DNA of 64,000 bases from a phage. Location of the stretch: the sequence record OZ336093.1; one strand, written 5' to 3'. This document shows positions 1 to 64,000 of this stretch, piece by piece. The notes below the pieces were generated by a model. The model was not told the DNA's origin, did no database searches, and saw only the letters and a list, made by a program, of their open reading frames with translations. Numbering within the stretch: position 1 is the stretch's first letter; each line of letters opens with the position of its first letter. The translations under genes were made by a program, and so were the position numbers.

Positions 1-363
1 AGCATACGGTAAAGCATTGACAAGGATACCTGCACCACCAATTACAAAGACATCTTCATCAATAGAGCTATCAAGATACTTCAAAAATGCTCCAAATGAC
101 TCTTTACTGGCTTTAGCATACATTACATCATCTTTGCCAAAGTCTATGCCTAAGTATGGTACAGAATTTGTTAAGATGAGGTTTGCACGTTCTGGTAAAG
201 GTTTACTACCCAGAGTCTTAAAAGTCTCATTACCCATGACTACTAAGTTATTTTTAGTGAGTCTCTTAAACTCTTGCATGTCCTGTTTATGTCGAGGCCA
301 CGGCATACCAGTCGGTGTACCAAATTCACCGTTTTCACCACTTGCAAAGATTAATTTAATCAT
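1..363 (-). CDS. frd: dihydrofolate reductase (partial; 3' end lies beyond window start)
   Basis: reverse translation begins MIKLIFASGENGEFGTPTGMPWPRHKQDM..., classic DHFR N-terminal GxxGxxxxMPW motif; start ATG at 361-363. Confidence 0.8.
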   Translation of the reverse strand, partial: MIKLIFASGENGEFGTPTGMPWPRHKQDMQEFKRLTKNNLVVMGNETFKTLGSKPLPERANLILTNSVPYLGIDFGKDDVMYAKASKESFGAFLKYLDSSIDEDVFVIGGAGILVNALPYA

Positions 364-620
364 TTTGTAAATCCTTTCTTAATGAACCAGTTGATAACAT
401 TCTTCACAGCTTTATTGCTATGGTAGATTAAGTGTGGTGCAGGTTGGTATGAACCATAAGCCCAGAAAGCAATGATTTCATTACACCCTGTACACCTTGT
501 ACTCTCTTCAGCGATATGACCGTTGACTATTTCACTTACCTCACCTTGCAAGTCTGTACATCCACAATGTGGACATCGGATAGGTGTTCCATCAGACTCA
601 TAGCAGTGTTCAATTTTCAT
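360..620 (-). CDS. hypothetical Cys-rich (zinc-ribbon-like) protein
   Basis: 86 aa ORF with CPHCGC...CTGC motifs, tightly packed in same-strand gene block. Confidence 0.5.
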   Translation of the reverse strand: MKIEHCYESDGTPIRCPHCGCTDLQGEVSEIVNGHIAEESTRCTGCNEIIAFWAYGSYQPAPHLIYHSNKAVKNVINWFIKKGFTK

Positions 621-1136
621 TTATTTAACCTCAAAAACTGGCTCAAGAACCAATATAAAGTCTACACAGTCATCTTCTTCATCCAGAATACCATCAAAGT
701 TCTTAGGAACGAAGTCGAAGAGGCTCATAACAAAACAGTCAGAAGTGACCCTGATAGTTCCTCCCATGTTCTCTACAGTTAACACTGTGCGACTTTCTTT
801 TACCTCCCTCAGAAGATTACTCACAAAGTCATCTAAGAAGTACTTCATCAATGACTTAAAACCTTTAGGGTAGTCTGTACCAGAGTATGTTTCAATCTGA
901 GGGACAAGCTTAACATTTATGCTAGTCTTTGTTAAGAACGTACTAGAGAACATACTGTCAGGTAGTTTACAAACAATCTTTCCAGTACCTTCATGTTCAA
1001 TCTCAACAAAACCAGCTTCATCGCCACATGTAACTATTTTAAAAGATGCTTCATTCTCACCCTGTGAAGCCATAAACTTTTTAAGCATCTCTTTAAGGAA
1101 ATCTGCATGAGCATCTTGTAAGTAGACATCAATCAT
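621..1136 (-). CDS. hypothetical protein
   Basis: 171 aa ORF, abuts neighbours on same strand. Confidence 0.55.
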   Translation of the reverse strand: MIDVYLQDAHADFLKEMLKKFMASQGENEASFKIVTCGDEAGFVEIEHEGTGKIVCKLPDSMFSSTFLTKTSINVKLVPQIETYSGTDYPKGFKSLMKYFLDDFVSNLLREVKESRTVLTVENMGGTIRVTSDCFVMSLFDFVPKNFDGILDEEDDCVDFILVLEPVFEVK

Positions 1137-1149
1137 AGTTAATCACCTA

Positions 1150-1509
1150 TTATGGGAACAGACACTTAATGTCATCGTTTTTGAAAACAAAACTTGTGTA
1201 GTTGTGACCATCAACATCCAACCAAACAGCCTGAACATCTACACCATCAAGATTCTGGTAAAGCTCTTTGATGAAGTGGTCTTTCACAATCTGACTGCTA
1301 GTTGTTTCCAGCTTAATGTTCGAGATTGCTGAACCTACAGCCATATAGCCCATGACACGTTTCTTCTCAGTATGCTTAATCTTACCATCTTTGTAAGCCA
1401 TAATGAGATTGGAGAGAATCTTCACACCATAATACTTTTCAAGGTGAGTGGGTACGCCATAAAAACCTAATGCGAAGTTTTCAGAGTGGATAATGTTTTC
1501 ACGTTTCAT
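1150..1509 (-). CDS. hypothetical protein
   Basis: 119 aa ORF in operon-like packing. Confidence 0.55.
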   Translation of the reverse strand: MKRENIIHSENFALGFYGVPTHLEKYYGVKILSNLIMAYKDGKIKHTEKKRVMGYMAVGSAISNIKLETTSSQIVKDHFIKELYQNLDGVDVQAVWLDVDGHNYTSFVFKNDDIKCLFP

Positions 1510-1510
1510 A

Positions 1511-1810
1511 TTAATCTGCCAACCTTAAATTAAAATTAACACCAAATTTTTCACATACTTCCAACATATACTCAAGGGAGACATTACCAGTGAGATGAAT
1601 TATGTTGGACACACGAGCCTGAGAGATACCACAAATTTTAGCAACTTGCTCTTGAGAAAGACCTCTGGATTTAATCTCTCTCTTAAAACGATGTGCAACG
1701 AAATCTCTCATTTCGTATACATCCATTGGACAAATATAACTCTCCATTTCAGCCTCTCTATCAGCCTCCCAATCATCTTGTGGGGCATAAGGGTCAAAAA
1801 CCTCATTCAT
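1511..1810 (-). CDS. helix-turn-helix DNA-binding protein (XRE-like)
   Basis: C-terminal motif LSQEQVAKICGISQARVSNI typical of HTH; start chosen at internal Met (alternative 1840). Confidence 0.5.
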   Translation of the reverse strand: MNEVFDPYAPQDDWEADREAEMESYICPMDVYEMRDFVAHRFKREIKSRGLSQEQVAKICGISQARVSNIIHLTGNVSLEYMLEVCEKFGVNFNLRLAD

Positions 1811-2015
1811 CTTTCTTCTTCCGTTTGCGTGAAGTATCAATCAACGAATCTATGTTTGTAGCTCTAACCTTTTCACGTTCATCGTTAAGATAATCATCAA
1901 GAGCCTTTTCAATCTGTGAATCATCTTGACAGATGACTGTAAAGACTGTAAAGCCGTCTGTATCATCAATTATCTTACCATAACCGCTTCTGGGATGTAA
2001 CTTTTTAAGAGCCAT
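1803..2015 (-). CDS. hypothetical small protein
   Basis: 70 aa ORF with basic C-terminus, small overlap with downstream gene. Confidence 0.35.
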   Translation of the reverse strand: MALKKLHPRSGYGKIIDDTDGFTVFTVICQDDSQIEKALDDYLNDEREKVRATNIDSLIDTSRKRKKKDE

Positions 2016-2016
2016 A

Positions 2017-2400
2017 TCAAATACCTGTGCAGCTTCTGTTTTCTAAGAAATACTCAACACCATACATAGCTTTTTGCATCAAATCTTCTTTAAACTGGAT
2101 ACGGTGGTTGAGCATCGCCTGTACATCAATATCATCATGGTGTTTCTCTTTAATGTTTGCAGATTGCAGGAAATACTCTGCAAGAACACGATATTGATAG
2201 TCAGTTACCTTATCAGTCATCTCTGTCAAAGACTCTTCAGAGATTGGTTTAAGTAACTCACCATTAGCTAGAGCAATACCTTTTACAATCTGGCAAGTGT
2301 CTTCTGGAACACCTGATAAGTCCACATTTGGAAGTTCTGTTGCATTGACTGGTAAATTCATTGCCATAACCATTGCAGCAGCTAATAAAATCTTTTTCAT
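2017..2400 (-). CDS. secreted/periplasmic protein with N-terminal signal peptide
   Basis: N-terminus MKKILLAAAMVMAMNLPVNA is signal-peptide-like. Confidence 0.55.
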   Translation of the reverse strand: MKKILLAAAMVMAMNLPVNATELPNVDLSGVPEDTCQIVKGIALANGELLKPISEESLTEMTDKVTDYQYRVLAEYFLQSANIKEKHHDDIDVQAMLNHRIQFKEDLMQKAMYGVEYFLENRSCTGI

Positions 2401-2594
2401 AATGACCTCAAAGTTATATTAAATTTTGTATTACGTTGAGTATAAAAATAAGCTATAACACCTGACTTGTCAACAGATTTTATAGCTTATTTGGCAGATT
2501 TTTTATAAGGCTACTGCCATCCTTCCATACCATACCACACCAAACCACACCATACCGAACCACACCCTACCAAACCCGACCAAACCCGACCGAG

Positions 2595-2633
2595 CATCAC
2601 TTAAAAATCCTCTTAGAAGACTCTTAAGTGATG
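2595..2633. repeat. inverted repeat CATCACTTAA-N19-TTAAGTGATG (copy 1 of 3)
   Basis: perfect 10 bp arms; related copies at 3986-4046 and 4160-4199. Confidence 0.7.
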
Positions 2634-2744
2634 TAATCGAATTTTTATGTAGCTCCGATTAACTACCCGCACTTTACCAAACCTCACCCTACCCTACCAG
2701 ACCTTACCTAACCGCGCCGTACCTCATTAAAAGACCCTCTTAAA

Positions 2745-2778
2745 GACCTTTTAAAAAGGAGCCTCCGAAGAGGCTACC
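2745..2778 (-). terminator. rho-independent terminator
   Basis: minus strand reads GGTAGCCTCTTCGGAGGCTCC followed by TTTTT, directly downstream of the 2787-3227 gene. Confidence 0.6.
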
Positions 2779-2786
2779 TAGTCAAC

Positions 2787-3227
2787 TTAGAAAGGTTTTC
2801 TACGTTGCTTGTTAATGTTAGCTTTCATAGCAGCTAAATGGTTTTGCTGTTCAATCAGTCGTGAGCGTTCTTGATGGCTAAGTGCCATAGTGTTCACATT
2901 CTCAATCGCTTGAGTGGCTTGCTTTAAAGCACGACCAATCTTACCAGACATTTTACGTTTTGCAATAGTTGCTTGATGTTTAGGTTCAACCACACGATAG
3001 CCAACACCCATTGAAGCAACCAGATAAATCTTCTCTTCTTTAAGAAGCTTTTCAATAAACTTCTCAAGTCGGTTTAGTCGTGTAAGTGCATAAGCCTTCA
3101 TTTCATCTTCGTACTTAACAATGTCACCTTGATAAGTTGGCTTCACAATACCTAAGAAGGTGTCCATCTCAGAATGTGATACAGTGTCACCGTAACTGAA
3201 CTTTGCTGCTAATGCTTTTGTATTCAT
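2787..3227 (-). CDS. hypothetical protein
   Basis: 146 aa ORF; first gene of a two-gene cassette bracketed by repeat-rich spacers. Confidence 0.5.
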   Translation of the reverse strand: MNTKALAAKFSYGDTVSHSEMDTFLGIVKPTYQGDIVKYEDEMKAYALTRLNRLEKFIEKLLKEEKIYLVASMGVGYRVVEPKHQATIAKRKMSGKIGRALKQATQAIENVNTMALSHQERSRLIEQQNHLAAMKANINKQRRKPF

Positions 3228-3229
3228 AA

Positions 3230-3835
<606 letters not shown>

Positions 3836-3985
3836 TTAGTTTATTGTTAAGTTGTTTGTAAAGAACCCTCAACAGAAGACTCTTTAGAAACTTGGTAGAT
3901 TTTTAACGTGGCTACTACCATCCACCCACACTTTACCATACCTCACCGCGCCTTACCCGACCGGGCTGCACCTTGCCTTGCCAAA

Positions 3986-4046
3986 CATCACTTAAAAACC
4001 CTATGAGATAACCTATCGAGTATAATTTAAAGGCTCTTAAGTGATG
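3986..4046. repeat. inverted repeat CATCACTTAA...TTAAGTGATG (copy 2, longer loop)
   Basis: same 10 bp arms as 2595-2633. Confidence 0.65.
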
Positions 4047-4159
4047 CAATCGAATTTTAATGTAGCTCCGATTAACTACCCATACCCTACTTTGCCTTGC
4101 CGTACTGTACTTTACCCGACCATACCGGACAATACTTAACCCGACCTCGCCCTACCGGA

Positions 4160-4199
4160 CATCACTTAAAAACCCTCTTAGAAAGACTCTTAAGTGATG
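4160..4199. repeat. inverted repeat CATCACTTAA...TTAAGTGATG (copy 3)
   Basis: near-identical to 2595-2633 including loop CCTCTTAGAA(A)GACTC. Confidence 0.7.
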
Positions 4200-4414
4200 C
4201 TGGTGAGTACCCGTTGGTTTATGCTGCTCAGTATACTCACCAAATTTTCTATGTCAACAACTTTTTATAAAAAAGTTCTGATAGCTATATGTGTCACGAA
4301 ACAAAAGATTGTAAACAAGACACCCATTGCAAAAGATGTGTCCAAAAGCTTACTTGCAACGTATGACAATACAAAGACAACCAGTATAAACAGAATGACT
4401 GTACTGAACATAGT

Positions 4415-5515
4415 TTATTCATAATCCCTAATAACTATCCCTACAGGAAACTGTAAAGAACCCTTACGAGTCATCTTCTGGAACTGAACAGTTAAAGGTT
4501 TCCCGATAAACTCTTCAGGATGTTCAGCAAGATACTGTTTCTTCTCATGAGTAGTCTTCCATGAGACATCTACAAAGACATTAGGAAGAGTCTCTACAAC
4601 GAACTTGCCATGACCACGTTTATCGGTCTTTACACCAGTCACTTTAAACTCTTCAGTGTGCATCTTCTTGTGCTTAATCAAGAAGTATGAACGGTGACCA
4701 CACTCGTAGAAAGATTCTTCAGAGATTGAGCGGTACATTGCACCTTCAAACTTAGCTTCAACCCACTTATCATGAGCTTCATCAAACTCTTCCCAAGAAT
4801 TTACACGGATAGTCTGCACAGGAACAACTCTACAGGTATCCCCAAGCTCAACAATGGGTGAGTTATCAATAACTTCACGACGCTCAGGCCAAGATTTTGA
4901 ATTGTCACAGATATCATACCAGTAGAATTTAAGAAGGTGACGGTCTGGATTGTCAGCATTCTTAATCATAGATACAATATCTTCTAAGTCCCAACCATGA
5001 GCATAAATCTCTCCATCAAAGTCTTCAACTTGCGGGTGTAATTTAAGCAACAAAAGCAAATCTGGGATTAGTTCTGCTGGAACGTTGTAAACAGTATTCT
5101 CACGAGAATAAGCCGTGAAACTAACTGAATCATCATCTCTTGAAATTCTACAACGTACACCATCCAGTTTTGGTTGAGCATCAGCAGGGAACTTCAGATA
5201 CTTTGCGTGACTAACCTTTGCAGCATCATGAGCAAGCTGTACGCCTACCTTCTCAGTATTCTGTGCAGACTCTTTTGTGTAAGCATAACCTTTACGGTCA
5301 ACTTGCTTTTTATACTTAGCAGCAACTTCAAAGAGAGCTTGCTGTTCAGCATTACGCTCATTCTTTTTACCGATGTTCTTAGGCTCTGCTGTGTACTCTT
5401 CAAACATCATCTTGCCATTTTCTTTACCATAGGTTGTGATAACTTTGTCACCTACAGCAACACATGACCAGACGTTGAAGGAACCATCTTTATTTTGTTT
5501 GTACAGAATTGTCAT
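4415..5515 (-). CDS. ATP-dependent DNA ligase
   Basis: adenylation motif KLDGVRC (KxDG), DGEIY and EGAMYRS motifs, LIKHKK; start at internal Met with GAGG RBS (alternative 5551). Confidence 0.85.
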   Translation of the reverse strand: MTILYKQNKDGSFNVWSCVAVGDKVITTYGKENGKMMFEEYTAEPKNIGKKNERNAEQQALFEVAAKYKKQVDRKGYAYTKESAQNTEKVGVQLAHDAAKVSHAKYLKFPADAQPKLDGVRCRISRDDDSVSFTAYSRENTVYNVPAELIPDLLLLLKLHPQVEDFDGEIYAHGWDLEDIVSMIKNADNPDRHLLKFYWYDICDNSKSWPERREVIDNSPIVELGDTCRVVPVQTIRVNSWEEFDEAHDKWVEAKFEGAMYRSISEESFYECGHRSYFLIKHKKMHTEEFKVTGVKTDKRGHGKFVVETLPNVFVDVSWKTTHEKKQYLAEHPEEFIGKPLTVQFQKMTRKGSLQFPVGIVIRDYE

Positions 5516-5708
5516 TTTTAACCTCTGAGTGATACCAAGTGTTGCAAGCATTACATGCGTAAAGCTCTAAGTCGTTTTTATCTGGTTTATGGAAACAGTT
5601 TGACCCACAACGACACCGGAATAACTTACCATCAACACGAAGAATGAATGTTTCAAGCTCACCATCTTCTGTAAGAACTGCGTTCTTAAATTTATTATCT
5701 TTACCCAT
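5490..5708 (-). CDS. hypothetical zinc-ribbon protein
   Basis: 72 aa, CRCGSNC...CNACN motifs. Confidence 0.45.
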   Translation of the reverse strand: MGKDNKFKNAVLTEDGELETFILRVDGKLFRCRCGSNCFHKPDKNDLELYACNACNTWYHSEVKNDNSVQTK

Positions 5709-5864
5709 TTGTACTCTCGCCTGTGTCAGATTTTATATAAGACCTCTCACTACGTCTTTTAATGAAATGTACAACGCATTTTGGTGTATTTTTTACATCT
5801 TTAATGTGCAACCTTTCGAAACTGTGTACTGTGAAGATTGCATCTGTCATTGTTTGCTTAGATT

Positions 5865-6071
5865 TCATTTTCTCTTACCACCAATTTCCACGTCGATAAC
5901 TTGAACATCACCAGCAACATCAAACTTATGAATGATGCTTTCCACAGTGTAAGTCCAACCATCAATGCGAACAAGCTCACCTTCTCGTGGAACTATTGGA
6001 TTGCGTTGAGCTACAGTTGTAGTGGAGTGAACAACATCATAACGATAGATATAGTTTACTAATACTTCCAT
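5865..6071 (-). CDS. hypothetical small protein
   Basis: ORF truncated to internal Met preceded by GAGTGAGG RBS, to avoid overlap with upstream lipoprotein gene. Confidence 0.4.
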   Translation of the reverse strand: MEVLVNYIYRYDVVHSTTTVAQRNPIVPREGELVRIDGWTYTVESIIHKFDVAGDVQVIDVEIGGKRK

Positions 6072-6081
6072 CGTAAAAACC

Positions 6082-6339
6082 TCACTCAATAACCGTGGTA
6101 TGTGATTGACCATTTTTGCCATAGCTATAAGATGTTGTTGTTTGAGAGTTTGGGCATCTGACAACAACAATATCTCTGCTTATAGCATCACCATTGAGTT
6201 TGTAGATTTTGCAGTCTTGCATCTCTGGAGGGAGGCTGTAAGAAGCATCTTTGTTTTCATAAGATGGGTTGCAGCCAGCCAGAAAAATTACTCCAAGTGC
6301 AACCATTGCTTTCACACAACTCTTAACCTTATTGTTCAC
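6082..6339 (-). CDS. putative lipoprotein
   Basis: signal peptide with lipobox-like FLAGC (MNNKVKSCVKAMVALGVIFLAGC). Confidence 0.6.
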   Translation of the reverse strand: MNNKVKSCVKAMVALGVIFLAGCNPSYENKDASYSLPPEMQDCKIYKLNGDAISRDIVVVRCPNSQTTTSYSYGKNGQSHTTVIE

Positions 6340-6471
6340 GATAGTCTACCTCTCTGTATGTTTTTAAATAGTGAGTGATGAGTTCTGGTAATTCACTACG
6401 TTTAACGTTTGAACGAAGAAGTGTCCAGTCAAAACCTTTACCAACCCTTCCCCAGAGACTGTACATCTTCT

Positions 6472-6705
6472 TCATAGCAACTCCAGAATATCAATACGTT
6501 CACCTTTGAGTACTCCAGTACGGTCTTTTGCAATCTTACCGTCAACGATAAGGATGTGTGTAGACCTTAAAGCGTCGTTGTTAAAGGTTTTTACGAACTT
6601 GCTAGGCATGACTACAATGGACATCTCCTGAATTAACTCTGGAGTGTAGCAGTTATCATGAAGTTGCTGAATAACGTCTGCAAGTGTCATTTTTGATGTC
6701 TCCAA
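6472..6705 (-). CDS. hypothetical protein
   Basis: 77 aa ORF. Confidence 0.45.
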   Translation of the reverse strand: METSKMTLADVIQQLHDNCYTPELIQEMSIVVMPSKFVKTFNNDALRSTHILIVDGKIAKDRTGVLKGERIDILELL

Positions 6706-6902
6706 TATTCAATGTCAATAAGCTCTTGTGCAATGCTTTTCAGATTACCTTTCAAGAAAACCTTCTCAGAACCTGAAAGAGATGAATTATCAATTAGCCT
6801 GTTCATTCTCTCAAACAACTTCTGCTTACGATTCTTGATGGTTTCCTTTGAAGCACCTTTCATCATTGCTGCATGGGTTCTTCCACGGTGGCTCATAATC
6901 AC
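6687..6902 (-). CDS. hypothetical protein
   Basis: 71 aa ORF. Confidence 0.4.
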   Translation of the reverse strand: MIMSHRGRTHAAMMKGASKETIKNRKQKLFERMNRLIDNSSLSGSEKVFLKGNLKSIAQELIDIEYWRHQK

Positions 6903-6957
6903 TCCTATATAAGATATAGTATAAGGTACTCTTCCATGAGCACCTTGTCAATACTAA

Positions 6958-9657
6958 TTAGTGAACCTCAAGCCAGCTTTTACCAACCTTACCAGTACCT
7001 ATAACAAGTGTTTCTTTCTTAAGACCTAAGTTTTTAGAAGCTTGTCCATAATACCAGTCAGTAACTGCTTTCACTTCTGCCGTCATACTTTCTGGACATT
7101 CCCAACTTGTTTCATCGTGATATGCGCAGAGCAAACGAGCACCAATAGCTGGTTGACGACCATTCAACTTCATCAAACCTTCGTCAATCATACGACGACA
7201 AGCAAGGTTAATTGCCTCATTTTGAATCTGAGCCTCTGAACCCATCAAAAGATAGTTCAACAGTTTGTGTGGAGATTTACACCACAACCAAGCTCCAGCA
7301 ACCTTTACAAAACCCCCTTTAGAGATTGCAGCAGTCTTACCAAACACCTCTTCAAGTGCCTTCTTAGTTGCTTTGTAGTCAGCTTCCAAGTTATCTAGCA
7401 ACTTCTTAATTTTAGGCAAACGCACAAAGTAAGTCTGTTTAGTTAATGCACCTTCCTGAGTAGTGGCTGCCTTAATAGTTTTAGCAAACTTTTCATCACC
7501 TGCACCGAACAGTAGTGCATAGATACCATTCTTAGCTTTCTTACGACCTTTGCTAATCTCATGAAGAAGATTCTCATCCTGAGTAGCTCGACAAGTCAAG
7601 ATATCCTGCTCATCATTCAAGCTAAAGTAAATACTGTTCAGTGTATGTGCATCAGTCCCTGAATAGACAACGTACAGGTCATTCTCAGAGTCATAGCGAA
7701 GGTACTTATCAATCTCTGGGTTTAGGTACTCATCAAAATGTTTGCAGTAATAGCGTCCATCTTCTTGACGAATAAACTCAATCTCTTCTTTACCTTGCGT
7801 TACCGCTTTGGTGAAGTCTTTGTCACCCATAAAGTTACAAAGGAGAACTAGCTGAGCTGAGTTCATGTCTACAGAGACAACATTAGTACCTTCTTCACAA
7901 ATCCACACTGCCCTCATTGGTTCCCCATAGACGGCAGCACCAGACGGTACGTTTACAATACCATATTGTGTCATACGTCCAGTTGAAGTACCAAATACCA
8001 TTGCACCAGCACTAAGGCGACCATCAGGACGAATCTGGTTCAACCAACCTTTTTCATCATCCTTTGAGTTCTCAATAGTTCTGCGTCTGTGCATCAAAGT
8101 GTAGTACTTAGCAATCTTCTGTCCAAGCTCACCTTCAATCGTATCATAAGATGATTCAGTAAGTTTTGGTGAAGTACGGATTAAGCAAGGCTCAAGCAAA
8201 TCTGTGTATTTCTTCACAGACCAGTTATGCTCAATGTACTGTACACCTTCATGCTCAACATAGCTCAAACCACACCGCTCAATCATTTCCTGCCACTTAG
8301 GATGTTTTGTAATCATCTTTTTATTGTCTTTGAAACGACAAACTTTGACAGGGCGACCATCTGAGTCTTTCTTGTAGTTCCAGTCATCTGGAATCCAACC
8401 AACTGATTTCAAGTAGTCTTTAACAACTGCTACCTGAGTCATACGAGAAACTTCAAACTCAATTGGTGTATATGGTGCATCAATCAAACCTGTGTAGCGA
8501 CTTGACTCAAGTTCAAAGTGGTTAACAACGTGACTGTTATAGTACTTCACAGTTTTGACTGTTTTTACTGGCTTCCAGTCTTTGCATTTCTTGCCAATCT
8601 TTGCATTCAACTCATTGCAAATTGCACGAGCATCCTTCATTGCTACAAAACCTTCCTTGTACTCTTCACCAGTTACAGAGTTGGTTGGTGTATAGCAATT
8701 TCTCTTTTCAATGTTGAAAATCTTTGTAGTTGGCTTACCAAATGGCTTGATTTCATATGTCTGCATCTCACCGTTACGTACCTGCTGACGATACTTTGTC
8801 TTAGGGTACTTGGTAATTCTCTTCAGTCCATCTGCATGACCGAATGTTTCAACATACTCATTCCAAGCTTTTGCAAACTCTTCTCCAGTGACTTTACCTT
8901 TGGTCTTAATAGTTGGAGGTAGATGTGGTTCAACCTCTGAAGCAAGTTCATTAGTCAATTTGTCAAGCTCCTTTACATGGAACTCCATAAGCTCCTTATC
9001 AGCTTTCCAACCATTGATAGCTTGTTGGCTCATCCAGAAAGATGTCTCTTTAGCTCGCATGTAAGTTTCATAAGTGTCTATACCACACTTCTTAAGCTTG
9101 AGATACTCGTTATCAAGTGCCCGTTTAGTTTTGGCGTTAATACGGATATCTTCTACAACACGAGTGAAGATTTCTGCATTCCATACACCCCAATGCTCAA
9201 TCTCTGGTTTACGAACACCAACACGAGCACCCCATGCAGCCAAACCATGAGCACCTTTATAACCCTTTGGAGTTGGTCTATCCATCCACTGAACACGAGA
9301 CTGAATAAGAGAATCCTGAAAGAAATTACTCCACGGCTTACATTTTGGATTATCAAAGTTCCATAAATCCGGTGCAATGTGATTGAAGACCCACCAGTCA
9401 TAACCGAGGCCGTTATGGATACAAAGTCGTTTTGCCTTTAACGCAAACTCAACACCTTCACGTAAACCACCCTTAATGTACTTAGTGTACTTGTGACCGA
9501 GGATAGGCTCATCTGTAAAGACCCATACAGGTGGCTCTTCATCGTCAGATTTATAGTCTGCAAAGGCCATTACGTGAACTTTAGTGAACTCAAGGAGTAA
9601 ACCATCAGTTTCTGTATCACCAACCAAATGTAAGTTTTTAAAATCTACGTTTTCCAT
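6958..9657 (-). CDS. DNA polymerase, family A (PolI-like) with 3'-5' exonuclease domain
   Basis: Exo I motif VGDTETDG near N-terminus; motif A-like VDMNSAQLVLL, motif B-like LLFGAGDEKFAK, motif C YHDE; start at Met with AGAGGGAG RBS. Confidence 0.85.
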   Translation of the reverse strand: MENVDFKNLHLVGDTETDGLLLEFTKVHVMAFADYKSDDEEPPVWVFTDEPILGHKYTKYIKGGLREGVEFALKAKRLCIHNGLGYDWWVFNHIAPDLWNFDNPKCKPWSNFFQDSLIQSRVQWMDRPTPKGYKGAHGLAAWGARVGVRKPEIEHWGVWNAEIFTRVVEDIRINAKTKRALDNEYLKLKKCGIDTYETYMRAKETSFWMSQQAINGWKADKELMEFHVKELDKLTNELASEVEPHLPPTIKTKGKVTGEEFAKAWNEYVETFGHADGLKRITKYPKTKYRQQVRNGEMQTYEIKPFGKPTTKIFNIEKRNCYTPTNSVTGEEYKEGFVAMKDARAICNELNAKIGKKCKDWKPVKTVKTVKYYNSHVVNHFELESSRYTGLIDAPYTPIEFEVSRMTQVAVVKDYLKSVGWIPDDWNYKKDSDGRPVKVCRFKDNKKMITKHPKWQEMIERCGLSYVEHEGVQYIEHNWSVKKYTDLLEPCLIRTSPKLTESSYDTIEGELGQKIAKYYTLMHRRRTIENSKDDEKGWLNQIRPDGRLSAGAMVFGTSTGRMTQYGIVNVPSGAAVYGEPMRAVWICEEGTNVVSVDMNSAQLVLLCNFMGDKDFTKAVTQGKEEIEFIRQEDGRYYCKHFDEYLNPEIDKYLRYDSENDLYVVYSGTDAHTLNSIYFSLNDEQDILTCRATQDENLLHEISKGRKKAKNGIYALLFGAGDEKFAKTIKAATTQEGALTKQTYFVRLPKIKKLLDNLEADYKATKKALEEVFGKTAAISKGGFVKVAGAWLWCKSPHKLLNYLLMGSEAQIQNEAINLACRRMIDEGLMKLNGRQPAIGARLLCAYHDETSWECPESMTAEVKAVTDWYYGQASKNLGLKKETLVIGTGKVGKSWLEVH

Positions 9658-9716
9658 TTTTACTCCCTCTAAAATCATTAACCCCATACATTACTGCAAA
9701 AAATTATAAAAAGCAA

Positions 9717-9750
9717 GTTGACAATACACTTGACAAGGTGTTAATCTTTG
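9717..9750 (+). promoter_or_regulatory. candidate promoter region (tandem TTGACA boxes) in divergent intergenic region
   Basis: TTGACAATACACTTGACAAGGTG; motif CTTGACAAGGTG recurs at 24992 and 56236. Confidence 0.4.
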
Positions 9751-9855
9751 CGAAGTGGGTTTTTACTTAAAAGGTTACTTAACAGTTTAACTATACAGAT
9801 ACTTTAAAACTCTTAAAAGATTATTTAATAGCTTTTAAAAAGCTTTAAAGTATAA

Positions 9856-9872
9856 CGTATAGAATACGTTAA
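9856..9872. promoter_or_regulatory. palindromic operator-like site AACGTATAGAATACGTT
   Basis: perfect 7 bp inverted repeat with 3 bp spacer, 40 bp upstream of first plus-strand gene. Confidence 0.4.
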
Positions 9873-9914
9873 GATAAAAGATTAAAACTTAATAGTTACT
9901 TAAAAGAGGCTTAC

Positions 9915-10337
9915 ATGCAGAAAATGTTTGTTCACCCAGACATAGCTGACTTTGTTAGAGCTTTGCAGAAGTTGGAAGAACTTGACATTGCTGCTCAACG
10001 GGAATATGCTCACCATCACAGGAGAATGGTTGATATACAACATGAAATAGAGTTGTCTGAAAACTATGAAGATGACTTAAAATGCTCTGTATTTGAGCAT
10101 ATGAAAGATGTTGCTACAGCGAGACGTAAAGCTAAAGACACAGTTGCTTTACTAGATTCTCTTAAAAAGATGTTGCAAAGTGGTACAGACCTGTGTAATC
10201 TAGCGTCACTGATTAACGATGTTGAAACTTCTTGGGATAGGCACTATTATCCACGTTCTGAAAAGACACTTGACTTTTCTTCATCTGAAAACTTAAAATG
10301 TTCTAGAAAGAAACTTAACCAACTGAGAGAGAAATAA
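9915..10337 (+). CDS. hypothetical protein
   Basis: 140 aa ORF at head of long plus-strand block. Confidence 0.5.
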   Translation: MQKMFVHPDIADFVRALQKLEELDIAAQREYAHHHRRMVDIQHEIELSENYEDDLKCSVFEHMKDVATARRKAKDTVALLDSLKKMLQSGTDLCNLASLINDVETSWDRHYYPRSEKTLDFSSSENLKCSRKKLNQLREK

Positions 10338-10338
10338 T

Positions 10339-11139
10339 ATGAATATCGATGTAGAAAAGATGCTTGAAGAAAAAGGTATTGACGAAGCATTTTTAATCAA
10401 TGCCGTAGAAAGCATGGCTATGATTCTTCGTGGGAACAACTACACAGAACAGTTTATGCCTGCAAGCTATAACTTGCCTGAAGACAAGTCTGATAACGGT
10501 GCTTTTGCAGAACAGGTTAACATGATGCTTTGCGACAAAACACTCGCTCTGGCATCTATTGCGGTTGGTGTTGATGCTCTTGCAGAGTTTATTTTTTATG
10601 AGATGCAGAGAAATGACTATATCAGGATGTCAGACGAAGATAAGGAACTGTTGCTGACTAAGGACACTGATTTCATTATTGATACACTTATCTCATCAAC
10701 AAGTGCTGTTATGGCTGTTCTTGAGAAGCGTATGGAAGAGAAACTTTCACGATATGAAAAACTTGATTGGGGCGTAGAAGAATTAAGCCCACGAATCAAA
10801 GAGATTATCCAGCAAACTAAAGAGTCTTTGGAAGAAGCTGTTGAAAATGACTCTGTAGCTGATATAGAACCACTTCAGGTGAAAGTTGCACTGATGATTC
10901 CAGCTATCTCTACGATGATGAATATCGTTGCACTAATCCAACTTTCACAGATGATGGGTGTGAGTATTGAGTTCATTGAAGAGATGACTGGTGGCGTCAG
11001 TATGCAAGCAATCAATGATGTTTTGGTGAACATTGGTGCTTCCATCATTGAAGAGAAACTACGCATTAACTTCGGTGATGATTTTGTGAAGCAACTCTCA
11101 GCTATGGCTGAAAAAGAGTCTGCTGAGCAACTTCACTAA
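10339..11139 (+). CDS. hypothetical protein
   Basis: 266 aa ORF, 2 bp after previous stop. Confidence 0.55.
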   Translation: MNIDVEKMLEEKGIDEAFLINAVESMAMILRGNNYTEQFMPASYNLPEDKSDNGAFAEQVNMMLCDKTLALASIAVGVDALAEFIFYEMQRNDYIRMSDEDKELLLTKDTDFIIDTLISSTSAVMAVLEKRMEEKLSRYEKLDWGVEELSPRIKEIIQQTKESLEEAVENDSVADIEPLQVKVALMIPAISTMMNIVALIQLSQMMGVSIEFIEEMTGGVSMQAINDVLVNIGASIIEEKLRINFGDDFVKQLSAMAEKESAEQLH

Positions 11140-11157
11140 GTCTTTATAAATCTTACA

Positions 11158-11182
11158 AGCCTCCTTAGTTGGGGGCTTTTTA
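11158..11182 (+). terminator. rho-independent terminator (leaky)
   Basis: AGCCTCC-TTAGTTG-GGGGCTTTTT hairpin plus T-run. Confidence 0.5.
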
Positions 11183-11200
11183 GTAATTAATGGAGATAAA

Positions 11201-11944
11201 ATGAGTAATATTATAGCATTTACTGGAAAGGCACGTTCTGGAAAAGACACCTCATGTTCTATTGTGAAGAACATCTTAGAGGATGAGCACGGCTACAATG
11301 TTGAAGTAATGGCCTTTGCAGACAACCTTAAACTATCTGCATCAAAGATATTTGACTTGACTTGGAATGACCTGTACGGTGAAACTAAAGAGACTCCACA
11401 GGTTTTTGACTTATCATATCCTGAACTGATGTTCAAAGTTACGGAAGCTATGGAGTTCACCTTCAGAGATGAACGTTACCATATGGACTACAAGCTTATG
11501 TCAGAGTTAACCGGACGATTAATCATGGAGCTTAAGAAGGTTGCTAAACCGACTCTATTGACACGTCTGGGGTTTAGCAAAAAGTATAAATTCTCATCAA
11601 GACAAATTCAACAGATTTGGGGTACTGAAGTTATCCGTAAAGTTATGGGCGACAAGTTCTGGTCTAAAGACCTTGAAAAAAGAATGGTTAGATTCTATGA
11701 AATGTGCTCACTTAGAAATCAATATGGTTTTGTCTTAATCAGTGATTTAAGATTTGACTCTGAAGCTGAATGGCTGAGTAGATTTGCACACCAAACTATT
11801 GAAGTAAAAAGAGACAATGTGGACAAAGTTTCATCACATGTTTCAGAAAATGGGATTTCTACAAAATATGAGCGTGACATTATTCATAATAATGGTACTC
11901 TTGCAGACCTTGAGAACAAGCTAAGAGCCATCATTAAAGTTTAA
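11201..11944 (+). CDS. deoxynucleoside monophosphate kinase
   Basis: N-terminal IIAFTGKARSGKDT P-loop resembling T4 gp1 dNMP kinase. Confidence 0.7.
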   Translation: MSNIIAFTGKARSGKDTSCSIVKNILEDEHGYNVEVMAFADNLKLSASKIFDLTWNDLYGETKETPQVFDLSYPELMFKVTEAMEFTFRDERYHMDYKLMSELTGRLIMELKKVAKPTLLTRLGFSKKYKFSSRQIQQIWGTEVIRKVMGDKFWSKDLEKRMVRFYEMCSLRNQYGFVLISDLRFDSEAEWLSRFAHQTIEVKRDNVDKVSSHVSENGISTKYERDIIHNNGTLADLENKLRAIIKV

Positions 11945-11952
11945 AAGAGAGA

Positions 11953-12153
11953 ATGAAGATGAGAGTAAAAGACAATTTTAAAGTTATTGACCACCGTTTA
12001 GTGGAACTCTCATCTCTTTCCAATGAGGTAATGATTGAACGTCTTAAGAGAGTTGAATCACGAAGGAAAGAGATTGCAGATGAAATTCATGAACTGGACA
12101 AGATTGAAAATGGATTGAAGGCAGAACTACAACGAAGAGGTGCTAATGTCTAA
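11953..12153 (+). CDS. hypothetical small protein
   Basis: 66 aa coiled-coil-like ORF. Confidence 0.4.
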   Translation: MKMRVKDNFKVIDHRLVELSSLSNEVMIERLKRVESRRKEIADEIHELDKIENGLKAELQRRGANV

Positions 12154-14131
12154 AGGTCGTAAATTGAAAGAGGCTGGTCAGTTTGTTGGTCATTGTGCAT
12201 GTCCACGTTGTGGTTCATCAGATGCTGGTTCAATCTATCATCATGACGATGATTCTTATTCAATGACTTGCTTTAGTTGTAACAAAGGTTTCCCAGAGTG
12301 GGATTTTGATAAAGGACAAATCGTGAGCACTTATTCTACTGGTTCAGACAATAAAAACCGTACTTTCCGTGGAATGGACTTAGAAGATGTAAAAGAAAAC
12401 CTAGAAGCAATGGACTTGAAAGACAGGAAGATTCCTGCAAAAGTCCTTGAACGCTTAGGTATCAAGGTTGACATTGACAGTGACGGTGAAATTGATGCGC
12501 ACTTCTATCCAACTTACAAACGTAATGAAGATGGTAAGCTAGAACACGTTGGTTACCGTGTACGTCACCGTTACCCAGAAGACCATCCAAAAGAGCACCT
12601 ACGTGGTAAGCTAAAAGACTTTTCTGGTGGTGTTGGAGACATTAAAGGTGAACTAGCAATGTTCGGTTCATGGATTGCTCCAGAAGGTGGTAACCGTCTA
12701 TTCATCTGGGAAGGTGAGATGGAATGTGCGACAGCAATCTATATGACTTCTCTTGCGATTAAGGACAAATCTCGTCGTAAGAATTACTGTCACGTATCTG
12801 TTCCGTCAGGTGCAAACATTAAGTCTATCAAAGATAACTATCAGTACATTACATCATTTGATGAGATTTACTTGTGCTTTGATAATGATGAAGCAGGTGC
12901 TAAAGCTACCAAAGAGGCTGCTGGCATTCTCCCTATCGAGAAGGTTCGTTTATTTCAGTATCCAGAGGGTGTAAAAGACCTTAACGAATGGTGGACAAAG
13001 TTCTATAAAGAGAAAGACACAGTTCTTGAAGGGTTTAAGCAGCGTATCTACAATGCACCCCGTTACTGCCCTGCTGGTATCAAGAACTTCGCAGATGGTT
13101 TTGAGGCAATGAAGAATCGTGGTCAGATTCCATTGATTCCTTTCCCAGAATCTTTCGGAGATTTGAACAGGCTGACTTATGGCGGTTACGGTTTAGGTGA
13201 GATTACAACTCTGGCAGCACCATCTTCAGTGGGTAAATCTGCATACACTCGTGAAATGATTTATACTGCTTGGAAGGATACCGATTACAATATTGGTGTA
13301 ATTCCTGTAGAAGATACCTATGAAGAGTTGATGGAGATGCTTTGTGCAATCCACCTCAGCAAGCAGATTTCTGAGATTCCTTATGACGAACGTGATTGGG
13401 ATGAATTGAAGGAAGCACATGCAGAGCTATCTAAAGGTCGTCGTATCCACATCGTAGACCATCAAGGTGCAATTGACCAAGATAACCTGCTGGAATTTGT
13501 TGACTATCTTGTTAACAGTTTAGACTGTAAGATTATTATTCTTGACCCTATTACGTTGGCTCTGTCACGTTCAGATACGGATGAAGAGGAAGTTTTGTCT
13601 GAACTATTGCGCCGTTGCAAACGCTACCAGTATGCACAGGTGAACGTCTGTCACGTTCGTAAGAGCGCAGGTGGTCAGAAAGCTAACTCTGAAGGTGGAG
13701 ACATCTCTGAAGAGGATATTAAAGGTTCAGGTGCGTATTTCCAGATTTCTATGAACAACATTCTGTTAATGCGTAACAAGGTTGACCCAGACCCTGTTAA
13801 GAAAAACTTGACAAAAATCAAGTTAACTAAATGTCGTCGTCACGGTAAGTCAACAGGTATTGCTGGTCATACTTGGTACAACCCAGATACAGGACGCCTC
13901 ATCAAAGCATCTGGTTGTGGAGTTGACATTGATGGTGCAGCAGAAAATATTCGCCAACAGTTTGGTATTGGTGAAGCTGAAGACCATTACGATGACTCTT
14001 TGCCACATTATGAGGATGAAGTGTTTGACCGTGAAACTGGTGAAGTTTATACTGAAGAACAACGTCAAAGTTCAACAATTCCACCTGTATTAAGTGAGGA
14101 TGCAGATGACTGCCCATTCGAAACTGAGTGA
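12140..14131 (+). CDS. bifunctional primase-helicase (T7 gp4-like)
   Basis: N-terminal zinc ribbon CxxC...CxxC, TOPRIM FDNDEAGAKATKEAAG, DnaB-like Walker A APSSVGKSAY and Walker B IIILDPIT. Confidence 0.85.
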   Translation: MLMSKGRKLKEAGQFVGHCACPRCGSSDAGSIYHHDDDSYSMTCFSCNKGFPEWDFDKGQIVSTYSTGSDNKNRTFRGMDLEDVKENLEAMDLKDRKIPAKVLERLGIKVDIDSDGEIDAHFYPTYKRNEDGKLEHVGYRVRHRYPEDHPKEHLRGKLKDFSGGVGDIKGELAMFGSWIAPEGGNRLFIWEGEMECATAIYMTSLAIKDKSRRKNYCHVSVPSGANIKSIKDNYQYITSFDEIYLCFDNDEAGAKATKEAAGILPIEKVRLFQYPEGVKDLNEWWTKFYKEKDTVLEGFKQRIYNAPRYCPAGIKNFADGFEAMKNRGQIPLIPFPESFGDLNRLTYGGYGLGEITTLAAPSSVGKSAYTREMIYTAWKDTDYNIGVIPVEDTYEELMEMLCAIHLSKQISEIPYDERDWDELKEAHAELSKGRRIHIVDHQGAIDQDNLLEFVDYLVNSLDCKIIILDPITLALSRSDTDEEEVLSELLRRCKRYQYAQVNVCHVRKSAGGQKANSEGGDISEEDIKGSGAYFQISMNNILLMRNKVDPDPVKKNLTKIKLTKCRRHGKSTGIAGHTWYNPDTGRLIKASGCGVDIDGAAENIRQQFGIGEAEDHYDDSLPHYEDEVFDRETGEVYTEEQRQSSTIPPVLSEDADDCPFETE

Positions 14132-14383
14132 TAGTTATAAAAGAGAGGGGTTCACACCCTTCTTTGAAGAAAAAAGTTTAAATAAATTTCAGGAAGAGTG
14201 TTTGACAAAGGTTGATAGGTTCTATAGAATGCTCTACATGAAATGTGATGGAGGTGTTGAGGTAGAAGAAAAGTTCCACCACAGTATTATCACAGTCACT
14301 ATTACTATACCTCAGCATAATATTGGTTGGCTGTTTATAATGAAAGAAAATGTGTTTGAATATCAAGTATATCGGAGAATATC

Positions 14384-14533
14384 ATGAAACACTCTAAAGC
14401 ATTTGAAAAAGTTTTTGGGGATTCCTTAAAAGCCACTGCTGGAAAACCAGCAAAATACTATGAAGAAAAACGTGTAAGAACTGGAAAAACTGCACGTAAA
14501 GCAGCTTCTAAAGATAAGCACAACTTCCAGTAA
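14384..14533 (+). CDS. hypothetical small basic protein
   Basis: 49 aa ORF with GGAGAA RBS; not in supplied track (under 60 aa). Confidence 0.3.
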   Translation: MKHSKAFEKVFGDSLKATAGKPAKYYEEKRVRTGKTARKAASKDKHNFQ

Positions 14534-14547
14534 TTAGTAATTAGTAT

Positions 14548-14582
14548 TTGACAATAGAGTATCAACAAACTAGAATTAGTAC
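14548..14582 (+). promoter_or_regulatory. sigma70-like promoter TTGACA-N17-TAGAAT
   Basis: consensus -35 and near-consensus -10 about 30 bp upstream of the SSB-like gene. Confidence 0.55.
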
Positions 14583-14612
14583 TCTTCATAAATTGAGATA
14601 GAGGTTTAAATA

Positions 14613-15470
14613 ATGTCTAAAGTTGTTAAAATGAAAGCTCCGGTAGAGAAGTACAACGGTACTGAACGCCAAACTCTGCGTTACCTGCTGAAAGATGTCT
14701 GGTTTTATTACCTGAACACTTCACCACGTCCGGGAAAAGGTAAATCTATTGATAAGAAATTCCCAGGAAAAGACTGTAACTACAGCGTATCAATTCTGGC
14801 AGAAGACGGTAACAAACTGTTTAAAGAGTTTACTAAGTCTAAGAAAAATCCAGAAGGCTGGGATAAAGTCACTACTGAAGCAGTTGATGCAGACGACTTC
14901 GAAGAGAAGTTTGGTTGTAAACCACCTTTTGAAGCAGACACTTACTACATCTTGAAAGTAAGTCGTGCAGCAGCTTATAAAGATGGTGCTGTATGGACAG
15001 CTAAACAGTCATTCCCTGTTATGCTTATTGAAGAAGTAAATGGTAAGCGTGTAGCTGTTAAACAGCCGATGAAGAAAATCAAAGCTCAAGCATCTGATAA
15101 ACATGAAGATGATAAGAACTATGATGTAATTCATCCAGATATTGCAGTTGGTAACGGTTCTTTTGGTAGTGTGATTCTTTCTACTCACTTCTACACTTTT
15201 GAGAATAATGTTCTGACAAAACCTATTCAGGAACAGTTTATCATTGATACTCTTGTACCTTACACTGGTGGTAACGGTGCTAACGGCGAACCTGAACTGG
15301 ATGAAGACGAACTGGCTATGCTTGGTCTTGATGGTGTCGAAGATAACGGTGAAATCACTGAAGAAGACGCAACAGACCACAAACCTTCGAATGATTCTGA
15401 TGATGGTGACGATGAAGACTTGCCAGACCCAGATGACGAAGAAGATGAAGACTTCGATACAGAAGACTAA
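14613..15470 (+). CDS. putative single-stranded DNA-binding protein
   Basis: strongly acidic C-terminal tail (DDGDDEDLPDPDDEEDEDFDTED) as in phage SSBs; position between helicase and nuclease. Confidence 0.5.
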   Translation: MSKVVKMKAPVEKYNGTERQTLRYLLKDVWFYYLNTSPRPGKGKSIDKKFPGKDCNYSVSILAEDGNKLFKEFTKSKKNPEGWDKVTTEAVDADDFEEKFGCKPPFEADTYYILKVSRAAAYKDGAVWTAKQSFPVMLIEEVNGKRVAVKQPMKKIKAQASDKHEDDKNYDVIHPDIAVGNGSFGSVILSTHFYTFENNVLTKPIQEQFIIDTLVPYTGGNGANGEPELDEDELAMLGLDGVEDNGEITEEDATDHKPSNDSDDGDDEDLPDPDDEEDEDFDTED

Positions 15471-15488
15471 TCTCTAAAAGTTACTTTA

Positions 15489-15516
15489 AAGCCCTGTACT
15501 TAGTATGGGGCTTTTT
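15489..15516 (+). terminator. rho-independent terminator
   Basis: AGCCC..GGGGCT hairpin followed by TTTTT. Confidence 0.5.
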
Positions 15517-15532
15517 CATATGGAGAGTCACA

Positions 15533-16573
15533 ATGGAGAAGTACACATTAAAAAAACTTCCCGATTCAGTTACACATGTCTTTATTGACTCTGACAGTAT
15601 TGCCTATAAAGGTGCTTGTGTAGTTGAGAAAGCAAAATATAAATATGTCAATAAACTCACAGCAGAAGAATCTGAATCATTTGATAATGCAAAAGATGCT
15701 GCAAGATGGTTAGCAGACCAGAGAATCCTTGTGGAAGAGCTTGGCCTGACATTTGATGAAGATGAATGGGAAAGACAGACTTGGAAAGAAGCTAAGAGTG
15801 AGAAAGAAGCTATCATGGCTACTCAACAGGTTCTTCAGGAATGGCTTAAGGTGGTTGGTAAAGAGAGAACTTGGGTAGGTTATTTAACAGAGAAAGGTGT
15901 GCATAAACATAAAGACATTAAAGGTCTTGAGCACCAATATCAAGGGAACCGTAAAGATGCTGTCACACCAACACACTTAGTTGCTTGTCGTGAGTATCTT
16001 CTGTCAAGACCAGAGTTCAAACTCTTAAAGGGAGGATTCGAAGCCGATTCAATCGTAATTGCTAAAGCTGAAAAGATGGGTAAGAAGGCTGCTCTTATGA
16101 GTATTGACAAAGACCTTCGACAAGCTGAAGGAACTTATTGTATTGATATGACTTATGAAAAATCACCACTAATCTTTATTGCTGATAATAATGTTGGCGA
16201 TATCTGGGATTGTCCTATCAAATCAAAACCAAAAGCTGCAAAAACAGTTGGTGTAGGTTTTAAGTTCTTGTGCTATCAGGCTGTTGCTGGAGATAATGCA
16301 GACAACTACTTCGGACTTAAAGGTGCTGGTAAAGTAGCTGTGATGAATGCTTTAGATGGTAAAGAGACCTACAAAGAGTGTCTTGATGCTATCTATGAAC
16401 TCTATGCTAAAAAAGACTCTTACACCTATGTATCATGGGATGGACAGACTGTTACAAAGACACCGTTAGAGCTAATGGAACAGCATTTCTGGATAGCTTA
16501 TCAAGAAAGAAATCCAAAAGATAATTTCTCTTTTAAGAAATATAATTGGGAGCCGTGTATGAATGAAGATTAA
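15533..16573 (+). CDS. 5'-3' exonuclease / flap endonuclease (RNase H-like)
   Basis: PIN-like N-terminus VFIDSDSIAY and GFEADSIVIA...SIDKDLRQ resembling T5 D15/T4 RNase H family. Confidence 0.65.
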   Translation: MEKYTLKKLPDSVTHVFIDSDSIAYKGACVVEKAKYKYVNKLTAEESESFDNAKDAARWLADQRILVEELGLTFDEDEWERQTWKEAKSEKEAIMATQQVLQEWLKVVGKERTWVGYLTEKGVHKHKDIKGLEHQYQGNRKDAVTPTHLVACREYLLSRPEFKLLKGGFEADSIVIAKAEKMGKKAALMSIDKDLRQAEGTYCIDMTYEKSPLIFIADNNVGDIWDCPIKSKPKAAKTVGVGFKFLCYQAVAGDNADNYFGLKGAGKVAVMNALDGKETYKECLDAIYELYAKKDSYTYVSWDGQTVTKTPLELMEQHFWIAYQERNPKDNFSFKKYNWEPCMNED

Positions 16574-17060
16574 AAGATTTGGCAATTGCCCCACCTATGG
16601 TCATTGGGTATCTTTATGTGGGGAAGTTGACCCCACTAAACATTTTGGTTTTGTCTATTTAGTACACTGTAAGAAGACTGGACAATATTATATCGGAAAG
16701 AAACAGCTTAATAGTGTGACCAAAAGAAAAGTTGCTGGCAAGACTCGGAAGAAGGTAGTCACTAAGGAGAGTGATTGGATGACTTACGAGACTTCTTCTG
16801 AGTATATTAAAAAAGATATTGAGAGCTTTGGAAAAGAATTTTTTGACTTTTACATTATCCAAACCTACTACACGAAAGGTGGTCTAGTTTATGGCGAAGC
16901 AAACCTTCAACATAAATTCGATGTAATGACAAAAAGGATTGACTCTAAGCTCAGACTCTTCTACAATGCCAATATTGCAGCAATTAAGTTTATCACTAAA
17001 GAAACTTATGAAGATGCTGAAAAAAGAATCCATAAGGTAATGAAAGCAAATTGTGCTTGA
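16563..17060 (+). CDS. GIY-YIG endonuclease (putative homing endonuclease)
   Basis: GFVYLVHCKKTGQYYIGKK matches the GIY-(N10)-YIG motif. Confidence 0.65.
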   Translation: MKIKRFGNCPTYGHWVSLCGEVDPTKHFGFVYLVHCKKTGQYYIGKKQLNSVTKRKVAGKTRKKVVTKESDWMTYETSSEYIKKDIESFGKEFFDFYIIQTYYTKGGLVYGEANLQHKFDVMTKRIDSKLRLFYNANIAAIKFITKETYEDAEKRIHKVMKANCA

Positions 17061-17066
17061 TAACTA

Positions 17067-17312
17067 TTGAGAGAGAATAAAATGTTTAACAAAAGTAAAG
17101 CTGTGAGTCATGTAGCAAAGGTTGACAGCAAGATTGAAGAACTTGAGCGCATTCTTGCAAATGCCAGAGAGTCAATAATTAAAGAAGTTGAAGCTGTTGA
17201 ATCTCAAATGCAGCACCTAATGCTTAAACGTCAAGAGTTACGTGAGCATCTGGAATATATTGAAACACGAGAGCTAAAAGTTAACAGATTTTTAAGGAGT
17301 CCGAATGTTTAA
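17067..17312 (+). CDS. hypothetical coiled-coil protein
   Basis: 81 aa ORF. Confidence 0.45.
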   Translation: MRENKMFNKSKAVSHVAKVDSKIEELERILANARESIIKEVEAVESQMQHLMLKRQELREHLEYIETRELKVNRFLRSPNV

Positions 17313-18060
17313 CTCAAGAGAATCAGTAAAAAACTGGAATCTTCGTTGTGGAAACACCCAAAAGCAACCTTACAGCAATGAGTATTGGGAATCTTTGAAA
17401 TCTCAATCTCTGTGTATGCTTGAGGAAGCAAAAGAGCTTGTAAAAGCAATTGAAGAGAAAGACCCCATTGAGACACTGGATGCTCAGGCAGATTTGCAAT
17501 ATGTTCTTGATGGTTTGATTTACCTGTCACAACATGACCATAACGGTGCTATGAAAGCTGTTTGTCATAATAATGACCTGAAGTACACAGATGACTATGA
17601 AGAAGCTTTAAAACGTCTTGCAGATATTGAGAAGCGTACTGGTCAAGAGTGTATCATCAGAATGTCAGTAGTTGATGGTAAAGAGTGGTATGCGATTGTT
17701 CGTGCAGCCGATGGTAAGATTATGAAGCAGTCTAATCTTCCTAAAGTGCAGCTTGGTGAATACATTGTAGAACTTGAAAGCCAAGAACTTTTTGTGGTAG
17801 TATCTGAGACATGCGTTATCTGCAAAAGTATTGTAGGTAGCTTAAAGGATTTGGGTGTAGATGGTTTTGTAGAAGTTAATCCAATTACCTCTAAAGCAGA
17901 TAAAGATTTCTGTAAAGAGAACGGACTATGGATTGCAGATATTGTCTACTATGATGGTGAGCAGTTCCATGTAACCTCATACCCGAAACTGAATTATGAT
18001 GCTAATAACCTGAAGTGCTGGTTAAAAGGGGTTGGTTATAATGGATTCACAGAACATTAA
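17305..18060 (+). CDS. hypothetical protein
   Basis: 251 aa ORF. Confidence 0.5.
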   Translation: MFNSRESVKNWNLRCGNTQKQPYSNEYWESLKSQSLCMLEEAKELVKAIEEKDPIETLDAQADLQYVLDGLIYLSQHDHNGAMKAVCHNNDLKYTDDYEEALKRLADIEKRTGQECIIRMSVVDGKEWYAIVRAADGKIMKQSNLPKVQLGEYIVELESQELFVVVSETCVICKSIVGSLKDLGVDGFVEVNPITSKADKDFCKENGLWIADIVYYDGEQFHVTSYPKLNYDANNLKCWLKGVGYNGFTEH

Positions 18061-18364
18061 TAAAGAGGGTGTGGCTCAGAAGAGCCACTTCTCAAACTAC
18101 AATATTTCTATGACGGTGTTTATGAATGACCCGTTACTAGAAAAATATGGTGAGACTCCAGATACACTTCTGGACAATGAACAAGTTTTAAAAGCAGTCC
18201 TGTACAAATACGGGATTGATATTGAGAAAGAATATTCTTTTGAAATCTGCCAACACAGAAATACTTTTGGTAAAGTTGTGATGGCTCCGCTCTTTATGGG
18301 TGTAGAAAGAACTGACTATGGTTGGTTGTATCTAAAAAGAAACTTGGAGAAATACCGTGTCTAA
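18032..18364 (+). CDS. hypothetical protein
   Basis: 110 aa ORF, start uncertain. Confidence 0.4.
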   Translation: MVIMDSQNINKEGVAQKSHFSNYNISMTVFMNDPLLEKYGETPDTLLDNEQVLKAVLYKYGIDIEKEYSFEICQHRNTFGKVVMAPLFMGVERTDYGWLYLKRNLEKYRV

Positions 18365-18689
18365 AACAAAAAAGCTATCTTATGATGACATTATCTCAGG
18401 TGCTAAGTTAGGTGTTGATAGTATAGGACAAGACGTTAAGCACGGAGACACAGTTATGTACTGTGATGACCGAAAAGGCAGAAGTGCAATCTTGTTTGGA
18501 AGAGTTGTTTGCAAGATACGAGGTAATTATGTTGTTGAAGACATGAATGTTGATGTCACAAAACAGCTTGAAATTATTATGAGTAATAATATATCATGGT
18601 TCATCAATTGTATGCACACTTCTTCAGTCACAAAAGTAAGTGATAAGTTTTACGACATGTGGCAGAATGAGCAAATTTTCAAGATTTAA
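18357..18689 (+). CDS. hypothetical protein
   Basis: 110 aa ORF, apparent GTG start after GGAGA RBS. Confidence 0.45.
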   Translation: MSKTKKLSYDDIISGAKLGVDSIGQDVKHGDTVMYCDDRKGRSAILFGRVVCKIRGNYVVEDMNVDVTKQLEIIMSNNISWFINCMHTSSVTKVSDKFYDMWQNEQIFKI

Positions 18690-18696
18690 ACTAGGG

Positions 18697-18718
18697 AGCC
18701 TCTTCGGAGGCTCTTTTC
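18697..18718 (+). terminator. rho-independent terminator
   Basis: GAGCCTC-TTCG-GAGGCTC followed by TTTT. Confidence 0.65.
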
Positions 18719-18734
18719 ATCTGTAGGATTCAAA

Positions 18735-20969
18735 ATGATTAAGACAATTAAAAAATCAAACGGTACAGTAGTAAGCTTTGACCCAGAAAGACTGAATAAA
18801 TGGGCATCATGGGCAGATAAGCGTGGAATTATCTGGTCAGAAGTCACTATGGAAGCCATGAAACGTGTCTATGAAGGCTGCACTACAAAAGAGATGCACC
18901 AAGCCATGATTGATGTTTGTGTTGATAAACAAACTCAAGAGTACTCAGACATGGCTGGACGGCTACTTCTGGGTATTATCTACAAAGAAGCCTTTGGAGG
19001 CTTTACTAAGGTTCCTACTCTGGTTACCTTCGTTAAAAATATGGAGAGAGCAGGACTTTGGGAGAAGATGGATTATTCACAGGAAGAGCTTGAATACCTG
19101 CAAGGTTACATCGTGCACTCAAAAGATATCTCTTACGGCTATGCAGTCTTGAAACAGTTCAGAGACAAGTATGGTATCCGTGATATTAAAACTGGAAGAC
19201 TTTTTGAGTCACCTCAATTTATGTTTATGGGTATGGCTATGAAAGCCTTTGAGAAGCAACCAAAGCACCGTAGACTGCAAGATGTTATCAAGCTGTACAC
19301 TTACCTATCTGACCTGAAGATTAACGCTCCTACTCCTTATTTAAACGGTTTAAGAGCAACTAAATCAGGCTATGCGTCATGCTGTTTGATTAAGGCAAAT
19401 GATACTGCTGAATCACTTGGTATTGCTGCAAAGGTTGCTTATGATATGACTACAAAGCAAGCTGGTATCGGTATGCTGATGGAGACTCGCACTATTGGTG
19501 ATGGTATCCGTCAAAACACCATTGAGCACATGGGTAAGCTACCTTATTATAAGCTTGTACGTTCATCTGTAGAGGCAAATAAACAGAAGAGTCGTGGTGG
19601 CTCAGCTAATAACTTCTACACTGCTCTAGACCCGCAGATTGAAGATTTACTGCGTTTGAAGCACCCTACAACGGTTCCTTCTAAACGTATTAATGAGATG
19701 GACTACTCATTCGGCACAAACGATTATTTCTGGCAGTGTGTTCAGTATGATACAGATTGGTTGCTATTCTCTTACAAAGATGCACCAAAACTCTATGACA
19801 TGTTCTACACAGCATCTGCTGATGAGTTTGCTATGGCAGTTGGTCATGCAGTACATTCAGGTGTTAAGCACAGACGGGTAAAGGCTCGTGAAATTGCTAA
19901 GCTGTTTATCCAGCAGCGTTATGCAACAGGTCGTGTGTATCCTTTCTTCACCAACAATGCAAACACACACACGCCATTTAAAGAACCATTGAAGATGTCA
20001 AATCTTTGTATGGAAATTGTGTTGCCAGTGTACGGATTTGAGAAAGAGACAGACCTTTACAGAGATGATGCTGTGAAAGAGGATGGTGAGGTGGCTCTTT
20101 GCTTCCTAGCTAGTTTGGTTGCAGGGAGAATTTCAGAAGATGAATACGCTGACGTTGCTTATTATGCTCTTGCAATGGTTGACTCCGTTATTGACCTTAT
20201 GGATTATCCGTATCCGTCGATGCGTAACCATGTTCAGAAGCGTCGTTCTGTTGGGATTGGCCTTACAAATGTGGCTCATTACCTTGCGAAGAACTACGTG
20301 AACTACTCTTCACGAGCAGGTAAAACGAAACTCCATGAACTGGCAGAGATGCACTCTTACTATCTGCATGAAGCCTCTCTGAGACTTGCTAAAGAGCGTG
20401 GCGTTCCAGAGTACATGAAGTTCACTAAGTATCCTGAAGGTTGGGTTCCTCCAAAGACAGCTAACAAGAAGATTGATGAAAAGCATGATGCAAAACTACG
20501 ATATGATTGGGATGACTTAGCACAACGTATCAAAGAAAATGGTGGAATCCGAAACTCTGTATTAGAAGCTTACATGCCTAATGAGAGTTCTTCACTAGCA
20601 ACTAATACGACAAATGGCTTGTACCCAATTCGTGACTTTATTTTAACTAAAAAGTCTGCAACTGGTAACGTGCTGTTTATTGTTCCAGATTATGAAGAGT
20701 TAAAGTATGTATATGAAATTGCTTGGGGTATTGACACCTTTGACCTGATTGATTGTTATGCAATTGTTCAAAAGTTCACTGGTCAAGCTATCTCTTCAGA
20801 TTTCTATGTTGACTACGCAAAAGCTAAGAAGGTATCATTGGCTCAAGCTTTGAAGTACATGATTTATGCCAACTCGGTAGGTATGAAAACCATGTACTAC
20901 CTTAACAGTCGCATTGGTGTAGGTAAATCTGCACTGCAAGATGCTTATTGCGAGGGTTGTGGTGTTTAG
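18735..20969 (+). CDS. nrdA: ribonucleotide reductase class Ia alpha subunit
   Basis: N-terminal ATP cone (IKKSNGTVVSFDPERL), catalytic NLCMEIVLP region, 744 aa. Confidence 0.9.
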   Translation: MIKTIKKSNGTVVSFDPERLNKWASWADKRGIIWSEVTMEAMKRVYEGCTTKEMHQAMIDVCVDKQTQEYSDMAGRLLLGIIYKEAFGGFTKVPTLVTFVKNMERAGLWEKMDYSQEELEYLQGYIVHSKDISYGYAVLKQFRDKYGIRDIKTGRLFESPQFMFMGMAMKAFEKQPKHRRLQDVIKLYTYLSDLKINAPTPYLNGLRATKSGYASCCLIKANDTAESLGIAAKVAYDMTTKQAGIGMLMETRTIGDGIRQNTIEHMGKLPYYKLVRSSVEANKQKSRGGSANNFYTALDPQIEDLLRLKHPTTVPSKRINEMDYSFGTNDYFWQCVQYDTDWLLFSYKDAPKLYDMFYTASADEFAMAVGHAVHSGVKHRRVKAREIAKLFIQQRYATGRVYPFFTNNANTHTPFKEPLKMSNLCMEIVLPVYGFEKETDLYRDDAVKEDGEVALCFLASLVAGRISEDEYADVAYYALAMVDSVIDLMDYPYPSMRNHVQKRRSVGIGLTNVAHYLAKNYVNYSSRAGKTKLHELAEMHSYYLHEASLRLAKERGVPEYMKFTKYPEGWVPPKTANKKIDEKHDAKLRYDWDDLAQRIKENGGIRNSVLEAYMPNESSSLATNTTNGLYPIRDFILTKKSATGNVLFIVPDYEELKYVYEIAWGIDTFDLIDCYAIVQKFTGQAISSDFYVDYAKAKKVSLAQALKYMIYANSVGMKTMYYLNSRIGVGKSALQDAYCEGCGV

Positions 20970-21024
20970 TTTTAACAACTATGAGGGTCGTAAAAGACCC
21001 TCTAAAAATAACTTTGGAGAGACC

Positions 21025-21282
21025 ATGAAAGATTTAATAGAAAAACATGAGCGGCCTATATACTTGCTCCACAAGCCTCGGAAAACGATGTACTATGTGA
21101 GTAGCACAGATATGATGATAAAACAAAAGGATGACTCATGGGTTGCTGGTATCTCTTACATCTCTATAGCAGATGGTAAAATCTACGCAAGACCTTATGA
21201 GATGTTTAACAAAGAAAATTGGGAAGTTTTAGACAGAAAACAAGCCTTAGAAATGATAAAGAAAGGAGAAATCACGCTATGA
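21025..21282 (+). CDS. hypothetical small protein
   Basis: 85 aa, GGAGAG RBS, ATGA overlap with nrdB start. Confidence 0.35.
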   Translation: MKDLIEKHERPIYLLHKPRKTMYYVSSTDMMIKQKDDSWVAGISYISIADGKIYARPYEMFNKENWEVLDRKQALEMIKKGEITL

Positions 21283-22352
21283 TTAACCAGCACCCAATCT
21301 TTTTAGGTGGTGAGAGAAAAACTTTTGACTCACTTAATAAACACTACCCAAAAATCTTTGAACTTTATAAACAACAAAAAGCACAAGATTGGTCAGAAGA
21401 TGAGTTCCCTTTTGAACAATCACGTCTTGATTTTGAGAGTGTACCAGCATCAATGTCAGGTGTAATGCTTGAGATTCTTAAGTGGCAGTGGGAAGCAGAT
21501 ACTCAAGTTGCTAAGAGCTTGGCATTTGCCTTTGCACCATTTATCTCTGATGACATCTATGCAACTGCAATTATGAAGCAGTCTGAGATTGAAAACCTAC
21601 ATGCTCTTACTTACTCAGAGATTGTAAGGCAATGTATTAAAAACCCTGAAACAATCTTAGATGAGATTAACCAGAATGTTGCTGTACAAGACCGATTAAA
21701 AACTGTGAATCGTGTTCTTGAAGAATTACTGGATGAAGGTATAAACTATCGTCTGAGTTATGTGCGTGATTCACTTCTGGACAAAGACCCTTTACACTTC
21801 CATAAAGTGATTCTGAAAGGGCTATTTGCAGTGACTGCACTTGAAGGTATATCTTTTATGGCATCCTTTGCATGTACCTTTGCACTTGATGCTCAAGATA
21901 AATTTCAGGGTATTGCTCAAGCTGTCCAGAAAATTATGCTTGATGAAATCCTTCACACTAAAATTGATATTGAAGTTTTAAAAGAAACTTTAAGAGATGA
22001 TGAGTGGCAGAAAGCTTTTCAACAAATTCTTCCAGAGATTAAAGTAATCTTAGATGAAGTAGTTGAAAGTGAAGAGAAATGGTCGTATTATATCTTCTCC
22101 GAAGGACGTGCTGTAGTTGGCTTAAATACAAAGCTTCTTCATGAGTGGGTTTACTATAATGCTGCCCCACTGTATGATATGTTTGGCATTCCCAGAGATT
22201 TTGTAGCTCCTAAAGAACCACCTTTGAAGTACATGATTAAGAAGATGGAAATTGATAAAGAGCAGAATGCTAATCAGGAGCAACAGAATGGTGCGTACCT
22301 ATTGAATACTGTTGTAGATGATTTGAATAGTGGATTTTTAGAGGTTCCTTAA
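21279..22352 (+). CDS. nrdB: ribonucleotide reductase class Ia beta subunit
   Basis: 357 aa immediately downstream of nrdA, AAGGAG RBS; size, position and the EILHTKID stretch are consistent with a di-iron R2 subunit (full ligand set not verified here). Confidence 0.85.
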   Translation: MINQHPIFLGGERKTFDSLNKHYPKIFELYKQQKAQDWSEDEFPFEQSRLDFESVPASMSGVMLEILKWQWEADTQVAKSLAFAFAPFISDDIYATAIMKQSEIENLHALTYSEIVRQCIKNPETILDEINQNVAVQDRLKTVNRVLEELLDEGINYRLSYVRDSLLDKDPLHFHKVILKGLFAVTALEGISFMASFACTFALDAQDKFQGIAQAVQKIMLDEILHTKIDIEVLKETLRDDEWQKAFQQILPEIKVILDEVVESEEKWSYYIFSEGRAVVGLNTKLLHEWVYYNAAPLYDMFGIPRDFVAPKEPPLKYMIKKMEIDKEQNANQEQQNGAYLLNTVVDDLNSGFLEVP

Positions 22353-22594
22353 TGACTTATGTAATTTACTCCAAAACTGGATGCCCTCAATGTGAGACTG
22401 CAAAGAATTTTGCAAAAGCTCGTGGTATTGAACATGTTGTGAGAATGTTAGGGCAGGATTATGAGCTATCAGACCTGATGGATATTGCACAGATGCCAGT
22501 TCGTCAGATGCCATTCATCATGAAAACTGATGGGCAAAACCTAAAGCCTGTTGGAACGCTACAGAATTTTATGGCAGAGGTGAATAATGCTTAA
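22352..22594 (+). CDS. glutaredoxin (NrdH-like redoxin)
   Basis: CPQC active-site motif near N-terminus, 80 aa, adjacent to RNR genes. Confidence 0.7.
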   Translation: MTYVIYSKTGCPQCETAKNFAKARGIEHVVRMLGQDYELSDLMDIAQMPVRQMPFIMKTDGQNLKPVGTLQNFMAEVNNA

Positions 22595-22793
22595 ACGCCT
22601 TTGGGAAGGTTTGGTTGTTGATGCACCAGCTATTGTGATTGGTATGCTTATTGTTAACCTATTTACTGACTTTGAACAAGGTTCATTGTTTGGAGCTATG
22701 TTACTATGGGTTATCTTCGAAATATTAGAGATACAGTTAGGTATCACTGAAAAACTAAGAGAACTCTTTTCGAAGTTTTCTAAAAAGATTTAA
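22587..22793 (+). CDS. hypothetical small membrane protein
   Basis: hydrophobic 68 aa ORF. Confidence 0.4.
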   Translation: MLKRLWEGLVVDAPAIVIGMLIVNLFTDFEQGSLFGAMLLWVIFEILEIQLGITEKLRELFSKFSKKI

Positions 22794-22800
22794 AATGAAA

Positions 22801-22823
22801 GGGTCTCTTCGGAGACCTTTTTA
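22801..22823 (+). terminator. rho-independent terminator
   Basis: GGTCTC-TTCG-GAGACC followed by TTTTT. Confidence 0.65.
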
Positions 22824-22841
22824 GCATGTAAAGGGGCAATA

Positions 22842-24986
22842 ATGAACAAAGTACAGATTATTAAAAAGAACGGCTCACTTGAAGAACCTGATATCAAAAA
22901 AGTTTTAGCAGCAGTCACAAAGTCAGCTAACAGAGTTGGTTATAAAGAGCTTCCACCAGATGTTACTCAAGCTCTTGAGTCAGCATTTATGAGGATTCTG
23001 GTAAAGTCCACTAAGCAGAATAATTTGCTAATTTCTGTAAATGATATTCACAGTATTGTTGAGGGTGCTTTGGCAGAAGTCAATCACGAGATTTATGAGT
23101 CTTACTCAACATATAGAAATTACCGTAAAGAAGTTGCTCAAAATTGGGATGAGCTTTACCAGAAGACCAAAGATACACTCTTCTTAGGTGACCGAGAAAA
23201 CGCTAATTTTGACAGCAGTTTAATTTCTACAAAAGGTTCAATTATTCGTGGTTATCTGACTAAAGAAATCTTTAAACAGTACCACTTAACACCAGAGGAA
23301 CTTGAAGCCATTGAAAAAGGGTTTATCTATATCCATGATTTAAGAGACCTAATTTTTGGTGGTATCAACTGTTGCCTGTTTGACATTGGTAAAGTCCTGA
23401 AAGGTGGCTTTGAAATGTCTGGCATCGAATATTGTGAACCGAAGTCTGTACTGTCAGCCTTACAGGTTATTGGTGATGTAGTTCTTTCAGCAACTGCACA
23501 GCAATTTGGTGGTTTTACTTTAGCAGAGATTGATAAGGTACTTGTACCGTATGCTAAGAAGTCTCTACGCTATCATGCTGAGAAAGCATCATCTTATGGT
23601 ATTCCTAAAGAGCATTACCACAATTATGTAATGGAGCAGTTACAAATTGAACTGACTCAAGGTTTTCAGTCACTTGAGATGAAACTAAATACCGTGCCTT
23701 GTAGCCGTGGTGATTTTGCATTCACAACTTTGACATTCGGGTTACTTGAATCAGATATGTCCAATGAAGATAACCGACTGCAATATATGATTGCAAGTAC
23801 TCTCCTAGATGTTCGTATGAATGGTCAAGGTAAGAGCAAGAAACCTGTTGTATTCCCTAAACTGGTTTATATTTATGACCAGAAGAGACATAATGAGAAT
23901 ATCTGCCAAGGCCACCTGTACAGTAAAGCTATAGAGTGTTGCTCTAAAGCGATGTATCCAGATTTCTTAAGTGTGTCTGGTCATGGTGCTGTAGCAGAAG
24001 CTTTTGAGCGTTCTGGCAAGGTAATTTCGCCGATGGGTTGTAGAGCCTTCTTATCTCCATATCTTAATGAGGATGGGGAAGAGTTCTACGTTGGTCGTGC
24101 TAACATTGGTGCTGTATCTTTGAACTTACCGATGATTTATCAGTACGCCAAAGAGAATGGTTTAGATTTCTGGAAAGAGCTTGATAAGTACCTAGAGATG
24201 ATTCGCAGCTTCCACAAGAAACGCTACGAAATGATTGCTAATATGCCAGCAAGTTCTAACCCTCTCGCATTCACACAGGGTGGTCTATACAAAGGGAATA
24301 AGAAACCTACTGATAAGGTTGGCTGGGATATCGTGAAGTCCTTCACAGCTTCTTTTGGGGTTACTGCGCTTGATGAATTATCTGTTCTTGCTGAAGGTAA
24401 ACGACTTCATGAAGTTGGAAGTTGCAGTTTTGCATACGATGTTCTGGAATACATCAACATGAAAACTGAAGAGTTTAAAAATGAAGATGGTTTCTTATAT
24501 GCAGTCTATGGCACTCCAGCAGAATCACTTTGTGGAACTCAGCTAAAACAGTTCAGAGATATGTTTGGAGTTATCAAAGGTGTTTCTGATAAGGAATACT
24601 TTACAAACAGCTTCCATATGAATGTTGCAGCAGACATCACACCATTTGAGAAGCAGGACTTAGAAGAACCTTTCTTCCATATCTGTAGAGGTGGCAGAAT
24701 CCAGTATGTAAGGGTAGCTAATCCAGAAAACTTATCAGCACTTAAGAGTTGTATTACAAGAGGGATGTTGAAAGGTTTCTATCAGGGACTTAACTTTGAC
24801 TTAGCAATCTGTGAACATTGTGGTAACAGACCAAAGGCTGATGTTGAAGAGTGTGAGGTTTGCCATTCACATGATATCTCTGTGATTAACAGGGTGTGTG
24901 GGTATCTTGGATGGACTAAGATTAAAGGTGAATCCCGAATGAACGATGCAAAAATCGCTGAGATTCGTGATAGAGTCTCTATGTAA
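22842..24986 (+). CDS. nrdD: anaerobic ribonucleoside-triphosphate reductase (class III)
   Basis: C-terminal glycyl-radical motif RVCGYLG, Cys-rich C-terminus, N-terminal ATP cone. Confidence 0.9.
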   Translation: MNKVQIIKKNGSLEEPDIKKVLAAVTKSANRVGYKELPPDVTQALESAFMRILVKSTKQNNLLISVNDIHSIVEGALAEVNHEIYESYSTYRNYRKEVAQNWDELYQKTKDTLFLGDRENANFDSSLISTKGSIIRGYLTKEIFKQYHLTPEELEAIEKGFIYIHDLRDLIFGGINCCLFDIGKVLKGGFEMSGIEYCEPKSVLSALQVIGDVVLSATAQQFGGFTLAEIDKVLVPYAKKSLRYHAEKASSYGIPKEHYHNYVMEQLQIELTQGFQSLEMKLNTVPCSRGDFAFTTLTFGLLESDMSNEDNRLQYMIASTLLDVRMNGQGKSKKPVVFPKLVYIYDQKRHNENICQGHLYSKAIECCSKAMYPDFLSVSGHGAVAEAFERSGKVISPMGCRAFLSPYLNEDGEEFYVGRANIGAVSLNLPMIYQYAKENGLDFWKELDKYLEMIRSFHKKRYEMIANMPASSNPLAFTQGGLYKGNKKPTDKVGWDIVKSFTASFGVTALDELSVLAEGKRLHEVGSCSFAYDVLEYINMKTEEFKNEDGFLYAVYGTPAESLCGTQLKQFRDMFGVIKGVSDKEYFTNSFHMNVAADITPFEKQDLEEPFFHICRGGRIQYVRVANPENLSALKSCITRGMLKGFYQGLNFDLAICEHCGNRPKADVEECEVCHSHDISVINRVCGYLGWTKIKGESRMNDAKIAEIRDRVSM

Positions 24987-24998
24987 AAACTTGACAAG

Positions 24999-25037
24999 GT
25001 GATGTAGGTCTTGATAGGCTTACATCACCTTTTTTAT
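24999..25037 (+). terminator. rho-independent terminator
   Basis: GGTGATGTA..TACATCACC stem followed by TTTTTT. Confidence 0.65.
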
Positions 25038-25141
25038 TGGATGTTAGATATGGCAGAGAGTATTATTGGGTTGTTCATAGGTTCTGTCTTACTAGGGTTC
25101 TTTTTAGGACTTTCTTATTGTGAATTGAAAGGTAAGTTAAA

Positions 25142-25342
25142 ATGTTTAAGATATCAAAAGCGTTGATATACATACTCCATATTCTAGTCTTCTTCTTTGG
25201 GGTTAGTGTTATGGTATGGGGTTTTTCAGACCCACAATGGAGTTTCTCATATCATGGTCAGATGGATTTATGGTCATGCTTCAAACCATTTTTAGGGTTA
25301 GTCATAGCATTCAGTGCATTACCAACTAAGGTGAAATTATGA
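25142..25342 (+). CDS. hypothetical small membrane protein
   Basis: 66 aa with two hydrophobic segments. Confidence 0.4.
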   Translation: MFKISKALIYILHILVFFFGVSVMVWGFSDPQWSFSYHGQMDLWSCFKPFLGLVIAFSALPTKVKL

Positions 25343-25734
25343 TTAAGTTGAACAAAAAACAGTTTGAGTGGATTAAAGATTATGCCTCAGAGTGTGGCTC
25401 TTGTGAAAAGAATCACGTAAGGTACTCAACATTCCATACAGCCTTTACATTATATCTCAGCGAAAACGTTCTAGCTGATTCTGTAGAAGATGGTGTGTCA
25501 TTACCTAATGAGTTACTTGATAAATTAGCTGTAGTTACTGGAACTTGGTCTGAAGAAGATGGTCATGAGTTATCTGATGATGTTGTCTTCTACAGTCTTG
25601 AAAACATTATGAATCCAGAGTATATTGCACTAATGACCTGTGCACAAGACTGTGTAATCTTGCAGGATTTCATCAAGAAACACTGCGAAGAGTTTATTAC
25701 TAAACAGGTTCCTTGTCAGGTGGTGTTTGAATGA
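25339..25734 (+). CDS. hypothetical protein
   Basis: 131 aa ORF. Confidence 0.45.
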   Translation: MIKLNKKQFEWIKDYASECGSCEKNHVRYSTFHTAFTLYLSENVLADSVEDGVSLPNELLDKLAVVTGTWSEEDGHELSDDVVFYSLENIMNPEYIALMTCAQDCVILQDFIKKHCEEFITKQVPCQVVFE

Positions 25735-26030
25735 GTAAAACAATTCGAAGAAAAGGTTTAAAGAACGTTCATGGACTCTACGAGTGGAGAAATGAGGTAC
25801 GTAACAGAGAAAATGCTTCAGATGTCTACTTCCATTCTGATATGATGTCCAGAAAAGGTGGCTCTTACGACTTCACAAGCCAGCCTTGTAGAGAGATTAA
25901 GAAGGCCACTAAACGTCTTACAAGAACACAAATAAGGCAGCTTTCTAAGACATCCTTCTTAGATGAAGATTTTGATATTGATAGCAAGTCTCCAAAGAAA
26001 GCCGCTAAGAACACTTATATGTATTGGTGA
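25731..26030 (+). CDS. hypothetical protein
   Basis: 99 aa basic ORF. Confidence 0.45.
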   Translation: MSKTIRRKGLKNVHGLYEWRNEVRNRENASDVYFHSDMMSRKGGSYDFTSQPCREIKKATKRLTRTQIRQLSKTSFLDEDFDIDSKSPKKAAKNTYMYW

Positions 26031-26039
26031 GGTAACTAG

Positions 26040-26525
26040 ATGAATTACATGGAGATTCGACCATTTGACACAGCTAATGGTGAAGGGGTTCGTGTAAGCC
26101 TCTTCGTAGCTGGTTGTAAGCACCACTGTGAAGGTTGCTTTAATAAGGAATCTTGGAAGTTTAATGCTGGTAAAGAGTTCACTTATGCAAACCTTTATGG
26201 CATCATTAAGTTAATGGATGATAATGCCATCAGTGGGCTGTCAATACTTGGTGGAGAACCTCTGGATGATAGAAACATTCAAGAGGTTACCAACATATGC
26301 AAACGTATTAAAACCGTTTACCCAGAAAAATCTATCTGGCTCTGGACAGGTTTTCAGTTACATGAAAAAATTCACCTTGATGTGATGAAATATGTTGACG
26401 TGGTGATTGATGGTAAGTATGATTCATCTAAACCAACAGTTAAACCATATCGTGGTTCTGATAACCAAAACCTCTGGAGAAAAGAGTATGGGTGGCAAGG
26501 TGATTGTCAGTGGAGAGCAGAGTGA
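26040..26525 (+). CDS. nrdG: anaerobic RNR activating protein (radical SAM)
   Basis: CKHHCEGC cluster in N-terminal region, 161 aa, downstream of nrdD. Confidence 0.75.
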   Translation: MNYMEIRPFDTANGEGVRVSLFVAGCKHHCEGCFNKESWKFNAGKEFTYANLYGIIKLMDDNAISGLSILGGEPLDDRNIQEVTNICKRIKTVYPEKSIWLWTGFQLHEKIHLDVMKYVDVVIDGKYDSSKPTVKPYRGSDNQNLWRKEYGWQGDCQWRAE

Positions 26526-26607
26526 TTATTCTGGCAAATGGACTAAGGTATAACTCCAATTGGTATCACTGAAGAAGAACTTCATAAGTTCTGTATTAAA
26601 CTTTAAT

Positions 26608-26631
26608 GAGAGAGAGAGAGAGAGAGAGAGA
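26608..26631. repeat. (GA)12 dinucleotide microsatellite
   Basis: gagagagagagagagagagagaga immediately upstream of ATG at 26638. Confidence 0.9.
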
Positions 26632-26637
26632 CTAAAA

Positions 26638-26904
26638 ATGGGAATTTTAGGTAATATGAAAGCTGGATTCTTGAAGGCACTGGCAAAAGCAGCAGCAATT
26701 GTTTCTATGACTGGAAAGCAGGTCGGTGTAGATGCTTCAGCGGTTGCACAGGTTCTTACAAGCCAAATTGAACAGCAGCCTTACATCTATGTAGGTCGTG
26801 GCAAAGGTGGTAAGAAACAAGCCCACCGTCCGTCTGGTGCAGCAGCTATTAAACGAGCAGCTAAGAAAGCTCGTAACCGTAAACGTAATAAGAAGGCTAA
26901 ATAA
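26638..26904 (+). CDS. hypothetical basic protein (Lys/Arg-rich C-terminus)
   Basis: start chosen at Met after the GA repeat; C-terminus AAIKRAAKKARNRKRNKKAK. Confidence 0.45.
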   Translation: MGILGNMKAGFLKALAKAAAIVSMTGKQVGVDASAVAQVLTSQIEQQPYIYVGRGKGGKKQAHRPSGAAAIKRAAKKARNRKRNKKAK

Positions 26905-26906
26905 TC

Positions 26907-27227
26907 ATGAGCAAAGTTTATAACACTCGTAAATTACAGATTTTCTTACTGTGCCAGTTTATGGCTAGAGAGCATAACTCCTACTATTGTGGTACAGGAT
27001 TCATTAGTGATAATGATGGCTCATATCTCCCATTCAAAGAGGCTGTAAAACTCTTCAATGAAGAGAAAAGCTCTGAGAAAGATATTGAAAAGGTTAAATT
27101 AACCTATAGTAAGAAAGATAAGAAGATTATCTGCCTAGATAACTTTGTGAAAGTTACCAAAGAAACTAAAGAGTTAATGGAAGAAAGTGAAATTCCATTC
27201 ACAAGAATCTTGAAAGTAGCTCAGTAA
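26907..27227 (+). CDS. hypothetical protein
   Basis: 106 aa ORF. Confidence 0.45.
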   Translation: MSKVYNTRKLQIFLLCQFMAREHNSYYCGTGFISDNDGSYLPFKEAVKLFNEEKSSEKDIEKVKLTYSKKDKKIICLDNFVKVTKETKELMEESEIPFTRILKVAQ

Positions 27228-27250
27228 GCAGATACTATAAGGGAACTGTA

Positions 27251-27276
27251 AAGGTTCCCTTTTTATTTTGGAGATA
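27251..27276 (+). terminator. rho-independent terminator
   Basis: GGGAAC-TGTAAAG-GTTCCC followed by TTTTT. Confidence 0.6.
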
Positions 27277-27278
27277 AT

Positions 27279-27794
27279 ATGTATCTGTCAAATCTGAAAC
27301 GTTCTGCTGCAATGTCAGTGTTAAGACTCAGTTTTGAGGAACGTCAAGAGTTCATTGACTCCCACCAATACGACCCTTCCAACTCCAATCACATGATTCT
27401 CTGGAATCGTGAGAGTACTCGTGAAAGAGCATTATTTCGATATTACCCACACTATACCATAGACAACCTATATGAATGCTTTGTTGTGAAGAACACCATT
27501 ACAGTACTCAATAAACTTTGCAGATACACAGGCAGTCAATCCTTCACATTAGGTCACCACAAACCTGTTACAAAAGGTGGTGAACATCACTGTGCAAACT
27601 GGTTTATCCAGACTAAACTTGATAACCAGAAGCAAGGGGATAGTCTTTTAAGTACCCCTAAGATGACCTACGAAGAGCAAGAGAAATATATCAAAAACAA
27701 TATGCCAGATGTGCTTGACAACAACTATACAGATTTGGCAATATCTCTCCTGTTGAAGTTCGAGACAGTTTATAGGGCAACTTATAATGGCTAA
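27279..27794 (+). CDS. HNH endonuclease
   Basis: HNH core GHHKPVTKGGEHHCANWFIQTKLDNQKQG. Confidence 0.65.
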   Translation: MYLSNLKRSAAMSVLRLSFEERQEFIDSHQYDPSNSNHMILWNRESTRERALFRYYPHYTIDNLYECFVVKNTITVLNKLCRYTGSQSFTLGHHKPVTKGGEHHCANWFIQTKLDNQKQGDSLLSTPKMTYEEQEKYIKNNMPDVLDNNYTDLAISLLLKFETVYRATYNG

Positions 27795-28065
27795 AGAGAA
27801 GTGGGAGATTTTACCATTAGTCAGTGAAGGTGGTAATGGTTGTGAGATGTACATGATACGTGGTCATGTTCCAGAACCAATTGCACTTGAGATGGTAAAC
27901 AACTTTACAGATGGCTCTTACAAAGACTTAGGAGAGCCAACTATAAAGCAGCAATGGGTAAAGCCTGTACCAGACAGCACAGGTAACTGTAGTGTACTTT
28001 ATCACGTTGTAGACCCTGCAAAATGCAAATCTGCAATGGCAGTAACAAACGTAACTTTTGATTGA
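27787..28065 (+). CDS. hypothetical protein
   Basis: 92 aa ORF. Confidence 0.45.
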   Translation: MAKEKWEILPLVSEGGNGCEMYMIRGHVPEPIALEMVNNFTDGSYKDLGEPTIKQQWVKPVPDSTGNCSVLYHVVDPAKCKSAMAVTNVTFD

Positions 28066-28076
28066 GAGAGAAAACT

Positions 28077-28958
28077 ATGAAAACATCTATCCGTGTTACA
28101 GTTCATTCACCAACTAAAGGGACTCATGAAGAAGAGTTTAACATCGTCCAATTCCCTTCTGGTGAGATTGGTGGACACTTTTCGCCAGAGTTTGTTGATT
28201 TTACTGCTTATGCAGCATCATCTATCAACAATGTGATTATGATTGTAAAAGGTTATGATAAGGACACATTGTTTGCTGTGGCACTTGCTAAAGAAGCAAT
28301 TGATGATTTAGTACCTCATAAGTTTGCTATGAAGACTGCTATCTTTTACTATTTGCCAAATGCACGTTACGACCGTCACATGTTTAAAGGTGATGCAGCA
28401 GCTTTGAAAGTGTTTGCACAACAGGTTAATGCAATGGGTTTTGATGCAGTCTGTGCAGTTGACCCTCACAGCTATGTACCAGATAACCTGTTTAACTGCT
28501 TCCAGAGTATTCCTCAAAAGGAAATTGCAGTCCACTATGCAAATGACCCACTGATTGATTACTTAGTAGCCCCAGATGCAGGTGCTGCTAAGAAGATTGC
28601 AGAGACTGCTAAAGAGGTGGATAAACCATACATCACAATGTCTAAAGTGCGTAACCTTAAGACTGGTGAAATTACTGGTATGCGAATCCTTGATGATGTT
28701 GATTTGACAGATAAAACCGTCATGATTCTGGATGATATCTGTGATGGTGGTCGAACCTTCATAGAAGCAGCGAAGCATCTTCGTGAAGCAGGTGCAAAAC
28801 GTGTGGAACTTTATGTAACACATGGTATCTTCTCTAAAGATGTTGAAAACCTTCTTGACAATGGTATCGACCATATTTACACTACAAACTCTTTAGGCGA
28901 AGCTAAAGACCGTGGCTTAACACATTACAGTCAAGTTACTGTAGCAAACCTTGATTGA
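28077..28958 (+). CDS. ribose-phosphate pyrophosphokinase-like enzyme (Prs family; could be an ADP-ribose pyrophosphokinase)
   Basis: PRPP-binding motif VMILDDICDGGRTFIEAAKHLREAGAKRVELYVTHGIFS; start at ATG after GAGAGAG RBS. Confidence 0.8.
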   Translation: MKTSIRVTVHSPTKGTHEEEFNIVQFPSGEIGGHFSPEFVDFTAYAASSINNVIMIVKGYDKDTLFAVALAKEAIDDLVPHKFAMKTAIFYYLPNARYDRHMFKGDAAALKVFAQQVNAMGFDAVCAVDPHSYVPDNLFNCFQSIPQKEIAVHYANDPLIDYLVAPDAGAAKKIAETAKEVDKPYITMSKVRNLKTGEITGMRILDDVDLTDKTVMILDDICDGGRTFIEAAKHLREAGAKRVELYVTHGIFSKDVENLLDNGIDHIYTTNSLGEAKDRGLTHYSQVTVANLD

Positions 28959-28966
28959 AAGTTTAT

Positions 28967-28988
28967 AGGGGCTTAAAAGCCCCATTTT
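28967..28988 (+). terminator. rho-independent terminator
   Basis: GGGGCTT-AAA-AGCCCC followed by ATTTT. Confidence 0.5.
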
Positions 28989-29003
28989 GAGAGAGATTAA
29001 AAG

Positions 29004-30785
29004 ATGACTAAATCACTTTATGCAGTACCAGCAGGTTTAAACGCAGATGCTTACAAATCTGGTCATGTTTACCAGTACCCTAGTGCAACAGAATACTTGA
29101 TGTTCAACCTGACACCACGTAGTGACAAATGGTTTAACAGCCCATTAGCAATTGATGGTGTAGTAGCTTTTGGTATTCAACGTTTCGTTAAAGATTACTT
29201 GATAGACCACTGGAACGCCACTTTCTTTGAACGTGATAAAAAAGAAGCCATTGATGAAATATTAGAAGTCATGAATGGTGTTCTGGGTAAAGATGCTATC
29301 GGTCGAGAGCATTGGGAAGCACTTCACGACTTAGGTTATCTACCAGTTGAAGTATACGCTGTAGAAGAAGGTACAGTTGTCCCTATGCGTGTCCCAATGA
29401 TTGTCTTCCAGAACACTGTTTCAGGTTTCCATTGGGTAGCGGGGTATCTGGAAGATGCTTTCTCTGCTGAGATTTGGAAGGCTTGTACCATTGCAACTAT
29501 TGCATTGCATTATAAACGCATCTGTAAGAAGTGGGCTGACCTTACTTGCGACAACGACTTACATTTACCTTATCAGTGCCATGACTTTGCTATGCGTGGT
29601 ATGTCCGGCTTTACTGATGACGCATTTAACGCTGTAGGCCACTTAACCAGCTTTAAAGGAACTGATAGCTTCCCTGCTGTGTATACGGCTAAACGAATCT
29701 ATGGACAGTCTTACCCAATCTCTGATATTGGTAGCTCTGTACCAGCCACTGAGCACTCTGTAATGTGTGCAAACATTGCTTGGGAAGGTGGTAATGAGTT
29801 GATTGAAGAAGAAAGACGCTTTAAAGGTGAGTTACAAACCTTCCGTCGTTTCTTAACAGAAACTTACCCAACTGGTATTGCAAGTATTGTTTCAGATACT
29901 TATAACTTCTGGAGAACTGTGTCAGAAATCTTACCAGCACTCCGTAAAGAAATTATGGAACGTGATGGTAAACTGGTAATTCGCCCTGACTCTGGAGACC
30001 CTGTACATATTGTCACAGGTTATAAAGCAATCCACTTAGAGTGTGCTAAAAAGGCTTATTACGAGCACCTAAGCAAGCTTGAAGCCAGCGACACAATGTT
30101 GAATGCTGTTCTGAACATGAAGCTTGAAAACATCAACTATGGTATTGCTGGATGGCTACTGTCAGAAGGCTACGAAATGGTTGTTGACAGAGAAGACTTT
30201 GAAGTTGCTGATACAGTGCTGTTGAAAAACGCTTATATGGTTGGTTCTGCAAACGTTGTAACACGTCCTGTAGCGGAGATTGATGGAGCTATCAAGACAC
30301 TGTATAACATCTTTGGGGGAACTATTAACTCTAAAGGGTTTAAGGTACTGGATGAGCACATCGGCCTTATCTATGGTGACTCTATCACGCTGGAACGTGC
30401 AAACGAAATCATGAAGCGTCTGTATGAAATGGGTTTTGCAAGCTCTAACGTAGTATTTGGTGTAGGCTCTTACACTTACCAGTACATGACTCGTGACACC
30501 TTTGCATTTGCTGTCAAAGCAACTCTTGCAAGCATTGGTGGTAAAGAGATTATGCTTGCAAAAGACCCTAAAACAGATAGTGGTGTTAAGAAATCTGCCT
30601 TTGGTGGTGTAGCACCTATGTGGGATGGTGAAAATCTGAAAGCTGTAGATGGCTATGGGTTCCAGAGCTTTGCAGATGCACTTGAACACCCAGCTTGTGC
30701 TTTACGTCTAGTCTTTAGTGACTCTGAGCAGTTCGGCTACACAACTCTTGGTGATATTCGAAATAATATTGACAAGCAGCTTTAA
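29004..30785 (+). CDS. nadV: nicotinamide phosphoribosyltransferase-like enzyme (NadV/NAMPT family)
   Basis: 593 aa with NAMPT-like layout, directly downstream of Prs-like gene. Confidence 0.8.
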   Translation: MTKSLYAVPAGLNADAYKSGHVYQYPSATEYLMFNLTPRSDKWFNSPLAIDGVVAFGIQRFVKDYLIDHWNATFFERDKKEAIDEILEVMNGVLGKDAIGREHWEALHDLGYLPVEVYAVEEGTVVPMRVPMIVFQNTVSGFHWVAGYLEDAFSAEIWKACTIATIALHYKRICKKWADLTCDNDLHLPYQCHDFAMRGMSGFTDDAFNAVGHLTSFKGTDSFPAVYTAKRIYGQSYPISDIGSSVPATEHSVMCANIAWEGGNELIEEERRFKGELQTFRRFLTETYPTGIASIVSDTYNFWRTVSEILPALRKEIMERDGKLVIRPDSGDPVHIVTGYKAIHLECAKKAYYEHLSKLEASDTMLNAVLNMKLENINYGIAGWLLSEGYEMVVDREDFEVADTVLLKNAYMVGSANVVTRPVAEIDGAIKTLYNIFGGTINSKGFKVLDEHIGLIYGDSITLERANEIMKRLYEMGFASSNVVFGVGSYTYQYMTRDTFAFAVKATLASIGGKEIMLAKDPKTDSGVKKSAFGGVAPMWDGENLKAVDGYGFQSFADALEHPACALRLVFSDSEQFGYTTLGDIRNNIDKQL

Positions 30786-30798
30786 AAGTATATGATAA

Positions 30799-30823
30799 GA
30801 GGCTCCTACGGGAGCCTTTTTAA
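30799..30823 (+). terminator. rho-independent terminator
   Basis: GAGGCTCC-TACG-GGAGCCTTTTT. Confidence 0.65.
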
Positions 30824-30835
30824 TTTCTGGAGAAG

Positions 30836-31183
30836 ATGATGGATAGCCTTTCTATATGGTTTAACAAGAAACCTGTGCAACCAAAATACTTACAAGTTGC
30901 CTATACAGACATCCTTGAAGTTCTCGGTAAAGAAAAGTTTGAAAAGTTTTGTGAAGGTATCTACAATCACCACTGCCAATTTGCTACAAAAGAAGGTATG
31001 TTTGTCATAGAACAATTCTTTGGCAGAGACCCAGATGACTACGAAGAGATTAGCTTTGTAATGAAATACATGATAGAGTATATTGAAAATCGTGGATTCG
31101 AAGTTAATCCTGAATTTTATGAACATGAGGGTGTACCTTTAGCAAAAGGTTTCGATGGCATACTCGTTAACTGGACTTGGTGA
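30836..31183 (+). CDS. hypothetical protein
   Basis: 115 aa ORF. Confidence 0.45.
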   Translation: MMDSLSIWFNKKPVQPKYLQVAYTDILEVLGKEKFEKFCEGIYNHHCQFATKEGMFVIEQFFGRDPDDYEEISFVMKYMIEYIENRGFEVNPEFYEHEGVPLAKGFDGILVNWTW

Positions 31184-31524
31184 AAACTATGAAAATCAAA
31201 GAGATGAACATCAACATTGTCTTAGAAGAACGTTGGGAGAACATCAATAAGCCTGAAGATGGCCATAAGTTTCTTAACAAAATTTTAGTAGCAGCTAAAG
31301 AAGAACTGACTGGCAAGGTCGCAGCAGCAATTACAATAAAGGTCTGCGTAAAAGGTCTTCCAGACAATCACCAATTTGCACTTGACGAGTTTAAAGGAAG
31401 CTTCTACAATCCAAACAAACAGATGCTTGAAAGTAACTTTGCAGTGTCTACAAGTATCGTTCATGACAGAAGCTTTATCCTTTACAAGAATATGAGAGGT
31501 GAGTCATGCAAGCATATTGGATAG
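31177..31524 (+). CDS. hypothetical protein
   Basis: 115 aa ORF. Confidence 0.45.
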   Translation: MVKTMKIKEMNINIVLEERWENINKPEDGHKFLNKILVAAKEELTGKVAAAITIKVCVKGLPDNHQFALDEFKGSFYNPNKQMLESNFAVSTSIVHDRSFILYKNMRGESCKHIG

Positions 31525-31682
31525 AAATTTTACTGTCACTCGGTAGTGTAGCAGTCCTTGTTTATCTTCTTTGTAAGTACTTTGCAGAACATAAGAAGTG
31601 TGACTACTGTAACGGAGAAGGGTATACAAGAGCAGGTTGTTGCCCTATGTGTGGTGGTTCTGGTAAAATGTTTAATAAGTAA
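31506..31682 (+). CDS. hypothetical small membrane-anchored Cys-rich protein
   Basis: 58 aa; N-terminal hydrophobic helix then CDYCNGEG...CPMCGGSG (DnaJ-type zinc-finger-like); not in supplied track. Confidence 0.3.
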   Translation: MQAYWIEILLSLGSVAVLVYLLCKYFAEHKKCDYCNGEGYTRAGCCPMCGGSGKMFNK

Positions 31683-31710
31683 TTTAACAGTAAACTAAGA
31701 GGAAAGTATT

Positions 31711-34077
31711 ATGCGCATGGTAAATGACCACGCAGAAGTGATTAAGAGTTCAACTTCTTTAGAGACGTCTCAAGCACAGATTACAATGACACCTGAGATG
31801 TTCAGCCTTTTGAGTTCTGGTGTATATACCTTTAAAGAAAGGGCAGTGATTCGTGAACTGTCATGTAACGCAGTAGATGCTCAGAAAGAAGCTGGAAAAG
31901 AGAACATCCCATTCCATGTGCATTTACCTACTCGTTTTGAGCCTTACTTCGAAGTTCGTGATTTTGGAACTGGATTGACTCATGATAAAGTTATGAGTTT
32001 GTACCTAAACTATGGAGCTTCTACGAAGAATGACTCTAATGACTACATTGGTGCAATGGGTATCGGCTCAAAGTCACCATTTGCAATTGCTCAGTCATTC
32101 ACAGTATCTAGTTATGTTGACGGTGTTGTTAATAAGTACTCTGTTTATCTTGAGAATGGTATCCCTCAAGTAACTAAGCTGACAACTAACCAAACAAAAG
32201 AACCTAATGGTTTAGCTGTACGTGTGGCAGTTGCTGACCACCGTATCTCAAAGTTCTTTGAAGAAGCTGGGAATGTGTACTCATACTTCACTGTAAAACC
32301 AGAAAGTAATATTGAGTACGACGATGTATTAGCAGATATGAACGTAATTGCCCGTGAAGAAGGTGTTTATGATGCCATGATTCATAAGCACAGCTGGCGT
32401 TCTAGTGATAACAGGACAGAGTTTAATGTGGTGATGGGTAACATTGCCTACCCTGTTAATATGGAAGCATTACTTGGCGATGATTTCTTCAAAGTATTGC
32501 CAGAATTTTTCCGTAGGAGCGTAGACCTTGTAAACATCTACATGCCTATTGGTTCAGTTGCTATTGCAGCTTCTCGTGAAGCATTGCAGATGAATGACAC
32601 GACAAAAAATGTTATCATTGAGGCTACTAAAAAGATAACTGAAGCCATTACAAAGGATGTTATCAAAAAGATTAACAATCAGCCCACACTCATGGATGCT
32701 GCACAGGCTTATGCTGAGTTGCGTTTGAACTCACGAGAAATGTTTAATGCTGTGTGTCCAAAGCTAGAGTGGGGAGGCGTTAAGCTTGATTCTCTGGAAG
32801 AAGAGTTGCTAAACATTCGTCGCGGGATTATCTACGCAGAAGACGGCTCAGTCATTTATGAACGTGACGGTAAAGGTAATATTAAGGTTGATAGGAACGG
32901 GAACAATATCCCTAAAGTAGATTATCTTTATAACCCAGTTGCTTATGTCAAGTTCAACTCTTTAGAGAGTAAGATTCGTGCAACAGCACTTTCCTACACT
33001 CAAGAGGCAAGTATGTTCAATATCTTTGGTGCAATGCGTAAAAGCCAAATTGAACAGTTTTTGTTCGTGATTAATGACCGTCGCAATAAAAATGGTACTG
33101 AGAAGACTGTAGGCCGCAATCAGATTCTGCGTGGTGCATGTCGAGACTACGCCAGTGAGTCAAGTCTGTTTCACAGATACAATGGTATTGTGTTTGTATT
33201 CTCGACTGAAAAAGAGTTAGACGACCTAATCAATCTACACAAACTTGATAAAAGCTTGTTAAAGATTGTGAAGATGTCTGATAAGGAGCACCATTATCAG
33301 CGTAAAGAAGCTGTAAGAGGTGTTGTAAAACTCTGGAAAGCTGTTCCAGCAGAAGGTGTAGCTTCCTATAAAGAGGTTTCAGAGGACTTTGATACAATTG
33401 AAGAACCTCAGCTTTACATTAAGGCAATTGGTGACACAGTTGATGGCGAATGTTTTTGCTCATCTCCAGAAGATGTAGCCAAGTCAGTTGCTAATGTTAC
33501 AGGGAAGACAGTCTATGTTTTCCGAAAAGCAAATTGGAAAAAGATACCAGAAGACTGGATTGAAGTAGATGAGAAACTCTTGAACGACAGCTTAACTGAT
33601 GTTCATTGGATTAATCATAACAGGTATATGACACGTATCTATATGAATGGTGTCCTTGACCTTACAAGCAGTTGGATTATTGCCAGAAACTTTACGTTCA
33701 ATAACAGGAAGATTTCTCGTGGCTATTGCTATTCACGGGATACAAACAAAACTATCTTCCTAGAAGGAAATGAAGATGCTGTAGAGGCAATGTTCGGTAA
33801 AATCCAATACGTTGCTGCACCATTTGCATACACTTATACTATTAGTGTATTGAAAACTTTGAAAGACTGTCTTGACAATGATACAAAGCTTTACAAGAAA
33901 ATTAAGAAAGCTGGTGACCGTATGGTCATTAAGGTGACAAACTACCTTTCAAAAAGAAAACAAGAAAACTTCTTGCTTTCTCATTTAGATTGGAATAAAG
34001 TGTCACCCATCGAAGTGAGTAAGTTCTTAGGCTTTGATGTAAAATGTGTTCCAGAAGGGACTACAATTTATGATTAA
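31711..34077 (+). CDS. rIIA: rIIA-like protein (GHKL ATPase domain)
   Basis: Bergerat-fold motifs RELSCNAVDA, DFGTGL, GAMGIGSKSPFA; N-terminal region aligns by eye with T4 rIIA as I recall it. Confidence 0.8.
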   Translation: MRMVNDHAEVIKSSTSLETSQAQITMTPEMFSLLSSGVYTFKERAVIRELSCNAVDAQKEAGKENIPFHVHLPTRFEPYFEVRDFGTGLTHDKVMSLYLNYGASTKNDSNDYIGAMGIGSKSPFAIAQSFTVSSYVDGVVNKYSVYLENGIPQVTKLTTNQTKEPNGLAVRVAVADHRISKFFEEAGNVYSYFTVKPESNIEYDDVLADMNVIAREEGVYDAMIHKHSWRSSDNRTEFNVVMGNIAYPVNMEALLGDDFFKVLPEFFRRSVDLVNIYMPIGSVAIAASREALQMNDTTKNVIIEATKKITEAITKDVIKKINNQPTLMDAAQAYAELRLNSREMFNAVCPKLEWGGVKLDSLEEELLNIRRGIIYAEDGSVIYERDGKGNIKVDRNGNNIPKVDYLYNPVAYVKFNSLESKIRATALSYTQEASMFNIFGAMRKSQIEQFLFVINDRRNKNGTEKTVGRNQILRGACRDYASESSLFHRYNGIVFVFSTEKELDDLINLHKLDKSLLKIVKMSDKEHHYQRKEAVRGVVKLWKAVPAEGVASYKEVSEDFDTIEEPQLYIKAIGDTVDGECFCSSPEDVAKSVANVTGKTVYVFRKANWKKIPEDWIEVDEKLLNDSLTDVHWINHNRYMTRIYMNGVLDLTSSWIIARNFTFNNRKISRGYCYSRDTNKTIFLEGNEDAVEAMFGKIQYVAAPFAYTYTISVLKTLKDCLDNDTKLYKKIKKAGDRMVIKVTNYLSKRKQENFLLSHLDWNKVSPIEVSKFLGFDVKCVPEGTTIYD

Positions 34078-34088
34078 AGTGTTTGACA

Positions 34089-34108
34089 AGGGGCTTCAAA
34101 GCCCCTTA
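34089..34108 (+). terminator. hairpin, possible terminator
   Basis: AGGGGCTT-CAA-AGCCCCT; weak T-run. Confidence 0.4.
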
Positions 34109-34156
34109 AAATAGCATCACAAAATGATTTATTAACTAACAAGAGAGAGTAATAAG

Positions 34157-35266
34157 ATGACTACTAAAACTAAAGCACAGATTGACGCAGAAATTTACAA
34201 ACTGGTTAAAGAGGGCAAGCTGACTAAAACCGCTATTGCACAGAAATTTAACACCTCAACCCGTTCAGTCGGTCGTGCTGTAGAGCGTCATGAAGCAACC
34301 TTAAAAGGGAATAAGAAGGTGACTTCTACACCAGCTACGAAGACTTTGAAGCAAGTTGCTAAGACCTTTAAAAAGAAAGCTGACAAACCAGTTGAAAAGG
34401 TTGTTAAAGAGTCTGTACAGAAAGCTCCAGTAAATAAACTACATGAAGCTATGCAGAAAGATGACAAGATTGAGTACATGATTACTGGTGACTCTGTAAT
34501 TATGACTTATGGTTCAGAGTCTGAAATTGTTGAGTCTACTCATCCGAACTATCAAGAGATTGTAGTTCATGTTGTGAAAGGTGAGTTTAAGAAAGCCTTT
34601 GAACTGATGAACATTCGTAAGTCTATCGAAAACTTCACTCAGGGTGCTATCACAATCAAAGGTGATAAGTTATTCTACGGTGCTGTTGAGATGCGTTCTA
34701 CTCTGGTTGACCGTATTCTTCACATGATGAAGACTGGAGATAAAGGCTTTGAACGCCTTGTGATGTTCTTCGAAAAACTGATGGAAAACCCATCTAAAGA
34801 TTCCGTAGAACAACTTTGGGGCTTCGTATCTCACCTTGATGTTGAAATTGATGAAGAAGGCTACATCATTGGTTGGAAGAAAGTCTCTACTCGTGAAGGC
34901 AAGCTGGTTGACTCCCACACCTACAGAGTACCTAATGATTTGGGTAACATTGTAGAAATGCCACGTTGGATGGTTGATAATAACCGTAACGTGACTTGCT
35001 CTCAAGGTCTTCACGTTGGTGCTTGGGATTATGTTCGCTGCTTCTCAGGTGATACAATTCTTAAGGTTCGTGTTCATCCACGAGACGTTGTATCCGTACC
35101 AACTGATTACAACGATATGAAGATGCGTTCATCACGTTATGAAGTTGCAGCAATCGTTGATAATCAACGTAAAGTACTGAAAGCATGGGATGGTAAGACT
35201 GAAGCTTTACATGTCATCGTTGGTACTGCTGGTGAACTTATCTCTCAGCGTAAACGTGAAAGCTAA
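34157..35266 (+). CDS. rIIB: rIIB-like protein
   Basis: blocks GDKLFYGAVEMRSTLVDRILHMMKTGD and VRVHPRDVVSVPTDYNDMKMRSSRYEV resemble T4 rIIB as I recall it; follows rIIA-like gene. Confidence 0.7.
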   Translation: MTTKTKAQIDAEIYKLVKEGKLTKTAIAQKFNTSTRSVGRAVERHEATLKGNKKVTSTPATKTLKQVAKTFKKKADKPVEKVVKESVQKAPVNKLHEAMQKDDKIEYMITGDSVIMTYGSESEIVESTHPNYQEIVVHVVKGEFKKAFELMNIRKSIENFTQGAITIKGDKLFYGAVEMRSTLVDRILHMMKTGDKGFERLVMFFEKLMENPSKDSVEQLWGFVSHLDVEIDEEGYIIGWKKVSTREGKLVDSHTYRVPNDLGNIVEMPRWMVDNNRNVTCSQGLHVGAWDYVRCFSGDTILKVRVHPRDVVSVPTDYNDMKMRSSRYEVAAIVDNQRKVLKAWDGKTEALHVIVGTAGELISQRKRES

Positions 35267-35282
35267 TAAGTAATTTCTTAAA

Positions 35283-35307
35283 AGGCTGCTTCGGCGGCCT
35301 TTTTTAT
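35283..35307 (+). terminator. rho-independent terminator
   Basis: GGCTGC-TTCG-GCGGCC followed by TTTTTT. Confidence 0.65.
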
Positions 35308-35366
35308 TTGTATTTTGTGCAGAGTGCTGTATAATTGTTGTCACGATAAACTAAACAGGAGAACCA

Positions 35367-35915
35367 ATGAAGAAATTGATTCTAGGTTTGTGCTTAATGT
35401 TTACAGCACACTTATCTTATGCAGTTGACTGCCCAGAGCTATCAATTAGCCAAAAAGTAAACATGTTAAAAGCTTACCAGTATGGTGAGAATAACATGGG
35501 TAAAGGTTGGGGTATAACTCTAGCTGCTATAGCCTTACAAGAGTCAGAGTTAGGTCTGAAGGTAGAGAATAAAAAGACACATGATTATGGTATTTTCCAG
35601 AATCACTTGAAGACTGTTGTAAAGCGTAACAAAATTAGCCCTAATGTGGCTAAAAAGAAACTCTTAAAAGATTTTGACTATGCTGCGAAGGAAACGCACA
35701 AAGAACTTGAGTTTTGGACAAAGGTGCATGGTCAGCCAAAGTCAAAGAAGACTTTACAAAAAGTTTTAGCATCATATAATGCTGGGTATTCGTACAGAAT
35801 CCCTAAAGCTAAGAAGTATTCTCAAGATGTCTATAACAACATGAAAGTTATTGCTCAATGTGAATTTGCAACAAACATTTCTAAGGTAAATCATGAAAAA
35901 ATTAAGAAAGTCTGA
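35367..35915 (+). CDS. secreted lytic transglycosylase-like protein
   Basis: signal peptide MKKLILGLCLMFTAHLSYA; SLT-like motif ALQESELG...GIFQ. Confidence 0.5.
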   Translation: MKKLILGLCLMFTAHLSYAVDCPELSISQKVNMLKAYQYGENNMGKGWGITLAAIALQESELGLKVENKKTHDYGIFQNHLKTVVKRNKISPNVAKKKLLKDFDYAAKETHKELEFWTKVHGQPKSKKTLQKVLASYNAGYSYRIPKAKKYSQDVYNNMKVIAQCEFATNISKVNHEKIKKV

Positions 35916-36588
35916 TGAAGTACTGTGTCATGCTTATGACTTACATCCTCATGAGTTAGGTCTTGATTCCTGTGTATGGACTCCAGAACAGTGTAGGGAT
36001 TTTGAAGACACCGCAAGAGAGGTTGTATGTTCACTCGAAGAGTTCCACACATCAGAGCCAATTGTTAATGTTGTAGATAAAGAGACTGGACAAGCTATAG
36101 GTGTAAGTCGTGATAGTTTAGTCATAGTCAATAAAGACCTTGTAGAAAAAGGGAATCTCATCTTAGCAGATATTGATGGTGTTCTTACAAATTTTAATCA
36201 CGAAGATTGTTCAACGGAATTGACTGACGGTTCATTCTCGCAGTATACCAATCTTCTTGATTCTGTAAGAGCAAAGCCGACGTATGTTTTCAATATCATT
36301 GATGCAATTGCTAATCATGCTGCTGTTGGACTCTTGACAGCGAGAGGTGAATCTCAGAGAATACCTACTGAGATGTTTTTAAGGCATAACACAGAGCATG
36401 ATTACATGCTTTTTATGCGTGGTTTTGGGACTAACTCTATAAGTGCAGAAAGTTTGAAAGTAAGGATGATTCAGTCTTGCATTCTTCCTTACTTTAATAT
36501 AGTATGCTTTATAGAAGACACAGAGAAGAATGTTCAGAAGGTAAACAGAATACTTCCACACATCAAAACCATGTTAGTTAAACATTGA
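35893..36588 (+). CDS. hypothetical protein (possible HAD-like phosphatase)
   Basis: internal LILADIDGVLTN resembles HAD motif I; weak. Confidence 0.4.
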   Translation: MKKLRKSDEVLCHAYDLHPHELGLDSCVWTPEQCRDFEDTAREVVCSLEEFHTSEPIVNVVDKETGQAIGVSRDSLVIVNKDLVEKGNLILADIDGVLTNFNHEDCSTELTDGSFSQYTNLLDSVRAKPTYVFNIIDAIANHAAVGLLTARGESQRIPTEMFLRHNTEHDYMLFMRGFGTNSISAESLKVRMIQSCILPYFNIVCFIEDTEKNVQKVNRILPHIKTMLVKH

Positions 36589-36598
36589 GAGAAAACTT

Positions 36599-37063
36599 AT
36601 GAACAATATCATTACGGTAGCACTGGACGTTACGGCAAACAAATCTGAAGTAGTTCGTAAAATGATTCAAGGTAACTTTGAAGGTAAAATTTTCCGTGCT
36701 GTTAATGTAAAAGCTGATGGTAGCATTCGTGAATATCGTGCATTGTTGAACGTTAAGAAGCACGTAAAAGGTGTTGGTTCAACGACTGCACACAAAGAAA
36801 ACCTGATGACTATCTATGATATGGGTAAGGCTTCAGAGTTAGGTGCTGAAGGTATCGTTAAAGAAGGTGCTCCGTATCGCTCTTTCAATCTGGAAACTAC
36901 TCTTATGCTTTCCTTTACAAGTGGTTCTAAAACAATCACTTATCTCTTTACTGATGCTGCAACGGTATCTGCTATTAAGGATAGCACTGTCAAAGCTGGC
37001 GTAGTTGCTGCTGCAAAAGCTTCTTCGATGGCTGCGAATATCCTTGCTAAAGTCCTCGGTTAA
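36599..37063 (+). CDS. hypothetical protein
   Basis: 154 aa ORF. Confidence 0.5.
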   Translation: MNNIITVALDVTANKSEVVRKMIQGNFEGKIFRAVNVKADGSIREYRALLNVKKHVKGVGSTTAHKENLMTIYDMGKASELGAEGIVKEGAPYRSFNLETTLMLSFTSGSKTITYLFTDAATVSAIKDSTVKAGVVAAAKASSMAANILAKVLG

Positions 37064-37074
37064 GGTTAAGATAC

Positions 37075-37096
37075 AGGCTCCTTCGGGAGCCTTTTT
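37075..37096 (+). terminator. rho-independent terminator
   Basis: AGGCTCC-TTCG-GGAGCCTTTTT. Confidence 0.65.
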
Positions 37097-37115
37097 CATT
37101 TCAGGAGATTGTTAA

Positions 37116-37463
37116 ATGACATTTAAAGAGTTTTGTCAAGCTACTTTCATAATTGTTTTCTTAGTTGGGGCAGGTGTCTGGGGAGGATACTCTTACAGAG
37201 ACTACCAAGTTGCTGAAACTGAGCTAAATAATGAGAAACTAATAAGTGTTGCCAAAGATGCTTATCAGGAAGGTTTAGCCACACTCAGCACCAATTACAA
37301 AAATGATTTGAAAGATGTGCTTGCTAAGAATAAGCACACAAAAGAGGTACTAACATATGAAAAAACTAAGCCAGAGTTTTATAATGTTTGTGTTACTGAT
37401 AATTATGTCAGGGTGTTCAACGAACAAAGTGAACAGTACATTCAAAAACTCCCAAGTAAGTGA
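37116..37463 (+). CDS. membrane protein (possible i-spanin-like)
   Basis: N-terminal TM segment FIIVFLVGAGVWGG then charged helical region. Confidence 0.4.
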   Translation: MTFKEFCQATFIIVFLVGAGVWGGYSYRDYQVAETELNNEKLISVAKDAYQEGLATLSTNYKNDLKDVLAKNKHTKEVLTYEKTKPEFYNVCVTDNYVRVFNEQSEQYIQKLPSK

Positions 37464-37626
37464 GAGTGATAAGTACACTCAAGAAGATTCAAGATTCACT
37501 ATCAAAGGTAATACTGGTAGTGATGTGGCAGCAGCCCTTGAGTTCTATCGTGATGGATTTTACCAGTGCACAATCAAAGCTAATAACCTTATTGATATGA
37601 TTTTATTAGGAAATAAACAGCAATGA
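37357..37626 (+). CDS. lipoprotein overlapping previous gene (possible o-spanin-like)
   Basis: lipobox IIMSGCST; starts inside the 3' part of the previous gene in another frame. Confidence 0.4.
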   Translation: MKKLSQSFIMFVLLIIMSGCSTNKVNSTFKNSQVSESDKYTQEDSRFTIKGNTGSDVAAALEFYRDGFYQCTIKANNLIDMILLGNKQQ

Positions 37627-37892
37627 CAGAGAATGAAGATACTTTTTACGTAGAAGGGTACTTACTGTTACCGCGACCAAAAGAAACTTATATGCGAATT
37701 GACTTCATACCAACCATTATGGATAATGTGATGTGTCATATCTTTATGCAGGGTGTCACAGCACAGCTTAAGCATGTTGGTAAAGACTGCAAAATAAAGG
37801 TTGACACTCATCCAGAAATCAAAGAGAATCACTACACATGGTTCTTACCAGACTCTAAAGAAATCTTAGCAGTTCTCAAAACGAGGAAGTAA
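37623..37892 (+). CDS. hypothetical protein
   Basis: 89 aa ORF. Confidence 0.45.
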   Translation: MTENEDTFYVEGYLLLPRPKETYMRIDFIPTIMDNVMCHIFMQGVTAQLKHVGKDCKIKVDTHPEIKENHYTWFLPDSKEILAVLKTRK

Positions 37893-37894
37893 CT

Positions 37895-38221
37895 ATGCAG
37901 ATTAATGGAAGAGACTTTGTAGCCGTTTACTACGAGAAAGGTAAAGAGGTTGGTGTAGCACAAGTATCTTATGGCAATGGTAAGTGGCTATATGGGACAA
38001 TCGCAGTAGTAGGAACAAGAAGTGATACAAAAACTTTTAAAGATTGTGTTGACCTTCTTGAAGAATCCATACACAATCATTGGTGTCTGATATGGATGAC
38101 TGACAACGAAGTGATAGAACGCTTCAAAAAGATTGGTATCAACATTGATAGCATTGAACATGTTGATTTATATGAGCTAACTGAGAAGGTAAACTATGAA
38201 AGTAATACTAGCCAGAGATAA
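37895..38221 (+). CDS. hypothetical protein
   Basis: 108 aa ORF. Confidence 0.45.
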   Translation: MQINGRDFVAVYYEKGKEVGVAQVSYGNGKWLYGTIAVVGTRSDTKTFKDCVDLLEESIHNHWCLIWMTDNEVIERFKKIGINIDSIEHVDLYELTEKVNYESNTSQR

Positions 38222-38423
38222 AAAGACACGGAAACTTATCAGGTCAGCGGTGTTCATTGGACGAAATAAGGTCATACCATTTGCAGCAAATGATGTGATA
38301 GCTTACCGGAAGAACTTAGTATTCACTGACTGTTTACGTGGCTTCATCTCTGAACCATTAGAACACTTTAAAAGTCGTTGTGGTAAAGGCATCATCATTC
38401 AAGAGGTAATTATTCATGGCTGA
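38196..38423 (+). CDS. hypothetical protein
   Basis: 75 aa ORF. Confidence 0.4.
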   Translation: MKVILARDKKTRKLIRSAVFIGRNKVIPFAANDVIAYRKNLVFTDCLRGFISEPLEHFKSRCGKGIIIQEVIIHG

Positions 38424-38616
38424 TTTCTGCAAAGACTGTGCTATCGAAATGTTTGGACGTGATACAGGTGATTTAAAAGGTCTTATCACTGAAGATGACT
38501 TTAAAGCTGGCTATGCAATGCCAGTAATCTGTGAAGGTTGTGGGTGCATCTGGGTAGACCACGAAGGGCAACGTGTAAAACCTTCAGAAGATAAAGAATC
38601 TTGGGAGAGATGTTAA
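38416..38616 (+). CDS. hypothetical Cys-rich small protein
   Basis: 66 aa, CKDC...CEGCGC. Confidence 0.4.
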   Translation: MADFCKDCAIEMFGRDTGDLKGLITEDDFKAGYAMPVICEGCGCIWVDHEGQRVKPSEDKESWERC

Positions 38617-39402
38617 ATGGGTATTGTAAAAATCATCAAAGGTGATATCTTTGACGCATTTGATAAAGGTAAGTTTGACATCATTGGTCACGGTTGCAAC
38701 TGTATGAACTTCATGGGTGCAGGTATTGCAGCAACTATTTCCAAGCGTTATCCAAAAGTGTATGATACTGACACAGAAGTTTACCTGTTTGCAGGTGGCA
38801 TTCGTCACAAACCCTGTGAAAATTTACTAGGTAATTTCTCTGTAGCACGTTTAAAACAAGGCCGTATAGCTAACCTTTACACCCAACTTCATACTGGTAA
38901 AGATGCCCGATACAGTGCTTTAGAGTCATCTTTGAAACAGCTTAACAGATACTGTGAAGTTAACCAGTTGAAGAAAGTTGGTCTACCTATGATTGGTGCA
39001 GGTATCGGTGGGCTTGACCCTCAAGCTGTCACAGTTATCATTAATCAGGTGATGAAGAGTGTAGATGTTTATCTGTATGTCTATGAAGCAAAAATGTATA
39101 ATGAGTTACACTCAGGTTGGAAAAACTACTGTGAACCAGAATACTTTGCAGGTGTAGTTGTGTTCACAGATAACGAAGTTACCCTCTTCAGACGAAGAAA
39201 AGGTAAGATACATCAAAGTAACCCTCCGGTTGAAAAGATGTCTCTGAGTAACGCTCTAGTTACCCACCTGTCGAAGAGCAATCACAGGATTGCAGTAACA
39301 TTTGGCAGTGATGCAGATACTTATATCTATGCAAGAACTGATGAGGATATCGAGACAGTTTTCTCTTCACCAGAAGTTACCTTCTTAGACGCAAAGAACT
39401 AA
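38617..39402 (+). CDS. macro-domain protein (ADP-ribose binding/processing)
   Basis: N-terminal IIKGDIFDAFDKGKFDIIGHGCNCMNFMGAGIAATI matches macro-domain layout (GDI..., Gly-rich AGIA loop). Confidence 0.65.
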   Translation: MGIVKIIKGDIFDAFDKGKFDIIGHGCNCMNFMGAGIAATISKRYPKVYDTDTEVYLFAGGIRHKPCENLLGNFSVARLKQGRIANLYTQLHTGKDARYSALESSLKQLNRYCEVNQLKKVGLPMIGAGIGGLDPQAVTVIINQVMKSVDVYLYVYEAKMYNELHSGWKNYCEPEYFAGVVVFTDNEVTLFRRRKGKIHQSNPPVEKMSLSNALVTHLSKSNHRIAVTFGSDADTYIYARTDEDIETVFSSPEVTFLDAKN

Positions 39403-39469
39403 GAAACTCTGTAGAATATTCACAATAGACCAAGCCTTTCTTATCTGGTAAATTTTTCAGGTAAGGAGG

Positions 39470-39670
39470 GCTTTTTCATTTCAGAATTGTGCAGGTAGAT
39501 TTCTATAGAGAAACCTGTAGAGAAAATATTGAACTCCAAAGAGAAAATTCATTTTCAAACTGTGCAGATAATCTCCAAAGAGCTTTTTCATTTTCAAAAC
39601 GTGCAGACCCCGCTCAGGTCGGGCAAGGAAAATCATTTTAGATTTGTGCAGGTAGGTTTTTATAGAGAGC
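39470..39670. repeat. four iteron-like direct repeats (core TTTTCAnAnnTGTGCAG)
   Basis: copies centred near 39489, 39562, 39601, 39647; copies 1 and 4 share TGTGCAGGTAGrTTTyTATAGAGA. Confidence 0.6.
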
Positions 39671-39710
39671 CAGACCAACCCCTCTCCCCCTCTTACTCCC
39701 CCTCTCCCCA
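39671..39710. repeat. C-rich polypyrimidine tract
   Basis: ccagaccaacccctctccccctcttactccccctctcccc. Confidence 0.8.
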
Positions 39711-39831
39711 AAAGTCAAGAGAAAAATTTGTAGCGGATTGAAAAATAATTCTTGATTTGTGTTCTGTTTTGTGGTAGTCGTGTGCGCCCGTTTCATTACA
39801 GTTTTGCCAAAAATATTTTTAAAATTTTTTC

Positions 39832-39860
39832 TTGACTCTTTGAACGTGGTTATCTAGTAT
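39832..39860 (+). promoter_or_regulatory. sigma70-like promoter TTGACT-N17-TAGTAT followed by GGGGAGG/CCTTCCCC stem-loop
   Basis: first unit of the recurring promoter/stem-loop/leader cassette. Confidence 0.5.
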
Positions 39861-39923
39861 TTGCATCAACGGGGAGGGAATGACCTTCCCCACTAAATAA
39901 AGTCCTAAACTGGAGATTCAAAA

Positions 39924-40307
39924 ATGGCATATCGTGCACCTAAATTCATCAACAAAGACAACTTTCGCAACGCACTGGAGAAGTCACTTGATGAGAATTT
40001 TAAAGGTAACATTATCGTTGTTCACGCATTCAATTTTAAGTATGATGTAAACGGGAATAGAATCAACCATTACACGGCAACCATGTTAGATGGTACACTT
40101 TCAAGTGAAAAAGCCGTACTAAATGCACTGGCAGGACGTGGAAAGGTATTAGTAAGATGTGATAAGAGACGTTATCAGGGCGGCGCATATGGTTATGATG
40201 ATGCTGTTTACCATCTTGAAAATATGGGCTATCAAGTAGAAAAAGCTGGAGCATCACAAATCATCGGCAGCGATGGTTATGTAACTATCTTCAAAATTAA
40301 CAAATAA
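39924..40307 (+). CDS. hypothetical protein (ORFan cassette gene)
   Basis: 127 aa; conserved leader ...CTAAACTGGAGATTCAAAA before ATG. Confidence 0.5.
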   Translation: MAYRAPKFINKDNFRNALEKSLDENFKGNIIVVHAFNFKYDVNGNRINHYTATMLDGTLSSEKAVLNALAGRGKVLVRCDKRRYQGGAYGYDDAVYHLENMGYQVEKAGASQIIGSDGYVTIFKINK

Positions 40308-40393
40308 AGTACTTTACAAGGGGCTTATAGTTCGATAAAGTAAGCCCCAGATAAAGAGCTTTACCACTAAATCCTAAATTGGAGAACTTAAAA

Positions 40394-40687
40394 ATGGCTA
40401 TTATCAAAAACGTTGTAATTACTGCAAAGACTCGTGATGACGCTCGCGTTATGGCTAAAAAGTTATGCGGGAAAGTGGTTGACAATGGAAAACAATCCGC
40501 TGTAAGGTGGGGCGTGAAGGTTGATAAACAGTTGAAGTTAAAAAATTCACCGATAAACCTTTTTACATGTGTAAACACTATCGGGAAGACAAATGTATAC
40601 ACGAAAAAGGCATACATTAGGCGCGTAGCATTAACATCCCCCATTCGTACAATGAGAAGTTATGCAAAGCTGAAAATTAACAAATAA
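40394..40687 (+). CDS. hypothetical protein (ORFan cassette gene)
   Basis: 97 aa; start set at ATG after conserved leader. Confidence 0.5.
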   Translation: MAIIKNVVITAKTRDDARVMAKKLCGKVVDNGKQSAVRWGVKVDKQLKLKNSPINLFTCVNTIGKTNVYTKKAYIRRVALTSPIRTMRSYAKLKINK

Positions 40688-40772
40688 AGTACTTTACAGG
40701 GGGCTTAAAAGTTGATATCTTAAGCCCCAGATAAAGAGCTTTACCACTCAATCCTAAACTGGAGATTCTAAA

Positions 40773-41285
40773 ATGAAAACTGTAGACGCTACCTTTGAAG
40801 TTGTAAAAGAAAAATTTTCCATCATCTACGAAGCGGTAAATTGCTACGAAGCAAGCCATAATCTCGATAATTGGGAGTTTACAAACGACCATCAAGGCGG
40901 TGTGACTGTTAAAAATCCTAACTGTCAGCATAATGATTTTAAATATGCAATCCCTTTGCATTACAGCCTTAAACAGCTTTCAAGTGACTATGCAAAACAA
41001 GGCCGGGAAAATCCATCAAAAGAGGCTTACGCAAGCTTACAAAAAGAACTAGAAAGAGATTTAGAGGCTTCAGAGTACAGCCTTGCCGCGAAAGTTGTGG
41101 ATGCAAACGGTAACACGGTTTTAGAAAGTTTTTATCTTGGTTATGCTTTCGATTGGTGCTATCGTGACGGCGATGATTTAGAGGATAGACTAAAAGAAGA
41201 GGTGAACAATTCAGACGCAGAAACTGAAGTATTAGAACGTTTGGAATCGTTGAAAGATTCAGTGATGAATATCTTTAAGAACTAA
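40773..41285 (+). CDS. hypothetical protein (ORFan cassette gene)
   Basis: 170 aa; conserved leader. Confidence 0.5.
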   Translation: MKTVDATFEVVKEKFSIIYEAVNCYEASHNLDNWEFTNDHQGGVTVKNPNCQHNDFKYAIPLHYSLKQLSSDYAKQGRENPSKEAYASLQKELERDLEASEYSLAAKVVDANGNTVLESFYLGYAFDWCYRDGDDLEDRLKEEVNNSDAETEVLERLESLKDSVMNIFKN

Positions 41286-41377
41286 ATAGATTTCTTTACA
41301 CGGGGTTATCAAGCTGGTAGGATAGCCCCAGATAAAGAGATTTATCAAATAAAGCCCTTAAACTAGGAGATTCTAAA

Positions 41378-41674
41378 ATGAAATTATCAAATCAAGTGCG
41401 TGAAAATCTGAGCAAATTACTCAACAAAATTGATTTCATTGAAACATCAAGGAATAGCCATGATGTTATGGAATGGTTACACGGCAAAATAAAAGGTCGT
41501 CGTGTAGTGATTTGCTTATGGAACAGTTGCAGGGAGTATAAAAAACCTGTATTACAAGTCAATATCTATGATGATACTTTTAAAAGTCCAGTAAAGTCTA
41601 AAAGCGATTTATTAGAATCTTATGAGATATCTGTAAATGGCAAAGTATCACGTAATGAGGTAACACCATGTTAA
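41378..41674 (+). CDS. hypothetical protein (ORFan cassette gene)
   Basis: 98 aa; conserved leader. Confidence 0.5.
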   Translation: MKLSNQVRENLSKLLNKIDFIETSRNSHDVMEWLHGKIKGRRVVICLWNSCREYKKPVLQVNIYDDTFKSPVKSKSDLLESYEISVNGKVSRNEVTPC

Positions 41675-42000
41675 TGACTGGTATCACTGCAATCATTGCC
41701 ATTTTCGCGCTATATAAGGCATATAAAGCCTATAATCTAGCAAATAAGGCAATCACACAGCAGGTTAGTAATAACCTTGTAGAAAGCTTTCTAGGGCGCC
41801 TCAGTGATGAGCAAATAAAGCGGCTAGAGATGAGCTTCAGATATAAAGCGAAAACCTATCAGATAAGTGACATCTTTAAAGATGATTTTCAGTTAGTTGA
41901 TGATTATAATTCTCTGATAAATGCTTTAAACGTCAGTGACTTGAAAGACTATCACGCTGTAATTGTTCAAGAATTGAGCAAACGAAAACAAAACTGTTGA
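41668..42000 (+). CDS. hypothetical protein with N-terminal TM helix
   Basis: 110 aa ORF. Confidence 0.45.
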   Translation: MLMTGITAIIAIFALYKAYKAYNLANKAITQQVSNNLVESFLGRLSDEQIKRLEMSFRYKAKTYQISDIFKDDFQLVDDYNSLINALNVSDLKDYHAVIVQELSKRKQNC

Positions 42001-42025
42001 CACTGGTTTTCAGATAGATTAAATT
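41997..42025 (+). promoter_or_regulatory. sigma70-like promoter TTGACA-N17-TAAATT
   Basis: followed by GGGGAGGGAATGACCTTCCCC stem-loop and conserved leader. Confidence 0.55.
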
Positions 42026-42088
42026 ACACACCAACGGGGAGGGAATGACCTTCCCCACTAAATAAAGTCCTAAACTGGAGATTCAAAA

Positions 42089-42247
42089 ATGTTTTTTGCA
42101 GGTGATAAAGTTGTCTGGAATGATATAGATGACGGTTTATGTACGAAAGTTGTTGTTATCTTAGAAATTGATTATATCACTGGTGTTGCAACTGTAGCAG
42201 ATAATGATATAATCTTTGATGTCTTAATTAGTGAACTGTCAAAATAA
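42089..42247 (+). CDS. hypothetical small protein (ORFan cassette gene)
   Basis: 52 aa; not in track; own promoter/leader cassette. Confidence 0.4.
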   Translation: MFFAGDKVVWNDIDDGLCTKVVVILEIDYITGVATVADNDIIFDVLISELSK

Positions 42248-42272
42248 AATCCTTAAACTAGGAGCTTTTAAA

Positions 42273-42545
42273 ATGTACACTACTAACAACGGTCGCACTT
42301 TAAACGTAACCCTTCGTCACTATGTGAACGGTGTAATGCACTTCGAGGATTTACAAGCCGAACAACATATCTTAGATTGGCAACTAGCAGGACTCCAAAA
42401 AACTGCTACCGGATACGGCAAAAAGATTCCAACTAGCTGGAAAGTACACTATGAAGGACGTTTGCGCAGAATTTACCAAGATGTATGCAGCAATAGCGCA
42501 TCTAGTTACATCATAGTAAAAGGTAAAAAGCTGCATTTAGTATAA
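42273..42545 (+). CDS. hypothetical protein (ORFan cassette gene)
   Basis: start at Met after leader ...CTAGGAGCTTTTAAA. Confidence 0.45.
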   Translation: MYTTNNGRTLNVTLRHYVNGVMHFEDLQAEQHILDWQLAGLQKTATGYGKKIPTSWKVHYEGRLRRIYQDVCSNSASSYIIVKGKKLHLV

Positions 42546-42630
42546 AGTACTTTACAGGGGGCTTATAAGTCTGTACAGTAAGCTCCCGATAAAGAATTTT
42601 ATCACTCAATCCTAAATTGGAGACTCTAAA

Positions 42631-43035
42631 ATGGCTATTAATAATCGTGAACTGGCTGTATTAAAAGCACGTTTGACCGTCAACCGCATCAACGTTATTA
42701 CATCAGCAGCACCGGACGAAACATTACACAACATTATCGGGAAGATTCAAGGCGTTATCTTAGACGTTGAAAATGTAAAAAACTCATTAGCCGACGTTGC
42801 AGCAGGTATCACACTAGATGGCGCACAATATGAAATGTCCGACATGTTAGGTAAATCAAAGGTAATGAATAAAGAGATTGATTTAAAAATGTTTAGATTT
42901 GCCGTGAAAGTGTGGCTATCTGTTGAGTATGACGCTAATTTTGCAATCGCTGATTTCTTTGCCACATGGTTGCAACGTAATTTGGCGAGTCATGACTTCC
43001 GTGACATCTGCGATGCAATTTACGCAGAACTCTAA
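42631..43035 (+). CDS. hypothetical protein (ORFan cassette gene)
   Basis: 134 aa; type B leader (GGGGCTTA..TAAGC hairpin). Confidence 0.5.
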   Translation: MAINNRELAVLKARLTVNRINVITSAAPDETLHNIIGKIQGVILDVENVKNSLADVAAGITLDGAQYEMSDMLGKSKVMNKEIDLKMFRFAVKVWLSVEYDANFAIADFFATWLQRNLASHDFRDICDAIYAEL

Positions 43036-43043
43036 AAATTTTA

Positions 43044-43072
43044 TTGACACTGATTTTTAGATAGATTAAATT
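43044..43072 (+). promoter_or_regulatory. sigma70-like promoter TTGACA-N17-TAAATT
   Basis: near-identical to the promoter at 41997. Confidence 0.55.
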
Positions 43073-43136
43073 ACTCATCAACGGGGAGGGAATAACCTTC
43101 CCACTAAGTAAAGTCCTTAAACTAGGAGATTCAAAA

Positions 43137-43385
43137 ATGATGAATTTTTTAAATATCCCTGATACTTGCCGACTGTTGACGCAACCAGAAAATTTAGGCA
43201 AACCTTTCCTGTACCATATGCCAGACAATACACCAAAAACATATAGCTACACGGTTAACCGCTTTACGGGTTACGCTGCAAAAAACGGTTACAAGGTTAC
43301 TACTCAAAAAGTAACACTATTTACAAATATCGAAGAGCTTCCAACAATCGCTGTAAAACTAATATTTACGAAGAAGACGCAATAA
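43137..43385 (+). CDS. hypothetical protein (ORFan cassette gene)
   Basis: 82 aa. Confidence 0.45.
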   Translation: MMNFLNIPDTCRLLTQPENLGKPFLYHMPDNTPKTYSYTVNRFTGYAAKNGYKVTTQKVTLFTNIEELPTIAVKLIFTKKTQ

Positions 43386-43470
43386 AGTACTTTACAGGGG
43401 GCTTAAAAGTTGATATCTTAAGCCCCAGATAAAGAGCTTTACCACTAAATCCTAAACTGGAGATTCTAAA

Positions 43471-43674
43471 ATGACTATTATTAACGGCGTATCTATCGAG
43501 ACTGTACATATCAAAGACATTAAAGTTGGTGATGTAGTCCTTTCCCACGGCGTAGAGAAAACTGTCACTGCAAAGGATATCAAAGATGATTCTTTCATGG
43601 GTAGAACTCTCTTCGGTGATTCTTATTGCTTAGGTTATCTTGCAGTTTTAAAAGTTGTAAAAAATAACAAATAA
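43471..43674 (+). CDS. hypothetical protein (ORFan cassette gene)
   Basis: 67 aa; C-terminal KNNK then repeat AAGTACTTTACA. Confidence 0.45.
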   Translation: MTIINGVSIETVHIKDIKVGDVVLSHGVEKTVTAKDIKDDSFMGRTLFGDSYCLGYLAVLKVVKNNK

Positions 43675-43759
43675 AGTACTTTACAAGGGGCTTATAGTTC
43701 GATAAAGTAAGCCCCAGATAAAGAGCTTTACCAATCAATCCTAAACTGGAGATTCTAAA

Positions 43760-44302
43760 ATGAAATGTTTTCACGGTACTACTCAAGAAAATTTCCTCAA
43801 CCTGATTAATAACGGTAACAAGCCATCAGGTGCATGGAATTGTTCGGATATGGACGGCAATTTTTACGTGTATCCAGAAAATAAAATCTATGGCGACGAT
43901 GAGGAAGAGATAACATCGGAGGGCATTCAGCAAGCTCTAGGCAATGCCACTATCACCGCAGCTTTTCAGATGAAGACTCAAAATATTGTTATCTTAGAAC
44001 TCGATATTCCAGAGGATGAGCTAAATGATGATTATTCTTGTGATAATATGTCTGGCGTAGCAAGTTTTACAGAATACTTCGATTTAAATTGGATTAAAAA
44101 GGTTTACGTAACCGAGTTTAATGCGATGTTTTCACCTTTTTGTCTTCCTTCACTGGATAACCCAAATATGAACTATCTTGATGAGACATTAGAACTACTT
44201 GCTAAAAGTGTTCAACAATCGGACAGTATTCAGGTTTTTTGTGACATCATGGATACACTGACAGAAAACATCGCAGAAGAGGATTTAAAGAGCTTTTTCT
44301 AA
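43760..44302 (+). CDS. hypothetical acidic protein (ORFan cassette gene)
   Basis: 180 aa. Confidence 0.5.
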   Translation: MKCFHGTTQENFLNLINNGNKPSGAWNCSDMDGNFYVYPENKIYGDDEEEITSEGIQQALGNATITAAFQMKTQNIVILELDIPEDELNDDYSCDNMSGVASFTEYFDLNWIKKVYVTEFNAMFSPFCLPSLDNPNMNYLDETLELLAKSVQQSDSIQVFCDIMDTLTENIAEEDLKSFF

Positions 44303-44367
44303 AACCTATACAATCACCTTATAAACACTGATTAGCCCCTCACAGGGGCTTTTAGAGGGCTTAAATC

Positions 44368-44601
44368 ATGCTTACAACCGTTTATCTCATCCTTTCTATT
44401 TGTAATGGCCATTCATGTGACTTTAAAGGGCTTGAGGAGTTTACAGGGAGTAAAGAAAATGCTGTTCAAGTGTGCCAGATAGCAAGGCAAGACTACCCCG
44501 CCAGTGATGATATACAATGTTACTTTAAGACAGAAGATGAAGACGGTATCTATTTTGACAGCGTAGATGGTCAGTATGAAATTATCATTGAAAAAGACTA
44601 G
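44368..44601 (+). CDS. hypothetical small protein
   Basis: 77 aa; preceded by AGCCCCTCACAGGGGCT hairpin. Confidence 0.4.
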   Translation: MLTTVYLILSICNGHSCDFKGLEEFTGSKENAVQVCQIARQDYPASDDIQCYFKTEDEDGIYFDSVDGQYEIIIEKD

Positions 44602-44691
44602 ACAAGCCTGATAAAAATCTGTAAATTGTCAATAAACGGGGAGGGAATGACCTTCCCCACTAAATAAAGTCCTAAACTGGAGATTCTAAAA

Positions 44692-45033
44692 ATGGCTTAT
44701 GTAACTGTAATTACCAATAAAGAAAATTCATCTTGGTCAACTCAAGTCAGTGATAAGATGTCACCTATGCAGTGCCTAAAATACTTTGAGCAGTGGAACA
44801 AAGGCGAGGGTGTCAGCCCCTTTCAAGTGATGCAAATCATCCATACGGATAACGAAGGGAACAAAACGACACTTAATAGCGAATATTACGCAAATCGTTT
44901 TGAGAGTCGAGTTGAAACGATGAAGGGGCTACGTGAGGCCGGATATGGGCACATTGCCGCCCTGTTATGGGATAACCTACTAAAAAACCAACGTATCAGC
45001 TATGTAAAACCTGAAAAAATATTCATCAGTTAA
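44692..45033 (+). CDS. hypothetical protein (ORFan cassette gene)
   Basis: 113 aa; type A leader. Confidence 0.5.
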   Translation: MAYVTVITNKENSSWSTQVSDKMSPMQCLKYFEQWNKGEGVSPFQVMQIIHTDNEGNKTTLNSEYYANRFESRVETMKGLREAGYGHIAALLWDNLLKNQRISYVKPEKIFIS

Positions 45034-45230
45034 TCAATAACTTACAAAAAACTTTTAAAAAAGTGTTGACAATACCCATTGACATTGGTAACTTTGTTCG
45101 AGGGGGTTATCTAAAAGGGATTCACTTAACAGATTCTTTATATATAAACTTAAAAATTGCTTGCAATCACTTTCTAAAAGCCCTATAGTATCTATCAAGC
45201 AAAACAACTTCCTAAACTGGAGAAATCAAG

Positions 45231-45758
45231 ATGAATAAGTTCACAGCAATCAATACTATTCGCTCAAAAGACGTAATGAAAAAGCCTGTCAAGGATACTT
45301 TCGAATTTACCCTGAAAGATAAAACTTTTGCAGTTATCACGAAAGGGGAAGATAAGAAATATTACATACATCGCCCAAATCAGCAAATGATAACAGCTAA
45401 CAGCTTTATGAAGGCCGTAGCGGTTATCCTGCCGGATTATATGGCTATCGTCGCAGAAATTCACGAAATGGCTATCAAGGCGACTAAAAACGAGCTAAAC
45501 CAATACAAAATGGCTTATGAACGCTCTATAAAGTCTCATAACCTTTTTATTGCAATTTTCTACACTGGCGTGTCTGCTACTGGTACAGGCAATCAACAAC
45601 ACCCAATCTATGAAGTTGAAAAACTGTTTACAAGTGAATACAAAACAGATATTTTTAAAGTAACGTTAGGCAAGGCATTAACAGACTTAATCAAGCTTTA
45701 CGAAAAATCTTTAAAAAATTTAGAAAATGCACTTGACGAAACGTTATCAAATCTTTAA
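45231..45758 (+). CDS. hypothetical protein (ORFan cassette gene)
   Basis: 175 aa; upstream TTGACA boxes. Confidence 0.5.
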   Translation: MNKFTAINTIRSKDVMKKPVKDTFEFTLKDKTFAVITKGEDKKYYIHRPNQQMITANSFMKAVAVILPDYMAIVAEIHEMAIKATKNELNQYKMAYERSIKSHNLFIAIFYTGVSATGTGNQQHPIYEVEKLFTSEYKTDIFKVTLGKALTDLIKLYEKSLKNLENALDETLSNL

Positions 45759-45824
45759 AGTATCTATCAAGGGGAAGAAATCACTTCCCCACTAAATAAA
45801 GTCCTTAAACTAGGGGTTATCAAG

Positions 45825-46088
45825 ATGGAAAACGTAGAATTAACCACACTATTGCAGATTGCAACTGACAAAGAAGATGTAGCACTGTTTCACCGTATCG
45901 AAAGCGATTTATTCAATGGTGAAATCATCAAAGAATCTTACGAAGTTGTCGGATTCAAAGATGGTAAAGCATTTGGATTCTTTGACCTCGACAAAGGCAA
46001 CGCTGTTACAAAGTACGATGTTTTGTCTTGTGAGATTCTTACAAAATACAACGAAAAAAGGCTTGCAACATACGCCAATATGCAGTAA
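45825..46088 (+). CDS. hypothetical protein (ORFan cassette gene)
   Basis: 87 aa. Confidence 0.45.
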   Translation: MENVELTTLLQIATDKEDVALFHRIESDLFNGEIIKESYEVVGFKDGKAFGFFDLDKGNAVTKYDVLSCEILTKYNEKRLATYANMQ

Positions 46089-46152
46089 ATTACTAATTAA
46101 CGGGGGATGACCTCCCCCACTAAGTAAAGTCCTAAACTGGAGAATCTAAATT

Positions 46153-46401
46153 ATGTCAACTATCCGCGTAACTGTTAATGCTTATGGCTGCCACGAACTT
46201 GATGCAAAATTCGATATCGGTGGAACAAATAACACCTTTGACCTTATCAAAATGCTGATTCAGCAGGTGCTACCAGATTATAACCCTACCGATGACTTTT
46301 GGAAGGACGCTGTAAAAGAAGCCATAAACGAGGAATATCACTACCACTACTGGGGAGAAAAAATTGTCTCCCTGTACTACAACAAGCAAGATTATAACTA
46401 A
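46153..46401 (+). CDS. hypothetical protein (ORFan cassette gene)
   Basis: 82 aa; last gene of plus-strand block. Confidence 0.45.
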   Translation: MSTIRVTVNAYGCHELDAKFDIGGTNNTFDLIKMLIQQVLPDYNPTDDFWKDAVKEAINEEYHYHYWGEKIVSLYYNKQDYN

Positions 46402-46439
46402 TCGACGCAGCGGGGCTATTTAGCCCCAGATACCTTGAC

Positions 46440-46465
46440 AGCCCCTATTTAAAGGGGCTTTTTTA
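46440..46465 (+). terminator. rho-independent terminator ending the plus-strand block
   Basis: GCCCCT-ATTTAA-AGGGGC followed by TTTTTT. Confidence 0.7.
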
Positions 46466-47098
46466 CGTCTATCCAATCCTTATACAATCCCTTTCCTTTC
46501 CTTTCCAGAATCTTACTAGACCTTAAAAGCAATAACTCTATAGTCTACTCTATAACCTCTTATCAAATCAACTTAAATAAAAGCCAATAACCCCAGAAAG
46601 GGGATGGCCCATTTAAACGCTCTATAAAGCTCTATAACATCCTTATCAACCTAACTTAAGGGATTGCATTAACTCACCCTAAAAAGCCCTTTATAAAGCT
46701 TCCTAGAGACTTAAAAGAATCTTATAAGGGTGTAAGCTTTATCGTCTCGTTAGTATTCTTGTGAATAACTAAACAACCCCTTGATAGTCACTAAAAAGTA
46801 TGTTATAGGGGCTATAAAGTAGCTTAAAAGTTGCTTAAAAGTTACGTAAATGCTAGCCCCCTTAACATTTTCTTAACAATTTCTTAACAATCCCTACATA
46901 GTTATGCTTGTTAGAGACTTGTTAGCCCCTTGTTAAATCTCTGTTAAGACCACGTAAAAACCTTGTAAGAGTCTTTGACATAGCCTTAAAAGCTCCTGTA
47001 AAGCCCTATAAAGAGCTATCCATACAGTTGAGGGGTAGATACTAGGAAGAGGCTTAAAAGAACTTATAAGGGGCTATAGAGAGCTTTTAAGAGGCATG

Positions 47099-48061
47099 TT
47101 TAGAGAATCACTAAGAGAGAAAGGGAACGATAAGAAAAGAGATAGTGACCATGTTAATAGCTTGTTAAAAAGATTAAACACTTGTTAGGAACTTGTTAAT
47201 TATCCCTACAAAATAACTCTTTAAAATTAACTTGTTAGCTCTTGTTAGTCATCTGTTAAGATTCTGTAAAGTCTATGTATCAACTGTTAAGAAACTGTTA
47301 CATCCCTGTTAGTTCTGTTAAGAGTCTATTAAGACCTTTGAAGAGTTGTTAAGAGCTTGAGAGAGTTGTTAAGAGATTGTTAAGGATATTTTAAAATTTT
47401 GCAAAGTACTTGTAAGGGAGTTGTTAAGGGTTACCAAGCAGATATACATCCTCAACAGATATTTTTGAGTTCCTTCAAAGACCCTAAAAAATGACTTGAT
47501 AGCCCTATTTTATAAAAATTTTAAAATTCTGAATAATTACCTAGACAGTCTTTTAAAAATACAGGCATAAACAGGCTTATTTAGAGAATCACTAAGAGAG
47601 AAAGGGAACGATAAGAAAAGAGATAGTGACCATGTTAATAGCTTGTTAAAAAGATTAAACACTTGTTAGGAACTTGTTAATTATCCCTACAAAATAACTC
47701 TTTAAAATTAACTTGTTAGCTCTTGTTAGTCATCTGTTAAGATTCTGTAAAGTCTATGTATCAACTGTTAAGAAACTGTTACATCCCTGTTAGTTCTGTT
47801 AAGAGTCTATTAAGACCTTTGAAGAGTTGTTAAGAGCTTGAGAGAGTTGTTAAGAGATTGTTAAGGATATTTTAAAATTTTGCAAAGTACTTGTAAGGGA
47901 GTTGTTAAGGGTTACCAAGCAGATATACATCCTCAACAGATATTTTTGAGTTCCTTCAAAGACCCTAAAAAATGACTTGATAGCCCTATTTTATAAAAAT
48001 TTTAAAATTCTGAATAATTACCTAGACAGTCTTTTAAAAATACAGGCATAAACAGGCTTAT
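47099..48061. repeat. perfect tandem duplication, 2 x 481 bp, non-coding
   Basis: unit TTTAGAGAATCACTAAGAGAG...AACAGGCTTAT at 47099-47580 repeats at 47580-48061, identical as far as I can read; dense in CTGTTAAG/TTGTTAG motifs. Confidence 0.85.
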
Positions 48062-48504
48062 AAGATACCTTGTTAGTACCGTGTTAGACCTTGTGAGATA
48101 AGGTCTGTAAAGATATTCCTGTTAAGTTTGTTAAAACAGTCTATATAGAGGCTTAGTAGCTCCTAGTGAACACCTATAGAGGGTATCATAGCTGACATAG
48201 AGATTAAGAGGTGTATAGGAGCTTCTAAGAGGGTGTAGAGAGATGGTTAAGGTGATTGTATAGGTTGTTAAGAAGGCTTGTTAGAGGGCTTGTTAGAAGG
48301 GTTATACAGAGGGGCTATTAAGACCACTAGATAGTTACTAAGACACTATATAGTACTATATAACTATATAGAGAGTAAGATTAAGAAGGTTGTTAAGAAG
48401 GATAGATATTTTATTCACATATGATGGTGACCCAGAGGTTGGGACAACCGATAAAATTTTATAAAAATTAAAAAGCCCCCGATTAAGGAGGCTCTTAAGA
48501 TATT

Positions 48505-49098
48505 TTAAATCAGTGTTTCCAGAACTGTTTTCAGGGATGACTTAGTTGTCTGATAAAAATGAGTGAATCCGTTGTTGTTATCGAATATCTGCATCATAAT
48601 ATCATCTCCCTTGATTGGATACACTCGGATATCATAGTGAAACCCGTTAAAGACAGCAGAACCATTACAGAACACACTAAAATCGTCCACTGAGATATAC
48701 TCTTCATGTCCTGTGATTTTTATACAGACGCCTTTGCTCGGTCTCTTAGGGTTGATATCTTCCATCACAGACATACTCTGTCCACCAAGAGATACCATAG
48801 TGACCACTTTACGGTTCTTCTGTCTAAAGTACATTTTAACTTTCTGTAAAGTGTCTTCATAGAACGGATAAGACTTCTCTACAAAGATTCCTTCAAGTGG
48901 CTCTTTACCATTTTCAACTTCTCTGGTATGTCGTACTGCAAAGATAATTTGTTGGAACCAGTCAAGATTTTCTTCGGAGAGTGCTTCACGAACATCACTC
49001 CAGTCAAGGACTAGGTAGTTGCCTTCAACTTCTTTTAAGTTATCTTTTTCCATACCTATCACACCGTTATCGTAAAACTTGGTAAGCTGGTACTGCAA
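48505..49098 (-). CDS. hypothetical protein
   Basis: 197 aa ORF; start may be at the internal Met. Confidence 0.5.
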   Translation of the reverse strand: MQYQLTKFYDNGVIGMEKDNLKEVEGNYLVLDWSDVREALSEENLDWFQQIIFAVRHTREVENGKEPLEGIFVEKSYPFYEDTLQKVKMYFRQKNRKVVTMVSLGGQSMSVMEDINPKRPSKGVCIKITGHEEYISVDDFSVFCNGSAVFNGFHYDIRVYPIKGDDIMMQIFDNNNGFTHFYQTTKSSLKTVLETLI

Positions 49099-49531
49099 AC
49101 TCGTTGCTACTGTTTCTAATAAGGTCTTCTTCTGTTACTAAGAATGTAATCCCACATAAGTGCGTATAGTGGCTGTCATACTCGAATACTTTAAGTAAGT
49201 ATTTACCATCATGATAAACAGATTCTACTACACCTTTTGCAACAATCTTTCCAGTCTTGAAGTCTTTAAGAGGGTATGTATTACCAACTTTAGGGACTGT
49301 TTTCACTTCAGGTTCTTTTAGCTTCTCACTAGCTTCTACATCACCTAGTAAGTTAGAACTTTCAAAAGCTCTGAATCTCATATAAGCTTCTGAACATTCC
49401 CAGATAAAACAATGTACAAGAACCTTAGCAGCATGTCTTGAGCAATTCAACTCATCACAGATTTCTTTGTACATTTCATCTTTAGTTGAATTGGTAAGTA
49501 TTGCTTTTCGAACTGTTTCTTTAATTTTCAT
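49067..49531 (-). CDS. hypothetical protein
   Basis: 154 aa ORF. Confidence 0.5.
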   Translation of the reverse strand: MKIKETVRKAILTNSTKDEMYKEICDELNCSRHAAKVLVHCFIWECSEAYMRFRAFESSNLLGDVEASEKLKEPEVKTVPKVGNTYPLKDFKTGKIVAKGVVESVYHDGKYLLKVFEYDSHYTHLCGITFLVTEEDLIRNSSNEFAVPAYQVLR

Positions 49532-49949
49532 AAGTTCTCCGAATAACCCTATTAAGCATCTCTAAAGTCAGCTTTCCAGATTCTAAATGTGGCACAATAA
49601 GTTTTAAAGCTTTTTCAACATCATGCACAACATCTATTATACCTTCTGCATAGGCTTCTACAAGGATATCTTTTACATTTTGTGATTTACCTTTTTGTGG
49701 TATCACTAGACGCATATCAAACTCATTTGCTTGAGGATGGTTCTTACCTTGCCAATAACCATCTTTGTTAAAGCTGATGTAGTCACCGTGGTAAAAGTGT
49801 ACACCATTAGCTTTAAACTTCTCCAGCACAAGGCATTGAATTGGGTATTCAGTATTCCACTCCCTGACTCCTATAACCTTCACTGTTGCGATGTACTCCT
49901 GTGTTTTTGCATCTATGATGTCAAGTTCTTGACCAGCTATGATTTGCAT
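49521..49949 (-). CDS. hypothetical protein
   Basis: 142 aa ORF. Confidence 0.5.
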   Translation of the reverse strand: MQIIAGQELDIIDAKTQEYIATVKVIGVREWNTEYPIQCLVLEKFKANGVHFYHGDYISFNKDGYWQGKNHPQANEFDMRLVIPQKGKSQNVKDILVEAYAEGIIDVVHDVEKALKLIVPHLESGKLTLEMLNRVIRRTYEN

Positions 49950-50002
49950 ATTCGCTACCTTCTAAGTTTCTACAAAGGGGCTATCAAGTAACCCCTAAGT
50001 TA

Positions 50003-50227
50003 TTACTCAGACTTTTCAGTCTTCTTATCGGATTTCTTACTAGTCTTCTTCTCAGCTTTCTGCTCAGGTTCCTTCTCAGAAGTTGCCTTAATAACCATAT
50101 CAAGAAGCTCTGATAGGTCACTCTTCAGCAAAGTAACAGGCTGCTCATTGTAGAAGTTTTTGTCAAGATAAACTTTGAACTCTTCTATAGAAGGAAATCC
50201 AAAGATTGGTACAGGTGTCTTAATCAT
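50003..50227 (-). CDS. hypothetical small protein
   Basis: 74 aa, Lys-rich C-terminus. Confidence 0.4.
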   Translation of the reverse strand: MIKTPVPIFGFPSIEEFKVYLDKNFYNEQPVTLLKSDLSELLDMVIKATSEKEPEQKAEKKTSKKSDKKTEKSE

Positions 50228-50303
50228 TACTTAGTCTCTCCATAGGCATCTTTCAAGATTGCCTTGTTAATCATTTCAGCGATTGCAAAACGAACACATA
50301 CAG

Positions 50304-50807
50304 CTATAATTGTAGGTTGCATTCTTTACTTACCTCTTCAAGTTTAATCTCCGAGTCCTTAAGTCGTTTCTTATGAACTCTGAATCTTAGTAGTGAGATA
50401 ATGATACCAGCTAAAGGAACAGCATACAAGTACCATGCATCATATACCTTTGCAGTAATCTGTGTGATAGTTAAATCTTGAGCTATGTAACTGATTGCTG
50501 ATACGGCTAGTAATGTTGCTAAGAAGAAAACCAGTATCATAGCAATATTCAGACAACCTCTGGCATGGTATTCATGCTTAATGCACTTATTCTTCTCTTC
50601 AACAACCCTGTTGTAGTCATTTGTAAAGTCTCTGTAGAAAGCTTTCAAGTATTCTTGAGTGTAGCCTTCAAAGCAACCTGTACCGTACCAATAGTCACCA
50701 CCAAAGTGTGCTATGATACCGGTATCCCCATTTGGTTTGGTTACTCTCAAAGAGGTGTGATGACGAGTATCCTGATAATCTATCTTGTATCTTTCTTCGT
50801 AAATCAT
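50304..50807 (-). CDS. hypothetical membrane protein
   Basis: two hydrophobic helices (ILVFFLATLLAVSAISYI, YAVPLAGIIISLL). Confidence 0.5.
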   Translation of the reverse strand: MIYEERYKIDYQDTRHHTSLRVTKPNGDTGIIAHFGGDYWYGTGCFEGYTQEYLKAFYRDFTNDYNRVVEEKNKCIKHEYHARGCLNIAMILVFFLATLLAVSAISYIAQDLTITQITAKVYDAWYLYAVPLAGIIISLLRFRVHKKRLKDSEIKLEEVSKECNLQL

Positions 50808-51022
50808 TTTCCAATCCCTCTCAATCGTTTATTCCACTCAAGGTCAACAAGTCTTTGCAGGACTTTCCCTCTAGGTGTTACACCTTTTAAATCTGCATCG
50901 TAGCAACGGTAAAAGTCACCTTCAGCGTGTTTACCATAGCACTTTCTTATATTCTGACTTCTACGATATTGCTCTAACAGGGACAGTTTGTAGTAATCTT
51001 CAACTGTAGTTAGCTTTTTCAT
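50804..51022 (-). CDS. hypothetical protein
   Basis: 72 aa ORF. Confidence 0.4.
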   Translation of the reverse strand: MKKLTTVEDYYKLSLLEQYRRSQNIRKCYGKHAEGDFYRCYDADLKGVTPRGKVLQRLVDLEWNKRLRGIGK

Positions 51023-51105
51023 TCTTTTACCATGCCTCTTATCTAGAAACTAAAAAGGGAACTACCTCTCGATAGCTCCCATCATAATCAGTGTTGTATA
51101 CTCGG

Positions 51106-51687
51106 TCAAGAGTATTTTTTAGGCAGCAATGCACTGCGCTTGTTACTCTCTTCACTCAATAGTGCAATGAAATCATCACTTTTACCTTTCCACGGGCTGA
51201 ATGAAGGGATATGTTCGCGGATAGCCTCAATCACTGTTTTAAGTGCTGTGTTCTTCATCCACCAATCAGAATCTGCTGATGCTACCACGTAGTATCCACC
51301 GTCATCAGTTAAAATTGGCTCTGAAATACATGGTGAAATCAAAGTGGTGATGATTGAACCGTTGTTCATGTAGTATGTGCGCTTCATAACCTTTTCAAGA
51401 AGCTTGTGAAGGTCACCAAACAGTGTTACAAGTTCTTTGTGGTCAATATCTTTTTCGAGGTTTGCTCGATACTTCAATAGTGCAGCATCAACCTCTCTGT
51501 CATTGAACTTGAAATATTGAACCTCTTCAACAAGGCAAACACTGATATTGTTGACATTCATAGTCAACTTGCAAACTTTTACAGGAGAGTTGATATTTGG
51601 TTGAAAAAGTGCAATACAACCTTCAATATTTCCAAAATGTTGTACCAGTGTTACTTGTGGAGTGATATTCTGTTGCTCTTCGGACAT
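51106..51687 (-). CDS. hypothetical protein
   Basis: 193 aa ORF. Confidence 0.5.
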   Translation of the reverse strand: MSEEQQNITPQVTLVQHFGNIEGCIALFQPNINSPVKVCKLTMNVNNISVCLVEEVQYFKFNDREVDAALLKYRANLEKDIDHKELVTLFGDLHKLLEKVMKRTYYMNNGSIITTLISPCISEPILTDDGGYYVVASADSDWWMKNTALKTVIEAIREHIPSFSPWKGKSDDFIALLSEESNKRSALLPKKYS

Positions 51688-52031
51688 TACAGTTTCCTCA
51701 TTAAATACTTTTTAAGTTGGGTGTTAGGTTTCTCAAAAACTTCTATAGAAGATATCTTGACAGATTCACCACGCATACCAGTATGTTTGAATATGTAATA
51801 CTCTAACATCCCTATGTACTTTGCTGGTAAGTCATATTTGACATACACCGTTACAGAATCTTCAAACTCAACAACCTTTGTACCATCTTTGTAGTTAAAC
51901 TCTTTAGGATGGTTGTAGTTGTCTATATCGTACATTAAGAAGAGTCTTTTACGTTGTAAGTCAAGCTTATTTGTTAAAGACTCTTTAATATCTGAGAAGT
52001 TTTTGTAAACTGTGACATGGAGCTTACTCAT
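51687..52031 (-). CDS. hypothetical protein
   Basis: 114 aa ORF. Confidence 0.5.
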   Translation of the reverse strand: MSKLHVTVYKNFSDIKESLTNKLDLQRKRLFLMYDIDNYNHPKEFNYKDGTKVVEFEDSVTVYVKYDLPAKYIGMLEYYIFKHTGMRGESVKISSIEVFEKPNTQLKKYLMRKL

Positions 52032-52317
52032 CGTTAAACTCTCTGACGAAGAAATAGTTGACTTTATTATTACCTACCATAAGGTCAAAGCAGGTGTTCT
52101 CAAAAGGCTTGTTGTAGGCATCATATGAAGTGTACGTATCAGCTACTTGCTTAGTAGTGAGCTTTTTACTTGATGGATTTAAGAGGCCACCATACAGTTT
52201 CTTGATAGCCTCTTCTACAACAGACCAGATGATTTCGTCAGTAATTTCTTCGTACAGGTCAAGTTCACGCTCTAGTGAGAAGTCACAAATAGGGAAAATA
52301 ACCTGTACTTTACTCAT
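52024..52317 (-). CDS. hypothetical protein
   Basis: 97 aa ORF. Confidence 0.45.
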   Translation of the reverse strand: MSKVQVIFPICDFSLERELDLYEEITDEIIWSVVEEAIKKLYGGLLNPSSKKLTTKQVADTYTSYDAYNKPFENTCFDLMVGNNKVNYFFVREFNDE

Positions 52318-52712
52318 TAGCGAATGACCTGTGTTACCTGAATAGCTTCAGTTACTGACAAATCACCAACCGTTTCTTCTTTGACGAAGGTGAAGGTAAG
52401 TTCAACAGGCTCTTGTTCTTCCTGCTCAACCGGAATACCGTTAAGCTCATCAAAGATTGATTGAGTTGTCCAGTCTTCTCCACCATCTGGGTAGTGGATT
52501 GCGTAAAGAGGGAACTCTAAATTATACCAAGCAAATACAGGACAACCATCTTCATCATCTCGACATCTGTGGAGATATGTGTTTGTACCTTCAAAATGCA
52601 AATGGAGATTACCATTCTTCTCAAATAGAAGAGCATCTTGCAGGTCTAGTTCCTCATTTTCGCTATAACGGCTGACATCAACCTTAACATGGATATGACT
52701 GTTATTATTCAT
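52317..52712 (-). CDS. hypothetical protein
   Basis: 131 aa ORF. Confidence 0.5.
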   Translation of the reverse strand: MNNNSHIHVKVDVSRYSENEELDLQDALLFEKNGNLHLHFEGTNTYLHRCRDDEDGCPVFAWYNLEFPLYAIHYPDGGEDWTTQSIFDELNGIPVEQEEQEPVELTFTFVKEETVGDLSVTEAIQVTQVIR

Positions 52713-53103
52713 AAAAACCTCTCTCTGCTTGTTCGATTTTTGCTCTTAAAATTTCGCAATGTTGTAAATGGTAGTTAGCTTCTTGTTCATGTGTTGCTAA
52801 CTGCCTTTCAAGAACAGTTTTATAATAACCTGCAAGTTGCTCTTTTGTCAACGGGTGTTCTGAAATAATATCAAGTCCACTTTCGCCAAGAGGGTTGAAT
52901 TGTCCATGCTCATTGACATTGTAAGTCTCAAACTTGAACAGACCATTGTTCACAGACTCAATAGGCGACAGCTCAACAAGCTCTACAGTAAACCGTGTAT
53001 ATACCTTGTCACCTCTTGAAACCACATTGTTTCCGACAATGCGTACAAGCGAGCCATTACGAGTGTACTTAAAAGTTCCAAAGTCACTAGCCCAAAGTTT
53101 CAT
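52705..53103 (-). CDS. hypothetical protein
   Basis: 132 aa ORF. Confidence 0.5.
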   Translation of the reverse strand: MKLWASDFGTFKYTRNGSLVRIVGNNVVSRGDKVYTRFTVELVELSPIESVNNGLFKFETYNVNEHGQFNPLGESGLDIISEHPLTKEQLAGYYKTVLERQLATHEQEANYHLQHCEILRAKIEQAERGFYE

Positions 53104-53117
53104 AGTTTTCTCCTTAG

Positions 53118-53140
53118 AAAATAAAAAGGCTCCCGAAGGA
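53118..53140 (-). terminator. rho-independent terminator
   Basis: minus strand reads GGCTCC-TTCG-GGAGCC followed by TTTTTATTTT, just downstream of the endolysin gene. Confidence 0.6.
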
Positions 53141-53153
53141 GCCTATGAAGATA

Positions 53154-53618
53154 TTACTTTGGATATACACTGTCAAGATAAATGTCAGCTTCCATTCTAC
53201 GTCTGTTTTTCAGGCCGTTTGAAGTGACCTTCTTACCTTTTACTGTAACCTTGTTCCACCACTGCATAGCTTCTGCACAACCGACCTTATTACCAGCATT
53301 GTGGCGCTTGATAAATGTAGAGTCCTGCATAGCTGTGATACCAATGTTGTATGTTTCACTTACAAGTGCATCAAACTCATTCTGAGAAGTTGGAACCTTG
53401 ATGGCTTTGTTCACTGCTGTAACGAACTTTTCAACATCTGCAAGAAGATACTGTTCAGCTTGTTCAGCGGTAATCTTCATACCCATCTTAACAGGCTTCC
53501 CACCAATACGAATTGTCCCATACCCAATTGTGGGGATTCCAGCAGAATCTTCGTAAGACTCAAGCTTAAGACCTTCAAAGAACTTAATAGCTTCTAAACC
53601 TTTTCTTGAGAGTTGCAT
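53154..53618 (-). CDS. endolysin, glycoside hydrolase family 24 (T4/lambda lysozyme-like)
   Basis: N-terminal LEAIKFFEGLKLESYEDSAGIPTIGYG matches GH24 catalytic region. Confidence 0.8.
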   Translation of the reverse strand: MQLSRKGLEAIKFFEGLKLESYEDSAGIPTIGYGTIRIGGKPVKMGMKITAEQAEQYLLADVEKFVTAVNKAIKVPTSQNEFDALVSETYNIGITAMQDSTFIKRHNAGNKVGCAEAMQWWNKVTVKGKKVTSNGLKNRRRMEADIYLDSVYPK

Positions 53619-54751
53619 TATGCCTCCCCTGCTGTGTTAACAGTAACTGTTGCTGCATTAGATGTTACAGAGCCACCTGCACCAGTAACTACACAGGTGT
53701 AGCTTCCTGCATCAGCAGCGGTTGCACCTTCTTTGGTGTAAGTTGCAGCAGTTGCGTCTGGGATGACTTCCTCACCTTTCTTCCACTGATAACCTGTTGC
53801 ACCAGTAGCCACAACATTCAGCGTTAAGGTCTCACCTTCAGTGATTTCTTGATTGGTTGGCTGTTGAGTAATTACTGGAAGTGCGTTCACAGTTACTACA
53901 GCAGCATTAGATGTCACTGCACCACCCGCACCTGTTACAACGCAAGTATATGAGCCTGCATCTGCTGGCAGAGCACCAGACTTGCTATAGGTAGCATTTG
54001 TAGCTGAAGGAATGTCAGAGCCATCTTTCTTCCACTGGTAACCTGTCGCACCTGTTGCAGTCACTTCCAAGTTAATGCTTCCACCCTCATTGACAGTCTG
54101 ACCAGAAGGCTGCTGTGTAATCACAGGCAGTGCATTAACAGCAACTGTTGCCGCATCTGAGGTAACACTTGTTCCAGCCTCTCCAGATACAACACAAGTG
54201 TATGAGCCAGCATCAGAAGGTACTACGGACTGTTTTGTATAAGTTGCAGAGGTGGCACTAGGAATATCCTCTCCATCCTTTTTCCATTGATATCCAGTGG
54301 CATTCGTTGCAATAACACTTAGGGTAAGCGTACCACCTTCATTTACTGTTTGATTGGTTGGTTGCTGAGTGATTGCTGGTGGCTTGATAGCATCCTTCAA
54401 CTTAGCATTCAACATTGAGAATGGTTTAACTCTTGCCAGCCATTCACAATAAATTGTGTCAACGTCTTTACCATTGATAATTGCATATTGTAAGTCCATG
54501 AAGAAGTCAGAAGTTCTCATTTGAGCACCAATGCTGTAAAGCAACTCATCACTAAATGGAACTTTGTAGTCTGGTTTGTAGTCAAACTCATCGACTTCTG
54601 CAATATCAGCTTCAGGCCAATACGAACTGTAGGTAAGCGGTAAAATAGCCTCTTGATATGTTCTAAAATCATATCTCTTACCAGCCTTTACGTTTGCAAT
54701 GAAGCCCTTCACAAACTCTTTGAAGTCTGGGTAAGTCTTTGCTTTAATCAT
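53618..54751 (-). CDS. protein with three tandem Ig-like domains fused to an N-terminal domain
   Basis: three repeats of about 90 aa each containing TGYQWKKDG...DAGSYTCVV; N-terminal 120 aa paralogous to the adjacent 54748-55119 product. Confidence 0.6.
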   Translation of the reverse strand: MIKAKTYPDFKEFVKGFIANVKAGKRYDFRTYQEAILPLTYSSYWPEADIAEVDEFDYKPDYKVPFSDELLYSIGAQMRTSDFFMDLQYAIINGKDVDTIYCEWLARVKPFSMLNAKLKDAIKPPAITQQPTNQTVNEGGTLTLSVIATNATGYQWKKDGEDIPSATSATYTKQSVVPSDAGSYTCVVSGEAGTSVTSDAATVAVNALPVITQQPSGQTVNEGGSINLEVTATGATGYQWKKDGSDIPSATNATYSKSGALPADAGSYTCVVTGAGGAVTSNAAVVTVNALPVITQQPTNQEITEGETLTLNVVATGATGYQWKKGEEVIPDATAATYTKEGATAADAGSYTCVVTGAGGSVTSNAATVTVNTAGEA

Positions 54752-55119
54752 TTCTTTTTAGCCTCTAAATGTGCGTTTAGTCTAAAATAACCTTTGTGAT
54801 GCGGAGATACGTCACCAACAACAATACCTTTAACCTTATAACCTTTACCAATTACATACTGGATATCCATAAGGAATCTTCCAAGACCAACAATATGGAA
54901 CATTGGATATAATAGATTCTCAGAGTCTGGAATATTGATTTCGGGTTTGTAGGTACGATGTTCGATTGTTGGTGTAATATCTTCTTCAGGCCATTTGCTG
55001 AGTCTCCATGTCAAAGGTGTTGGGATAACATCATTAAGGCTGTACCTTTCACCATTTTGCACGGAATTGACATAGGATTGTAGGAAGCAATAAAAGTCTT
55101 TTGCACTCTTAGCTTTCAT
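54748..55119 (-). CDS. hypothetical protein, paralogue of the N-terminal domain of the Ig-like protein
   Basis: shared blocks FLMDIQYVI, YKPE, LNA(H/K)L with the 53618-54751 product. Confidence 0.5.
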   Translation of the reverse strand: MKAKSAKDFYCFLQSYVNSVQNGERYSLNDVIPTPLTWRLSKWPEEDITPTIEHRTYKPEINIPDSENLLYPMFHIVGLGRFLMDIQYVIGKGYKVKGIVVGDVSPHHKGYFRLNAHLEAKKK

Positions 55120-55166
55120 TAAATATCCTTATAAATAGTTAAAGGGGCATCAGCCCCTATTCACAC

Positions 55167-55757
55167 TTAAGCTTTGGTCTTAAGTAGGTTCTTAAGTTTT
55201 TTAAGATTCATACTCTCATCAAACTTAAAACCAAATCCATTGACATAATCAATGAACTCGGATTTCTTACTAAGTGACAATGCGTAACTCATATCGAAGT
55301 TCTTACTTGTTTCTGCGTCTGGACTAGAGTTCACATCAAATGAAATTTCTGTAGGTTCTTGCTTACTTTTTCTCATATTATCAACCAACAAACATGTATA
55401 GTTTGCTGGATAGAAGTTTACACTGCCATCAACGTAGCTGTACTTATTATTATGGATAAGGTTGGAAAATACCTTAAGAAATGTTTCTGAGTCGTGGCAA
55501 ACAAGTTTGAATTGGCTGCTCTCTCCAAGCGCAACTAATGAGTACGGACTTTCACTATCAAAGTCATAATTTGGATTCGATGGCGTCACTGTTACACGCA
55601 TCAAGTTATTAGCAATAGTCTTCTGTTTAAAAGAATTTTGAACATAGTGAAGACCTCTATCAGACTGATTGACTAGCTCTTTAAGTAGGTCATTTGCATA
55701 TGGTGAATTAATTGATACAGAGCCATCACTATTGTAATTAAAACTTACTGTTAACAT
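55167..55757 (-). CDS. hypothetical protein
   Basis: 196 aa ORF. Confidence 0.5.
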   Translation of the reverse strand: MLTVSFNYNSDGSVSINSPYANDLLKELVNQSDRGLHYVQNSFKQKTIANNLMRVTVTPSNPNYDFDSESPYSLVALGESSQFKLVCHDSETFLKVFSNLIHNNKYSYVDGSVNFYPANYTCLLVDNMRKSKQEPTEISFDVNSSPDAETSKNFDMSYALSLSKKSEFIDYVNGFGFKFDESMNLKKLKNLLKTKA

Positions 55758-55984
55758 TTTTCAGTTCTCCTGCGGTTTATAATTTTGCTGCAATAGAGAA
55801 ACGAAGTAAACTCACTGGAAGAAACCATTAAGTGTTGTTCACTAGATTGAGCCATTGCCCTGAAATACATTCCAGTCAAAGCATCATAGTGACTATTCTT
55901 TCCAATTGAGGTTATATAGCCATGACTCTTTGCAGTTTGATATAAATCTATAATATCTGCGATTTCTAATTGGGAACTACACAT
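55751..55984 (-). CDS. hypothetical protein
   Basis: 77 aa ORF. Confidence 0.4.
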   Translation of the reverse strand: MCSSQLEIADIIDLYQTAKSHGYITSIGKNSHYDALTGMYFRAMAQSSEQHLMVSSSEFTSFLYCSKIINRRRTEKC

Positions 55985-56148
55985 AGATAATCCTCTTGTC
56001 TTCTGTAATTTTGAAAGAACAGGTACAGACCAATTTCAGAGGACGAATAGTAGATTAATTCTACCCTTTTTGATTCCTTACAGTGATTGGTATTCTTACC
56101 TTTCTTCGGTTTATTTGATTTTCTCATTAAGTCTCCTTTGTAGAACAA
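55966..56148 (-). CDS. hypothetical small basic protein
   Basis: 60 aa ORF. Confidence 0.3.
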   Translation of the reverse strand: MFYKGDLMRKSNKPKKGKNTNHCKESKRVELIYYSSSEIGLYLFFQNYRRQEDYLCVVPN

Positions 56149-56221
56149 GGCAGACCTACAGCTTAAGTAAGATGGTACAGTAATCCATACAACAAGTCAA
56201 GAACTATTGCAAGTTAAAAAA

Positions 56222-56262
56222 GTTGTTGACAAAGTACTTGACAAGGTGTAGGCTTATAAATA
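56222..56262. promoter_or_regulatory. divergent promoter region with tandem TTGACA boxes
   Basis: GTTGTTGACAAAGTACTTGACAAGGTG...TTATAAATACT; inverted repeat AGATATC-N6-GATATCT at 56310-56330. Confidence 0.45.
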
Positions 56263-56375
56263 CTTAGAAGATAACTTAAAAGGTTCCTCTAAAAAGGCTA
56301 TTTAAACAGATATCTTTCTGGATATCTATCTTTTATCTTAAAAGCCTTTTAAGAGGTCTTATAAGAGGCATACCA

Positions 56376-56747
56376 ATGAAAAACAGAACAAACAAAGGCC
56401 AGTTTAAAAAAGGCCAGTCTGGAAACCCATCTGGAAGACCAAAAGGCTCTCGTAACAAAAGCTCACTTGTAAAAGCTCAACTGACCATTGATAATTCTGC
56501 TGAGTTTGCTGCAAAGTTGTTTGAGGCGGTTGTTACAAGGGATGCTGCTAAGCTTGCAGAGTTCGGTTTGACGACTGACGATGTAAACCTGAAGTCGATG
56601 ATGGAGGCTGGTAAAACCATCATGACTCACTCAGCAGGTGAGATGAAAGCGATTGCAGCAGACACTAAGAAGACCCCTGATAATGGTGGTCAGTCTCAGA
56701 CAGATAACAAACCAACGTTCTCTGCTGTAGCGACTCTCAAAAAATAA
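56376..56747 (+). CDS. hypothetical protein with N-terminal GNPxGRPKG-type basic motif
   Basis: KKGQSGNPSGRPKGSRNK near N-terminus. Confidence 0.5.
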   Translation: MKNRTNKGQFKKGQSGNPSGRPKGSRNKSSLVKAQLTIDNSAEFAAKLFEAVVTRDAAKLAEFGLTTDDVNLKSMMEAGKTIMTHSAGEMKAIAADTKKTPDNGGQSQTDNKPTFSAVATLKK

Positions 56748-56828
56748 TTTTAAAAGGTGTTGACAGACTCTACAAAGTTGCTCTAAAGTCTGTCACATCA
56801 ACAAACAAATGAGAGAAGAGAGTAAAAT

Positions 56829-58244
56829 ATGAGCGAATTATTTAAACATGCGCACCTTCATGCAGGTCGAACTGAAAATGGTGCTGTAAACCATACTTCA
56901 TCAATGTCTGCTCTTGTAGACTTTTACAAAGCTGCTGGTTCAAGCCGTAGCAACGTAGAAATCTTACCAGACCTGTTCTACAAAGCTTTGCGTGAGGATG
57001 TTGATGTTGCAGTTCGTATTTTGCTTCATATGCGAGATGTACGAGAAGGCATGGGTGAGCGTAAAGCCTTCAGAACTGTTTTACTTCAAGCGATTGAAGA
57101 TAAGGTTTTAGAACCTACACAGGTTCTTCGCATTATGGATAAGATTGCAGAGCTTGGTCGTTTTGATGACTTCAAAATCTTCGTAGGTACTCGTTTCGAG
57201 ACAGATGCCTTCAAACATTTAGAAGCAGCATTACTAGACCCTGCAACAGCAGGTTTGGCAGCCAAGTGGCTACCACGAGTCAAACCACGTCATAAGCAGT
57301 TTGTAAAACGTTTCTGCAAGTTTGCCAACTTGAGTGAGAAAGAGTACCGCACACTGTTGTCTGCACTATCTGATACAGTTGAGCAAAAAATCTCTGCTAA
57401 TGAGTTTGGTAAGATTGACTACAGTAAGATTCCTTCACTTGCTGCTGCACGTTACCAAAACCTGTTTAACCGTAAAGATGGAGAGCGTTACAAAGCTTAC
57501 ATCGAGTCCTTATCAAAAGGTGAGACTAAGATTAACGCTGGTGCTGTTTACCCATACGATGTGATTAAATCTATTAAGTATGGTAATGCAGATGTTGCTA
57601 ATGAGCAGTGGAAAGCACTACCAAACTGGATGGCAGAAGGTGAAAACATCTTGTGCATGACTGATGTCTCAAGCTCAATGTCTTGGGTGAATCTTGGTTC
57701 AATCACTGCTCTTGATATTGGTGTATCACTTGCATTGTATGTTGCAGAACGTAATACAGGTTGCTTTAAGAATGAGTTGATGGTTTATTCAACAAACCCT
57801 CACTTCATCGAACTGAGTGGTGATTTACGAAACCGTCATCGTCAGGTGATGCGACACGTTGAATATGGCTCAACTAACTTACAAGCAGCTTTTGACCGTA
57901 TTCTTGAGACAGGTAAAAGAAACAACTTGACTCAGAAAGATATGCCAAGTAAGCTTATCATTTTCTCCGATATGGAGTTTAATCAGGTTGATGGTGCTAA
58001 TGGCCGTACAAACTTCGAAGCAATTCGAGATAAGTACGAAAAAGCTGGATATGAGATGCCACAACTGGTATTCTGGTACTTAGCAAACCGTAATGGTACT
58101 TGCGAAGTGTCTGTTAAGGATAACGGTGTAGCAATGGTATCAGGCTTCTCTCCAGCTACTTTAAAAGCTCTGCTTGGTGGTGAGAAGTTTGACCCAATCA
58201 GCGTAATGCTCAAAGCAGTAATGATTGACCGTTATATCTGGTAA
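56829..58244 (+). CDS. vWA-domain protein, possibly Ro60/Rsr-like (TROVE-vWA) RNA-binding protein
   Basis: MIDAS-like motif CMTDVSSSMS with downstream T and SDME residues at vWA-typical spacing; about 260 aa helical N-terminal region; sits directly upstream of tRNA/structured-RNA array. Confidence 0.55.
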   Translation: MSELFKHAHLHAGRTENGAVNHTSSMSALVDFYKAAGSSRSNVEILPDLFYKALREDVDVAVRILLHMRDVREGMGERKAFRTVLLQAIEDKVLEPTQVLRIMDKIAELGRFDDFKIFVGTRFETDAFKHLEAALLDPATAGLAAKWLPRVKPRHKQFVKRFCKFANLSEKEYRTLLSALSDTVEQKISANEFGKIDYSKIPSLAAARYQNLFNRKDGERYKAYIESLSKGETKINAGAVYPYDVIKSIKYGNADVANEQWKALPNWMAEGENILCMTDVSSSMSWVNLGSITALDIGVSLALYVAERNTGCFKNELMVYSTNPHFIELSGDLRNRHRQVMRHVEYGSTNLQAAFDRILETGKRNNLTQKDMPSKLIIFSDMEFNQVDGANGRTNFEAIRDKYEKAGYEMPQLVFWYLANRNGTCEVSVKDNGVAMVSGFSPATLKALLGGEKFDPISVMLKAVMIDRYIW

Positions 58245-58410
58245 AAAAGTTTTAAAAAGGGTATTGACAATGTGTTTAATACCCTTTAATATGTTCTACA
58301 TAGAAACGAAATGAGAGCTTTTCTAAGATACTGAAAAATATTTTAAAAAAGTTCTTGACAATCACTAAAAAATAATGTTAAAGTGGTTACATAGAGTTTG
58401 AAAAGTTTAT

Positions 58411-58487
58411 CTCTGTTTAGCTCAGCTTGGTAGAGCGTTCCGTTTGGGGCGGTAAGGCCGGAGGTTCAAGTCCTCCAACAGAGACCA
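58411..58487 (+). tRNA. tRNA-Pro (anticodon TGG)
   Basis: hand-folded cloverleaf, 7 bp acceptor, T-arm GGAGG-TTCAAGT-CCTCC, CCA encoded. Confidence 0.7.
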
Positions 58488-58494
58488 AATTAAT

Positions 58495-58572
58495 GTTCCA
58501 GTAGACAAAATGGTAAAGTCACCACTCTTTCAAAGTGGATATCTGAGGGTTCAAATCCCTTCTGGAACGCCA
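58495..58572 (+). tRNA. tRNA-Glu (anticodon TTC)
   Basis: acceptor GTTCCAG/CTGGAAC, anticodon loop CTTTCAA, CCA encoded. Confidence 0.7.
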
Positions 58573-58579
58573 GTTTTGA

Positions 58580-58655
58580 CAGAAGACCAATTACAGCAAA
58601 CTTAATCTTATTCATCTGAAGGTAAATCGGACAAAGAAGAGATTTGGTCTGGTCA
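58580..58655 (+). ncRNA. structured RNA element, copy 1 (5' AGAAGACCAA / 3' TTGGTCTGG closing stem)
   Basis: conserved 5' block CAGAAGACCnnTTACAGCAA and 3' block GGTCTGG; stem covaries between copies. Confidence 0.5.
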
Positions 58656-58663
58656 TTAAGAAT

Positions 58664-58740
58664 TGCGGGTATAGAGAAAGGGCGTCTCACATGTCTCATT
58701 AGCATGGTATCGGCAGGTTCGACTCCTGCACCCGCCTCCA
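58664..58740 (+). tRNA. tRNA with anticodon CAT (Met or Ile2), irregular fold
   Basis: T-arm GCAGG-TTCGACT-CCTGC and CCA present; acceptor/D-arm register ambiguous. Confidence 0.5.
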
Positions 58741-58746
58741 AATTTG

Positions 58747-58808
58747 CAGAAGACCGTATTCAGCAACAAAATACTTTTTGCGGATAAAAGAAAAAACACG
58801 GTCTGGCA
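58747..58808 (+). ncRNA. structured RNA element, copy 2 (5' AGACCGT / 3' ACGGTCT stem)
   Basis: same conserved blocks as copy 1 with compensatory stem changes. Confidence 0.5.
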
Positions 58809-58817
58809 ATGTATTAA

Positions 58818-58894
58818 GGTTAGGAAGCACATAAGGTATGTGCGGTCGCCTGTTAAGCGAATGGCACAGGGTTCGAATCCCTGACTAACCGCCA
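58818..58894 (+). tRNA. tRNA-Asn (anticodon GTT)
   Basis: acceptor GGTTAGG/ACTAACC, loop CTGTTAA, CCA encoded. Confidence 0.7.
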
Positions 58895-58903
58895 AATTTA
58901 AAT

Positions 58904-58991
58904 GTGTCGTTATCCCGTAGATGGTAGCGGTGGGGACTGTAAATCCCTTGTCATTGAGACTCGGTAGGTTCGACTCCTACACGGCACACCA
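58904..58991 (+). tRNA. tRNA-Tyr (anticodon GTA), long variable arm
   Basis: loop CTGTAAA, long variable arm, T-arm GTAGG-TTCGACT-CCTAC, CCA encoded. Confidence 0.7.
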
Positions 58992-58996
58992 ATAAA

Positions 58997-59074
58997 GGTT
59001 ATGTAGTTTAATTTGGTTAAAATGCTCCCCTGTCACGGGAGATGATGAGGGTTCAAATCCCTTCGTAACCGCCA
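58997..59074 (+). tRNA. tRNA-Asp (anticodon GTC)
   Basis: stem CTCCC/GGGAG around loop CTGTCAC, CCA encoded. Confidence 0.7.
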
Positions 59075-59135
59075 ATTTTGAGAGGGCTATTTAGCCCCTC
59101 CCTTAAAGGGTTCTTACGAGTATCCTTTAAAGGGG

Positions 59136-59211
59136 CAGAAGACCAAATACAGCAAGAATGTATGAAATTTCAAGCCAATTTAATTTTGAAAATTTAAAAC
59201 TTGGTCTGGCT
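59136..59211 (+). ncRNA. structured RNA element, copy 3 (5' AGACCAA / 3' TTGGTCT stem)
   Basis: conserved CAGAAGACCAAATACAGCAA and TTGGTCTGG. Confidence 0.5.
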
Positions 59212-59222
59212 CAACAAATTTA

Positions 59223-59356
59223 CAGAAGACCGTTTACAGCAAAACTTAAACAATCTATTTCTCCGGTAAAGAAAAGGCGAAGGTTCGATTCCTTCACTCG
59301 GCAGATGTCGAGTTGGTGTAATGGTAGCACTTAAGATGATAAACAACGGTCTGGTA
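59223..59356 (+). ncRNA. structured RNA element, copy 4, with internal tRNA-like module
   Basis: closing stem AGACCGTT/AACGGTCT; interior carries T-arm-like GAAGG-TTCGATT-CCTTC and D-arm-like GTTGGTGTAATGGTAGCAC but no complete tRNA. Confidence 0.5.
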
Positions 59357-59503
59357 ATTATCTTTGTAGATAAGTTATTAAGCTTACCTGTGAGTATGCG
59401 ACCACAAAGGGTGAAAGGGTAAATTCTAGATTTAAACCCAACAAGGCACATCGCTACAGACCTTAAGCAAGTCTGGGTAGCTTATCTACAAAGATAATTT
59501 AAT

Positions 59504-59579
59504 GGAAGTGTAGCAGAATGGTGATGCGGCAGACTTTTAATCTGACAGGCGATGGGTTCGAATCCCTCCACTTCTACCA
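59504..59579 (+). tRNA. tRNA-Lys (anticodon TTT)
   Basis: loop CTTTTAA, T-stem with one bulged T, CCA encoded. Confidence 0.6.
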
Positions 59580-59583
59580 ATAT

Positions 59584-59660
59584 GGTTCAGTCGCAGATAA
59601 GGTAATGCAAGGGTCTCATAAGCCCTATGAATGTGGGTTCGATTCCCATCTGAACCTCCA
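59584..59660 (+). tRNA. tRNA-Met (anticodon CAT)
   Basis: loop CTCATAA flanked by GGG/CCC stem, acceptor GGTTCAG/CTGAACC, CCA encoded. Confidence 0.7.
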
Positions 59661-59661
59661 A

Positions 59662-59738
59662 GCTGGTATAGTTAAGAAGGTTATAACACTCCCCTGATAA
59701 GGGAACATCGGTGGTTCGATTCCACCTACCAGTACCAA
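59662..59738 (+). tRNA. tRNA-Ile (anticodon GAT)
   Basis: loop CTGATAA, T-arm GGTGG-TTCGATT-CCACC, CCA encoded. Confidence 0.65.
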
Positions 59739-59753
59739 TTTCAATAAAGTTGT

Positions 59754-59782
59754 TGACATTGAGATGTGACTACTTTATAGTA
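59754..59782 (+). promoter_or_regulatory. sigma70-like promoter TTGACA-N17-TATAGT inside the tRNA array
   Basis: consensus -35 with 17 bp spacer and TATAGT -10; followed by about 200 nt with no tRNA. Confidence 0.6.
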
Positions 59783-59983
59783 ACCTTAGTTTTCGTTGCG
59801 TAGCGTCTATTTTGCAAATTTAAAATAAATGCAAACGACAATGTTTTTCTGGCAGTAGCTTGATAGGCTAAACACCAGCGAGGTCTTCCAATCCCTCATC
59901 AAAGAATTTGGCGTACTAGCCCACGGTATGATTAATAAGGTGGGCATCTTTAAGGGCTTTCTAAGAGAGTCTTTAAAGATTAA

Positions 59984-60060
59984 TGCACCCTTAGTTCAAT
60001 TGGATAGAGCAACGGTCTTCTAAATCGTTAGTTACAGGTTCGAATCCTGTAGGGTGTGCC
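59984..60060 (+). tRNA. tRNA-Arg (anticodon TCT)
   Basis: loop CTTCTAA, T-arm ACAGG-TTCGAAT-CCTGT, CCA encoded. Confidence 0.7.
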
Positions 60061-60203
60061 AATTAGTTAGCAGATTACTTAGACGACCTAAGCGGGTCTT
60101 CCTGTAGGGAGGTGGTCTGTATCTCATGTTTTCCAGAACATGTAAATAATCTGAGAAGGGGCTTTACAGTGTTGAGATAATACGGTAAGCTTCGAATTAT
60201 AGT

Positions 60204-60286
60204 ATGGGACGATGTTAAGACTCTAAGGCATGAGCAACGGCCTCCAAAACCGTTTCAAAGGGGTTCAAATCCTCCGTCCCATGCCA
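60204..60286 (+). tRNA. tRNA-Trp-like (anticodon CCA), irregular
   Basis: anticodon arm resembles E. coli tRNA-Trp (CTCCAAA loop); about 7 extra nt between acceptor and D-stem. Confidence 0.45.
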
Positions 60287-60299
60287 AAGTCTTATTAGG

Positions 60300-60387
60300 G
60301 GTAGGTAGCGGCTAATGGCAGCCAAACAGTCTTGAAAACTGTTGCCACTGTAGAGATACGGTGAGGGTTCGACTCCTTTACTTACCG
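60300..60387 (+). tRNA. tRNA-Ser (anticodon TGA), long variable arm
   Basis: loop CTTGAAA, long variable arm; CCA not encoded. Confidence 0.65.
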
Positions 60388-60544
60388 CCTAATAAGATTT
60401 AAAGCCAAGCTTCATTCGGATGTTGCTTTGGTATACCGCGTGTATTGTTGTACGCACTGATAAAGCACCTAGTAGGTGTCACGGAGAAGAGATAATATCA
60501 AGCTCTCCAAAGGTTCTAGTCACCGGATTAAACAAGACTATGCA

Positions 60545-60568
60545 AAGACCTTTTTAGGTCTTTTTAGA
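60545..60568 (+). terminator. hairpin terminator within tRNA array
   Basis: AAGACCT-TTTT-AGGTCTT followed by TTTT. Confidence 0.5.
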
Positions 60569-60645
60569 GGGCTTCTAAGGTTATTACAGCTTGTTGTGGA
60601 ACCTTGTTGCTTAGGTTCTTAGAAGTTCTCTAAAAAGATTTAATG

Positions 60646-60723
60646 GGAGATTGACGGTAATTGGTAAACCTACCATCCTTAGAAGTTGGTGTTTGAGGGT
60701 TCGAATCCCTTGTCTCCTACCAA
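60646..60723 (+). tRNA. tRNA with anticodon TAG (nominally Leu) on a short-variable-arm scaffold
   Basis: loop CTTAGAA, acceptor GGGAGAT/GTCTCCT, CCA encoded; weak D-stem. Confidence 0.5.
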
Positions 60724-60730
60724 ATTAATG

Positions 60731-60806
60731 CAGGTGTAGCAAAATGGTTATGCGGCTGACTCTTAATCAGTAAGACGATGGGTTCAATTCCCTCCACCTG
60801 TACCAG
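60731..60806 (+). tRNA. tRNA-Lys (anticodon CTT)
   Basis: loop CTCTTAA; paralogous to the TTT copy incl. bulged T-stem; CCA encoded. Confidence 0.6.
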
Positions 60807-60812
60807 ACATTG

Positions 60813-60888
60813 GGGATGTAGTTTACATGGTTAAAACATAAGTTTTGCAAACTTAAGTACAGGGTTCAATTCCCTGCTTCTCCACCAA
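60813..60888 (+). tRNA. tRNA-Ala (anticodon TGC)
   Basis: D-stem GTTT/AAAC, loop TTTGCAA, T-arm CAGGG-TTCAATT-CCCTG, CCA encoded. Confidence 0.7.
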
Positions 60889-60894
60889 TTAGTG

Positions 60895-60969
60895 CATCCA
60901 TAGTTTAAACGGGAAAATTACAGTCTTCCAAACTGAGGTTGAGGGTTCGATTCCCTCTGGATGCTCCAA
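60895..60969 (+). tRNA. tRNA-Gly (anticodon TCC)
   Basis: loop CTTCCAA, acceptor GCATCCA/TGGATGC, CCA encoded. Confidence 0.65.
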
Positions 60970-60976
60970 ATTAATG

Positions 60977-61053
60977 CTGCTTTCGTATAATTGGCTATTA
61001 CACATCCCTTGTAAGGATGGAAATGCGGGTTCGAGTCCTGTGAGCAGCACCAA
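60977..61053 (+). tRNA. tRNA-Thr (anticodon TGT)
   Basis: stem CATCC/GGATG around loop CTTGTAA, CCA encoded. Confidence 0.7.
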
Positions 61054-61055
61054 TT

Positions 61056-61147
61056 CAGAGGTCAAGTGAAAGACCGCTGGTGTCAACTGAAGACCGTAAC
61101 AAATTCCACGGAGTTGAGTTAGCGGCACAACTTCAGACCTCTTTCAC
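61056..61147 (+). ncRNA. possible small structured RNA between tRNA-Thr and tRNA-Val
   Basis: about 90 nt with internal complementarity (AGTGAAAGA recurs; GAGGTC pairs with GACCTC) and no tRNA fold. Confidence 0.3.
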
Positions 61148-61222
61148 ACTCGCTTAGTTTATATGGTAAAACATCACCCTTACAAGATGAAGAAAAAGGT
61201 TCAAGTCCTTTAGTGAGTACCA
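61148..61222 (+). tRNA. tRNA-Val (anticodon TAC)
   Basis: loop CTTACAA, T-arm AAAGG-TTCAAGT-CCTTT, CCA encoded. Confidence 0.65.
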
Positions 61223-61223
61223 T

Positions 61224-61301
61224 GTTCCAGTATCCCAATTGGCAGAGGATGCAAGCTCAAACCTTGTATTAGTGACGGTTCGAATCCGTCTTGGAACACC
61301 A
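61224..61301 (+). tRNA. tRNA with anticodon CAA (nominally Leu) on a short-variable-arm scaffold
   Basis: stem GCAAG/CTTGT around loop CTCAAAC, T-arm GACGG-TTCGAAT-CCGTC, CCA encoded. Confidence 0.55.
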
Positions 61302-61306
61302 ATTTT

Positions 61307-61382
61307 GCAGGATTAGTTCAAATGGATAGAGCAACAGTCTACGAAGCTGTTAATAGGGGTTCGAATCCCTTATCCTGCGCCA
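61307..61382 (+). tRNA. tRNA-Arg (anticodon ACG)
   Basis: loop CTACGAA, D-arm GTTC..GAGC, CCA encoded. Confidence 0.7.
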
Positions 61383-61399
61383 GATAAAAAGGTGATACT

Positions 61400-61642
61400 A
61401 TGCAAACATTAACAGTAGTTGAACATGAAAACTGTGAGAATATTGAGTTTGTCAGGGTCATTGGTGTTGAACACCACATTTTCTTAAAAGTAGGGTACTT
61501 ATGTGACCCCGCTAGAGTAGAAAGATTTATACGTGATTGTTTTGGTGGTAGACAGCTAAAGAGTGTTATTTTTGAGACAGTTTTACCAGAAGGTTTAGAA
61601 ACGAATAATAACATTTATCTCCTTACAAGGATTAGACGATGA
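61400..61642 (+). CDS. hypothetical protein embedded in tRNA array
   Basis: 80 aa ORF starting 18 nt after tRNA-Arg. Confidence 0.35.
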   Translation: MQTLTVVEHENCENIEFVRVIGVEHHIFLKVGYLCDPARVERFIRDCFGGRQLKSVIFETVLPEGLETNNNIYLLTRIRR

Positions 61643-62196
61643 GATATTTAAAATATGCTTCATGGATTTTCCTAGCTTTGCTAGAACCATTAGCAGCAAC
61701 CTTAGCAGTTATCTTAGCACCTTTCGTAGTTCCATTTTACAGTGAGAAGAAAGGCCACTTACCTTTCGGATTTAGATGGATGGAGACATATGACAACCCA
61801 ATTGATGGTGACGAAGGTCATATCGAACGATGGGCTAAGATTAGAAAGATTGGTAAGCTGGGTGTCTACATGCAGAGAGTCGGATGGCTCTGGAGAAACA
61901 AAGCTTATAACTTCTCTTACCATGTATTAGGAAGAGATGTAAAAGATGTTACTAAGTGGAAAGGTAATATCAACGTAAGTTCTGACCCTGAAGATAATCA
62001 GACAGGTTATCTCCTAATGTGGAACAGTAATGCTTGGGGATTATTCGCTTTTATCCCATCAATTAAAGTCTTTGGTAAACAGTTTTACTGGAGAATTTAT
62101 ATTGGATGGAAACTAAAAAGTGTTGTCCCAGAAGAAAGAGCATTCTCAAGGGAAAGAGTTATGTTGGCATTCTTTATTCATCCACTGAGAAAGTAA
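61639..62196 (+). CDS. hypothetical membrane protein embedded in tRNA array
   Basis: 185 aa, N-terminal TM segment, Trp-rich. Confidence 0.45.
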   Translation: MRYLKYASWIFLALLEPLAATLAVILAPFVVPFYSEKKGHLPFGFRWMETYDNPIDGDEGHIERWAKIRKIGKLGVYMQRVGWLWRNKAYNFSYHVLGRDVKDVTKWKGNINVSSDPEDNQTGYLLMWNSNAWGLFAFIPSIKVFGKQFYWRIYIGWKLKSVVPEERAFSRERVMLAFFIHPLRK

Positions 62197-62204
62197 AGAT
62201 TTAA

Positions 62205-62280
62205 AGGGGATTAGTTTACAAGGTTAAAACCTCGGTCTTTGAAATCGAAGAAGTTGGTTCAATTCCAACATCCCCCGCCA
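62205..62280 (+). tRNA. tRNA-Gln (anticodon TTG)
   Basis: loop CTTTGAA, weak 1-72 pair as typical for tRNA-Gln, CCA encoded. Confidence 0.65.
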
Positions 62281-62282
62281 AT

Positions 62283-62361
62283 ACTCCATTACTCCAATTG
62301 GCAGAGAGGCCAGACTTAAAATCTGTGTTATGTATCGGTTCGAATCCGATATGGAGTACCA
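62283..62361 (+). tRNA. tRNA with anticodon TAA (nominally Leu) on a short-variable-arm scaffold
   Basis: loop CTTAAAA, T-arm ATCGG-TTCGAAT-CCGAT, about 7 nt variable loop, CCA encoded. Confidence 0.55.
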
Positions 62362-62366
62362 AATTT

Positions 62367-62442
62367 AGCGGTATAGCATAACTGGCAATGCAACAGTCTC
62401 TGAAGCTGTCCTATTAAGGTTCAAATCTTTATGCCGCTGCCA
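62367..62442 (+). tRNA. tRNA-Gln (anticodon CTG)
   Basis: loop CTCTGAA, D-stem GCAT/ATGC, CCA encoded. Confidence 0.6.
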
Positions 62443-62471
62443 CTTCTAAGGGTTCTTACGAGAGTCCTTAA

Positions 62472-62547
62472 ATGTGGCCTTATCATAAATGGTAATGACC
62501 CATGCTGTGAACATGGTCTATACGGGTTCAAATCCCGTAGGTCACCC
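62472..62547 (+). tRNA. tRNA-His (anticodon GTG)
   Basis: loop CTGTGAA, discriminator C, CCA encoded. Confidence 0.65.
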
Positions 62548-62553
62548 CAATTT

Positions 62554-62629
62554 ATAGTCCAAGTAGCTTATATGGTTAAAGCGCGTGTCTGAAAAACATG
62601 AGAAGAGGGTTCAAATCCCACTGGACTAC
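62554..62629 (+). tRNA. tRNA-Phe-like (anticodon GAA), irregular
   Basis: loop CTGAAAA, D-stem GCTT/AAGC; acceptor and T-stem register off by one. Confidence 0.5.
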
Positions 62630-62647
62630 CAATTTCAAAGGTGCTTA

Positions 62648-63382
62648 ATGAAAGAGATGACAGAACAAGGTAAGGAGATTTTTAATCTCTTAAAAACCGG
62701 TAAAGGGTTTTCTAACCCACTTATTACTGGTGCAGCAGTTCTCGGTGGAACCGTAGCTGCTTCTACATCACTTGTAAGCTCTATTAGTTCTGTAACAGAC
62801 CCTACAATGCAGGAGAAACTTGTTGCTGCTGGACTTACAACAGTCCTTCTAAACAGCTTTACAACAAGCCTTACAAGCACTACAGCAACTACTAAGACCC
62901 TGACAGACTACGGTCAAAAATCTATTGATGAGTTTTCATCACGTATGCAGGTAGCAAAGGGATATTCCAATGTTATGGGTGCAGCAGGAGAACAAGTTGG
63001 TTGTACACCGTTCAGTGGTATTATGGGTGTTGCTACAGAATATGGTCAAAAAGCTATTGATACGATTAACAGTACACTAGAGAGTGTTAACAATGTATTA
63101 AGTGACTTACAAGACGCTATTGACAAGGGTCTTGATACTGTTTCTGATTTAGCTAACCAAGCTGTCAGTAAGATTAATGAAGGTATCTCAAAGATTACAG
63201 CTTATGCAGATGAAGTTGTGCAGATGATTGAAGAAGAAGCTGCCCTTATTGCAGAGTACCTTAAAACGAATATCAATGGGTTCTTAGCAGGTATCTTACC
63301 AGACTGGTTTGATGATGCCTGTAAAACTGGTGTAATTGACACTATTGCAACACCAGAAATGAAGAACGCATTACAGAAATAA
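62648..63382 (+). CDS. hypothetical Ser/Thr-rich protein embedded in tRNA array
   Basis: start moved to first ATG downstream of tRNA-Phe (track start 62585 overlaps the tRNA). Confidence 0.45.
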   Translation: MKEMTEQGKEIFNLLKTGKGFSNPLITGAAVLGGTVAASTSLVSSISSVTDPTMQEKLVAAGLTTVLLNSFTTSLTSTTATTKTLTDYGQKSIDEFSSRMQVAKGYSNVMGAAGEQVGCTPFSGIMGVATEYGQKAIDTINSTLESVNNVLSDLQDAIDKGLDTVSDLANQAVSKINEGISKITAYADEVVQMIEEEAALIAEYLKTNINGFLAGILPDWFDDACKTGVIDTIATPEMKNALQK

Positions 63383-63383
63383 T

Positions 63384-63476
63384 GGAAGATTAACCCTAAA
63401 AGGTAAGGGAGCAGTTTGCTAAACTGCCAGTAGCTGAGAAATCGGTGTACCAGTTCAAGTCTGGTATCTTCCTCCA
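63384..63476 (+). tRNA. tRNA-Ser (anticodon GCT), long variable arm
   Basis: stem GCAGT/ACTGC around loop TTGCTAA, long variable arm, CCA encoded. Confidence 0.7.
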
Positions 63477-63480
63477 ATTT

Positions 63481-63556
63481 GAATCCGTGACAGAAATGGC
63501 TATGTGCCTGTCTGCAAAACAGGTTTATAAGGGTTCGAGTCCCTTCGGATTCTCCA
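63481..63556 (+). tRNA. tRNA-Cys (anticodon GCA)
   Basis: stem CCTGT/ACAGG around loop CTGCAAA, CCA encoded. Confidence 0.7.
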
Positions 63557-63593
63557 AGTTATTTTACTCTCTCTCAATTAAAATAATAATAAT

Positions 63594-63653
63594 GCCCTGC
63601 TATAAGTATTCTTCCTTTCGCTACCGAAGAGTATTTTTAGACAGGGCTTTTTT
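63594..63653 (+). terminator. long hairpin terminator after tRNA array
   Basis: GCCCTG...CAGGGC outer stem followed by TTTTTT. Confidence 0.6.
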
Positions 63654-63718
63654 ACAGAGTTATACTTTATAGGAAGACTTATACAGTATGTCTCTGACGT
63701 ACATTGTGGTTTCTCCTT

Positions 63719-63742
63719 GACGGTCTCTGTGCCGTCTTTTTT
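63719..63742 (+). terminator. rho-independent terminator
   Basis: GACGG-TCTCTGTGC-CGTC followed by TTTTTT. Confidence 0.5.
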
Positions 63743-63778
63743 AAGGGGAAACATGGTTAATTATTTGGAGAAAACATA

Positions 63779-63979
63779 ATGAGTGAGACCGTTTACAAAG
63801 AACTTTATGAAGCTAATAAAAAGCTAGAATTTATGCAGAACACTATCATGGCAATTGCAGATAGATTATCTGTAGCAACAGGTATTGATATTAAAGAAGC
63901 ATCTATGGATGCACTTCTTGATGCTGTTGATGCAAAGTTCGAAGTTAAGAAAGAAGAGACTGCTACAGACTCTGAATAA
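63779..63979 (+). CDS. hypothetical small acidic protein
   Basis: 66 aa ORF with GGAGAAA RBS. Confidence 0.4.
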   Translation: MSETVYKELYEANKKLEFMQNTIMAIADRLSVATGIDIKEASMDALLDAVDAKFEVKKEETATDSE

Positions 63980-64000
63980 TTCTATTTGCGGAGGCGCTTA

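What the first reader, a model, noticed from the sequence alone, without database searches (positions are those of the whole stretch)
39832..46401. Array of about 16 small ORFan genes, each with its own promoter/stem-loop/leader cassette
Genes of 50-180 aa are each preceded by one of two conserved units: type A (TTGACA-N17-TAAATT promoter, GGGGAGGGAATGACCTTCCCC stem-loop, leader ACTAAATAAAGTCCTAAACTGGAGATTCAAAA-ATG) or type B (AAGTACTTTACAGGGGGCTTA...TAAGCCCCAGATAAAGAGCTTTACCACTAAATCCTAAACTGGAGATTCTAAA-ATG). The repeats run into the last codons of the preceding gene (several end KINK/NNK). This resembles the promoter-early stem-loop shuffling cassettes of T4-type phages, and such loci commonly hold host-takeover or anti-defence genes.
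Basis: partly seen in the sequence, partly recalled or inferred. Interest (0 to 1): 0.7.

Follow-up and report, generated by a model that had tools for sequence, protein, structure and literature searches.

The report
Shuffling promoter cassettes, Felix O1-type phage
In a Felix O1-like phage, a 6.6-kb block of 16 small early genes is built from self-contained units (host-type promoter, G/C hairpin, shared ribosome-binding leader), and related phages gain, lose and swap genes exactly at these repeated units, as was already described for T4-type phages.

Summary
Window 39832-46465 carries 16 unrelated + strand genes of 52-180 aa. Twelve are preceded by one of two repeated units, six type A and six type B. 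The window is a Felixounavirus.

Type A is a sigma70-like promoter (17-nt spacer, -10 usually TAAATT) followed about 4 nt after the predicted start by a G-run/C-run hairpin. Both types end in the same leader, CCT(T)AAACT(A)GGAG.

Among 23 complete related arrays there are 22 different gene contents (9-18 genes). 26 of 29 distinct breakpoint positions lie in the cassettes, which are 28% of the array (p about 7e-12). Junctions carry 19-112 nt of shared repeat. The promoter and hairpin stay at a position while open reading frames move, and two genes swap order.

This is a PeSL-like hyperplastic early region in a non-T4 phage, with different cassette anatomy. I rate it a new variant of a known kind.

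The genes are not true ORFans. One of them (43760-44302) is confidently predicted to have an ADP-ribosyltransferase fold.

The parts
39432..39483 (+). Intrinsic terminator closing the upstream operon; left boundary of the array (equals Felix O1 t13)
   Evidence: Terminator scan. Same sequence is listed as t13 in the Felix O1 paper.
39832..39923 (+). Type A cassette 1: TTGACT-N17-TAGTAT with an AT-rich upstream tract, hairpin 39871-39891, leader and SD
   Evidence: families D2, D3
39924..40307 (+). Gene 1 (W1), 127 aa, phrog_4495, unknown function; ends ...KINK, encoded by the start of the next cassette
40293..40393 (+). Type B cassette: TTTACA(40313)-N17-TAAAGT; extended hairpin including the stop codon; leader
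   Evidence: (D1)
40394..40687 (+). Gene 2 (W2), 97 aa, phrog_5089, unknown function
40673..40772 (+). Type B cassette: TTTACA(40693)-N17-TATCTT; 62-nt extended hairpin (-24.9 kcal/mol, z -3.8)
40773..41285 (+). Gene 3 (W3), 170 aa, phrog_4190; absent from 7 of 26 related arrays
41286..41377 (+). Diverged type B cassette: TTTACA-N17-TAGGAT; inner stem GGGGTTATC/GATAGCCCC and a 13-bp outer stem, both kept with a different sequence
41378..42000 (+). Genes 4 and 5 (W4 98 aa, W5 110 aa with an N-terminal hydrophobic segment), overlapping by ATGTTAA with no cassette between them. The W5 stop codon TGA lies inside the -35 TTGACA of the next cassette.
41997..42088 (+). Type A cassette: TTGACA-N17-TAAATT, hairpin 42036-42056, leader
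42089..42247 (+). Gene 6 (W6), 52 aa, no family; present in only 7 of 26 arrays. It is an insertion that takes over the A cassette of gene 7.
42248..42545 (+). Short leader (25 nt, CCTTAAACTAGGAG) plus gene 7 (W7), 90 aa, phrog_3436
42531..42630 (+). Type B cassette: TTTACA-N17-TACAGT
42631..43035 (+). Gene 8 (W8), 134 aa, phrog_4327
43044..43136 (+). Type A cassette: TTGACA-N17-TAAATT, hairpin, leader
43137..43385 (+). Gene 9 (W9), 82 aa, phrog_9030; in 4 of 26 arrays and in two different slots (before or after W10)
43371..43470 (+). Type B cassette: TTTACA-N17-TATCTT
43471..43674 (+). Gene 10 (W10), 67 aa, phrog_3623; ends ...KNNK
43660..43759 (+). Type B cassette: TTTACA-N17-TAAAGT
43760..44302 (+). 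Gene 11 (W11), 180 aa: predicted ADP-ribosyltransferase fold, with H5-G-T, Y36, D91 and S93 conserved across the family
44334..44354 (+). Terminator-like hairpin AGCCCCT-CAC-AGGGGCT followed by TTTT, upstream of gene 12 (no A/B cassette here)
44368..44601 (+). Gene 12 (W12), 77 aa, phrog_4640
44599..44691 (+). Type A cassette: TAGACA-N17-TAAATT, hairpin 44638-44658, leader
44692..45033 (+). Gene 13 (W13), 113 aa, phrog_4318; present in 26 of 26 arrays
45034..45230 (+). Atypical 197-nt upstream region of gene 14: TTGCAA-N17-TATAGT (45161-45189), no hairpin, standard leader CCTAAACTGGAG. Most relatives carry a type A cassette here.
45231..45758 (+). Gene 14 (W14), 175 aa, phrog_4725
45733..45824 (+). 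Type A cassette: TTGACG-N17-TAAAGT (inside the end of gene 14), hairpin GGGGAAG/CTTCCCC, leader
45825..46088 (+). Gene 15 (W15), 87 aa, phrog_7022; in 11 of 26 arrays
46063..46152 (+). Type A cassette: TTGCAA-N17-TAAATT (overlaps the stop codon of gene 15), hairpin GGGGGA/TCCCCC, leader
46153..46401 (+). Gene 16 (W16), 82 aa, phrog_4559
46412..46465 (+). Closing hairpin GGGGCTATTTAGCCCC followed by a strong intrinsic terminator (AGCCCCT...AGGGGCT + T6); right boundary (equals Felix O1 t23)

Best explanation
The array is the hyperplastic early accessory-gene region of a Felix O1-like myovirus. Most genes in it are autonomous expression modules.

A module starts, within or just after the last codons of the preceding gene, with an A/T-rich tract and a promoter for host sigma70 RNA polymerase. 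It contains a G-run/C-run hairpin and ends in a nearly invariant leader with the ribosome-binding site, CCT(T)AAACT(A)GGAG-N8-9-ATG.

In type A the hairpin lies about 4 nt after the predicted transcription start, so it would cap the 5' end of the mRNA. I infer a role in mRNA stability. In type B the promoter is nested in the hairpin: the 5' arm is the spacer, the -10 box is in the loop, and the -35 box pairs with the invariant GATAAAG downstream. Only read-through RNA from the upstream gene can therefore form the roughly 62-nt structure, which starts at that gene's stop codon. I infer that it is a 3' end, insulator or processing structure, possibly an RNase III-type site. It is not a canonical terminator.

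Because 10-13 copies of these 65-100-nt units lie in the same orientation within about 6 kb, homologous recombination between them deletes, inserts and swaps single ORFs. Every surviving gene keeps a promoter and a ribosome-binding site. The shared leader is the commonest crossover zone.

Shown here: the anatomy, its conservation, the hairpin pairing, and the position of indel junctions in relatives. Inferred: promoter activity, the role of the hairpins, and the recombination mechanism.
For: Promoters.
- In 26 arrays, type A (142 copies) has a 17-nt spacer in 141 and -10 TAAATT in 122.
- Type B (126 copies) has TTTACA in 126 of 126 and TAnnnT in 125 of 126, with a 17-nt spacer in 121.
- The T and A of the B -10 box are invariant although they lie in an otherwise variable loop.
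- Felix O1 homologues are maximally transcribed at 5 min (ORF16, 20, 21, 22) or 25 min.

Hairpins.
- B inner stem: 97.8% of cells paired, 2 double compensations, 9 one-sided G-U changes and 1 mismatch in the 7 core base pairs. Pairing falls to 61% or less when the 3' partner is slid by one column or more.
- B outer stem: paired in 91% of cells against 37-52% when shifted, with GC to UA covariation.
- Fold z-scores are -3.8 and -3.4.
- All A variants fold, mostly at -8 to -14 kcal/mol (a few degraded copies about -4), with different stems.

Plasticity.
- Only 1 of 251 phage records covers at least 80% of the array, against 211 of 277 and 192 of 251 for flanks of equal size.
- There are 22 architectures in 23 complete arrays.
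- 82 junctions fall into 30 classes and 29 distinct window positions, of which 26 lie outside coding bodies (28% of the array; binomial 7e-12).
- 17 classes carry 19-112 nt of repeat at the junction.

The cassette stays with the position, not with the gene.
- W10 is behind a type A unit unless W9 is inserted, in which case W9 takes the A unit and W10 gets a B unit.
- W7 loses its A unit to W6.
- W11 gets an A unit when W10 is deleted.
- W13 gets a B unit when an extra gene is inserted.
- W9 and W10 swap order while the cassette series A, B, B stays.

Other points.
- The 16 genes are not paralogues.
- The same A and B units occur in another genus (Suspvirus SUSP1). They are 82% (B) and 74% (A) identical to the window's, while the genes they flank are 64-75% identical at the DNA level.
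Against: - No transcription start, termination or processing data exist for this phage group in the library searched.
- The generic promoter scan is not enriched overall: 32 sites found against 24.9 expected.
- The -10 hexamers match the consensus at only 4 of 6 positions.
- The hairpins have no U-tract, so the PeSL-style terminator role is not supported.
- Covariation is limited because the copies are close relatives.
- Gene order is largely collinear. Many of the 22 architectures could therefore arise by ordinary recombination between co-infecting relatives that reassorts a smaller number of old indels, rather than by frequent new cassette-to-cassette events.
- Type B cassettes are about as similar between genera (0.82) as within a genome (0.85). 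Selection on the sequence, not ongoing gene conversion, may explain their uniformity.
- Three junction ends lie in coding sequence.
Confidence: 0.78

Rival explanations
1. These are ordinary conserved promoters and leaders of an early operon. The repeats are kept only by selection for expression. Indels end at gene boundaries because selection removes gene-disrupting events, not because the repeats mediate recombination.
For: Gene order is collinear. Type B cassettes are as similar between genera as within a genome. Cassettes are more conserved than the genes, as expected for functional regulatory DNA.
Against: These genes are individually dispensable (present in 4-24 of 26 arrays), so truncations would not be lethal. 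Yet 26 of 29 breakpoint positions are in cassettes. 17 junction classes carry 19-112 nt of the repeat exactly at the join, and chimeric A/B cassettes exist. W9 and W10 swap order between identical cassette series. Two promoter variants of type A alternate at the same orthologous slots in different phages.
Confidence: 0.12
2. The type B inverted repeat (GGGGCTTA-N13-TAAGCCCC over the spacer and -10 box) is a DNA operator for a dimeric phage repressor that shuts off the early promoters. It is not an RNA hairpin.
For: An inverted repeat overlapping the -10 box is the classic operator layout. The half-sites are highly conserved. The array genes peak at 5 or 25 min, but no shut-off was measured.
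Against: The arms covary: GGGGTTTA/TAAACCCC, GGTGCTTA/TAAGCACC, GGGGTTATC/GATAGCCCC. One-sided changes are transitions that give G-U on the sense strand (9 cells against 1 mismatch), which fits RNA pairing rather than a fixed protein-recognition sequence. An outer stem that includes the stop codon also pairs. Type A promoters have no such repeat over the promoter.
Confidence: 0.06
3. The hairpins are transcription terminators or attenuators, as in T4-type PeSLs. Each gene would then be a fully insulated monocistronic unit.
For: PeSL stem-loops of the same GGGG...CCCC type terminated transcription in a reporter assay. WebGeSTer annotated the type A hairpins of phage ASO1A as rho-independent terminators.
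Against: No U-tract follows any A or B hairpin (CCCCACUAAAUAAAG, CCCCAGAUAAAG). The terminator scan found only the two boundary terminators on the + strand as convincing sites. The type A hairpin lies downstream of its own promoter, so an efficient terminator there would abort the gene's own transcript.
Confidence: 0.1

Closest known systems
PeSLs (promoter-early stem-loops) of T4-type phages: RB49/phi1, T4/PST, KVP40/nt-1 (Arbiol et al. 2010, PMC2839356; Comeau et al. 2014, PMC4122927)
   Same: A composite unit of an AT-rich tract, a sigma70-like promoter (T4/PST consensus TTTACW-N17-TAYWAT, close to type B), a stem-loop of G-run...C-run, and SD plus ATG. The units are clustered in hyperplastic regions among small genes of unknown function. 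Indels, replacements and displaced ORFs between close relatives occur at the units.
   Different: The host phage is an unrelated myovirus lineage (Ounavirinae). The hairpin is not upstream of the promoter: it is downstream (A) or the promoter is nested inside it (B). There are two discrete cassette types that share one leader. The hairpins have no U-tract. Terminator function and mini-circles were shown for PeSLs but are untested here.
Direct repeats reported in the Felix O1 genome paper (Whichard et al. 2010, PMC3185647) and promoter/terminator features in GenBank MZ726791 (ASO1A)
   Same: The same sequences. The 57-bp repeat CTTTACATGGGGCTTAAAAGTCTGTAAAGTAAGCCCCAGATAAAGAGCTTTACCACT is type B. 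The 39-bp repeat TTGACACTGGTTTTTAGATAGATTAAATTACACATCAAC is the type A promoter. ASO1A annotates the A promoters and calls the A hairpins terminators.
   Different: They were listed as repeats or isolated features. They were not recognised as cassettes, not compared across genomes, and type B was not recognised as a promoter.
RNase III processing hairpins between T7 early genes (own knowledge, not tested here)
   Same: An intercistronic interrupted hairpin of about 20 bp, starting right after a stop codon. It could leave a protective 3' hairpin on the upstream mRNA and a defined leader on the downstream one.
   Different: No cleavage data. The structure here doubles as a promoter. No Rfam family matched.
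Morons of lambdoid phages and the host-takeover module of Bacillus phage SPO1 (own knowledge)
   Same: Small accessory genes, each with its own promoter, form a variable early or accessory block, here lying about 0.7 kb from a likely terminal repeat.
   Different: Those systems do not use one repeated, near-identical cassette as both the regulatory unit and the recombination substrate.

Membership tests
PeSL (promoter-early stem-loop) cassettes | Sigma70-like early promoter with conserved -35 and -10 boxes and a 17-nt spacer | tested here: met
   Type A: 141 of 142 copies have a 17-nt spacer. Type B: TTTACA in 126 of 126 and TAnnnT in 125 of 126. This is sequence-level only; activity was not measured.
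PeSL (promoter-early stem-loop) cassettes | Stable stem-loop, typically GGGG...CCCC, adjacent to the promoter | tested here: met
   The G-run/C-run composition is the same as in RB49/phi1.
PeSL (promoter-early stem-loop) cassettes | Stem-loop located just upstream of the promoter | tested here: not met
   In type A the hairpin starts 10 nt after the -10 box. In type B the 5' arm is the spacer and the -10 box is in the loop. PeSL layout taken.
PeSL (promoter-early stem-loop) cassettes | Stem-loop functions as a transcription terminator | tested here: inconclusive
   No U-tract, and the consensus terminator scan does not pick the hairpins up. Function needs an experiment.
PeSL (promoter-early stem-loop) cassettes | AT-rich tract upstream of the -35 box, and SD plus start codon at the 3' end | tested here: met
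PeSL (promoter-early stem-loop) cassettes | Concentrated in a hyperplastic region, with indels and replacements between close relatives at the cassettes | tested here: met
PeSL (promoter-early stem-loop) cassettes | Recombination between neighbouring cassettes yields mini-circles | not testable with these tools
   Needs inverse PCR or long-read sequencing of lysates.
PeSL (promoter-early stem-loop) cassettes | Carried by T4-type phages | tested here: not met
   The window is a Felixounavirus (Ounavirinae).
Rho-independent terminators | GC-rich hairpin immediately followed by a U-tract | tested here: not met
   A and B hairpins are followed by ACUAAAUAAAG and AGAUAAAG. Only 39432-39483 and 46440-46465 qualify.
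ADP-ribosyltransferase fold (gene 11 only) | ART core fold | tested here: met
ADP-ribosyltransferase fold (gene 11 only) | NAD-site triad H-Y-[E/D/Q] | tested here: inconclusive
   H5 in 69 of 70, Y36 in 70 of 70, D91 in 70 of 70, E80 in 47 of 70. The placement of these residues in the active site was not checked by superposition. Pfam finds no domain apart from one weak PARP hit among 70 members.

The most novel reading that the evidence does not exclude
The type B unit may be a dual-use element. As DNA it is a sigma70 promoter. As read-through RNA it is a roughly 62-nt processing or insulator hairpin, so primary and processed mRNAs would receive the same leader. The near-invariant leader shared by 14 of 16 genes could let one phage factor switch the whole module off. 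The same units would act as docking sites for gene cassettes. Together this would make the array a phage counterpart of an integron, one that samples host-takeover and anti-defence genes such as the ART-fold protein.
Probability: 0.15. Interest if true: 0.75.

Novelty: new variant of a known kind. Interest (0 to 1): 0.45.

Why it matters
Felix O1-like phages are used in Salmonella and E. coli typing, biocontrol and therapy. Close relatives differ in which host defences stop them: Felix O1 and Alf5 are blocked by GiPD474 while VpaE1 is not (PMC12724215).

The array is the most variable 6-7 kb of otherwise 90%-identical genomes, so it is the obvious place to look for the genes behind such differences. 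The cassettes give a simple rule for where genes can be added or removed without disturbing their neighbours, which is useful for phage engineering.

The finding also shows that PeSL-type modular shuffling is not peculiar to T4-type phages. It adds a compact design with the promoter nested in the hairpin. Finally, it assigns an ADP-ribosyltransferase fold to a widespread family of small phage proteins that had no annotation.

Tried and rejected
- Rfam scan of 39300-48600 at E up to 1: no match.
- Pfam on all 16 proteins: nothing above threshold.
- PHROGs: only families of unknown function.
- PDB sequence searches for genes 1, 3, 8, 13, 14 and the gene 11 profile: nothing significant.
- My automatic clustering merged genes 7 and 10 into one family. 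This was an artefact of an ATG in the type A hairpin loop being read through the leader in a few loci. The two proteins share no similarity.
- Concerted evolution of cassettes: weak for type B (0.85 within a genome against 0.82 between genera) and moderate for type A (0.87 and 0.77 against 0.74). I do not use it as evidence for ongoing gene conversion.
- The small SD-sequestering stem (UCC...GGA against CCU...AGG, in two haplotypes with no mixed forms) could reflect a single ancestral event, so I do not claim it.
- The afdb50 fold library was unavailable.
- No transcript start-site study of a Felix O1-like phage was found. No paper linking PeSLs to Felix O1-like phages was found either.

Full report
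**Source and context**

The array region (window:39800-46450) matches Felix O1-like myoviruses (Felixounavirus, Ounavirinae). The best GenBank match is Escherichia phage KEP1, with 88% coverage at 90% identity. The window also holds rIIA/rIIB (31.7-35.3 kb), a Macro-domain gene (38617-39402) and 26 tRNA genes.

The array corresponds to Felix O1 ORF14-23. It lies between the terminators that the Felix O1 paper calls t13 and t23. That paper listed a 57-bp and a 39-bp direct repeat without interpreting them. They are the type B unit and the type A promoter.

**Observation**

Sixteen + strand ORFs of 52-180 aa fill 39924-46401.

- Six have a type A unit (genes 1, 6, 9, 13, 15, 16).
- Six have a type B unit (genes 2, 3, 4, 8, 10, 11; the copy before gene 4 is diverged).
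- Gene 5 overlaps gene 4.
- Gene 7 has only the 25-nt leader.
- Gene 12 follows a terminator-like hairpin.
- Gene 14 has the leader behind a different promoter region.

Within the window the motifs occur only here, and far above chance. The 16 proteins are unrelated to one another, so the repeats are not a by-product of gene duplication.

**Anatomy of type A**

The order is: an A/T-rich tract; a -35 box (TTGACA, TTGCAA, TAGACA, TTGACG, TTGATT or TTGACT); a 17-nt spacer (141 of 142 copies in 26 arrays); a -10 box (TAAATT in 122 of 142); 10 nt; a hairpin; then ACTAA(A/G)TAAAGTCC and the leader.

The expected start, about 7 nt after the -10 box, puts the hairpin 3-5 nt from the 5' end. The hairpin varies (GGGGAGGG/CCTTCCCC, GGGGAGG/CCTCCCC, GGGGAAG/CTTCCCC, GGGGGA/TCCCCC; in SUSP1 GGGGC/GCCCC). 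It nearly always folds at about -8 to -14 kcal/mol, though a few degraded copies reach only about -4.

From established work on E. coli mRNA decay (my own knowledge), a hairpin within about 4 nt of the 5' end protects against 5'-end-dependent decay. That is my inferred role for the type A hairpin.

**Anatomy of type B**

TTTACA is invariant (126 of 126). Exactly 17 nt later (121 of 126), inside the otherwise variable loop, there is always TAnnnT (125 of 126; TAAAGT, TATCTT, TATGAT, TAAGAT and others). The T and A are invariant columns of the alignment. So type B is a promoter whose spacer is the 5' arm (GGGGCTTA), whose -10 box sits in the loop, and whose 3' arm (TAAGCCCC) is the discriminator.

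A transcript started here begins at about the A of AGATAAAG and contains no hairpin (third fold, z -0.3). Read-through RNA from the upstream gene folds into a roughly 62-nt extended hairpin with three helices, starting at that gene's stop codon (-24.9 and -27.2 kcal/mol; z -3.8 and -3.4).

- Inner stem: 97.8% of cells paired, two double compensations, nine one-sided G-U changes and one mismatch in the seven core base pairs. Pairing drops to 61% or less when the partner is slid by one column or more.
- Outer stems: the -35 CUUUA pairs with the invariant UAAAG downstream, and UAAAGU pairs with GCUUUA. These are paired in 91% of cells, against 37-52% when shifted. One pair covaries GC to UA.
- The diverged copy before gene 4 keeps both stems with a different sequence.

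One-sided changes that give G-U on the sense strand favour an RNA structure over a protein operator. No U-tract follows, so it is not a canonical terminator. I infer a 3' end, insulator or processing role. An RNase III-type site is possible but untested.

A similar design, TTGACA with GGGGCTT-CAA-AGCCCC in the spacer and then TAAAAT, sits between rIIA and rIIB.

**Comparative test**

I fetched 29 related loci: 20 from IMG/VR through the Macro-domain gene, plus Felix O1, KEP1, ASO1A and six other GenBank phages. 26 arrays were analysed, of which 23 are complete.

- Order is largely collinear, but content ranges from 9 to 18 genes, with 22 different architectures among 23 complete arrays.
- W5, W7 and W13 are in all 26 arrays. 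W10 is absent from at least three (L014, L016, L021). W6 is in 7, W9 in 4 and W15 in 11. About a dozen extra ORF clusters in the automatic calls occur in one to eleven arrays; a few single-locus ones may be ORF-calling or frameshift artefacts.
- Only 1 of 251 phage records covers at least 80% of the array. For flanks of the same length the figures are 211 of 277 and 192 of 251.
- Against the window, 82 indel junctions fall into 30 classes and 29 distinct window positions. 26 of these lie outside coding bodies, which are 72% of the array (binomial 7e-12).
- Twelve deletion classes and five insertion classes carry 19-112 nt of the repeat at the join. The three exceptions are listed.

**What moves and what stays**

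The promoter-hairpin part stays with the position. The ORF, together with the cassette downstream of it, moves.

- W10 is behind a type A unit in most arrays. Where W9 is inserted upstream (the window and L004), W9 takes the A unit and W10 gets a B unit.
- W7 is behind A unless W6 is present. W6 then takes A and W7 keeps only a short leader.
- W11 is behind B, but behind A where W10 is deleted.
- W13 gets B where an extra gene is inserted.
- In L015 and L023 the order is W8-W10-W9-W11. In the window and L004 it is W8-W9-W10-W11. The cassette series A, B, B is unchanged.

This places most crossovers in the leader shared by A and B. Chimeric B/A cassettes joined at CCACTAAAT exist. Two type A promoter variants alternate at the same slot in different phages.

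The stop codon of W5 is the TGA inside the next -35 TTGACA. The KINK and NNK tails are encoded by the A/T-rich start of type B units.

**Depth of conservation**

Suspvirus SUSP1 has a Macro-domain protein only 65% identical to the window's. It has the same array with the same A and B units. Type B units are 82% identical between the two genera, while the genes they flank are 64-75% identical at the DNA level and 40-80% as protein.

The exact B motif occurs in IMG/VR only on contigs of 52-94 kb, mostly 81-94 kb. The cassettes are therefore old, selected features of the subfamily. Within-genome homogenisation is weak for B and moderate for A.

**Gene content**

None of the 16 proteins has a Pfam domain. 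Fifteen are in PHROGs of unknown function.

This is fold-level evidence. Activity and target are unknown.

Felix O1 RT-PCR puts ORF16, 20, 21 and 22 at 5 min, and ORF14, 17, 19 and 23 at 25 min.

**Comparison with known systems**

The closest known system is the PeSL of T4-type phages. It has the same components, the same genomic setting and the same evolutionary signature. The differences are the phage lineage, the position of the hairpin relative to the promoter, two cassette types sharing one leader, and the absence of a U-tract. Terminator activity and mini-circles, shown for PeSLs, are untested here.

I found no paper linking PeSLs to Felix O1-like phages. The repeats themselves were listed in 2010, and the type A promoters and hairpins are annotated as separate features in GenBank MZ726791.

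**Verdict**

This is a new variant of a known kind and is of moderate interest.

Noticed in passing
window 43760-44302: Gene 11 of the array is confidently predicted (pLDDT 95.8) to have an ADP-ribosyltransferase fold. H5-G-T, Y36, D91 and S93 are conserved across a family of at least 326 clusters that has no Pfam model.
   Followed up: yes
window 38617-39402: The gene just upstream of the array, annotated 'phosphatase' in relatives, has a Macro domain (PF01661, E 5e-7) and resembles T4 Tk.4. It is a possible ADP-ribose hydrolase lying 4.4 kb from the ART-fold gene.
   Followed up: partly
window 47092-48061: A perfect-looking tandem duplication of a 481-bp unit (2.0 copies, 99% identical). All related loci have a single copy. 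It may be the terminal repeat joined in the assembly, which would put a genome end about 0.7 kb past the array.
   Followed up: partly
window 46470-48500: About 2 kb without ORFs, between convergent gene blocks. It is packed with short repeats (GTTAAGA, CTTAAAAG, CTATAAAG; 11-, 12-, 19- and 20-nt tandem units). The function is unknown; packaging or origin region is a guess.
   Followed up: no
window 39476-39712: Four copies of a roughly 21-nt motif (TCATTTyCAnAnyTGTGCAGrT), spaced 39-60 nt apart, followed by a C-rich tract (CCCCTCTCCCCCTCTTACTCCCCCTCTCCCC). They lie between the upstream terminator and the first array promoter and are conserved in relatives.
   Followed up: no
window 34075-34115: The rIIA-rIIB intergenic region holds another promoter with a hairpin nested in its spacer: TAA-AGTG-TTTGACA-AGGGGCTTCAAAGCCCC-TTAAAAT.
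   Followed up: partly
window 39881-39901, 42046-42066, 44648-44668: The loop of the type A hairpin contains an ATG (GGGAATGACC) that opens a 6-codon upstream ORF (MTFPTK*). In a few relatives one base fewer in the 3' arm makes it read into the downstream gene, which misled the automatic ORF calls.
   Followed up: partly
L073 (Escherichia phage SUSP1, NC_028808.2 64800-76000): A different genus (Suspvirus) has the same array with 17 annotated genes, the same A and B units, and a slightly different common leader (AACAATCCTAAACTGGAGAATC).
   Followed up: yes
window 58411-63556: 26 tRNA genes in clusters, four more than the 22 reported for Felix O1.
   Followed up: no

Follow-up and report, generated by a model that had tools for sequence, protein, structure and literature searches.

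In phage T7, short-repeat arrays lie at the ends of the genome and were reportedly named SRL and SRR by Dunn and Studier in 1983; to our knowledge, the function of these repeats, which are analogous to those described here, has not been firmly established. In the T7 sequence, one strand has 13 copies of the heptamer CCTAAAG and the other has none; the copies lie in and beside the 160-bp direct terminal repeat (DTR), often 13 bp apart. Short phased elements also lie beside the cut in the R sites of lambda cosB and in SPP1 pacL and pacR, where an oligomeric terminase small subunit assembles. The 'a' sequence of herpes simplex virus is a terminal direct repeat that carries cleavage and packaging signals and varies in tandem copy number.

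Felix O1-type phages likewise have DTRs, including one of 581 bp called by PhageTerm in Pr103Blw (PMC8303462) and one of 608 bp determined by Bal31 digestion and run-off sequencing in UAB_Phi87 (PMC4837284). The large terminase is the only terminase component identified in the group (PMC4837284). The literature on these terminal repeats, as we searched it, gives repeat length without motif architecture and, beyond that length, contains no prior description of cis packaging signals. Here we analysed positions 46402-48504 (hereafter, the region) of a 64,000-nt stretch of phage DNA (OZ336093.1; hereafter, the window). We propose, with a probability of roughly 0.6, that the region serves a Felix O1-type phage (Felixounavirus) as its concatemer junction, that it contains a DTR of 580 bp, and that protein assembly on its repeated motifs directs cutting.

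A gene-free region between convergent gene blocks

The original prediction described the region as lacking any ORF of 60 aa or more and as lying between convergent gene blocks, and both points held. ORFs on the plus strand end at 46401 and those on the minus strand end at 48505, and the annotation of relatives has the same convergent layout. The longest ORF lying wholly inside is 41 aa and crosses the junction between two tandem copies of a 481-bp unit. It is very improbable that small proteins or a non-coding RNA are encoded here, with the repeats incidental. Some annotators call ORFs of 25-55 aa here in relatives, and nucleotide conservation is about what is seen for genes, but besides the low ceiling on ORF length, one-base indels among relatives break the ORF at 47096-47188, and the ORF at 47399-47494 spans a predicted genome end. 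An Rfam scan of the region returned nothing above chance (one match was sub-threshold), and when folding was compared with that of shuffled sequence, only the terminators were significantly stable in the region.

Each gene block ends at an intrinsic terminator (Table 1). In the one that closes the plus-strand block, the terminator scan placed a hairpin at 46440-46459 followed by a T run, the fold of 46402-46470 reached -27.2 kcal/mol (z = -4.1), and the double hairpin was kept in all 10 of the aligned relatives. Because both flanking blocks are transcribed towards the junction and end at terminators, the junction is probably transcriptionally quiet. Promoters were considered and rejected, as sigma-70-like matches scored at most 9 of 12 and were by-products of the resemblance of the motif to TTGACA. 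For the nine flanking proteins, the sole PHROG matches were to families of unknown function, and a Pfam search gave no match.

Table 1 Features of the region; a slash marks a cut and dots mark continuing sequence.
Feature	Position	Strand	Details
Double-hairpin intrinsic terminator	46412..46465	+	Ends plus-strand gene block; terminator scan, fold, conservation
Left flank of junction	46466..46855	+	Unique sequence adjoining right genome end; C-rich, GC skew down to -0.30
Predicted left genome end	46855/46856		..AAATGCTA/GCCCCCTTAACA..; by homology
Predicted DTR, 580 bp	46856..47435	+	Homology to Pr103Blw, E9 and ZX4221 DTRs
Three inverted motif copies	46860..46891	-	CTTAACA x3, 11 bp apart, at left DTR edge
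Four CTTGTTAR sites	46908..46948	+	Exact 11-bp steps; relatives gain or lose whole 11-bp units
Duplicated unit, copy 1	47099..47579	+	Right 337 bp of DTR plus 144 bp beyond
Main arrays within DTR	47151..47430	+	16 TGTTA cores
Right-end signature, copy 1	47398..47448	+	TTTGCAAAG-N33-AGATATACA; predicted cut 47435/47436
Predicted right genome end	47435/47436		..GTTAAGGGTTACC/AAGCAGATATACA..; by homology
A+T tract, 34 bp	47506..47539		94% A+T; 70 bp outside right end
Duplicated unit, copy 2	47580..48060	+	Identical to copy 1
Right-end signature, copy 2	47879..47929	+	Second potential cut 47916/47917
Right flank of junction	48061..48470	+	Adjoins left genome end; G-rich, skew up to +0.40
Intrinsic terminator	48471..48496	-	Ends minus-strand gene block; terminator scan

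Genome ends predicted from relatives

The window belongs to Felixounavirus and is new at the species level, with 92-95% identity to its best relatives; coverage of the region is 80% or more in 203 GenBank records. The predicted DTR aligns to the DTRs of Pr103Blw (581 bp), E9 (580 bp) and ZX4221 (591 bp), and these three records, from three laboratories, have DTRs of 580-591 bp with identical boundaries. In E9 and ZX4221, the boundaries read GCTA/GCCCCC on the left and GGGCTACC/AAGCAG on the right, and other records also terminate at that right end. The window has both boundary sequences intact, the left one (..TTACGTAAATGCTA/GCCCCCTTAACA..) occurring once, at 46855/46856, and the right one twice. 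The columns flanking the left boundary are near-invariant in 11 aligned sequences, with a few substitutions in two Mooglevirus. From the ends of these relatives, we infer that the present sequence has its own ends at 46856 and 47435. In UAB_Phi87, SpeI end fragments predicted from the boundaries are 4435 and 2747 bp, compared with reported sizes of 4322 and 2819 bp, an agreement within about 3%.

The right end carries a further signature, TTTGCAAAG-N33-AGATATACA, and the cut is predicted to fall 4 nt ahead of AGATATACA. Felixounavirus and Mooglevirus have identical versions of the signature, and Kolesnikvirus has a conserved version in which the gap is again 33 nt. A scan of IMG/VR that allowed gaps of 32-34 nt found 21 Ounavirinae-type matches (19 contigs, discounting two duplicated copies in stored phage records), each with the signature once and with 8-21 same-strand TGTTA cores preceding it. 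Kolesnikvirus phages, which infect Erwinia and Hafnia, have almost no nucleotide similarity to the window; their DTRs, of 438-439 bp, likewise lie in a gene-free setting between convergent genes, with the same array spacing and right-end signature.

Phased and strand-polar motif arrays

The repeated motif is strand-polar and 8-9 bp long, with the consensus cTTGTTAAGa plus CTNWWAAG variants, and its copies lie about one helical turn apart. The motif YTGTTAR occurs 37 times on the plus strand of the region (17.6/kb) versus 28 times in the other 61.9 kb (0.45/kb), an enrichment of approximately 39-fold, and only twice on the minus strand of the region. The second duplicated copy alone supplies 13 of the 37, so that a single-copy version has 24. 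In that version, 10 of the 27 spacings between adjacent TGTTA cores are exactly 11 bp and 15 are within 9-13 bp, compared with a mean of 3.2 spacings of 9-13 bp under random placement and with 15 or more in none of 20,000 trials. Pairwise distances between cores cluster at 11, 20-22, 31 and 42 bp. Elsewhere in the window, there is one phased same-strand pair among 97 sites, and the arrays are confined to one locus. The earlier statements that (C/T)TGTTA(A/G) recurs dozens of times, often about 10-11 bp apart, are thus supported, with 11 bp the commonest spacing and with phasing that is local, in runs of 2-4 sites and with no single long register.

Several properties of the arrays point to selection on the motif. 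Core columns are 97% conserved, versus 85.5% for other DTR columns (p = 5e-9), with a value of 84% for non-core columns in the main arrays, and indels between relatives are whole repeat units. Successive spacings in the main arrays are 11, 20, 11, 39, 10, 11, 31, 11, 11, 9, 31, 20, 11 and 44 bp, and the 11/11/9/../20/11 pattern is also present in the Kolesnikvirus DTR. Owing to the inverted copies at 46860-46891, both DTR edges bear TGTTAAGGG pointing at the cut, at a distance of 5 nt on the left and 7 nt on the right. Related elements continue outside the DTR. The left flank contains the CTNWWAAG-type 8-mers CTTAAAAG, CTATAAAG and CTTATAAG, partly 10-11 bp apart, and CTTAAAAG has a density of 2.85/kb in the region versus 0.24/kb elsewhere. 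The right flank contains more TGTTAR sites (48070-48135), a 12-bp TTGTTAGARGGC array (48265-48300) and CTATATAG repeats (48336-48371), and relatives differ there by whole 12-bp units.

The original prediction took these motifs for binding sites of an oligomerising protein, acting at an origin, a centromere-like site or a packaging or injection signal. Its general idea fits conserved, strand-polar and phased cores at a single locus, which may well be sites for such a protein. Of the three options, only a packaging signal is positively supported, because the homologous region in relatives holds mapped virion DNA ends and a DTR of 580-591 bp. A parS-type centromere is not supported: no partition genes were recognisable, with no parA/parB-type domains in the flanking proteins, and the relatives are lytic phages.

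It is unlikely that the arrays are replication-origin iterons, at which an initiator would bind and open the AT-rich tract, with the genome ends merely nearby or the two functions overlapping. The direct repeats are in helical phase and lie 70 bp from the 34-bp A+T tract, and the window has only 5 relaxed DnaA boxes (TTWTNCACA), 2 of which lie on either side of the DTR as an inverted pair, at 46760-46768 (minus strand) and 48411-48419 (plus strand), both outside it; the right box is a perfect TTATCCACA in phage E9. However, the repeats, at 7-9 bp, fall below the 17-22 bp of classical iterons, no initiator-like gene is recognisable among the nine flanking proteins, the phage has its own replication enzymes, and the site lies between two converging transcription units. 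Neither Mooglevirus nor Kolesnikvirus has the DnaA-like boxes, and about half of the Felixounavirus loci checked lack them; we rejected them as a conserved feature, as they are conserved only within part of the genus. GC skew changes sign at about 46850, where motif polarity also switches, which accounts for the change, and where the gene blocks converge; it is therefore uninformative as an origin marker. Against the packaging reading, the AT-rich tract adjoining the arrays also fits an origin.

Less probable still is a role in DNA entry, such as a T5-like pause in injection, or in protection or synapsis of the ends by a bound protein after entry, rather than in packaging. We know of no report of two-step injection in Felix O1-type phages. 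In T5, a large untranslated repeat-rich region in the terminal repeat serves as the signal at which injection stops, and DnaA boxes occur in it (bioRxiv 10.1101/866236), and a repeat-rich non-coding block with two DnaA-like boxes occurs at the terminal repeat here too. The T5 hallmark, however, is a fixed arrangement of eight DnaA boxes, whereas the two here are not conserved across the subfamily, and no T5-type fixed series was found within the terminal repeat. In addition, the genes adjoining both ends point towards the ends, so that, unlike T5, the phage has no first-entered block whose transcription runs inward from the repeat.

A model for cutting at the junction

In the packaging model that we favour, head-to-tail replicated genomes would be cut to unit length at a non-coding junction bearing the DTR. 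A packaging or end-processing protein, possibly a terminase recognition subunit or the terminase itself, would bind the phased motifs cooperatively on one face of the helix. Once bound, it would direct cleavage at two edges 580 bp apart, the right cut also being framed by the two halves of the right-end signature. The repeat would be copied, as has been proposed for T7, such that each packaged genome would have a DTR at each end. The arrays probably serve as sites on which the packaging or end-cutting machinery assembles. Because the motif family runs several hundred base pairs beyond the DTR on both sides, not every copy need serve cutting.

A bolder version of the model is tentative and, taken as a whole, rather doubtful. 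A previously undescribed cis packaging signal of the whole subfamily Ounavirinae, read by a putative recognition protein, might be made up of the right-end signature, the phased TGTTAAG arrays and the two inward-symmetric TGTTAAGGG-N5-7 cut sites. In this version, the tandem duplication would be a real variant with two functional right cuts, giving repeats of 580 or 1061 bp. If so, the choice and pairing of cut sites by a terminal-repeat terminase could be tested in the isolate as it stands.

A 481-bp tandem duplication in the present sequence

Two adjacent identical units of 481 bp had been reported in the region, and we recovered both (Table 1). Every base is identical to the base 481 positions downstream for 482 consecutive positions (47099-47580), and Tandem Repeats Finder (TRF) gave a period of 481 with 2.0 copies at 47092-48061. 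The novel junction between the copies reads ..AACAGGCTTA/TTTAGAGAATC.. (..GGCTTA/TTTAGAG..), and the sequences preceding the two unit starts have AGGC.T.T in common (6 of 8 positions). The duplication takes in the DTR's right half, together with the main motif arrays and the right cut site; the left cut site falls outside it. The unit and the DTR do not coincide, the unit starting 243 bp inside the DTR and ending 144 bp beyond it.

A comparison of copy number across related phages showed that the duplication is confined to the present sequence. The homologous region of relatives contains a single copy of the unit and measures about 1.6 kb (1604-1716 bp among the 40 records listed). No comparable duplication was present among the 203 full-coverage GenBank records, the 10 aligned relatives or the 19 IMG/VR contigs, and the exact junction sequence had no match in IMG/VR or in JGI metagenome contigs. 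Three candidates for a second case were rejected. Typing phage 15 (KP869113) is a 'partial genome' record with local overlaps of 75-77 bp, and in the records of RPN213 and PHB11 the genome is simply opened at a point within the region and its ends do not overlap. The duplication is therefore a private change of the present sequence, and represents a recent event if it is not an artefact of assembly. The original prediction had offered very recent duplication or active homogenisation; absence from all relatives is consistent with the former, and homogenisation is unneeded.

An artefact of assembly or of the record, absent from the phage and leaving the rest of the region unaffected, is possible but on the unlikely side. 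A circularly closed assembly could have kept 481 bp of redundant ends and been re-opened elsewhere untrimmed, or an assembly-graph loop could have been given the wrong copy number. The two copies are 100% identical, 481 bp is about the length of one long or merged read, and neither a second case nor the junction itself appeared in the public collections scanned. Records of the genus are also often opened or broken inside the region (RPN213 at the window equivalent of 47513/47514, PHB11 at 47217/47218), so contig ends tend to fall there. However, retained terminal overlaps are absent in both of these records, and the junction is a new adjacency, which an assembler can write only from reads that contain it. 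The unit also differs from the DTR in length (481 versus 580 bp) and in its boundaries, which excludes a simple head-to-tail joining of terminal repeats; we rejected this source, given that one boundary of the unit falls 243 bp inside the conserved ends and the other 144 bp beyond them. Because Felixounavirus genomes span 83-92 kb, an extra 0.5 kb should be packageable.

A shift of the present isolate to a 481-bp terminal repeat is unlikely, as both canonical boundaries are intact and the boundaries of the unit resemble neither. If the duplication is real, virions could have a terminal repeat of 580 or 1061 bp. The boundaries of the duplication, at 47099 and 47580, are unrelated to the cut sites, and the packaging model thus leaves its origin unexplained.

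Implications and comparison with known systems

Felix O1-type phages are used in diagnostics, biocontrol and therapy for Salmonella and E. coli, and Bas63 is an engineering chassis. Locating the junction, its cut sites and its selected motifs guides annotators on where to open genomes, and marks for engineers what to leave intact when rebooting or editing Felix O1-type genomes. The junction is also a defined substrate with which to seek the recognition protein. The duplication is chiefly a quality flag on the present sequence or, if real, a natural variant with two right-end cut sites.

The current view of phage packaging is unchanged, as the same design is already known from T7. The T7 junction combines a short exact DTR with a one-strand heptamer in runs about one turn apart, a design like that of the present region. 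The motifs differ (TGTTAAG versus CCTAAAG), as do the length of the repeat (580 versus 160 bp), the virus family and the terminase, and the early genes of T7 are transcribed inward from the left end, whereas here transcription of both flanks runs towards the junction. What the two junctions share is a design, not membership, as neither a shared motif nor common descent was found.

Lambda cosB and the SPP1 pac sites also have several short phased elements by the cut site, but these phages have cohesive or headful ends rather than exact terminal repeats, and the Felix O1 group is without an identified small subunit. In herpes simplex virus, the whole terminal repeat is the reiterated unit, whereas the unit here is offset from the repeat. 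The T5 terminal repeat likewise holds a large non-coding, repeat-dense block with DnaA-box-like elements, but it is approximately 10 kb long, contains genes and has eight ordered boxes, in contrast to a gene-free 580-bp repeat with two non-conserved boxes. Origin iterons, as in lambda ori, P1 oriR and iteron plasmids, are likewise phased direct repeats beside an AT-rich tract; the present repeats are far shorter, occur in greater number, have no recognised initiator gene adjacent and are located at the mapped ends of relatives. The closest match is with the DTR regions of the Felix O1-type phages Pr103Blw, E9, ZX4221, UAB_Phi87 and UAB_69, which have 88-93% identity to the present sequence, the same convergent genes and the same boundaries at both ends. 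Among them, only the present sequence has a 481-bp internal tandem duplication, which doubles the right boundary.

Terminal repeats of relatives map to the gene-free region

By sequence similarity, the window is assigned to a Felix O1-type myovirus of the genus Felixounavirus, with best relatives at 92–95% identity. Its gene-free region is matched by 256 records, 203 of which cover at least 80% of it. As originally noted, the region holds no open reading frame (ORF) of 60 amino acids or more (the longest internal ORF has 41) and lies between convergent genes, with plus-strand ORFs ending at 46401 and minus-strand ORFs at 48505. In every annotated relative the block is likewise free of genes and flanked by convergent genes of unknown function, and the region's small ORFs are crossed by frame-disrupting indels among aligned relatives. 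Besides the two terminators (see table), no significant RNA structure was found in the region; searches of it matched no Rfam family and gave no convincing promoter candidate. In phage BPS17S6 (L020, MG646671), the last two small plus-strand genes upstream of the region are missing.

The ends of virion DNA have been located in several relatives. The deposited Pr103Blw sequence has at each end a 581-bp 'short direct terminal repeat', identified with PhageTerm (PMC8303462), and the E9 and ZX4221 records, from two other laboratories, carry exact terminal repeats of 580 bp and 591 bp. All three share the left boundary AAATGCTA/GCCCCCTTAACA and the right boundary GTTAAGGGCTACC/AAGCAGATATACATC (slash, cut), the latter also being the stop point of several further records. 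For UAB_Phi87, Bal31 digestion and run-off sequencing mapped a 608-bp repeat (PMC4837284). Placing the conserved boundaries on its record (L017, JN225449 8000–24000) predicted that the repeat measures 614 bp and that SpeI releases end fragments of 4435 and 2747 bp, compared with the published 4322 and 2819 bp (PMC4837284), an agreement to about 3% that locates the ends to the region rather than to the base. The UAB_Phi87 genome measures 87,669 bp in the paper (PMC4837284) and 87,603 bp in the record. Both boundary sequences occur in the window, predicting a 580-bp direct terminal repeat (DTR), and we infer the genome ends of this isolate from the boundaries mapped in its relatives. We place the probability that the region is the terminal-repeat junction at about 0.9.

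Features of the junction region and its surroundings
Feature	Position	Strand	Remark
Gene-free region	46402–48504
Terminator, plus-strand gene block	46412–46465	+	closes block
DnaA-box match	46760–46768	-	one half of inverted pair around DTR
Left boundary sequence	46855/46856
Predicted DTR	46856–47435
Repeat array	46908–46948		whole-unit differences among relatives
481-bp unit, copy 1	47099–47579
CTATTAAG	47326–47333		CTGTTAAG in 10/10 aligned relatives
Right boundary sequence	47435/47436
481-bp unit, copy 2	47580–48060		lost core repeated at 47807
Repeat array	48265–48300		whole-unit differences among relatives
DnaA-box match	48411–48419	+	other half; perfect TTATCCACA in phage E9
Terminator, minus-strand gene block	48471–48496	-	closes block
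tRNA cluster	58411–63556	+	26 genes; usual in Felix O1-type phages

Phased motifs and symmetric edges

A recurrent motif at spacings of about 10–11 bp had been noted, and both features were borne out. YTGTTAR occurs 37 times on the plus strand of the region and twice on the minus strand (a count of 24 remains without the second 481-bp copy), compared with 28 plus-strand copies in the other 61.9 kb, an enrichment of about 39-fold. Adjacent TGTTA cores lie exactly 11 bp apart in 10 of 27 spacings and 9–13 bp apart in 15, a number reached in none of 20,000 random placements, and pairwise core distances pile up at 11, 20–22, 31 and 42 bp. The phased sites form short local runs of two to four; as the 97 sites outside the region include a single phased pair, the arrays are restricted to the junction locus. 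Across 31 sites the motif has the consensus c-T-TGTTA-A/G-G-a. One core has been lost in the window's isolate, where CTATTAAG replaces CTGTTAAG.

The DTR starts with three reverse-orientation copies (CTTAACA, 11 bp apart) and all later copies are in the opposite orientation, so that TGTTAAGGG stands at each DTR edge directed toward the cut, the distance being 5 nt at the left edge and 7 nt at the right. The edges show approximate two-fold symmetry. GC skew switches sign where the DTR begins on the left, and the left flank is C-rich, with 8-mers of the CTTAAAAG and CTATAAAG type. The right cut falls within a signature of two words, TTTGCAAAG-N33-AGATATACA; a tract of 94% A+T begins 70 bp past the cut, and the right flank is filled by additional runs of the motif, together with a 12-bp array and CTATATAG repeats.

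Conservation across Ounavirinae

We aligned the window with ten relatives, two of them Mooglevirus at ~75% identity. Motif-core columns were 97% conserved and other DTR columns 85.5% (Mann-Whitney p = 5e-9). Conservation is strong in the blocks around both cut sites: the right block is invariant, and the few substitutions in the left one are confined to the two Mooglevirus sequences. Length variation between phages consists of whole 11-bp or 12-bp (TTAGAGGGCTTG) units gained or lost at two arrays, a pattern that in the alignment indicates slippage-type copy-number change of short repeats.

Kolesnikvirus phages (Erwinia, Hafnia) match the window weakly and over 70–80 bp only. Their terminal repeats of 438–439 bp share the convergent gene-free setting, contain TGTTAA runs at spacings of 11, 11, 9, 40, 20 and 11 bp, begin at the left genome end with GCCACTTTTACATTTCGTTAACAA and carry at the right end a signature identical to the window's. 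The same two words with a 33-nt gap gave 21 matches in IMG/VR, or 19 contigs after discounting duplicated copies in stored phage records; each has 8–21 cores on its own strand in the 600 bp or less upstream (chance hits, 0–1).

Several relatives carry a 22-bp palindromic insert, AATTGGTATTGTTACCAATCCC, at differing junction positions: the left flank of ZX4221, the terminal-repeat interior of UAB_Phi87 and, twice, 104 bp apart, one IMG/VR contig. Among the compared sequences it occupies L009 1145–1166, L017 7356–7377 and L080 853–874 and 957–978, and is also present in L010, L076, L079 and L085. It was not found in the window, and its behaviour is that of a small element that is mobile or inserts recurrently. 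In BPS17S6, 24 bp are inserted between the two CAGATAT repeats that lie immediately beyond the right genome end.

Short terminal repeats of Felix O1-type phages have been known since 2010–2016 (PMC4837284 among the sources). Within the searchable literature, the motif architecture, the symmetric DTR edges and the subfamily-wide right-end signature appear not to have been described before. This junction anatomy is of use to annotation and engineering, and a mild surprise for specialists.

A 481-bp duplication in the window sequence, probably real

The two 481-bp copies are, as noted originally, exactly identical: offset-481 identity spans 482 consecutive bases from 47099, and TRF reports 2.0 copies of period 481. 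Each unit comprises the right 337 bp of the DTR and 144 bp past it, so that the main arrays, right-end signature and AT tract are doubled and the left end is single. Because the unit boundaries, which resemble each other only loosely (AGGC.T.T), have no relation to the cut sites, two head-to-tail terminal repeats were rejected as the source.

The proposed comparison of copy number gave one unit in relatives, the region measuring 1604–1716 bp among the 40 records listed, which corresponds to a single copy. None of the 203 GenBank records, the 10 aligned relatives or the 19 IMG/VR contigs showed a comparable duplication, and the sequence joining the two copies was not found in the public collections scanned. 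Perfect identity and uniqueness fit the very recent duplication originally suggested, but fit an artefact equally well; redundant contig ends could have been retained when the sequence was re-opened, and Felixounavirus records are often broken within the junction region. We consider the duplication probably real and an artefact less likely. If it is real, right ends may form at 47435, 47916 or both.

Two other records show repeats. The junction region of KP869113 (L010, E. coli O157 typing phage 15, 'partial genome') has local overlaps of 75–77 bp with gaps of ~100 bp, which suggest contigs joined without merging and not a biological feature. IMGVR_UViG_3300045988_004931 (L065) has a perfect direct repeat of 83 bp, offset by 91 bp, in the first 174 bases of its oriented segment, at the contig end and near the expected left genome end; it probably arose in assembly, owing to the terminal repeat.

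A candidate packaging signal with the design of the T7 junction

The arrays had been suggested to bind an oligomerising protein at an origin, a centromere-like site or a packaging or injection signal. They could also, though less probably, have replication-origin function, given the AT-rich tract beside the DTR and the two relaxed DnaA boxes, of five in the window, that flank it. However, conservation of these boxes does not extend to the whole subfamily: of the loci checked, about half of those from Felixounavirus have the right one, and it is absent from Mooglevirus and Kolesnikvirus. In addition, no initiator gene is recognisable near the DTR. The relaxed consensus TTWTNCACA has 5 matches in the 64-kb window versus 11 expected from shuffles.

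We favour a role in packaging or end cutting, to which we give an even chance. The large terminase is the only terminase identified in the Felix O1 group (PMC4837284). By analogy with T7 and with the terminase arrays of lambda and SPP1, a packaging or end-processing protein would assemble cooperatively on the phased motifs and then cut both symmetric DTR edges, and the DTR would be copied and so be present at both ends of each packaged genome.

Terminase recognition arrays are found in lambda and SPP1, and T7 is already known for phased short repeats at its terminal-repeat junction. There, all 13 copies of CCTAAAG fall on the same strand, within and adjoining a 160-bp repeat and often at 13-bp spacing. 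The window's junction shares the design of the T7 concatemer junction: a short motif on one strand, in and beside the terminal repeat.

What the first reader, a model, noticed from the sequence alone, without database searches (positions are those of the whole stretch)
56829..59356. vWA-domain (possibly Ro60/Rsr-like) protein directly upstream of structured RNAs with tRNA-like modules
The 471 aa protein has a C-terminal vWA fold with a MIDAS-like DVSSSM motif and a helical N-terminal region, the same domain order as Ro60/Rsr. In bacteria Rsr is encoded next to Y-RNA-like RNAs that mimic tRNAs. Here the gene is followed within 350 bp by four structured elements, one of which contains T-arm-like and D-arm-like modules. 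If real, this would be a phage-encoded Ro/Y-RNA-like ribonucleoprotein inside a tRNA island.
Basis: partly seen in the sequence, partly recalled or inferred. Interest (0 to 1): 0.8.

Follow-up and report, generated by a model that had tools for sequence, protein, structure and literature searches.

The report
Phage Ro60-like protein with Y-like RNAs
A Felix-O1-type coliphage encodes a ring-shaped Ro60-like protein next to four small structured RNAs, one of them a tRNA mimic. The same protein-RNA pairing recurs in phages of at least seven bacterial groups, and the RNA signature matches an unexplained class of slime-mould RNAs.

Summary

**RNAs.** Four elements sit in gaps of the tRNA array: E1 58577-58655, E2 58744-58809, E3 59133-59212 and E4 59220-59357. 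All share one module:
- a 7-bp terminal helix;
- then WWW-CAGCAA;
- then a variable interior;
- then the 3' strand plus G.

E4's interior is a permuted tRNA (T arm, closed 7-bp acceptor hairpin, U8, D arm), the same order as YrlA.

**Linkage.** The module lies beside DUF2828 genes in two independent sets: 98 hits on the gene strand against 1 opposite, and 122 against 4. It also occurs in Listeria, Mycobacterium, Staphylococcus, Enterococcus, Bacillus and Campylobacter phages. The helix covaries throughout.

**Known relatives.** No Rfam family reaches threshold. The closest consensus is Dictyostelium Class I RNA (stem, CCUUACAGCAA, ...CUG).

**Limits.** Binding, expression and processing are inferred, not shown. 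I file it as a new variant of the Ro60/Y-RNA kind.

The parts
56760..56789 (+). sigma-70-like promoter candidate upstream of the Ro-like gene (TTGACA-18-TAAAGT)
   Evidence: This is a consensus match only.
56829..58244 (+). Ro60-like protein gene (471 aa; DUF2828 + DUF7788; helical ring followed by a vWA domain with an intact MIDAS). It is the ortholog of Bas63 gp130.
58264..58384 (+). two promoter-like sites (58264-58292 and 58355-58384) ahead of the tRNA/Y-like RNA array
   Evidence: Both have a perfect TTGACA -35 hexamer. Consensus matches only.
58411..58572 (+). tRNA-Pro and tRNA-Glu, the first genes of the array that carries the elements
58577..58655 (+). E1, a short Y-like/Class-I-like RNA. 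Outer helix UGAC/GUCA, AGA bulge, helix AGACCAA/UUGGUCU, motif UUACAGCAA, 3' bulged G.
   Evidence: CM R1 44.3 bits. Rfam RF01414 19.7 bits.
58664..58740 (+). tRNA-Met separating E1 and E2
58744..58809 (+). E2, a short Y-like RNA. Outer helix UUGC/GCAA, helix AGACCGU/ACGGUCU, motif AUUCAGCAA.
   Evidence: z -2.9; 45.3 bits; RF01414 24 bits, E 0.017
59133..59212 (+). E3, a short Y-like RNA. Outer helix GGGC/GCUC, helix AGACCAA/UUGGUCU, motif AUACAGCAA.
   Evidence: z -2.2; 38.8 bits
59220..59357 (+). E4, a long YrlA-like RNA. It has the same terminal module (UUAC/GUAA; AGACCGU/ACGGUCU; UUACAGCAA) enclosing a permuted tRNA-like domain.
59254..59277 (+). E4 V-like hairpin
   Evidence: MFE folds. 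The Rfam tRNA model aligns it as an anticodon- or variable-like arm.
59279..59295 (+). E4 T arm GAAGG-UUCGAUU-CCUUC
59296..59313 (+). E4 closed acceptor-like hairpin ACUCGGC-AGAU-GUCGAGU (7 bp)
   Evidence: It is 7/7 paired in tRNA register. Across 10 homologous long forms 65/70 cells pair, against 29-38/70 when the register is shifted.
59314..59330 (+). E4 U8-G9 plus D arm GUGU-AAUGGUA-GCAC

Best explanation
The locus encodes a phage ribonucleoprotein of the Ro60/Y-RNA kind, built from a second, sequence-divergent Ro lineage (DUF2828+DUF7788) and its own class of partner RNAs.

**RNAs.** The tRNA-array transcript carries four non-tRNA RNAs. I infer that they are freed by the same RNase P and 3'-end processing that frees the neighbouring tRNAs. 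Each RNA joins its 5' and 3' ends in a 7-bp helix whose first pairs are A-U and G-C. The helix is followed by single-stranded WWW-CAGCAA, and the RNA ends in ...C-U-G.

**Docking (inferred).** I take this invariant module to be the docking site for the Ro-like ring, playing the role of the bulged Ro-binding helix of Y RNAs. E1 to E3 (66-80 nt) carry only this module plus a variable loop. E4 (138 nt) replaces the loop with a tRNA lacking free ends (T arm, closed acceptor stem, D arm), as in YrlA. That domain could present a tRNA-shaped handle to tRNA-binding enzymes or nucleases.

**Function.** The RNP most likely acts on structured RNA or tRNA metabolism during infection and in counter-defence. 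The 99%-identical Bas63 gp130 neutralises the Ppl defence system.

**Shown here or in the literature:**
- the Ro60 fold (on a predicted model);
- the RNA family, its helix covariation and its tRNA-like architecture;
- the tight, strand-specific genomic linkage of RNA and protein across phyla;
- the anti-Ppl phenotype of the ortholog (preprint).

**Inferred:** transcription and processing of E1 to E4, direct binding, and what the RNP does to its targets.
For: **Protein**
- The MIDAS residues are invariant.

**RNA in the window**
- Four exact copies of the 14-specified-base motif.
- The outer helix differs among copies by compensatory changes: UGAC/GUCA, UUGC/GCAA, GGGC/GCUC and UUAC/GUAA. E2 is UUGC/GCAA in some relatives and UUAC/GUAA in others.

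**Family-wide linkage**
- In 75 IMG/VR loci chosen only for the protein, plus Felixounavirus copies, the helix-CAGCAA-helix-G pattern gives 98 hits on the gene strand against 1 opposite.
- Register control: 81 of 437 CAGCAA sites pair at offset 3, against 3-15 at other offsets and 4 of 346 on the opposite strand.
- 79% of hits lie within 700 nt of the gene, against 13% expected.
- Loci without any tRNA carry the element 27-35 nt after the stop codon.
- An independent set of 80 bacterial or MAG loci gives 122 against 4.
- GenBank phages of Listeria, Mycobacterium, Campylobacter, Enterococcus, Staphylococcus, Bacillus and Yersinia also carry it.
- The helix is 100% paired, with 6 of 7 pairs changing on both sides. 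That alignment was selected for pairing, so searches are the unbiased controls.

**tRNA mimicry and operon context**
- for the architecture. Rfam YrlA hits two long forms in L074 (38.9 bits, E 4e-5).
- Listeria phages have RtcB 1.3 kb downstream of the gene, as in the bacterial rsr-yrlBA-rtcBA operon.

**Function**
- Bas63 gp130 counters Ppl (PMC11482910; identity).
Against: - No experiment here or in the literature found shows that E1 to E4 are transcribed as discrete RNAs or bind the protein.
- In the preprint, gp130 alone (from a plasmid or inserted in T7, without the phage RNAs) restored plaquing on Ppl hosts (PMC11482910). The RNAs are therefore not needed for that activity, or host RNAs substitute.
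- The protein fails Pfam TROVE. A sequence profile reaches Ro60 only at E 0.6.
- The Rfam Y_RNA and YrlA models do not detect E1 to E4, and the known Ro-binding motif is absent.
- About 30% of homolog loci show no element with my pattern or CM.
- The fold evidence rests on a predicted model.
Confidence: 0.7

Rival explanations
1. The elements are stable RNAs or processing punctuation of phage tRNA operons. On this view they sit near the DUF2828 gene only because both travel with tRNA arrays, and there is no specific RNP.
For: In the window the elements fill inter-tRNA gaps. Many homolog loci have tRNA arrays on the same strand.
Against: Loci with no tRNA within 6 kb (L011, L012, L014, L015, L018, L023, L025, L027) carry the element 27-35 nt after the stop codon. 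Hits cluster within 700 nt of the gene at 6 times the uniform expectation. Other inter-tRNA gaps of the window lack the motif.
Confidence: 0.1
2. The elements are cis-regulatory UTR structures of the Ro-like mRNA, for example autoregulatory binding sites or stabilisers, rather than separate trans-acting RNAs.
For: They lie on the same strand. They often start within about 30 nt of the stop codon, or sit directly upstream of the start codon, so co-transcription is likely in many loci.
Against: Position varies between upstream and downstream (40 against 30 in the viral set; 113 upstream against 8 downstream in the genome set). Copy number ranges from 1 to 7. In the window, two promoter-like sites and two tRNAs separate the gene from E1, and E3/E4 lie about 0.9 kb away. 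E4-type members are complete tRNA mimics. The look-alike Class I RNAs are free 42-65 nt RNAs (PMC7919456).
Confidence: 0.1
3. The protein is a stand-alone anti-defence inhibitor of Ppl. The RNAs have an unrelated role, for example as decoys for tRNA-targeting nucleases.
For: gp130 alone rescues T7 on Ppl hosts (PMC11482910). Phage tRNA islands are linked in the literature to evasion of tRNA nucleases.
Against: This does not explain why the RNA module tracks the gene, strand-specifically, across phages of Proteobacteria, Firmicutes, Actinobacteria and Campylobacterota. It also does not explain why the protein keeps a full Ro60 architecture.
Confidence: 0.08
4. The repeats are relics of a miniature mobile element with terminal inverted repeats (AGACC...GGTCT), or degenerate tRNA pseudogenes.
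For: They are direct repeats with inverted termini. E4 has tRNA pieces, and Rfam tRNA scores it at 22 bits.
Against: The inverted termini covary freely between lineages, while the asymmetric CAGCAA and the 3' G stay fixed and strand-locked to a neighbouring gene. E1 to E3 have no tRNA features. E4's tRNA parts are in permuted order with an exact 7-bp register conserved across phyla. That is selection on an RNA, not decay.
Confidence: 0.02

Closest known systems
Ro60/Rsr with Y RNAs (bacterial YrlA/YrlB, D. radiodurans Yrn1; phage phiLo Ro60 with Yrl1/Yrl2)
   Same: - A ring of helical repeats plus a vWA/MIDAS domain.
- The gene is flanked on the same strand by one or several small RNAs whose 5' and 3' ends pair.
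- One RNA carries a tRNA-like domain in the order V-T-acceptor-D (PMC4201824).
- Short and long RNAs occur side by side, like YrlB and YrlA.
- RtcB is nearby in Listeria phages.
   Different: - The protein is Pfam DUF2828+DUF7788, not TROVE, with 11-17% identity to solved Ro60s.
- The RNA docking motif is WWWCAGCAA next to a plain 7-bp helix, instead of GNCGAA or GGUCCGA in a bulged helix.
- Rfam YrlA does not detect E4. It reaches 29-39 bits, against a gathering score of 69, on some relatives.
- In this phage the RNAs are embedded in a 26-tRNA array.
Dictyostelium Class I RNAs (Rfam RF01414)
   Same: - A short covarying stem joins the 5' and 3' ends, with an invariant G pairing to the C of a 3' CUG(U).
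- The conserved motif CCUUACAGCAA directly follows the 5' stem strand. The phage consensus is NNUUACAGCAA.
- The interior is variable, with an A-rich run before the 3' strand, and the length is about 60 nt (PMC7919456).
- RF01414 aligns full length (model 1-56) to E2 (24 bits), E1 (19.7 bits) and two Staphylococcus phage elements (22.4 bits each).
   Different: - All scores are below the gathering score of 41.5.
- Class I RNAs are dispersed nuclear genes with a DUSE promoter, and were reported as unique to Dictyostelia.
- Their known direct binder is the RRM protein Rnp1A/CIBP, not a Ro-like protein.
- I could not establish whether Dictyostelium has a DUF2828 protein.
Bas63 (JohannRWettstein) gp130, an anti-Ppl counter-defence protein (preprint PMC11482910)
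   Same: It is 464/471 identical and sits at the same locus upstream of the same tRNAs. All four elements are present in Bas63. The authors noted the Ro60-like fold and guessed at Y RNAs.
   Different: They proposed that some annotated tRNAs are the Y RNAs. The actual candidates are the unannotated inter-tRNA elements, which in Bas63 are partly covered by the spurious reverse-strand ORFs bas63_0137 and bas63_0138. No RNA motif, family or distribution was described.
Phage T4 tRNA-cluster stable RNAs (species 1 and 2, rnaC/rnaD). Recalled from my own knowledge and not tested here.
   Same: They are small stable RNAs of unknown function, encoded within a phage tRNA cluster and matured with the tRNAs.
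   Different: No Ro-like protein partner is known. Their sequences were not compared here.

Membership tests
Ro60/Rsr (TROVE + vWA) proteins | N-terminal helical-repeat ring followed by a C-terminal vWA domain | tested here: met
Ro60/Rsr (TROVE + vWA) proteins | Sequence match to the Pfam TROVE domain (PF05731) | tested here: not met
   hmmscan at E up to 1 finds only PF11443 (DUF2828) and PF25043 (DUF7788). A profile against PDB reaches the Ro60 vWA domain only at E 0.6. Some eukaryotic DUF2828 proteins are nevertheless named 'TROVE domain-containing protein' in UniRef.
Ro60/Rsr (TROVE + vWA) proteins | MIDAS motif DxSxS...T...D in the vWA domain | tested here: met
   D279, S281, S283, T349 and D381 are invariant in 36 homologs.
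Ro60/Rsr (TROVE + vWA) proteins | Binds Y RNAs and misfolded RNAs | not testable with these tools
   Only genomic linkage is available.
YrlA-type bacterial Y RNA (RF02553) | Rfam covariance-model score at or above the gathering score (69 bits) | tested here: not met
   No YrlA hit on E4 even at E up to 10 in a 151-nt search. Related long forms in L074 score 38.9 and 28.7 bits.
YrlA-type bacterial Y RNA (RF02553) | tRNA-like domain in the order V, T arm, closed acceptor-like stem-loop, D arm, enclosed by the 5'/3' stem | tested here: met
   E4: T arm 59279-59295, acceptor hairpin 59296-59313 (7/7 paired), U8-G9, D arm 59316-59330. Ten homologous long forms keep the register, with 65/70 cells paired.
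YrlA-type bacterial Y RNA (RF02553) | GNCGAAN0-1G motif near the 5' end (PMC4201824) | tested here: not met
   All members carry WWW-CAGCAA at that position instead.
YrlA-type bacterial Y RNA (RF02553) | Encoded within 4 kb of the Ro60 ortholog on the same strand | tested here: met
   E1 to E4 lie 333-1113 nt downstream on the same strand. The same holds family-wide.
Dictyostelid Class I RNA (RF01414) | Rfam covariance-model score at or above the gathering score (41.5 bits) | tested here: not met
   E2 24.0 bits, E1 19.7 bits, E4 12.8 bits. Staphylococcus phage elements score 22.4 bits.
Dictyostelid Class I RNA (RF01414) | Short covarying stem joining the 5' and 3' ends, with an invariant 5' G paired to the C of 3' CUGU | tested here: met
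   G5 and C70 are invariant, the following G72 is invariant, and the other pairs covary. The window elements end in CUGG. Most other lineages end in CUG plus U or A.
Dictyostelid Class I RNA (RF01414) | 11-nt motif CCUUACAGCAA adjacent to the 5' stem strand | tested here: met
   E1 AAUUACAGCAA, E4 GUUUACAGCAA, E3 AAAUACAGCAA, E2 GUAUUCAGCAA. CAGCAA is invariant in 30 diverse members. The first two motif positions are part of the helix in phages.
Dictyostelid Class I RNA (RF01414) | Dictyostelid nuclear gene with a DUSE promoter about 60 nt upstream | tested here: not met
   This is a phage locus with sigma-70-like promoters.
tRNA | Cloverleaf with free acceptor ends and an anticodon arm, detected by ARAGORN or by Rfam at 29 bits or more | tested here: not met
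   ARAGORN does not call E1 to E4. Rfam tRNA scores 22 bits on part of E4. The acceptor stem is closed by a loop.
Bas63 gp130-type Ppl counter-defence protein | Orthology to bas63_0130 | tested here: met
   99% identity over 471 aa with the same synteny. The anti-Ppl activity is taken from PMC11482910 and was not tested here.

The most novel reading that the evidence does not exclude
The helix-WWWCAGCAA-...CUG RNAs of phages and bacteria and the Class I RNAs of Dictyostelia are one ancient RNA family. It would be the cognate 'Y RNA' of a second Ro lineage, the DUF2828+DUF7788 proteins. Those proteins also occur in plants, fungi, Naegleria, Chromera and giant viruses.

If so, Class I RNAs (function open since 2004 and thought unique to social amoebae) would be partners of a Ro-like protein. 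The unknown-function protein DDB_G0281243, which co-purified with Class I RNA DdR-21, is the obvious candidate. Similar unrecognised RNAs should then exist in other DUF2828-bearing eukaryotes.
Probability: 0.3. Interest if true: 0.92.

Novelty: new variant of a known kind. Interest (0 to 1): 0.8.

Why it matters
- **It gives a DUF a partner.** DUF2828/DUF7788 is a very large domain-of-unknown-function family: 710 phage records, thousands of metagenomic proteins, and plants, fungi and protists. This work gives it a concrete, testable RNA partner with a simple signature.
- **It widens Ro60/Y-RNA biology.** The system extends to a second protein lineage with a different docking motif.
- **It explains unannotated gaps.** Some gaps, and some spurious small ORFs, in phage tRNA islands are accounted for.
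- **It links to defence.** The ortholog gp130 defeats the Ppl defence system. The RNAs therefore offer a handle on a counter-defence mechanism and on what Ppl attacks.
- **It touches an old puzzle.** If the resemblance to Dictyostelium Class I RNAs reflects common descent or a shared protein partner, a 20-year-old orphan RNA class becomes directly testable.

Tried and rejected
- **Rfam.** At gathering thresholds on the window and on 11 distant loci it returned only tRNAs. E-value mode gave no Y_RNA or YrlA hit on E1 to E4.
- **Sequence searches against PDB.** A single-sequence search found nothing, and a profile gave E 0.6 to Ro60.
- **PADLOC.** No match.
- **Literature on DUF2828.** Nothing relevant.
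- **Listeria phage CKA15.** I first suspected that its hyper-abundant transcripts (CKA15_059-061, PMC12282133) were family members. They are not. That region is a ROOL RNA, and the family members lie between CKA15_056 and CKA15_055.
- **Reverse association test.** Searching the pattern AGGN5TTACAGCAAAC in IMG/VR was weak, because the scan stops at 120 mostly random matches. Of 8 matches with the helix, 4 had the protein in the stored stretch. Of 112 without the helix, 1 did.
- **Attempts to learn whether Dictyostelium DDB_G0281243 is a DUF2828 protein all failed:**
  - the afdb50 library was unavailable;
  - the Avesson 2011 paper is not held;
  - the supplements hold nothing;
  - searches seeded with an Arabidopsis-like probe written from memory, which proved 98% identical to a real Arabidopsis protein, and with protist homologs listed Naegleria, Willaertia, fungi, Chromera and plants but no Dictyostelium. 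This is inconclusive, not negative.
- **Explanations considered and rejected.** The terminator, pseudogene and MITE readings are rejected for the reasons given under rival explanations.


Full report
**What the window is.** The region is 96-97% identical to Felixounavirus genomes such as Escherichia typing phage 1, LF110P2 and JohannRWettstein/Bas63. ARAGORN finds 26 tRNA genes between 58411 and 63556, all on the + strand, and Rfam confirms 24 of them.

**The protein.**
- ORF 56829-58244 encodes 471 aa.
- Pfam assigns DUF2828 (PF11443, 101 bits) and DUF7788 (PF25043, 147 bits), with no TROVE hit. PHROGs assigns phrog_850, 'RNA-binding protein'.
- A 36-sequence alignment shows an intact MIDAS set: D279, S281, S283, T349 and D381.
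- The AlphaFold2 model is confident (pLDDT 87, pTM 0.88). It has helices through residue 263 and then an alpha/beta domain.
- The Foldseek top ten are all Ro60-family chains aligned over the full length: phage phiLo Ro60, Xenopus and human Ro60, and Rsr. E-values are 4e-9 to 1e-7. vWA-only proteins follow after a gap.
- By sequence alone the link is invisible: profile against PDB gives E 0.6.
- So the protein works like a Ro60 by fold, but it is not a TROVE member by the Pfam test.

**The RNAs in the window.**
- AGAAGACCNNNNNCAGCAA occurs exactly four times with 0 mismatches. Each copy is followed by the complement of its own 5' strand plus G.
- The common anatomy has these parts, in order:
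  - a 4-bp outer helix that differs between copies by compensatory changes (UGAC/GUCA, UUGC/GCAA, GGGC/GCUC, UUAC/GUAA);
  - a 5' AGA bulge;
  - a 7-bp helix, AGACCNN/NNGGUCU;
  - single-stranded WWW-CAGCAA;
  - a variable interior;
  - a 3' bulged G.
- Among close relatives E2 is either UUGC/GCAA or UUAC/GUAA.
- MFE folds recover this closing stem for E2 to E4.
- The elements fill gaps between tRNA-Glu and tRNA-Met (E1), between tRNA-Met and tRNA-Asn (E2), and after tRNA-Asp (E3, E4).
- Perfect -35 promoter-like sites precede the gene (56760) and the array (58264, 58355).

**The RNA family and its link to the protein.**
- *First distant relative.* In L007, where the protein is 47% identical, the same module appears with different helix sequences: AGAGCAC/GUGCUCU, AGAGCAG/CUGCUCU and AGGACAC/GUGUCCU. 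One long copy carries a T loop.
- *Pattern scan.* I searched for NG-N5, N3, CAGCAA, then 15-190 nt, then the perfect complement (at most one G-U) plus G. Over the window and 81 loci this gave 98 hits on the gene strand and 1 on the other.
- *Register control.* 81 of 437 CAGCAA sites pair at the model offset. Other offsets give 3-15, and the opposite strand gives 4 of 346.
- *Position.* 79% of hits lie within 700 nt of the gene, against 13% expected.
- *Loci without tRNAs.* Eight loci with no tRNA nearby carry the element 27-35 nt after the stop codon.
- *Covariance model.* A model built from 30 short members (R1) finds 86 hits on the gene strand against 4 weak ones opposite. These include members my pattern missed.
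- *GenBank phages.* The module flanks the homolog in Listeria LMSP-25 and CKA15, Mycobacterium Lolly9, Campylobacter CPX, Enterococcus EfV12-phi1, Staphylococcus S-CoN_Ph11, Bacillus Nate and Yersinia P778.
- *Independent set.* 80 bacterial or MAG loci gave 122 hits against 4, with up to seven tandem copies.
- *Covariation.* Helix pairing in the alignment is 100%, with 6 of 7 pairs changing on both sides. That alignment was selected for pairing. The unbiased evidence is the strand, register and position controls.

**Long forms are permuted tRNAs.**
- 18 of 42 long members have a canonical T arm.
- With the T arm and D arm as fixed anchors, the 7 nt right after the T arm pair with the 7 nt right before U8 in 65 of 70 cells. 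Shifted registers give 29-38 of 70. Every sequence has a different stem.
- E4 reads GAAGG-UUCGAUU-CCUUC, ACUCGGC-AGAU-GUCGAGU, U8-G9, GUGU-AAUGGUA-GCAC. A V-like hairpin precedes it.
- This is the V-T-AS-D order described for YrlA (PMC4201824).
- Rfam YrlA hits two long forms in L074 at 38.9 and 28.7 bits, against a gathering score of 69. It does not hit E4.

**Short forms look like Dictyostelium Class I RNAs.**
- The only non-tRNA Rfam model that repeatedly lands on the elements is RF01414. It aligns full length, on the right strand, in two unrelated phages:
  - E2 at 24.0 bits;
  - E1 at 19.7 bits;
  - E4 at 12.8 bits;
  - two Staphylococcus phage elements at 22.4 bits each.
- The RF01414 consensus is GaUcuC-CUUACAGCAA-...A-rich...-GagAuC-UG. 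This has the same architecture and motif as R1's consensus, AAGGuUgc-UUACAGCAA-...AAAAAAA-ugcAaCC-UG.
- Kjellin et al. describe Class I RNAs as follows (PMC7919456):
  - they are 42-65 nt long;
  - a covarying terminal stem joins the ends;
  - an invariant 5' G pairs with the C of 3' CUGU;
  - an 11-nt motif sits next to the 5' stem strand;
  - 'no evidence ... in any other organism'.
- All scores are below the gathering score of 41.5, so I do not file the elements as RF01414 members.

**What was already known.**
- Homologs are annotated 'RNA-binding protein' (RefSeq and PHROGs), 'Ro-like RNA binding protein' (mycobacteriophages) or 'vWFA protein'.
- Chen et al. 2014 found YrlA next to TROVE-annotated Ro60 in 254 bacteria and 22 phages (PMC4201824).
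- A Thermus phage Ro60 binds two Yrl RNAs (PMC12135203).
- The Listeria CKA15 study noted an Rsr-like HHpred hit for CKA15_055, detected the protein in virions, and speculated about Y RNAs (PMC12282133).
- The PhageMaP preprint reports five things about Bas63 gp130 (PMC11482910):
  - it is 464/471 identical to this ORF;
  - it counters the Ppl defence system;
  - it works when moved alone into T7;
  - it is structurally similar to Ro60;
- None of these sources describes the helix-CAGCAA family, its distribution, or the Class I resemblance.
- In Bas63 the elements are unannotated and partly overlaid by the reverse-strand ORFs bas63_0137 and bas63_0138.

**Mechanism.**
- The best-supported reading is a Ro60/Y-RNA-type RNP. 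The invariant terminal module is the protein docking site, and the variable or tRNA-like interior is the effector part.
- Evidence for binding is purely comparative, but it is of the same kind and strength that defined YrlA.
- The anti-Ppl result gives the protein a phenotype. It also shows that the phage RNAs are dispensable for that phenotype in T7.
- The RNAs may therefore gate or retarget the protein, serve other functions, or be replaceable by host RNAs.
- The RtcB ligase and an HD phosphohydrolase just downstream in Listeria phages, together with the recurrent tRNA-array context, point to tRNA or structured-RNA handling.

**Eukaryotic side.** DUF2828+DUF7788 proteins occur in plants, Naegleria, Willaertia, Zoopagomycota, other fungi, Chromera and Pacmanvirus. 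UniRef names some of them 'TROVE domain-containing protein'. I could not determine whether Dictyostelium has one. The bioRxiv version of the Kjellin paper lists an unknown-function protein, DDB_G0281243, among the four proteins pulled down with Class I RNA DdR-21. Testing that protein is the key next step.

**Verdict.** It is a new variant of the Ro60/Y-RNA kind whose RNA component appears undescribed. It has unusually broad distribution and a possible tie to an orphan eukaryotic RNA class.

Noticed in passing
window 59358-59503 (+): A 146-nt stretch between E4 and tRNA-Lys folds into a multi-branched structure closed by a 22-bp terminal stem (MFE -46.4 kcal/mol, z -5.5, 0 of 200 shuffles as good). 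It lacks the CAGCAA module and matches no Rfam family. In Bas63 it is covered by the reverse-strand ORF bas63_0138.
   Followed up: partly
L082 2428-2979 (Listeria phage LMSP-25), equivalent to L091 about 1630-2180 (phage CKA15): A ROOL RNA (RF03087, 88.5 bits, E 1.7e-16, just under the gathering score of 99.1) lies between the tRNAs and the Ro-like gene. It coincides with CKA15_059-061, which the CKA15 paper reports as up to 67% of phage transcripts and of unknown nature. That paper did not identify it as ROOL.
   Followed up: partly
L050 5734-5834: A sequence that ARAGORN and Rfam call tRNA-Thr (5753-5824, 52.9 bits) sits entirely inside a helix-CAGCAA...helix-G element. This is a non-permuted tRNA enclosed by the Y-like terminal module.
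   Followed up: no
L082 6075-8019 (Listeria phage LMSP-25): A metal-dependent phosphohydrolase and an RtcB-type 'tRNA splicing ligase' lie 0.6-1.3 kb downstream of the Ro-like gene on the same strand. This is reminiscent of the bacterial rsr-yrlBA-rtcBA operon.
   Followed up: no
window 59738-59984, 60062-60299, 60390-60644, 61053-61147 (+): Other long gaps in the tRNA array hold unexplained sequence.
- 59795-59984: weak tmRNA-like hits.
- 60206-60280: a tRNA-like sequence (tRNA-Sec model, 22 bits) that ARAGORN does not call.
- 60550-60649: a 32.7-bit hit to a plant miRNA model, probably a generic hairpin.
- 61053-61147: a structured 95-nt stretch (z -3.0).
A promoter-like site with 11/12 matches sits at 59753.
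   Followed up: partly
L292 3258-3532 (Bas63): The annotated reverse-strand 'hypothetical proteins' bas63_0137 and bas63_0138 overlap E3, E4 and the following structured element. They are probably not genes. Any knockout phenotypes assigned to them would really report on the RNAs.
   Followed up: partly
L073 4253-4443: A group I intron-like match (RF00028, 40.9 bits, E 5e-7, gathering score 50) lies next to tRNAs in an IMG/VR phage contig.
   Followed up: no
L085 8184-8305 (Aeromonas phage Aeh1): An annotated 122-nt 'tRNA-Val' is far too long for a tRNA, and a weak R1 hit overlaps it (8233-8315, 17.6 bits). No clear helix-CAGCAA element was found next to the Aeh1 homolog.
   Followed up: no
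window 53618-54751 (-): An ORF with three tandem Ig-like repeats (QQPxxQTVxEG...GATGYQWKK...AGSYTCVV) resembles a Hoc-type capsid decoration protein. It is unrelated to the finding.
   Followed up: no
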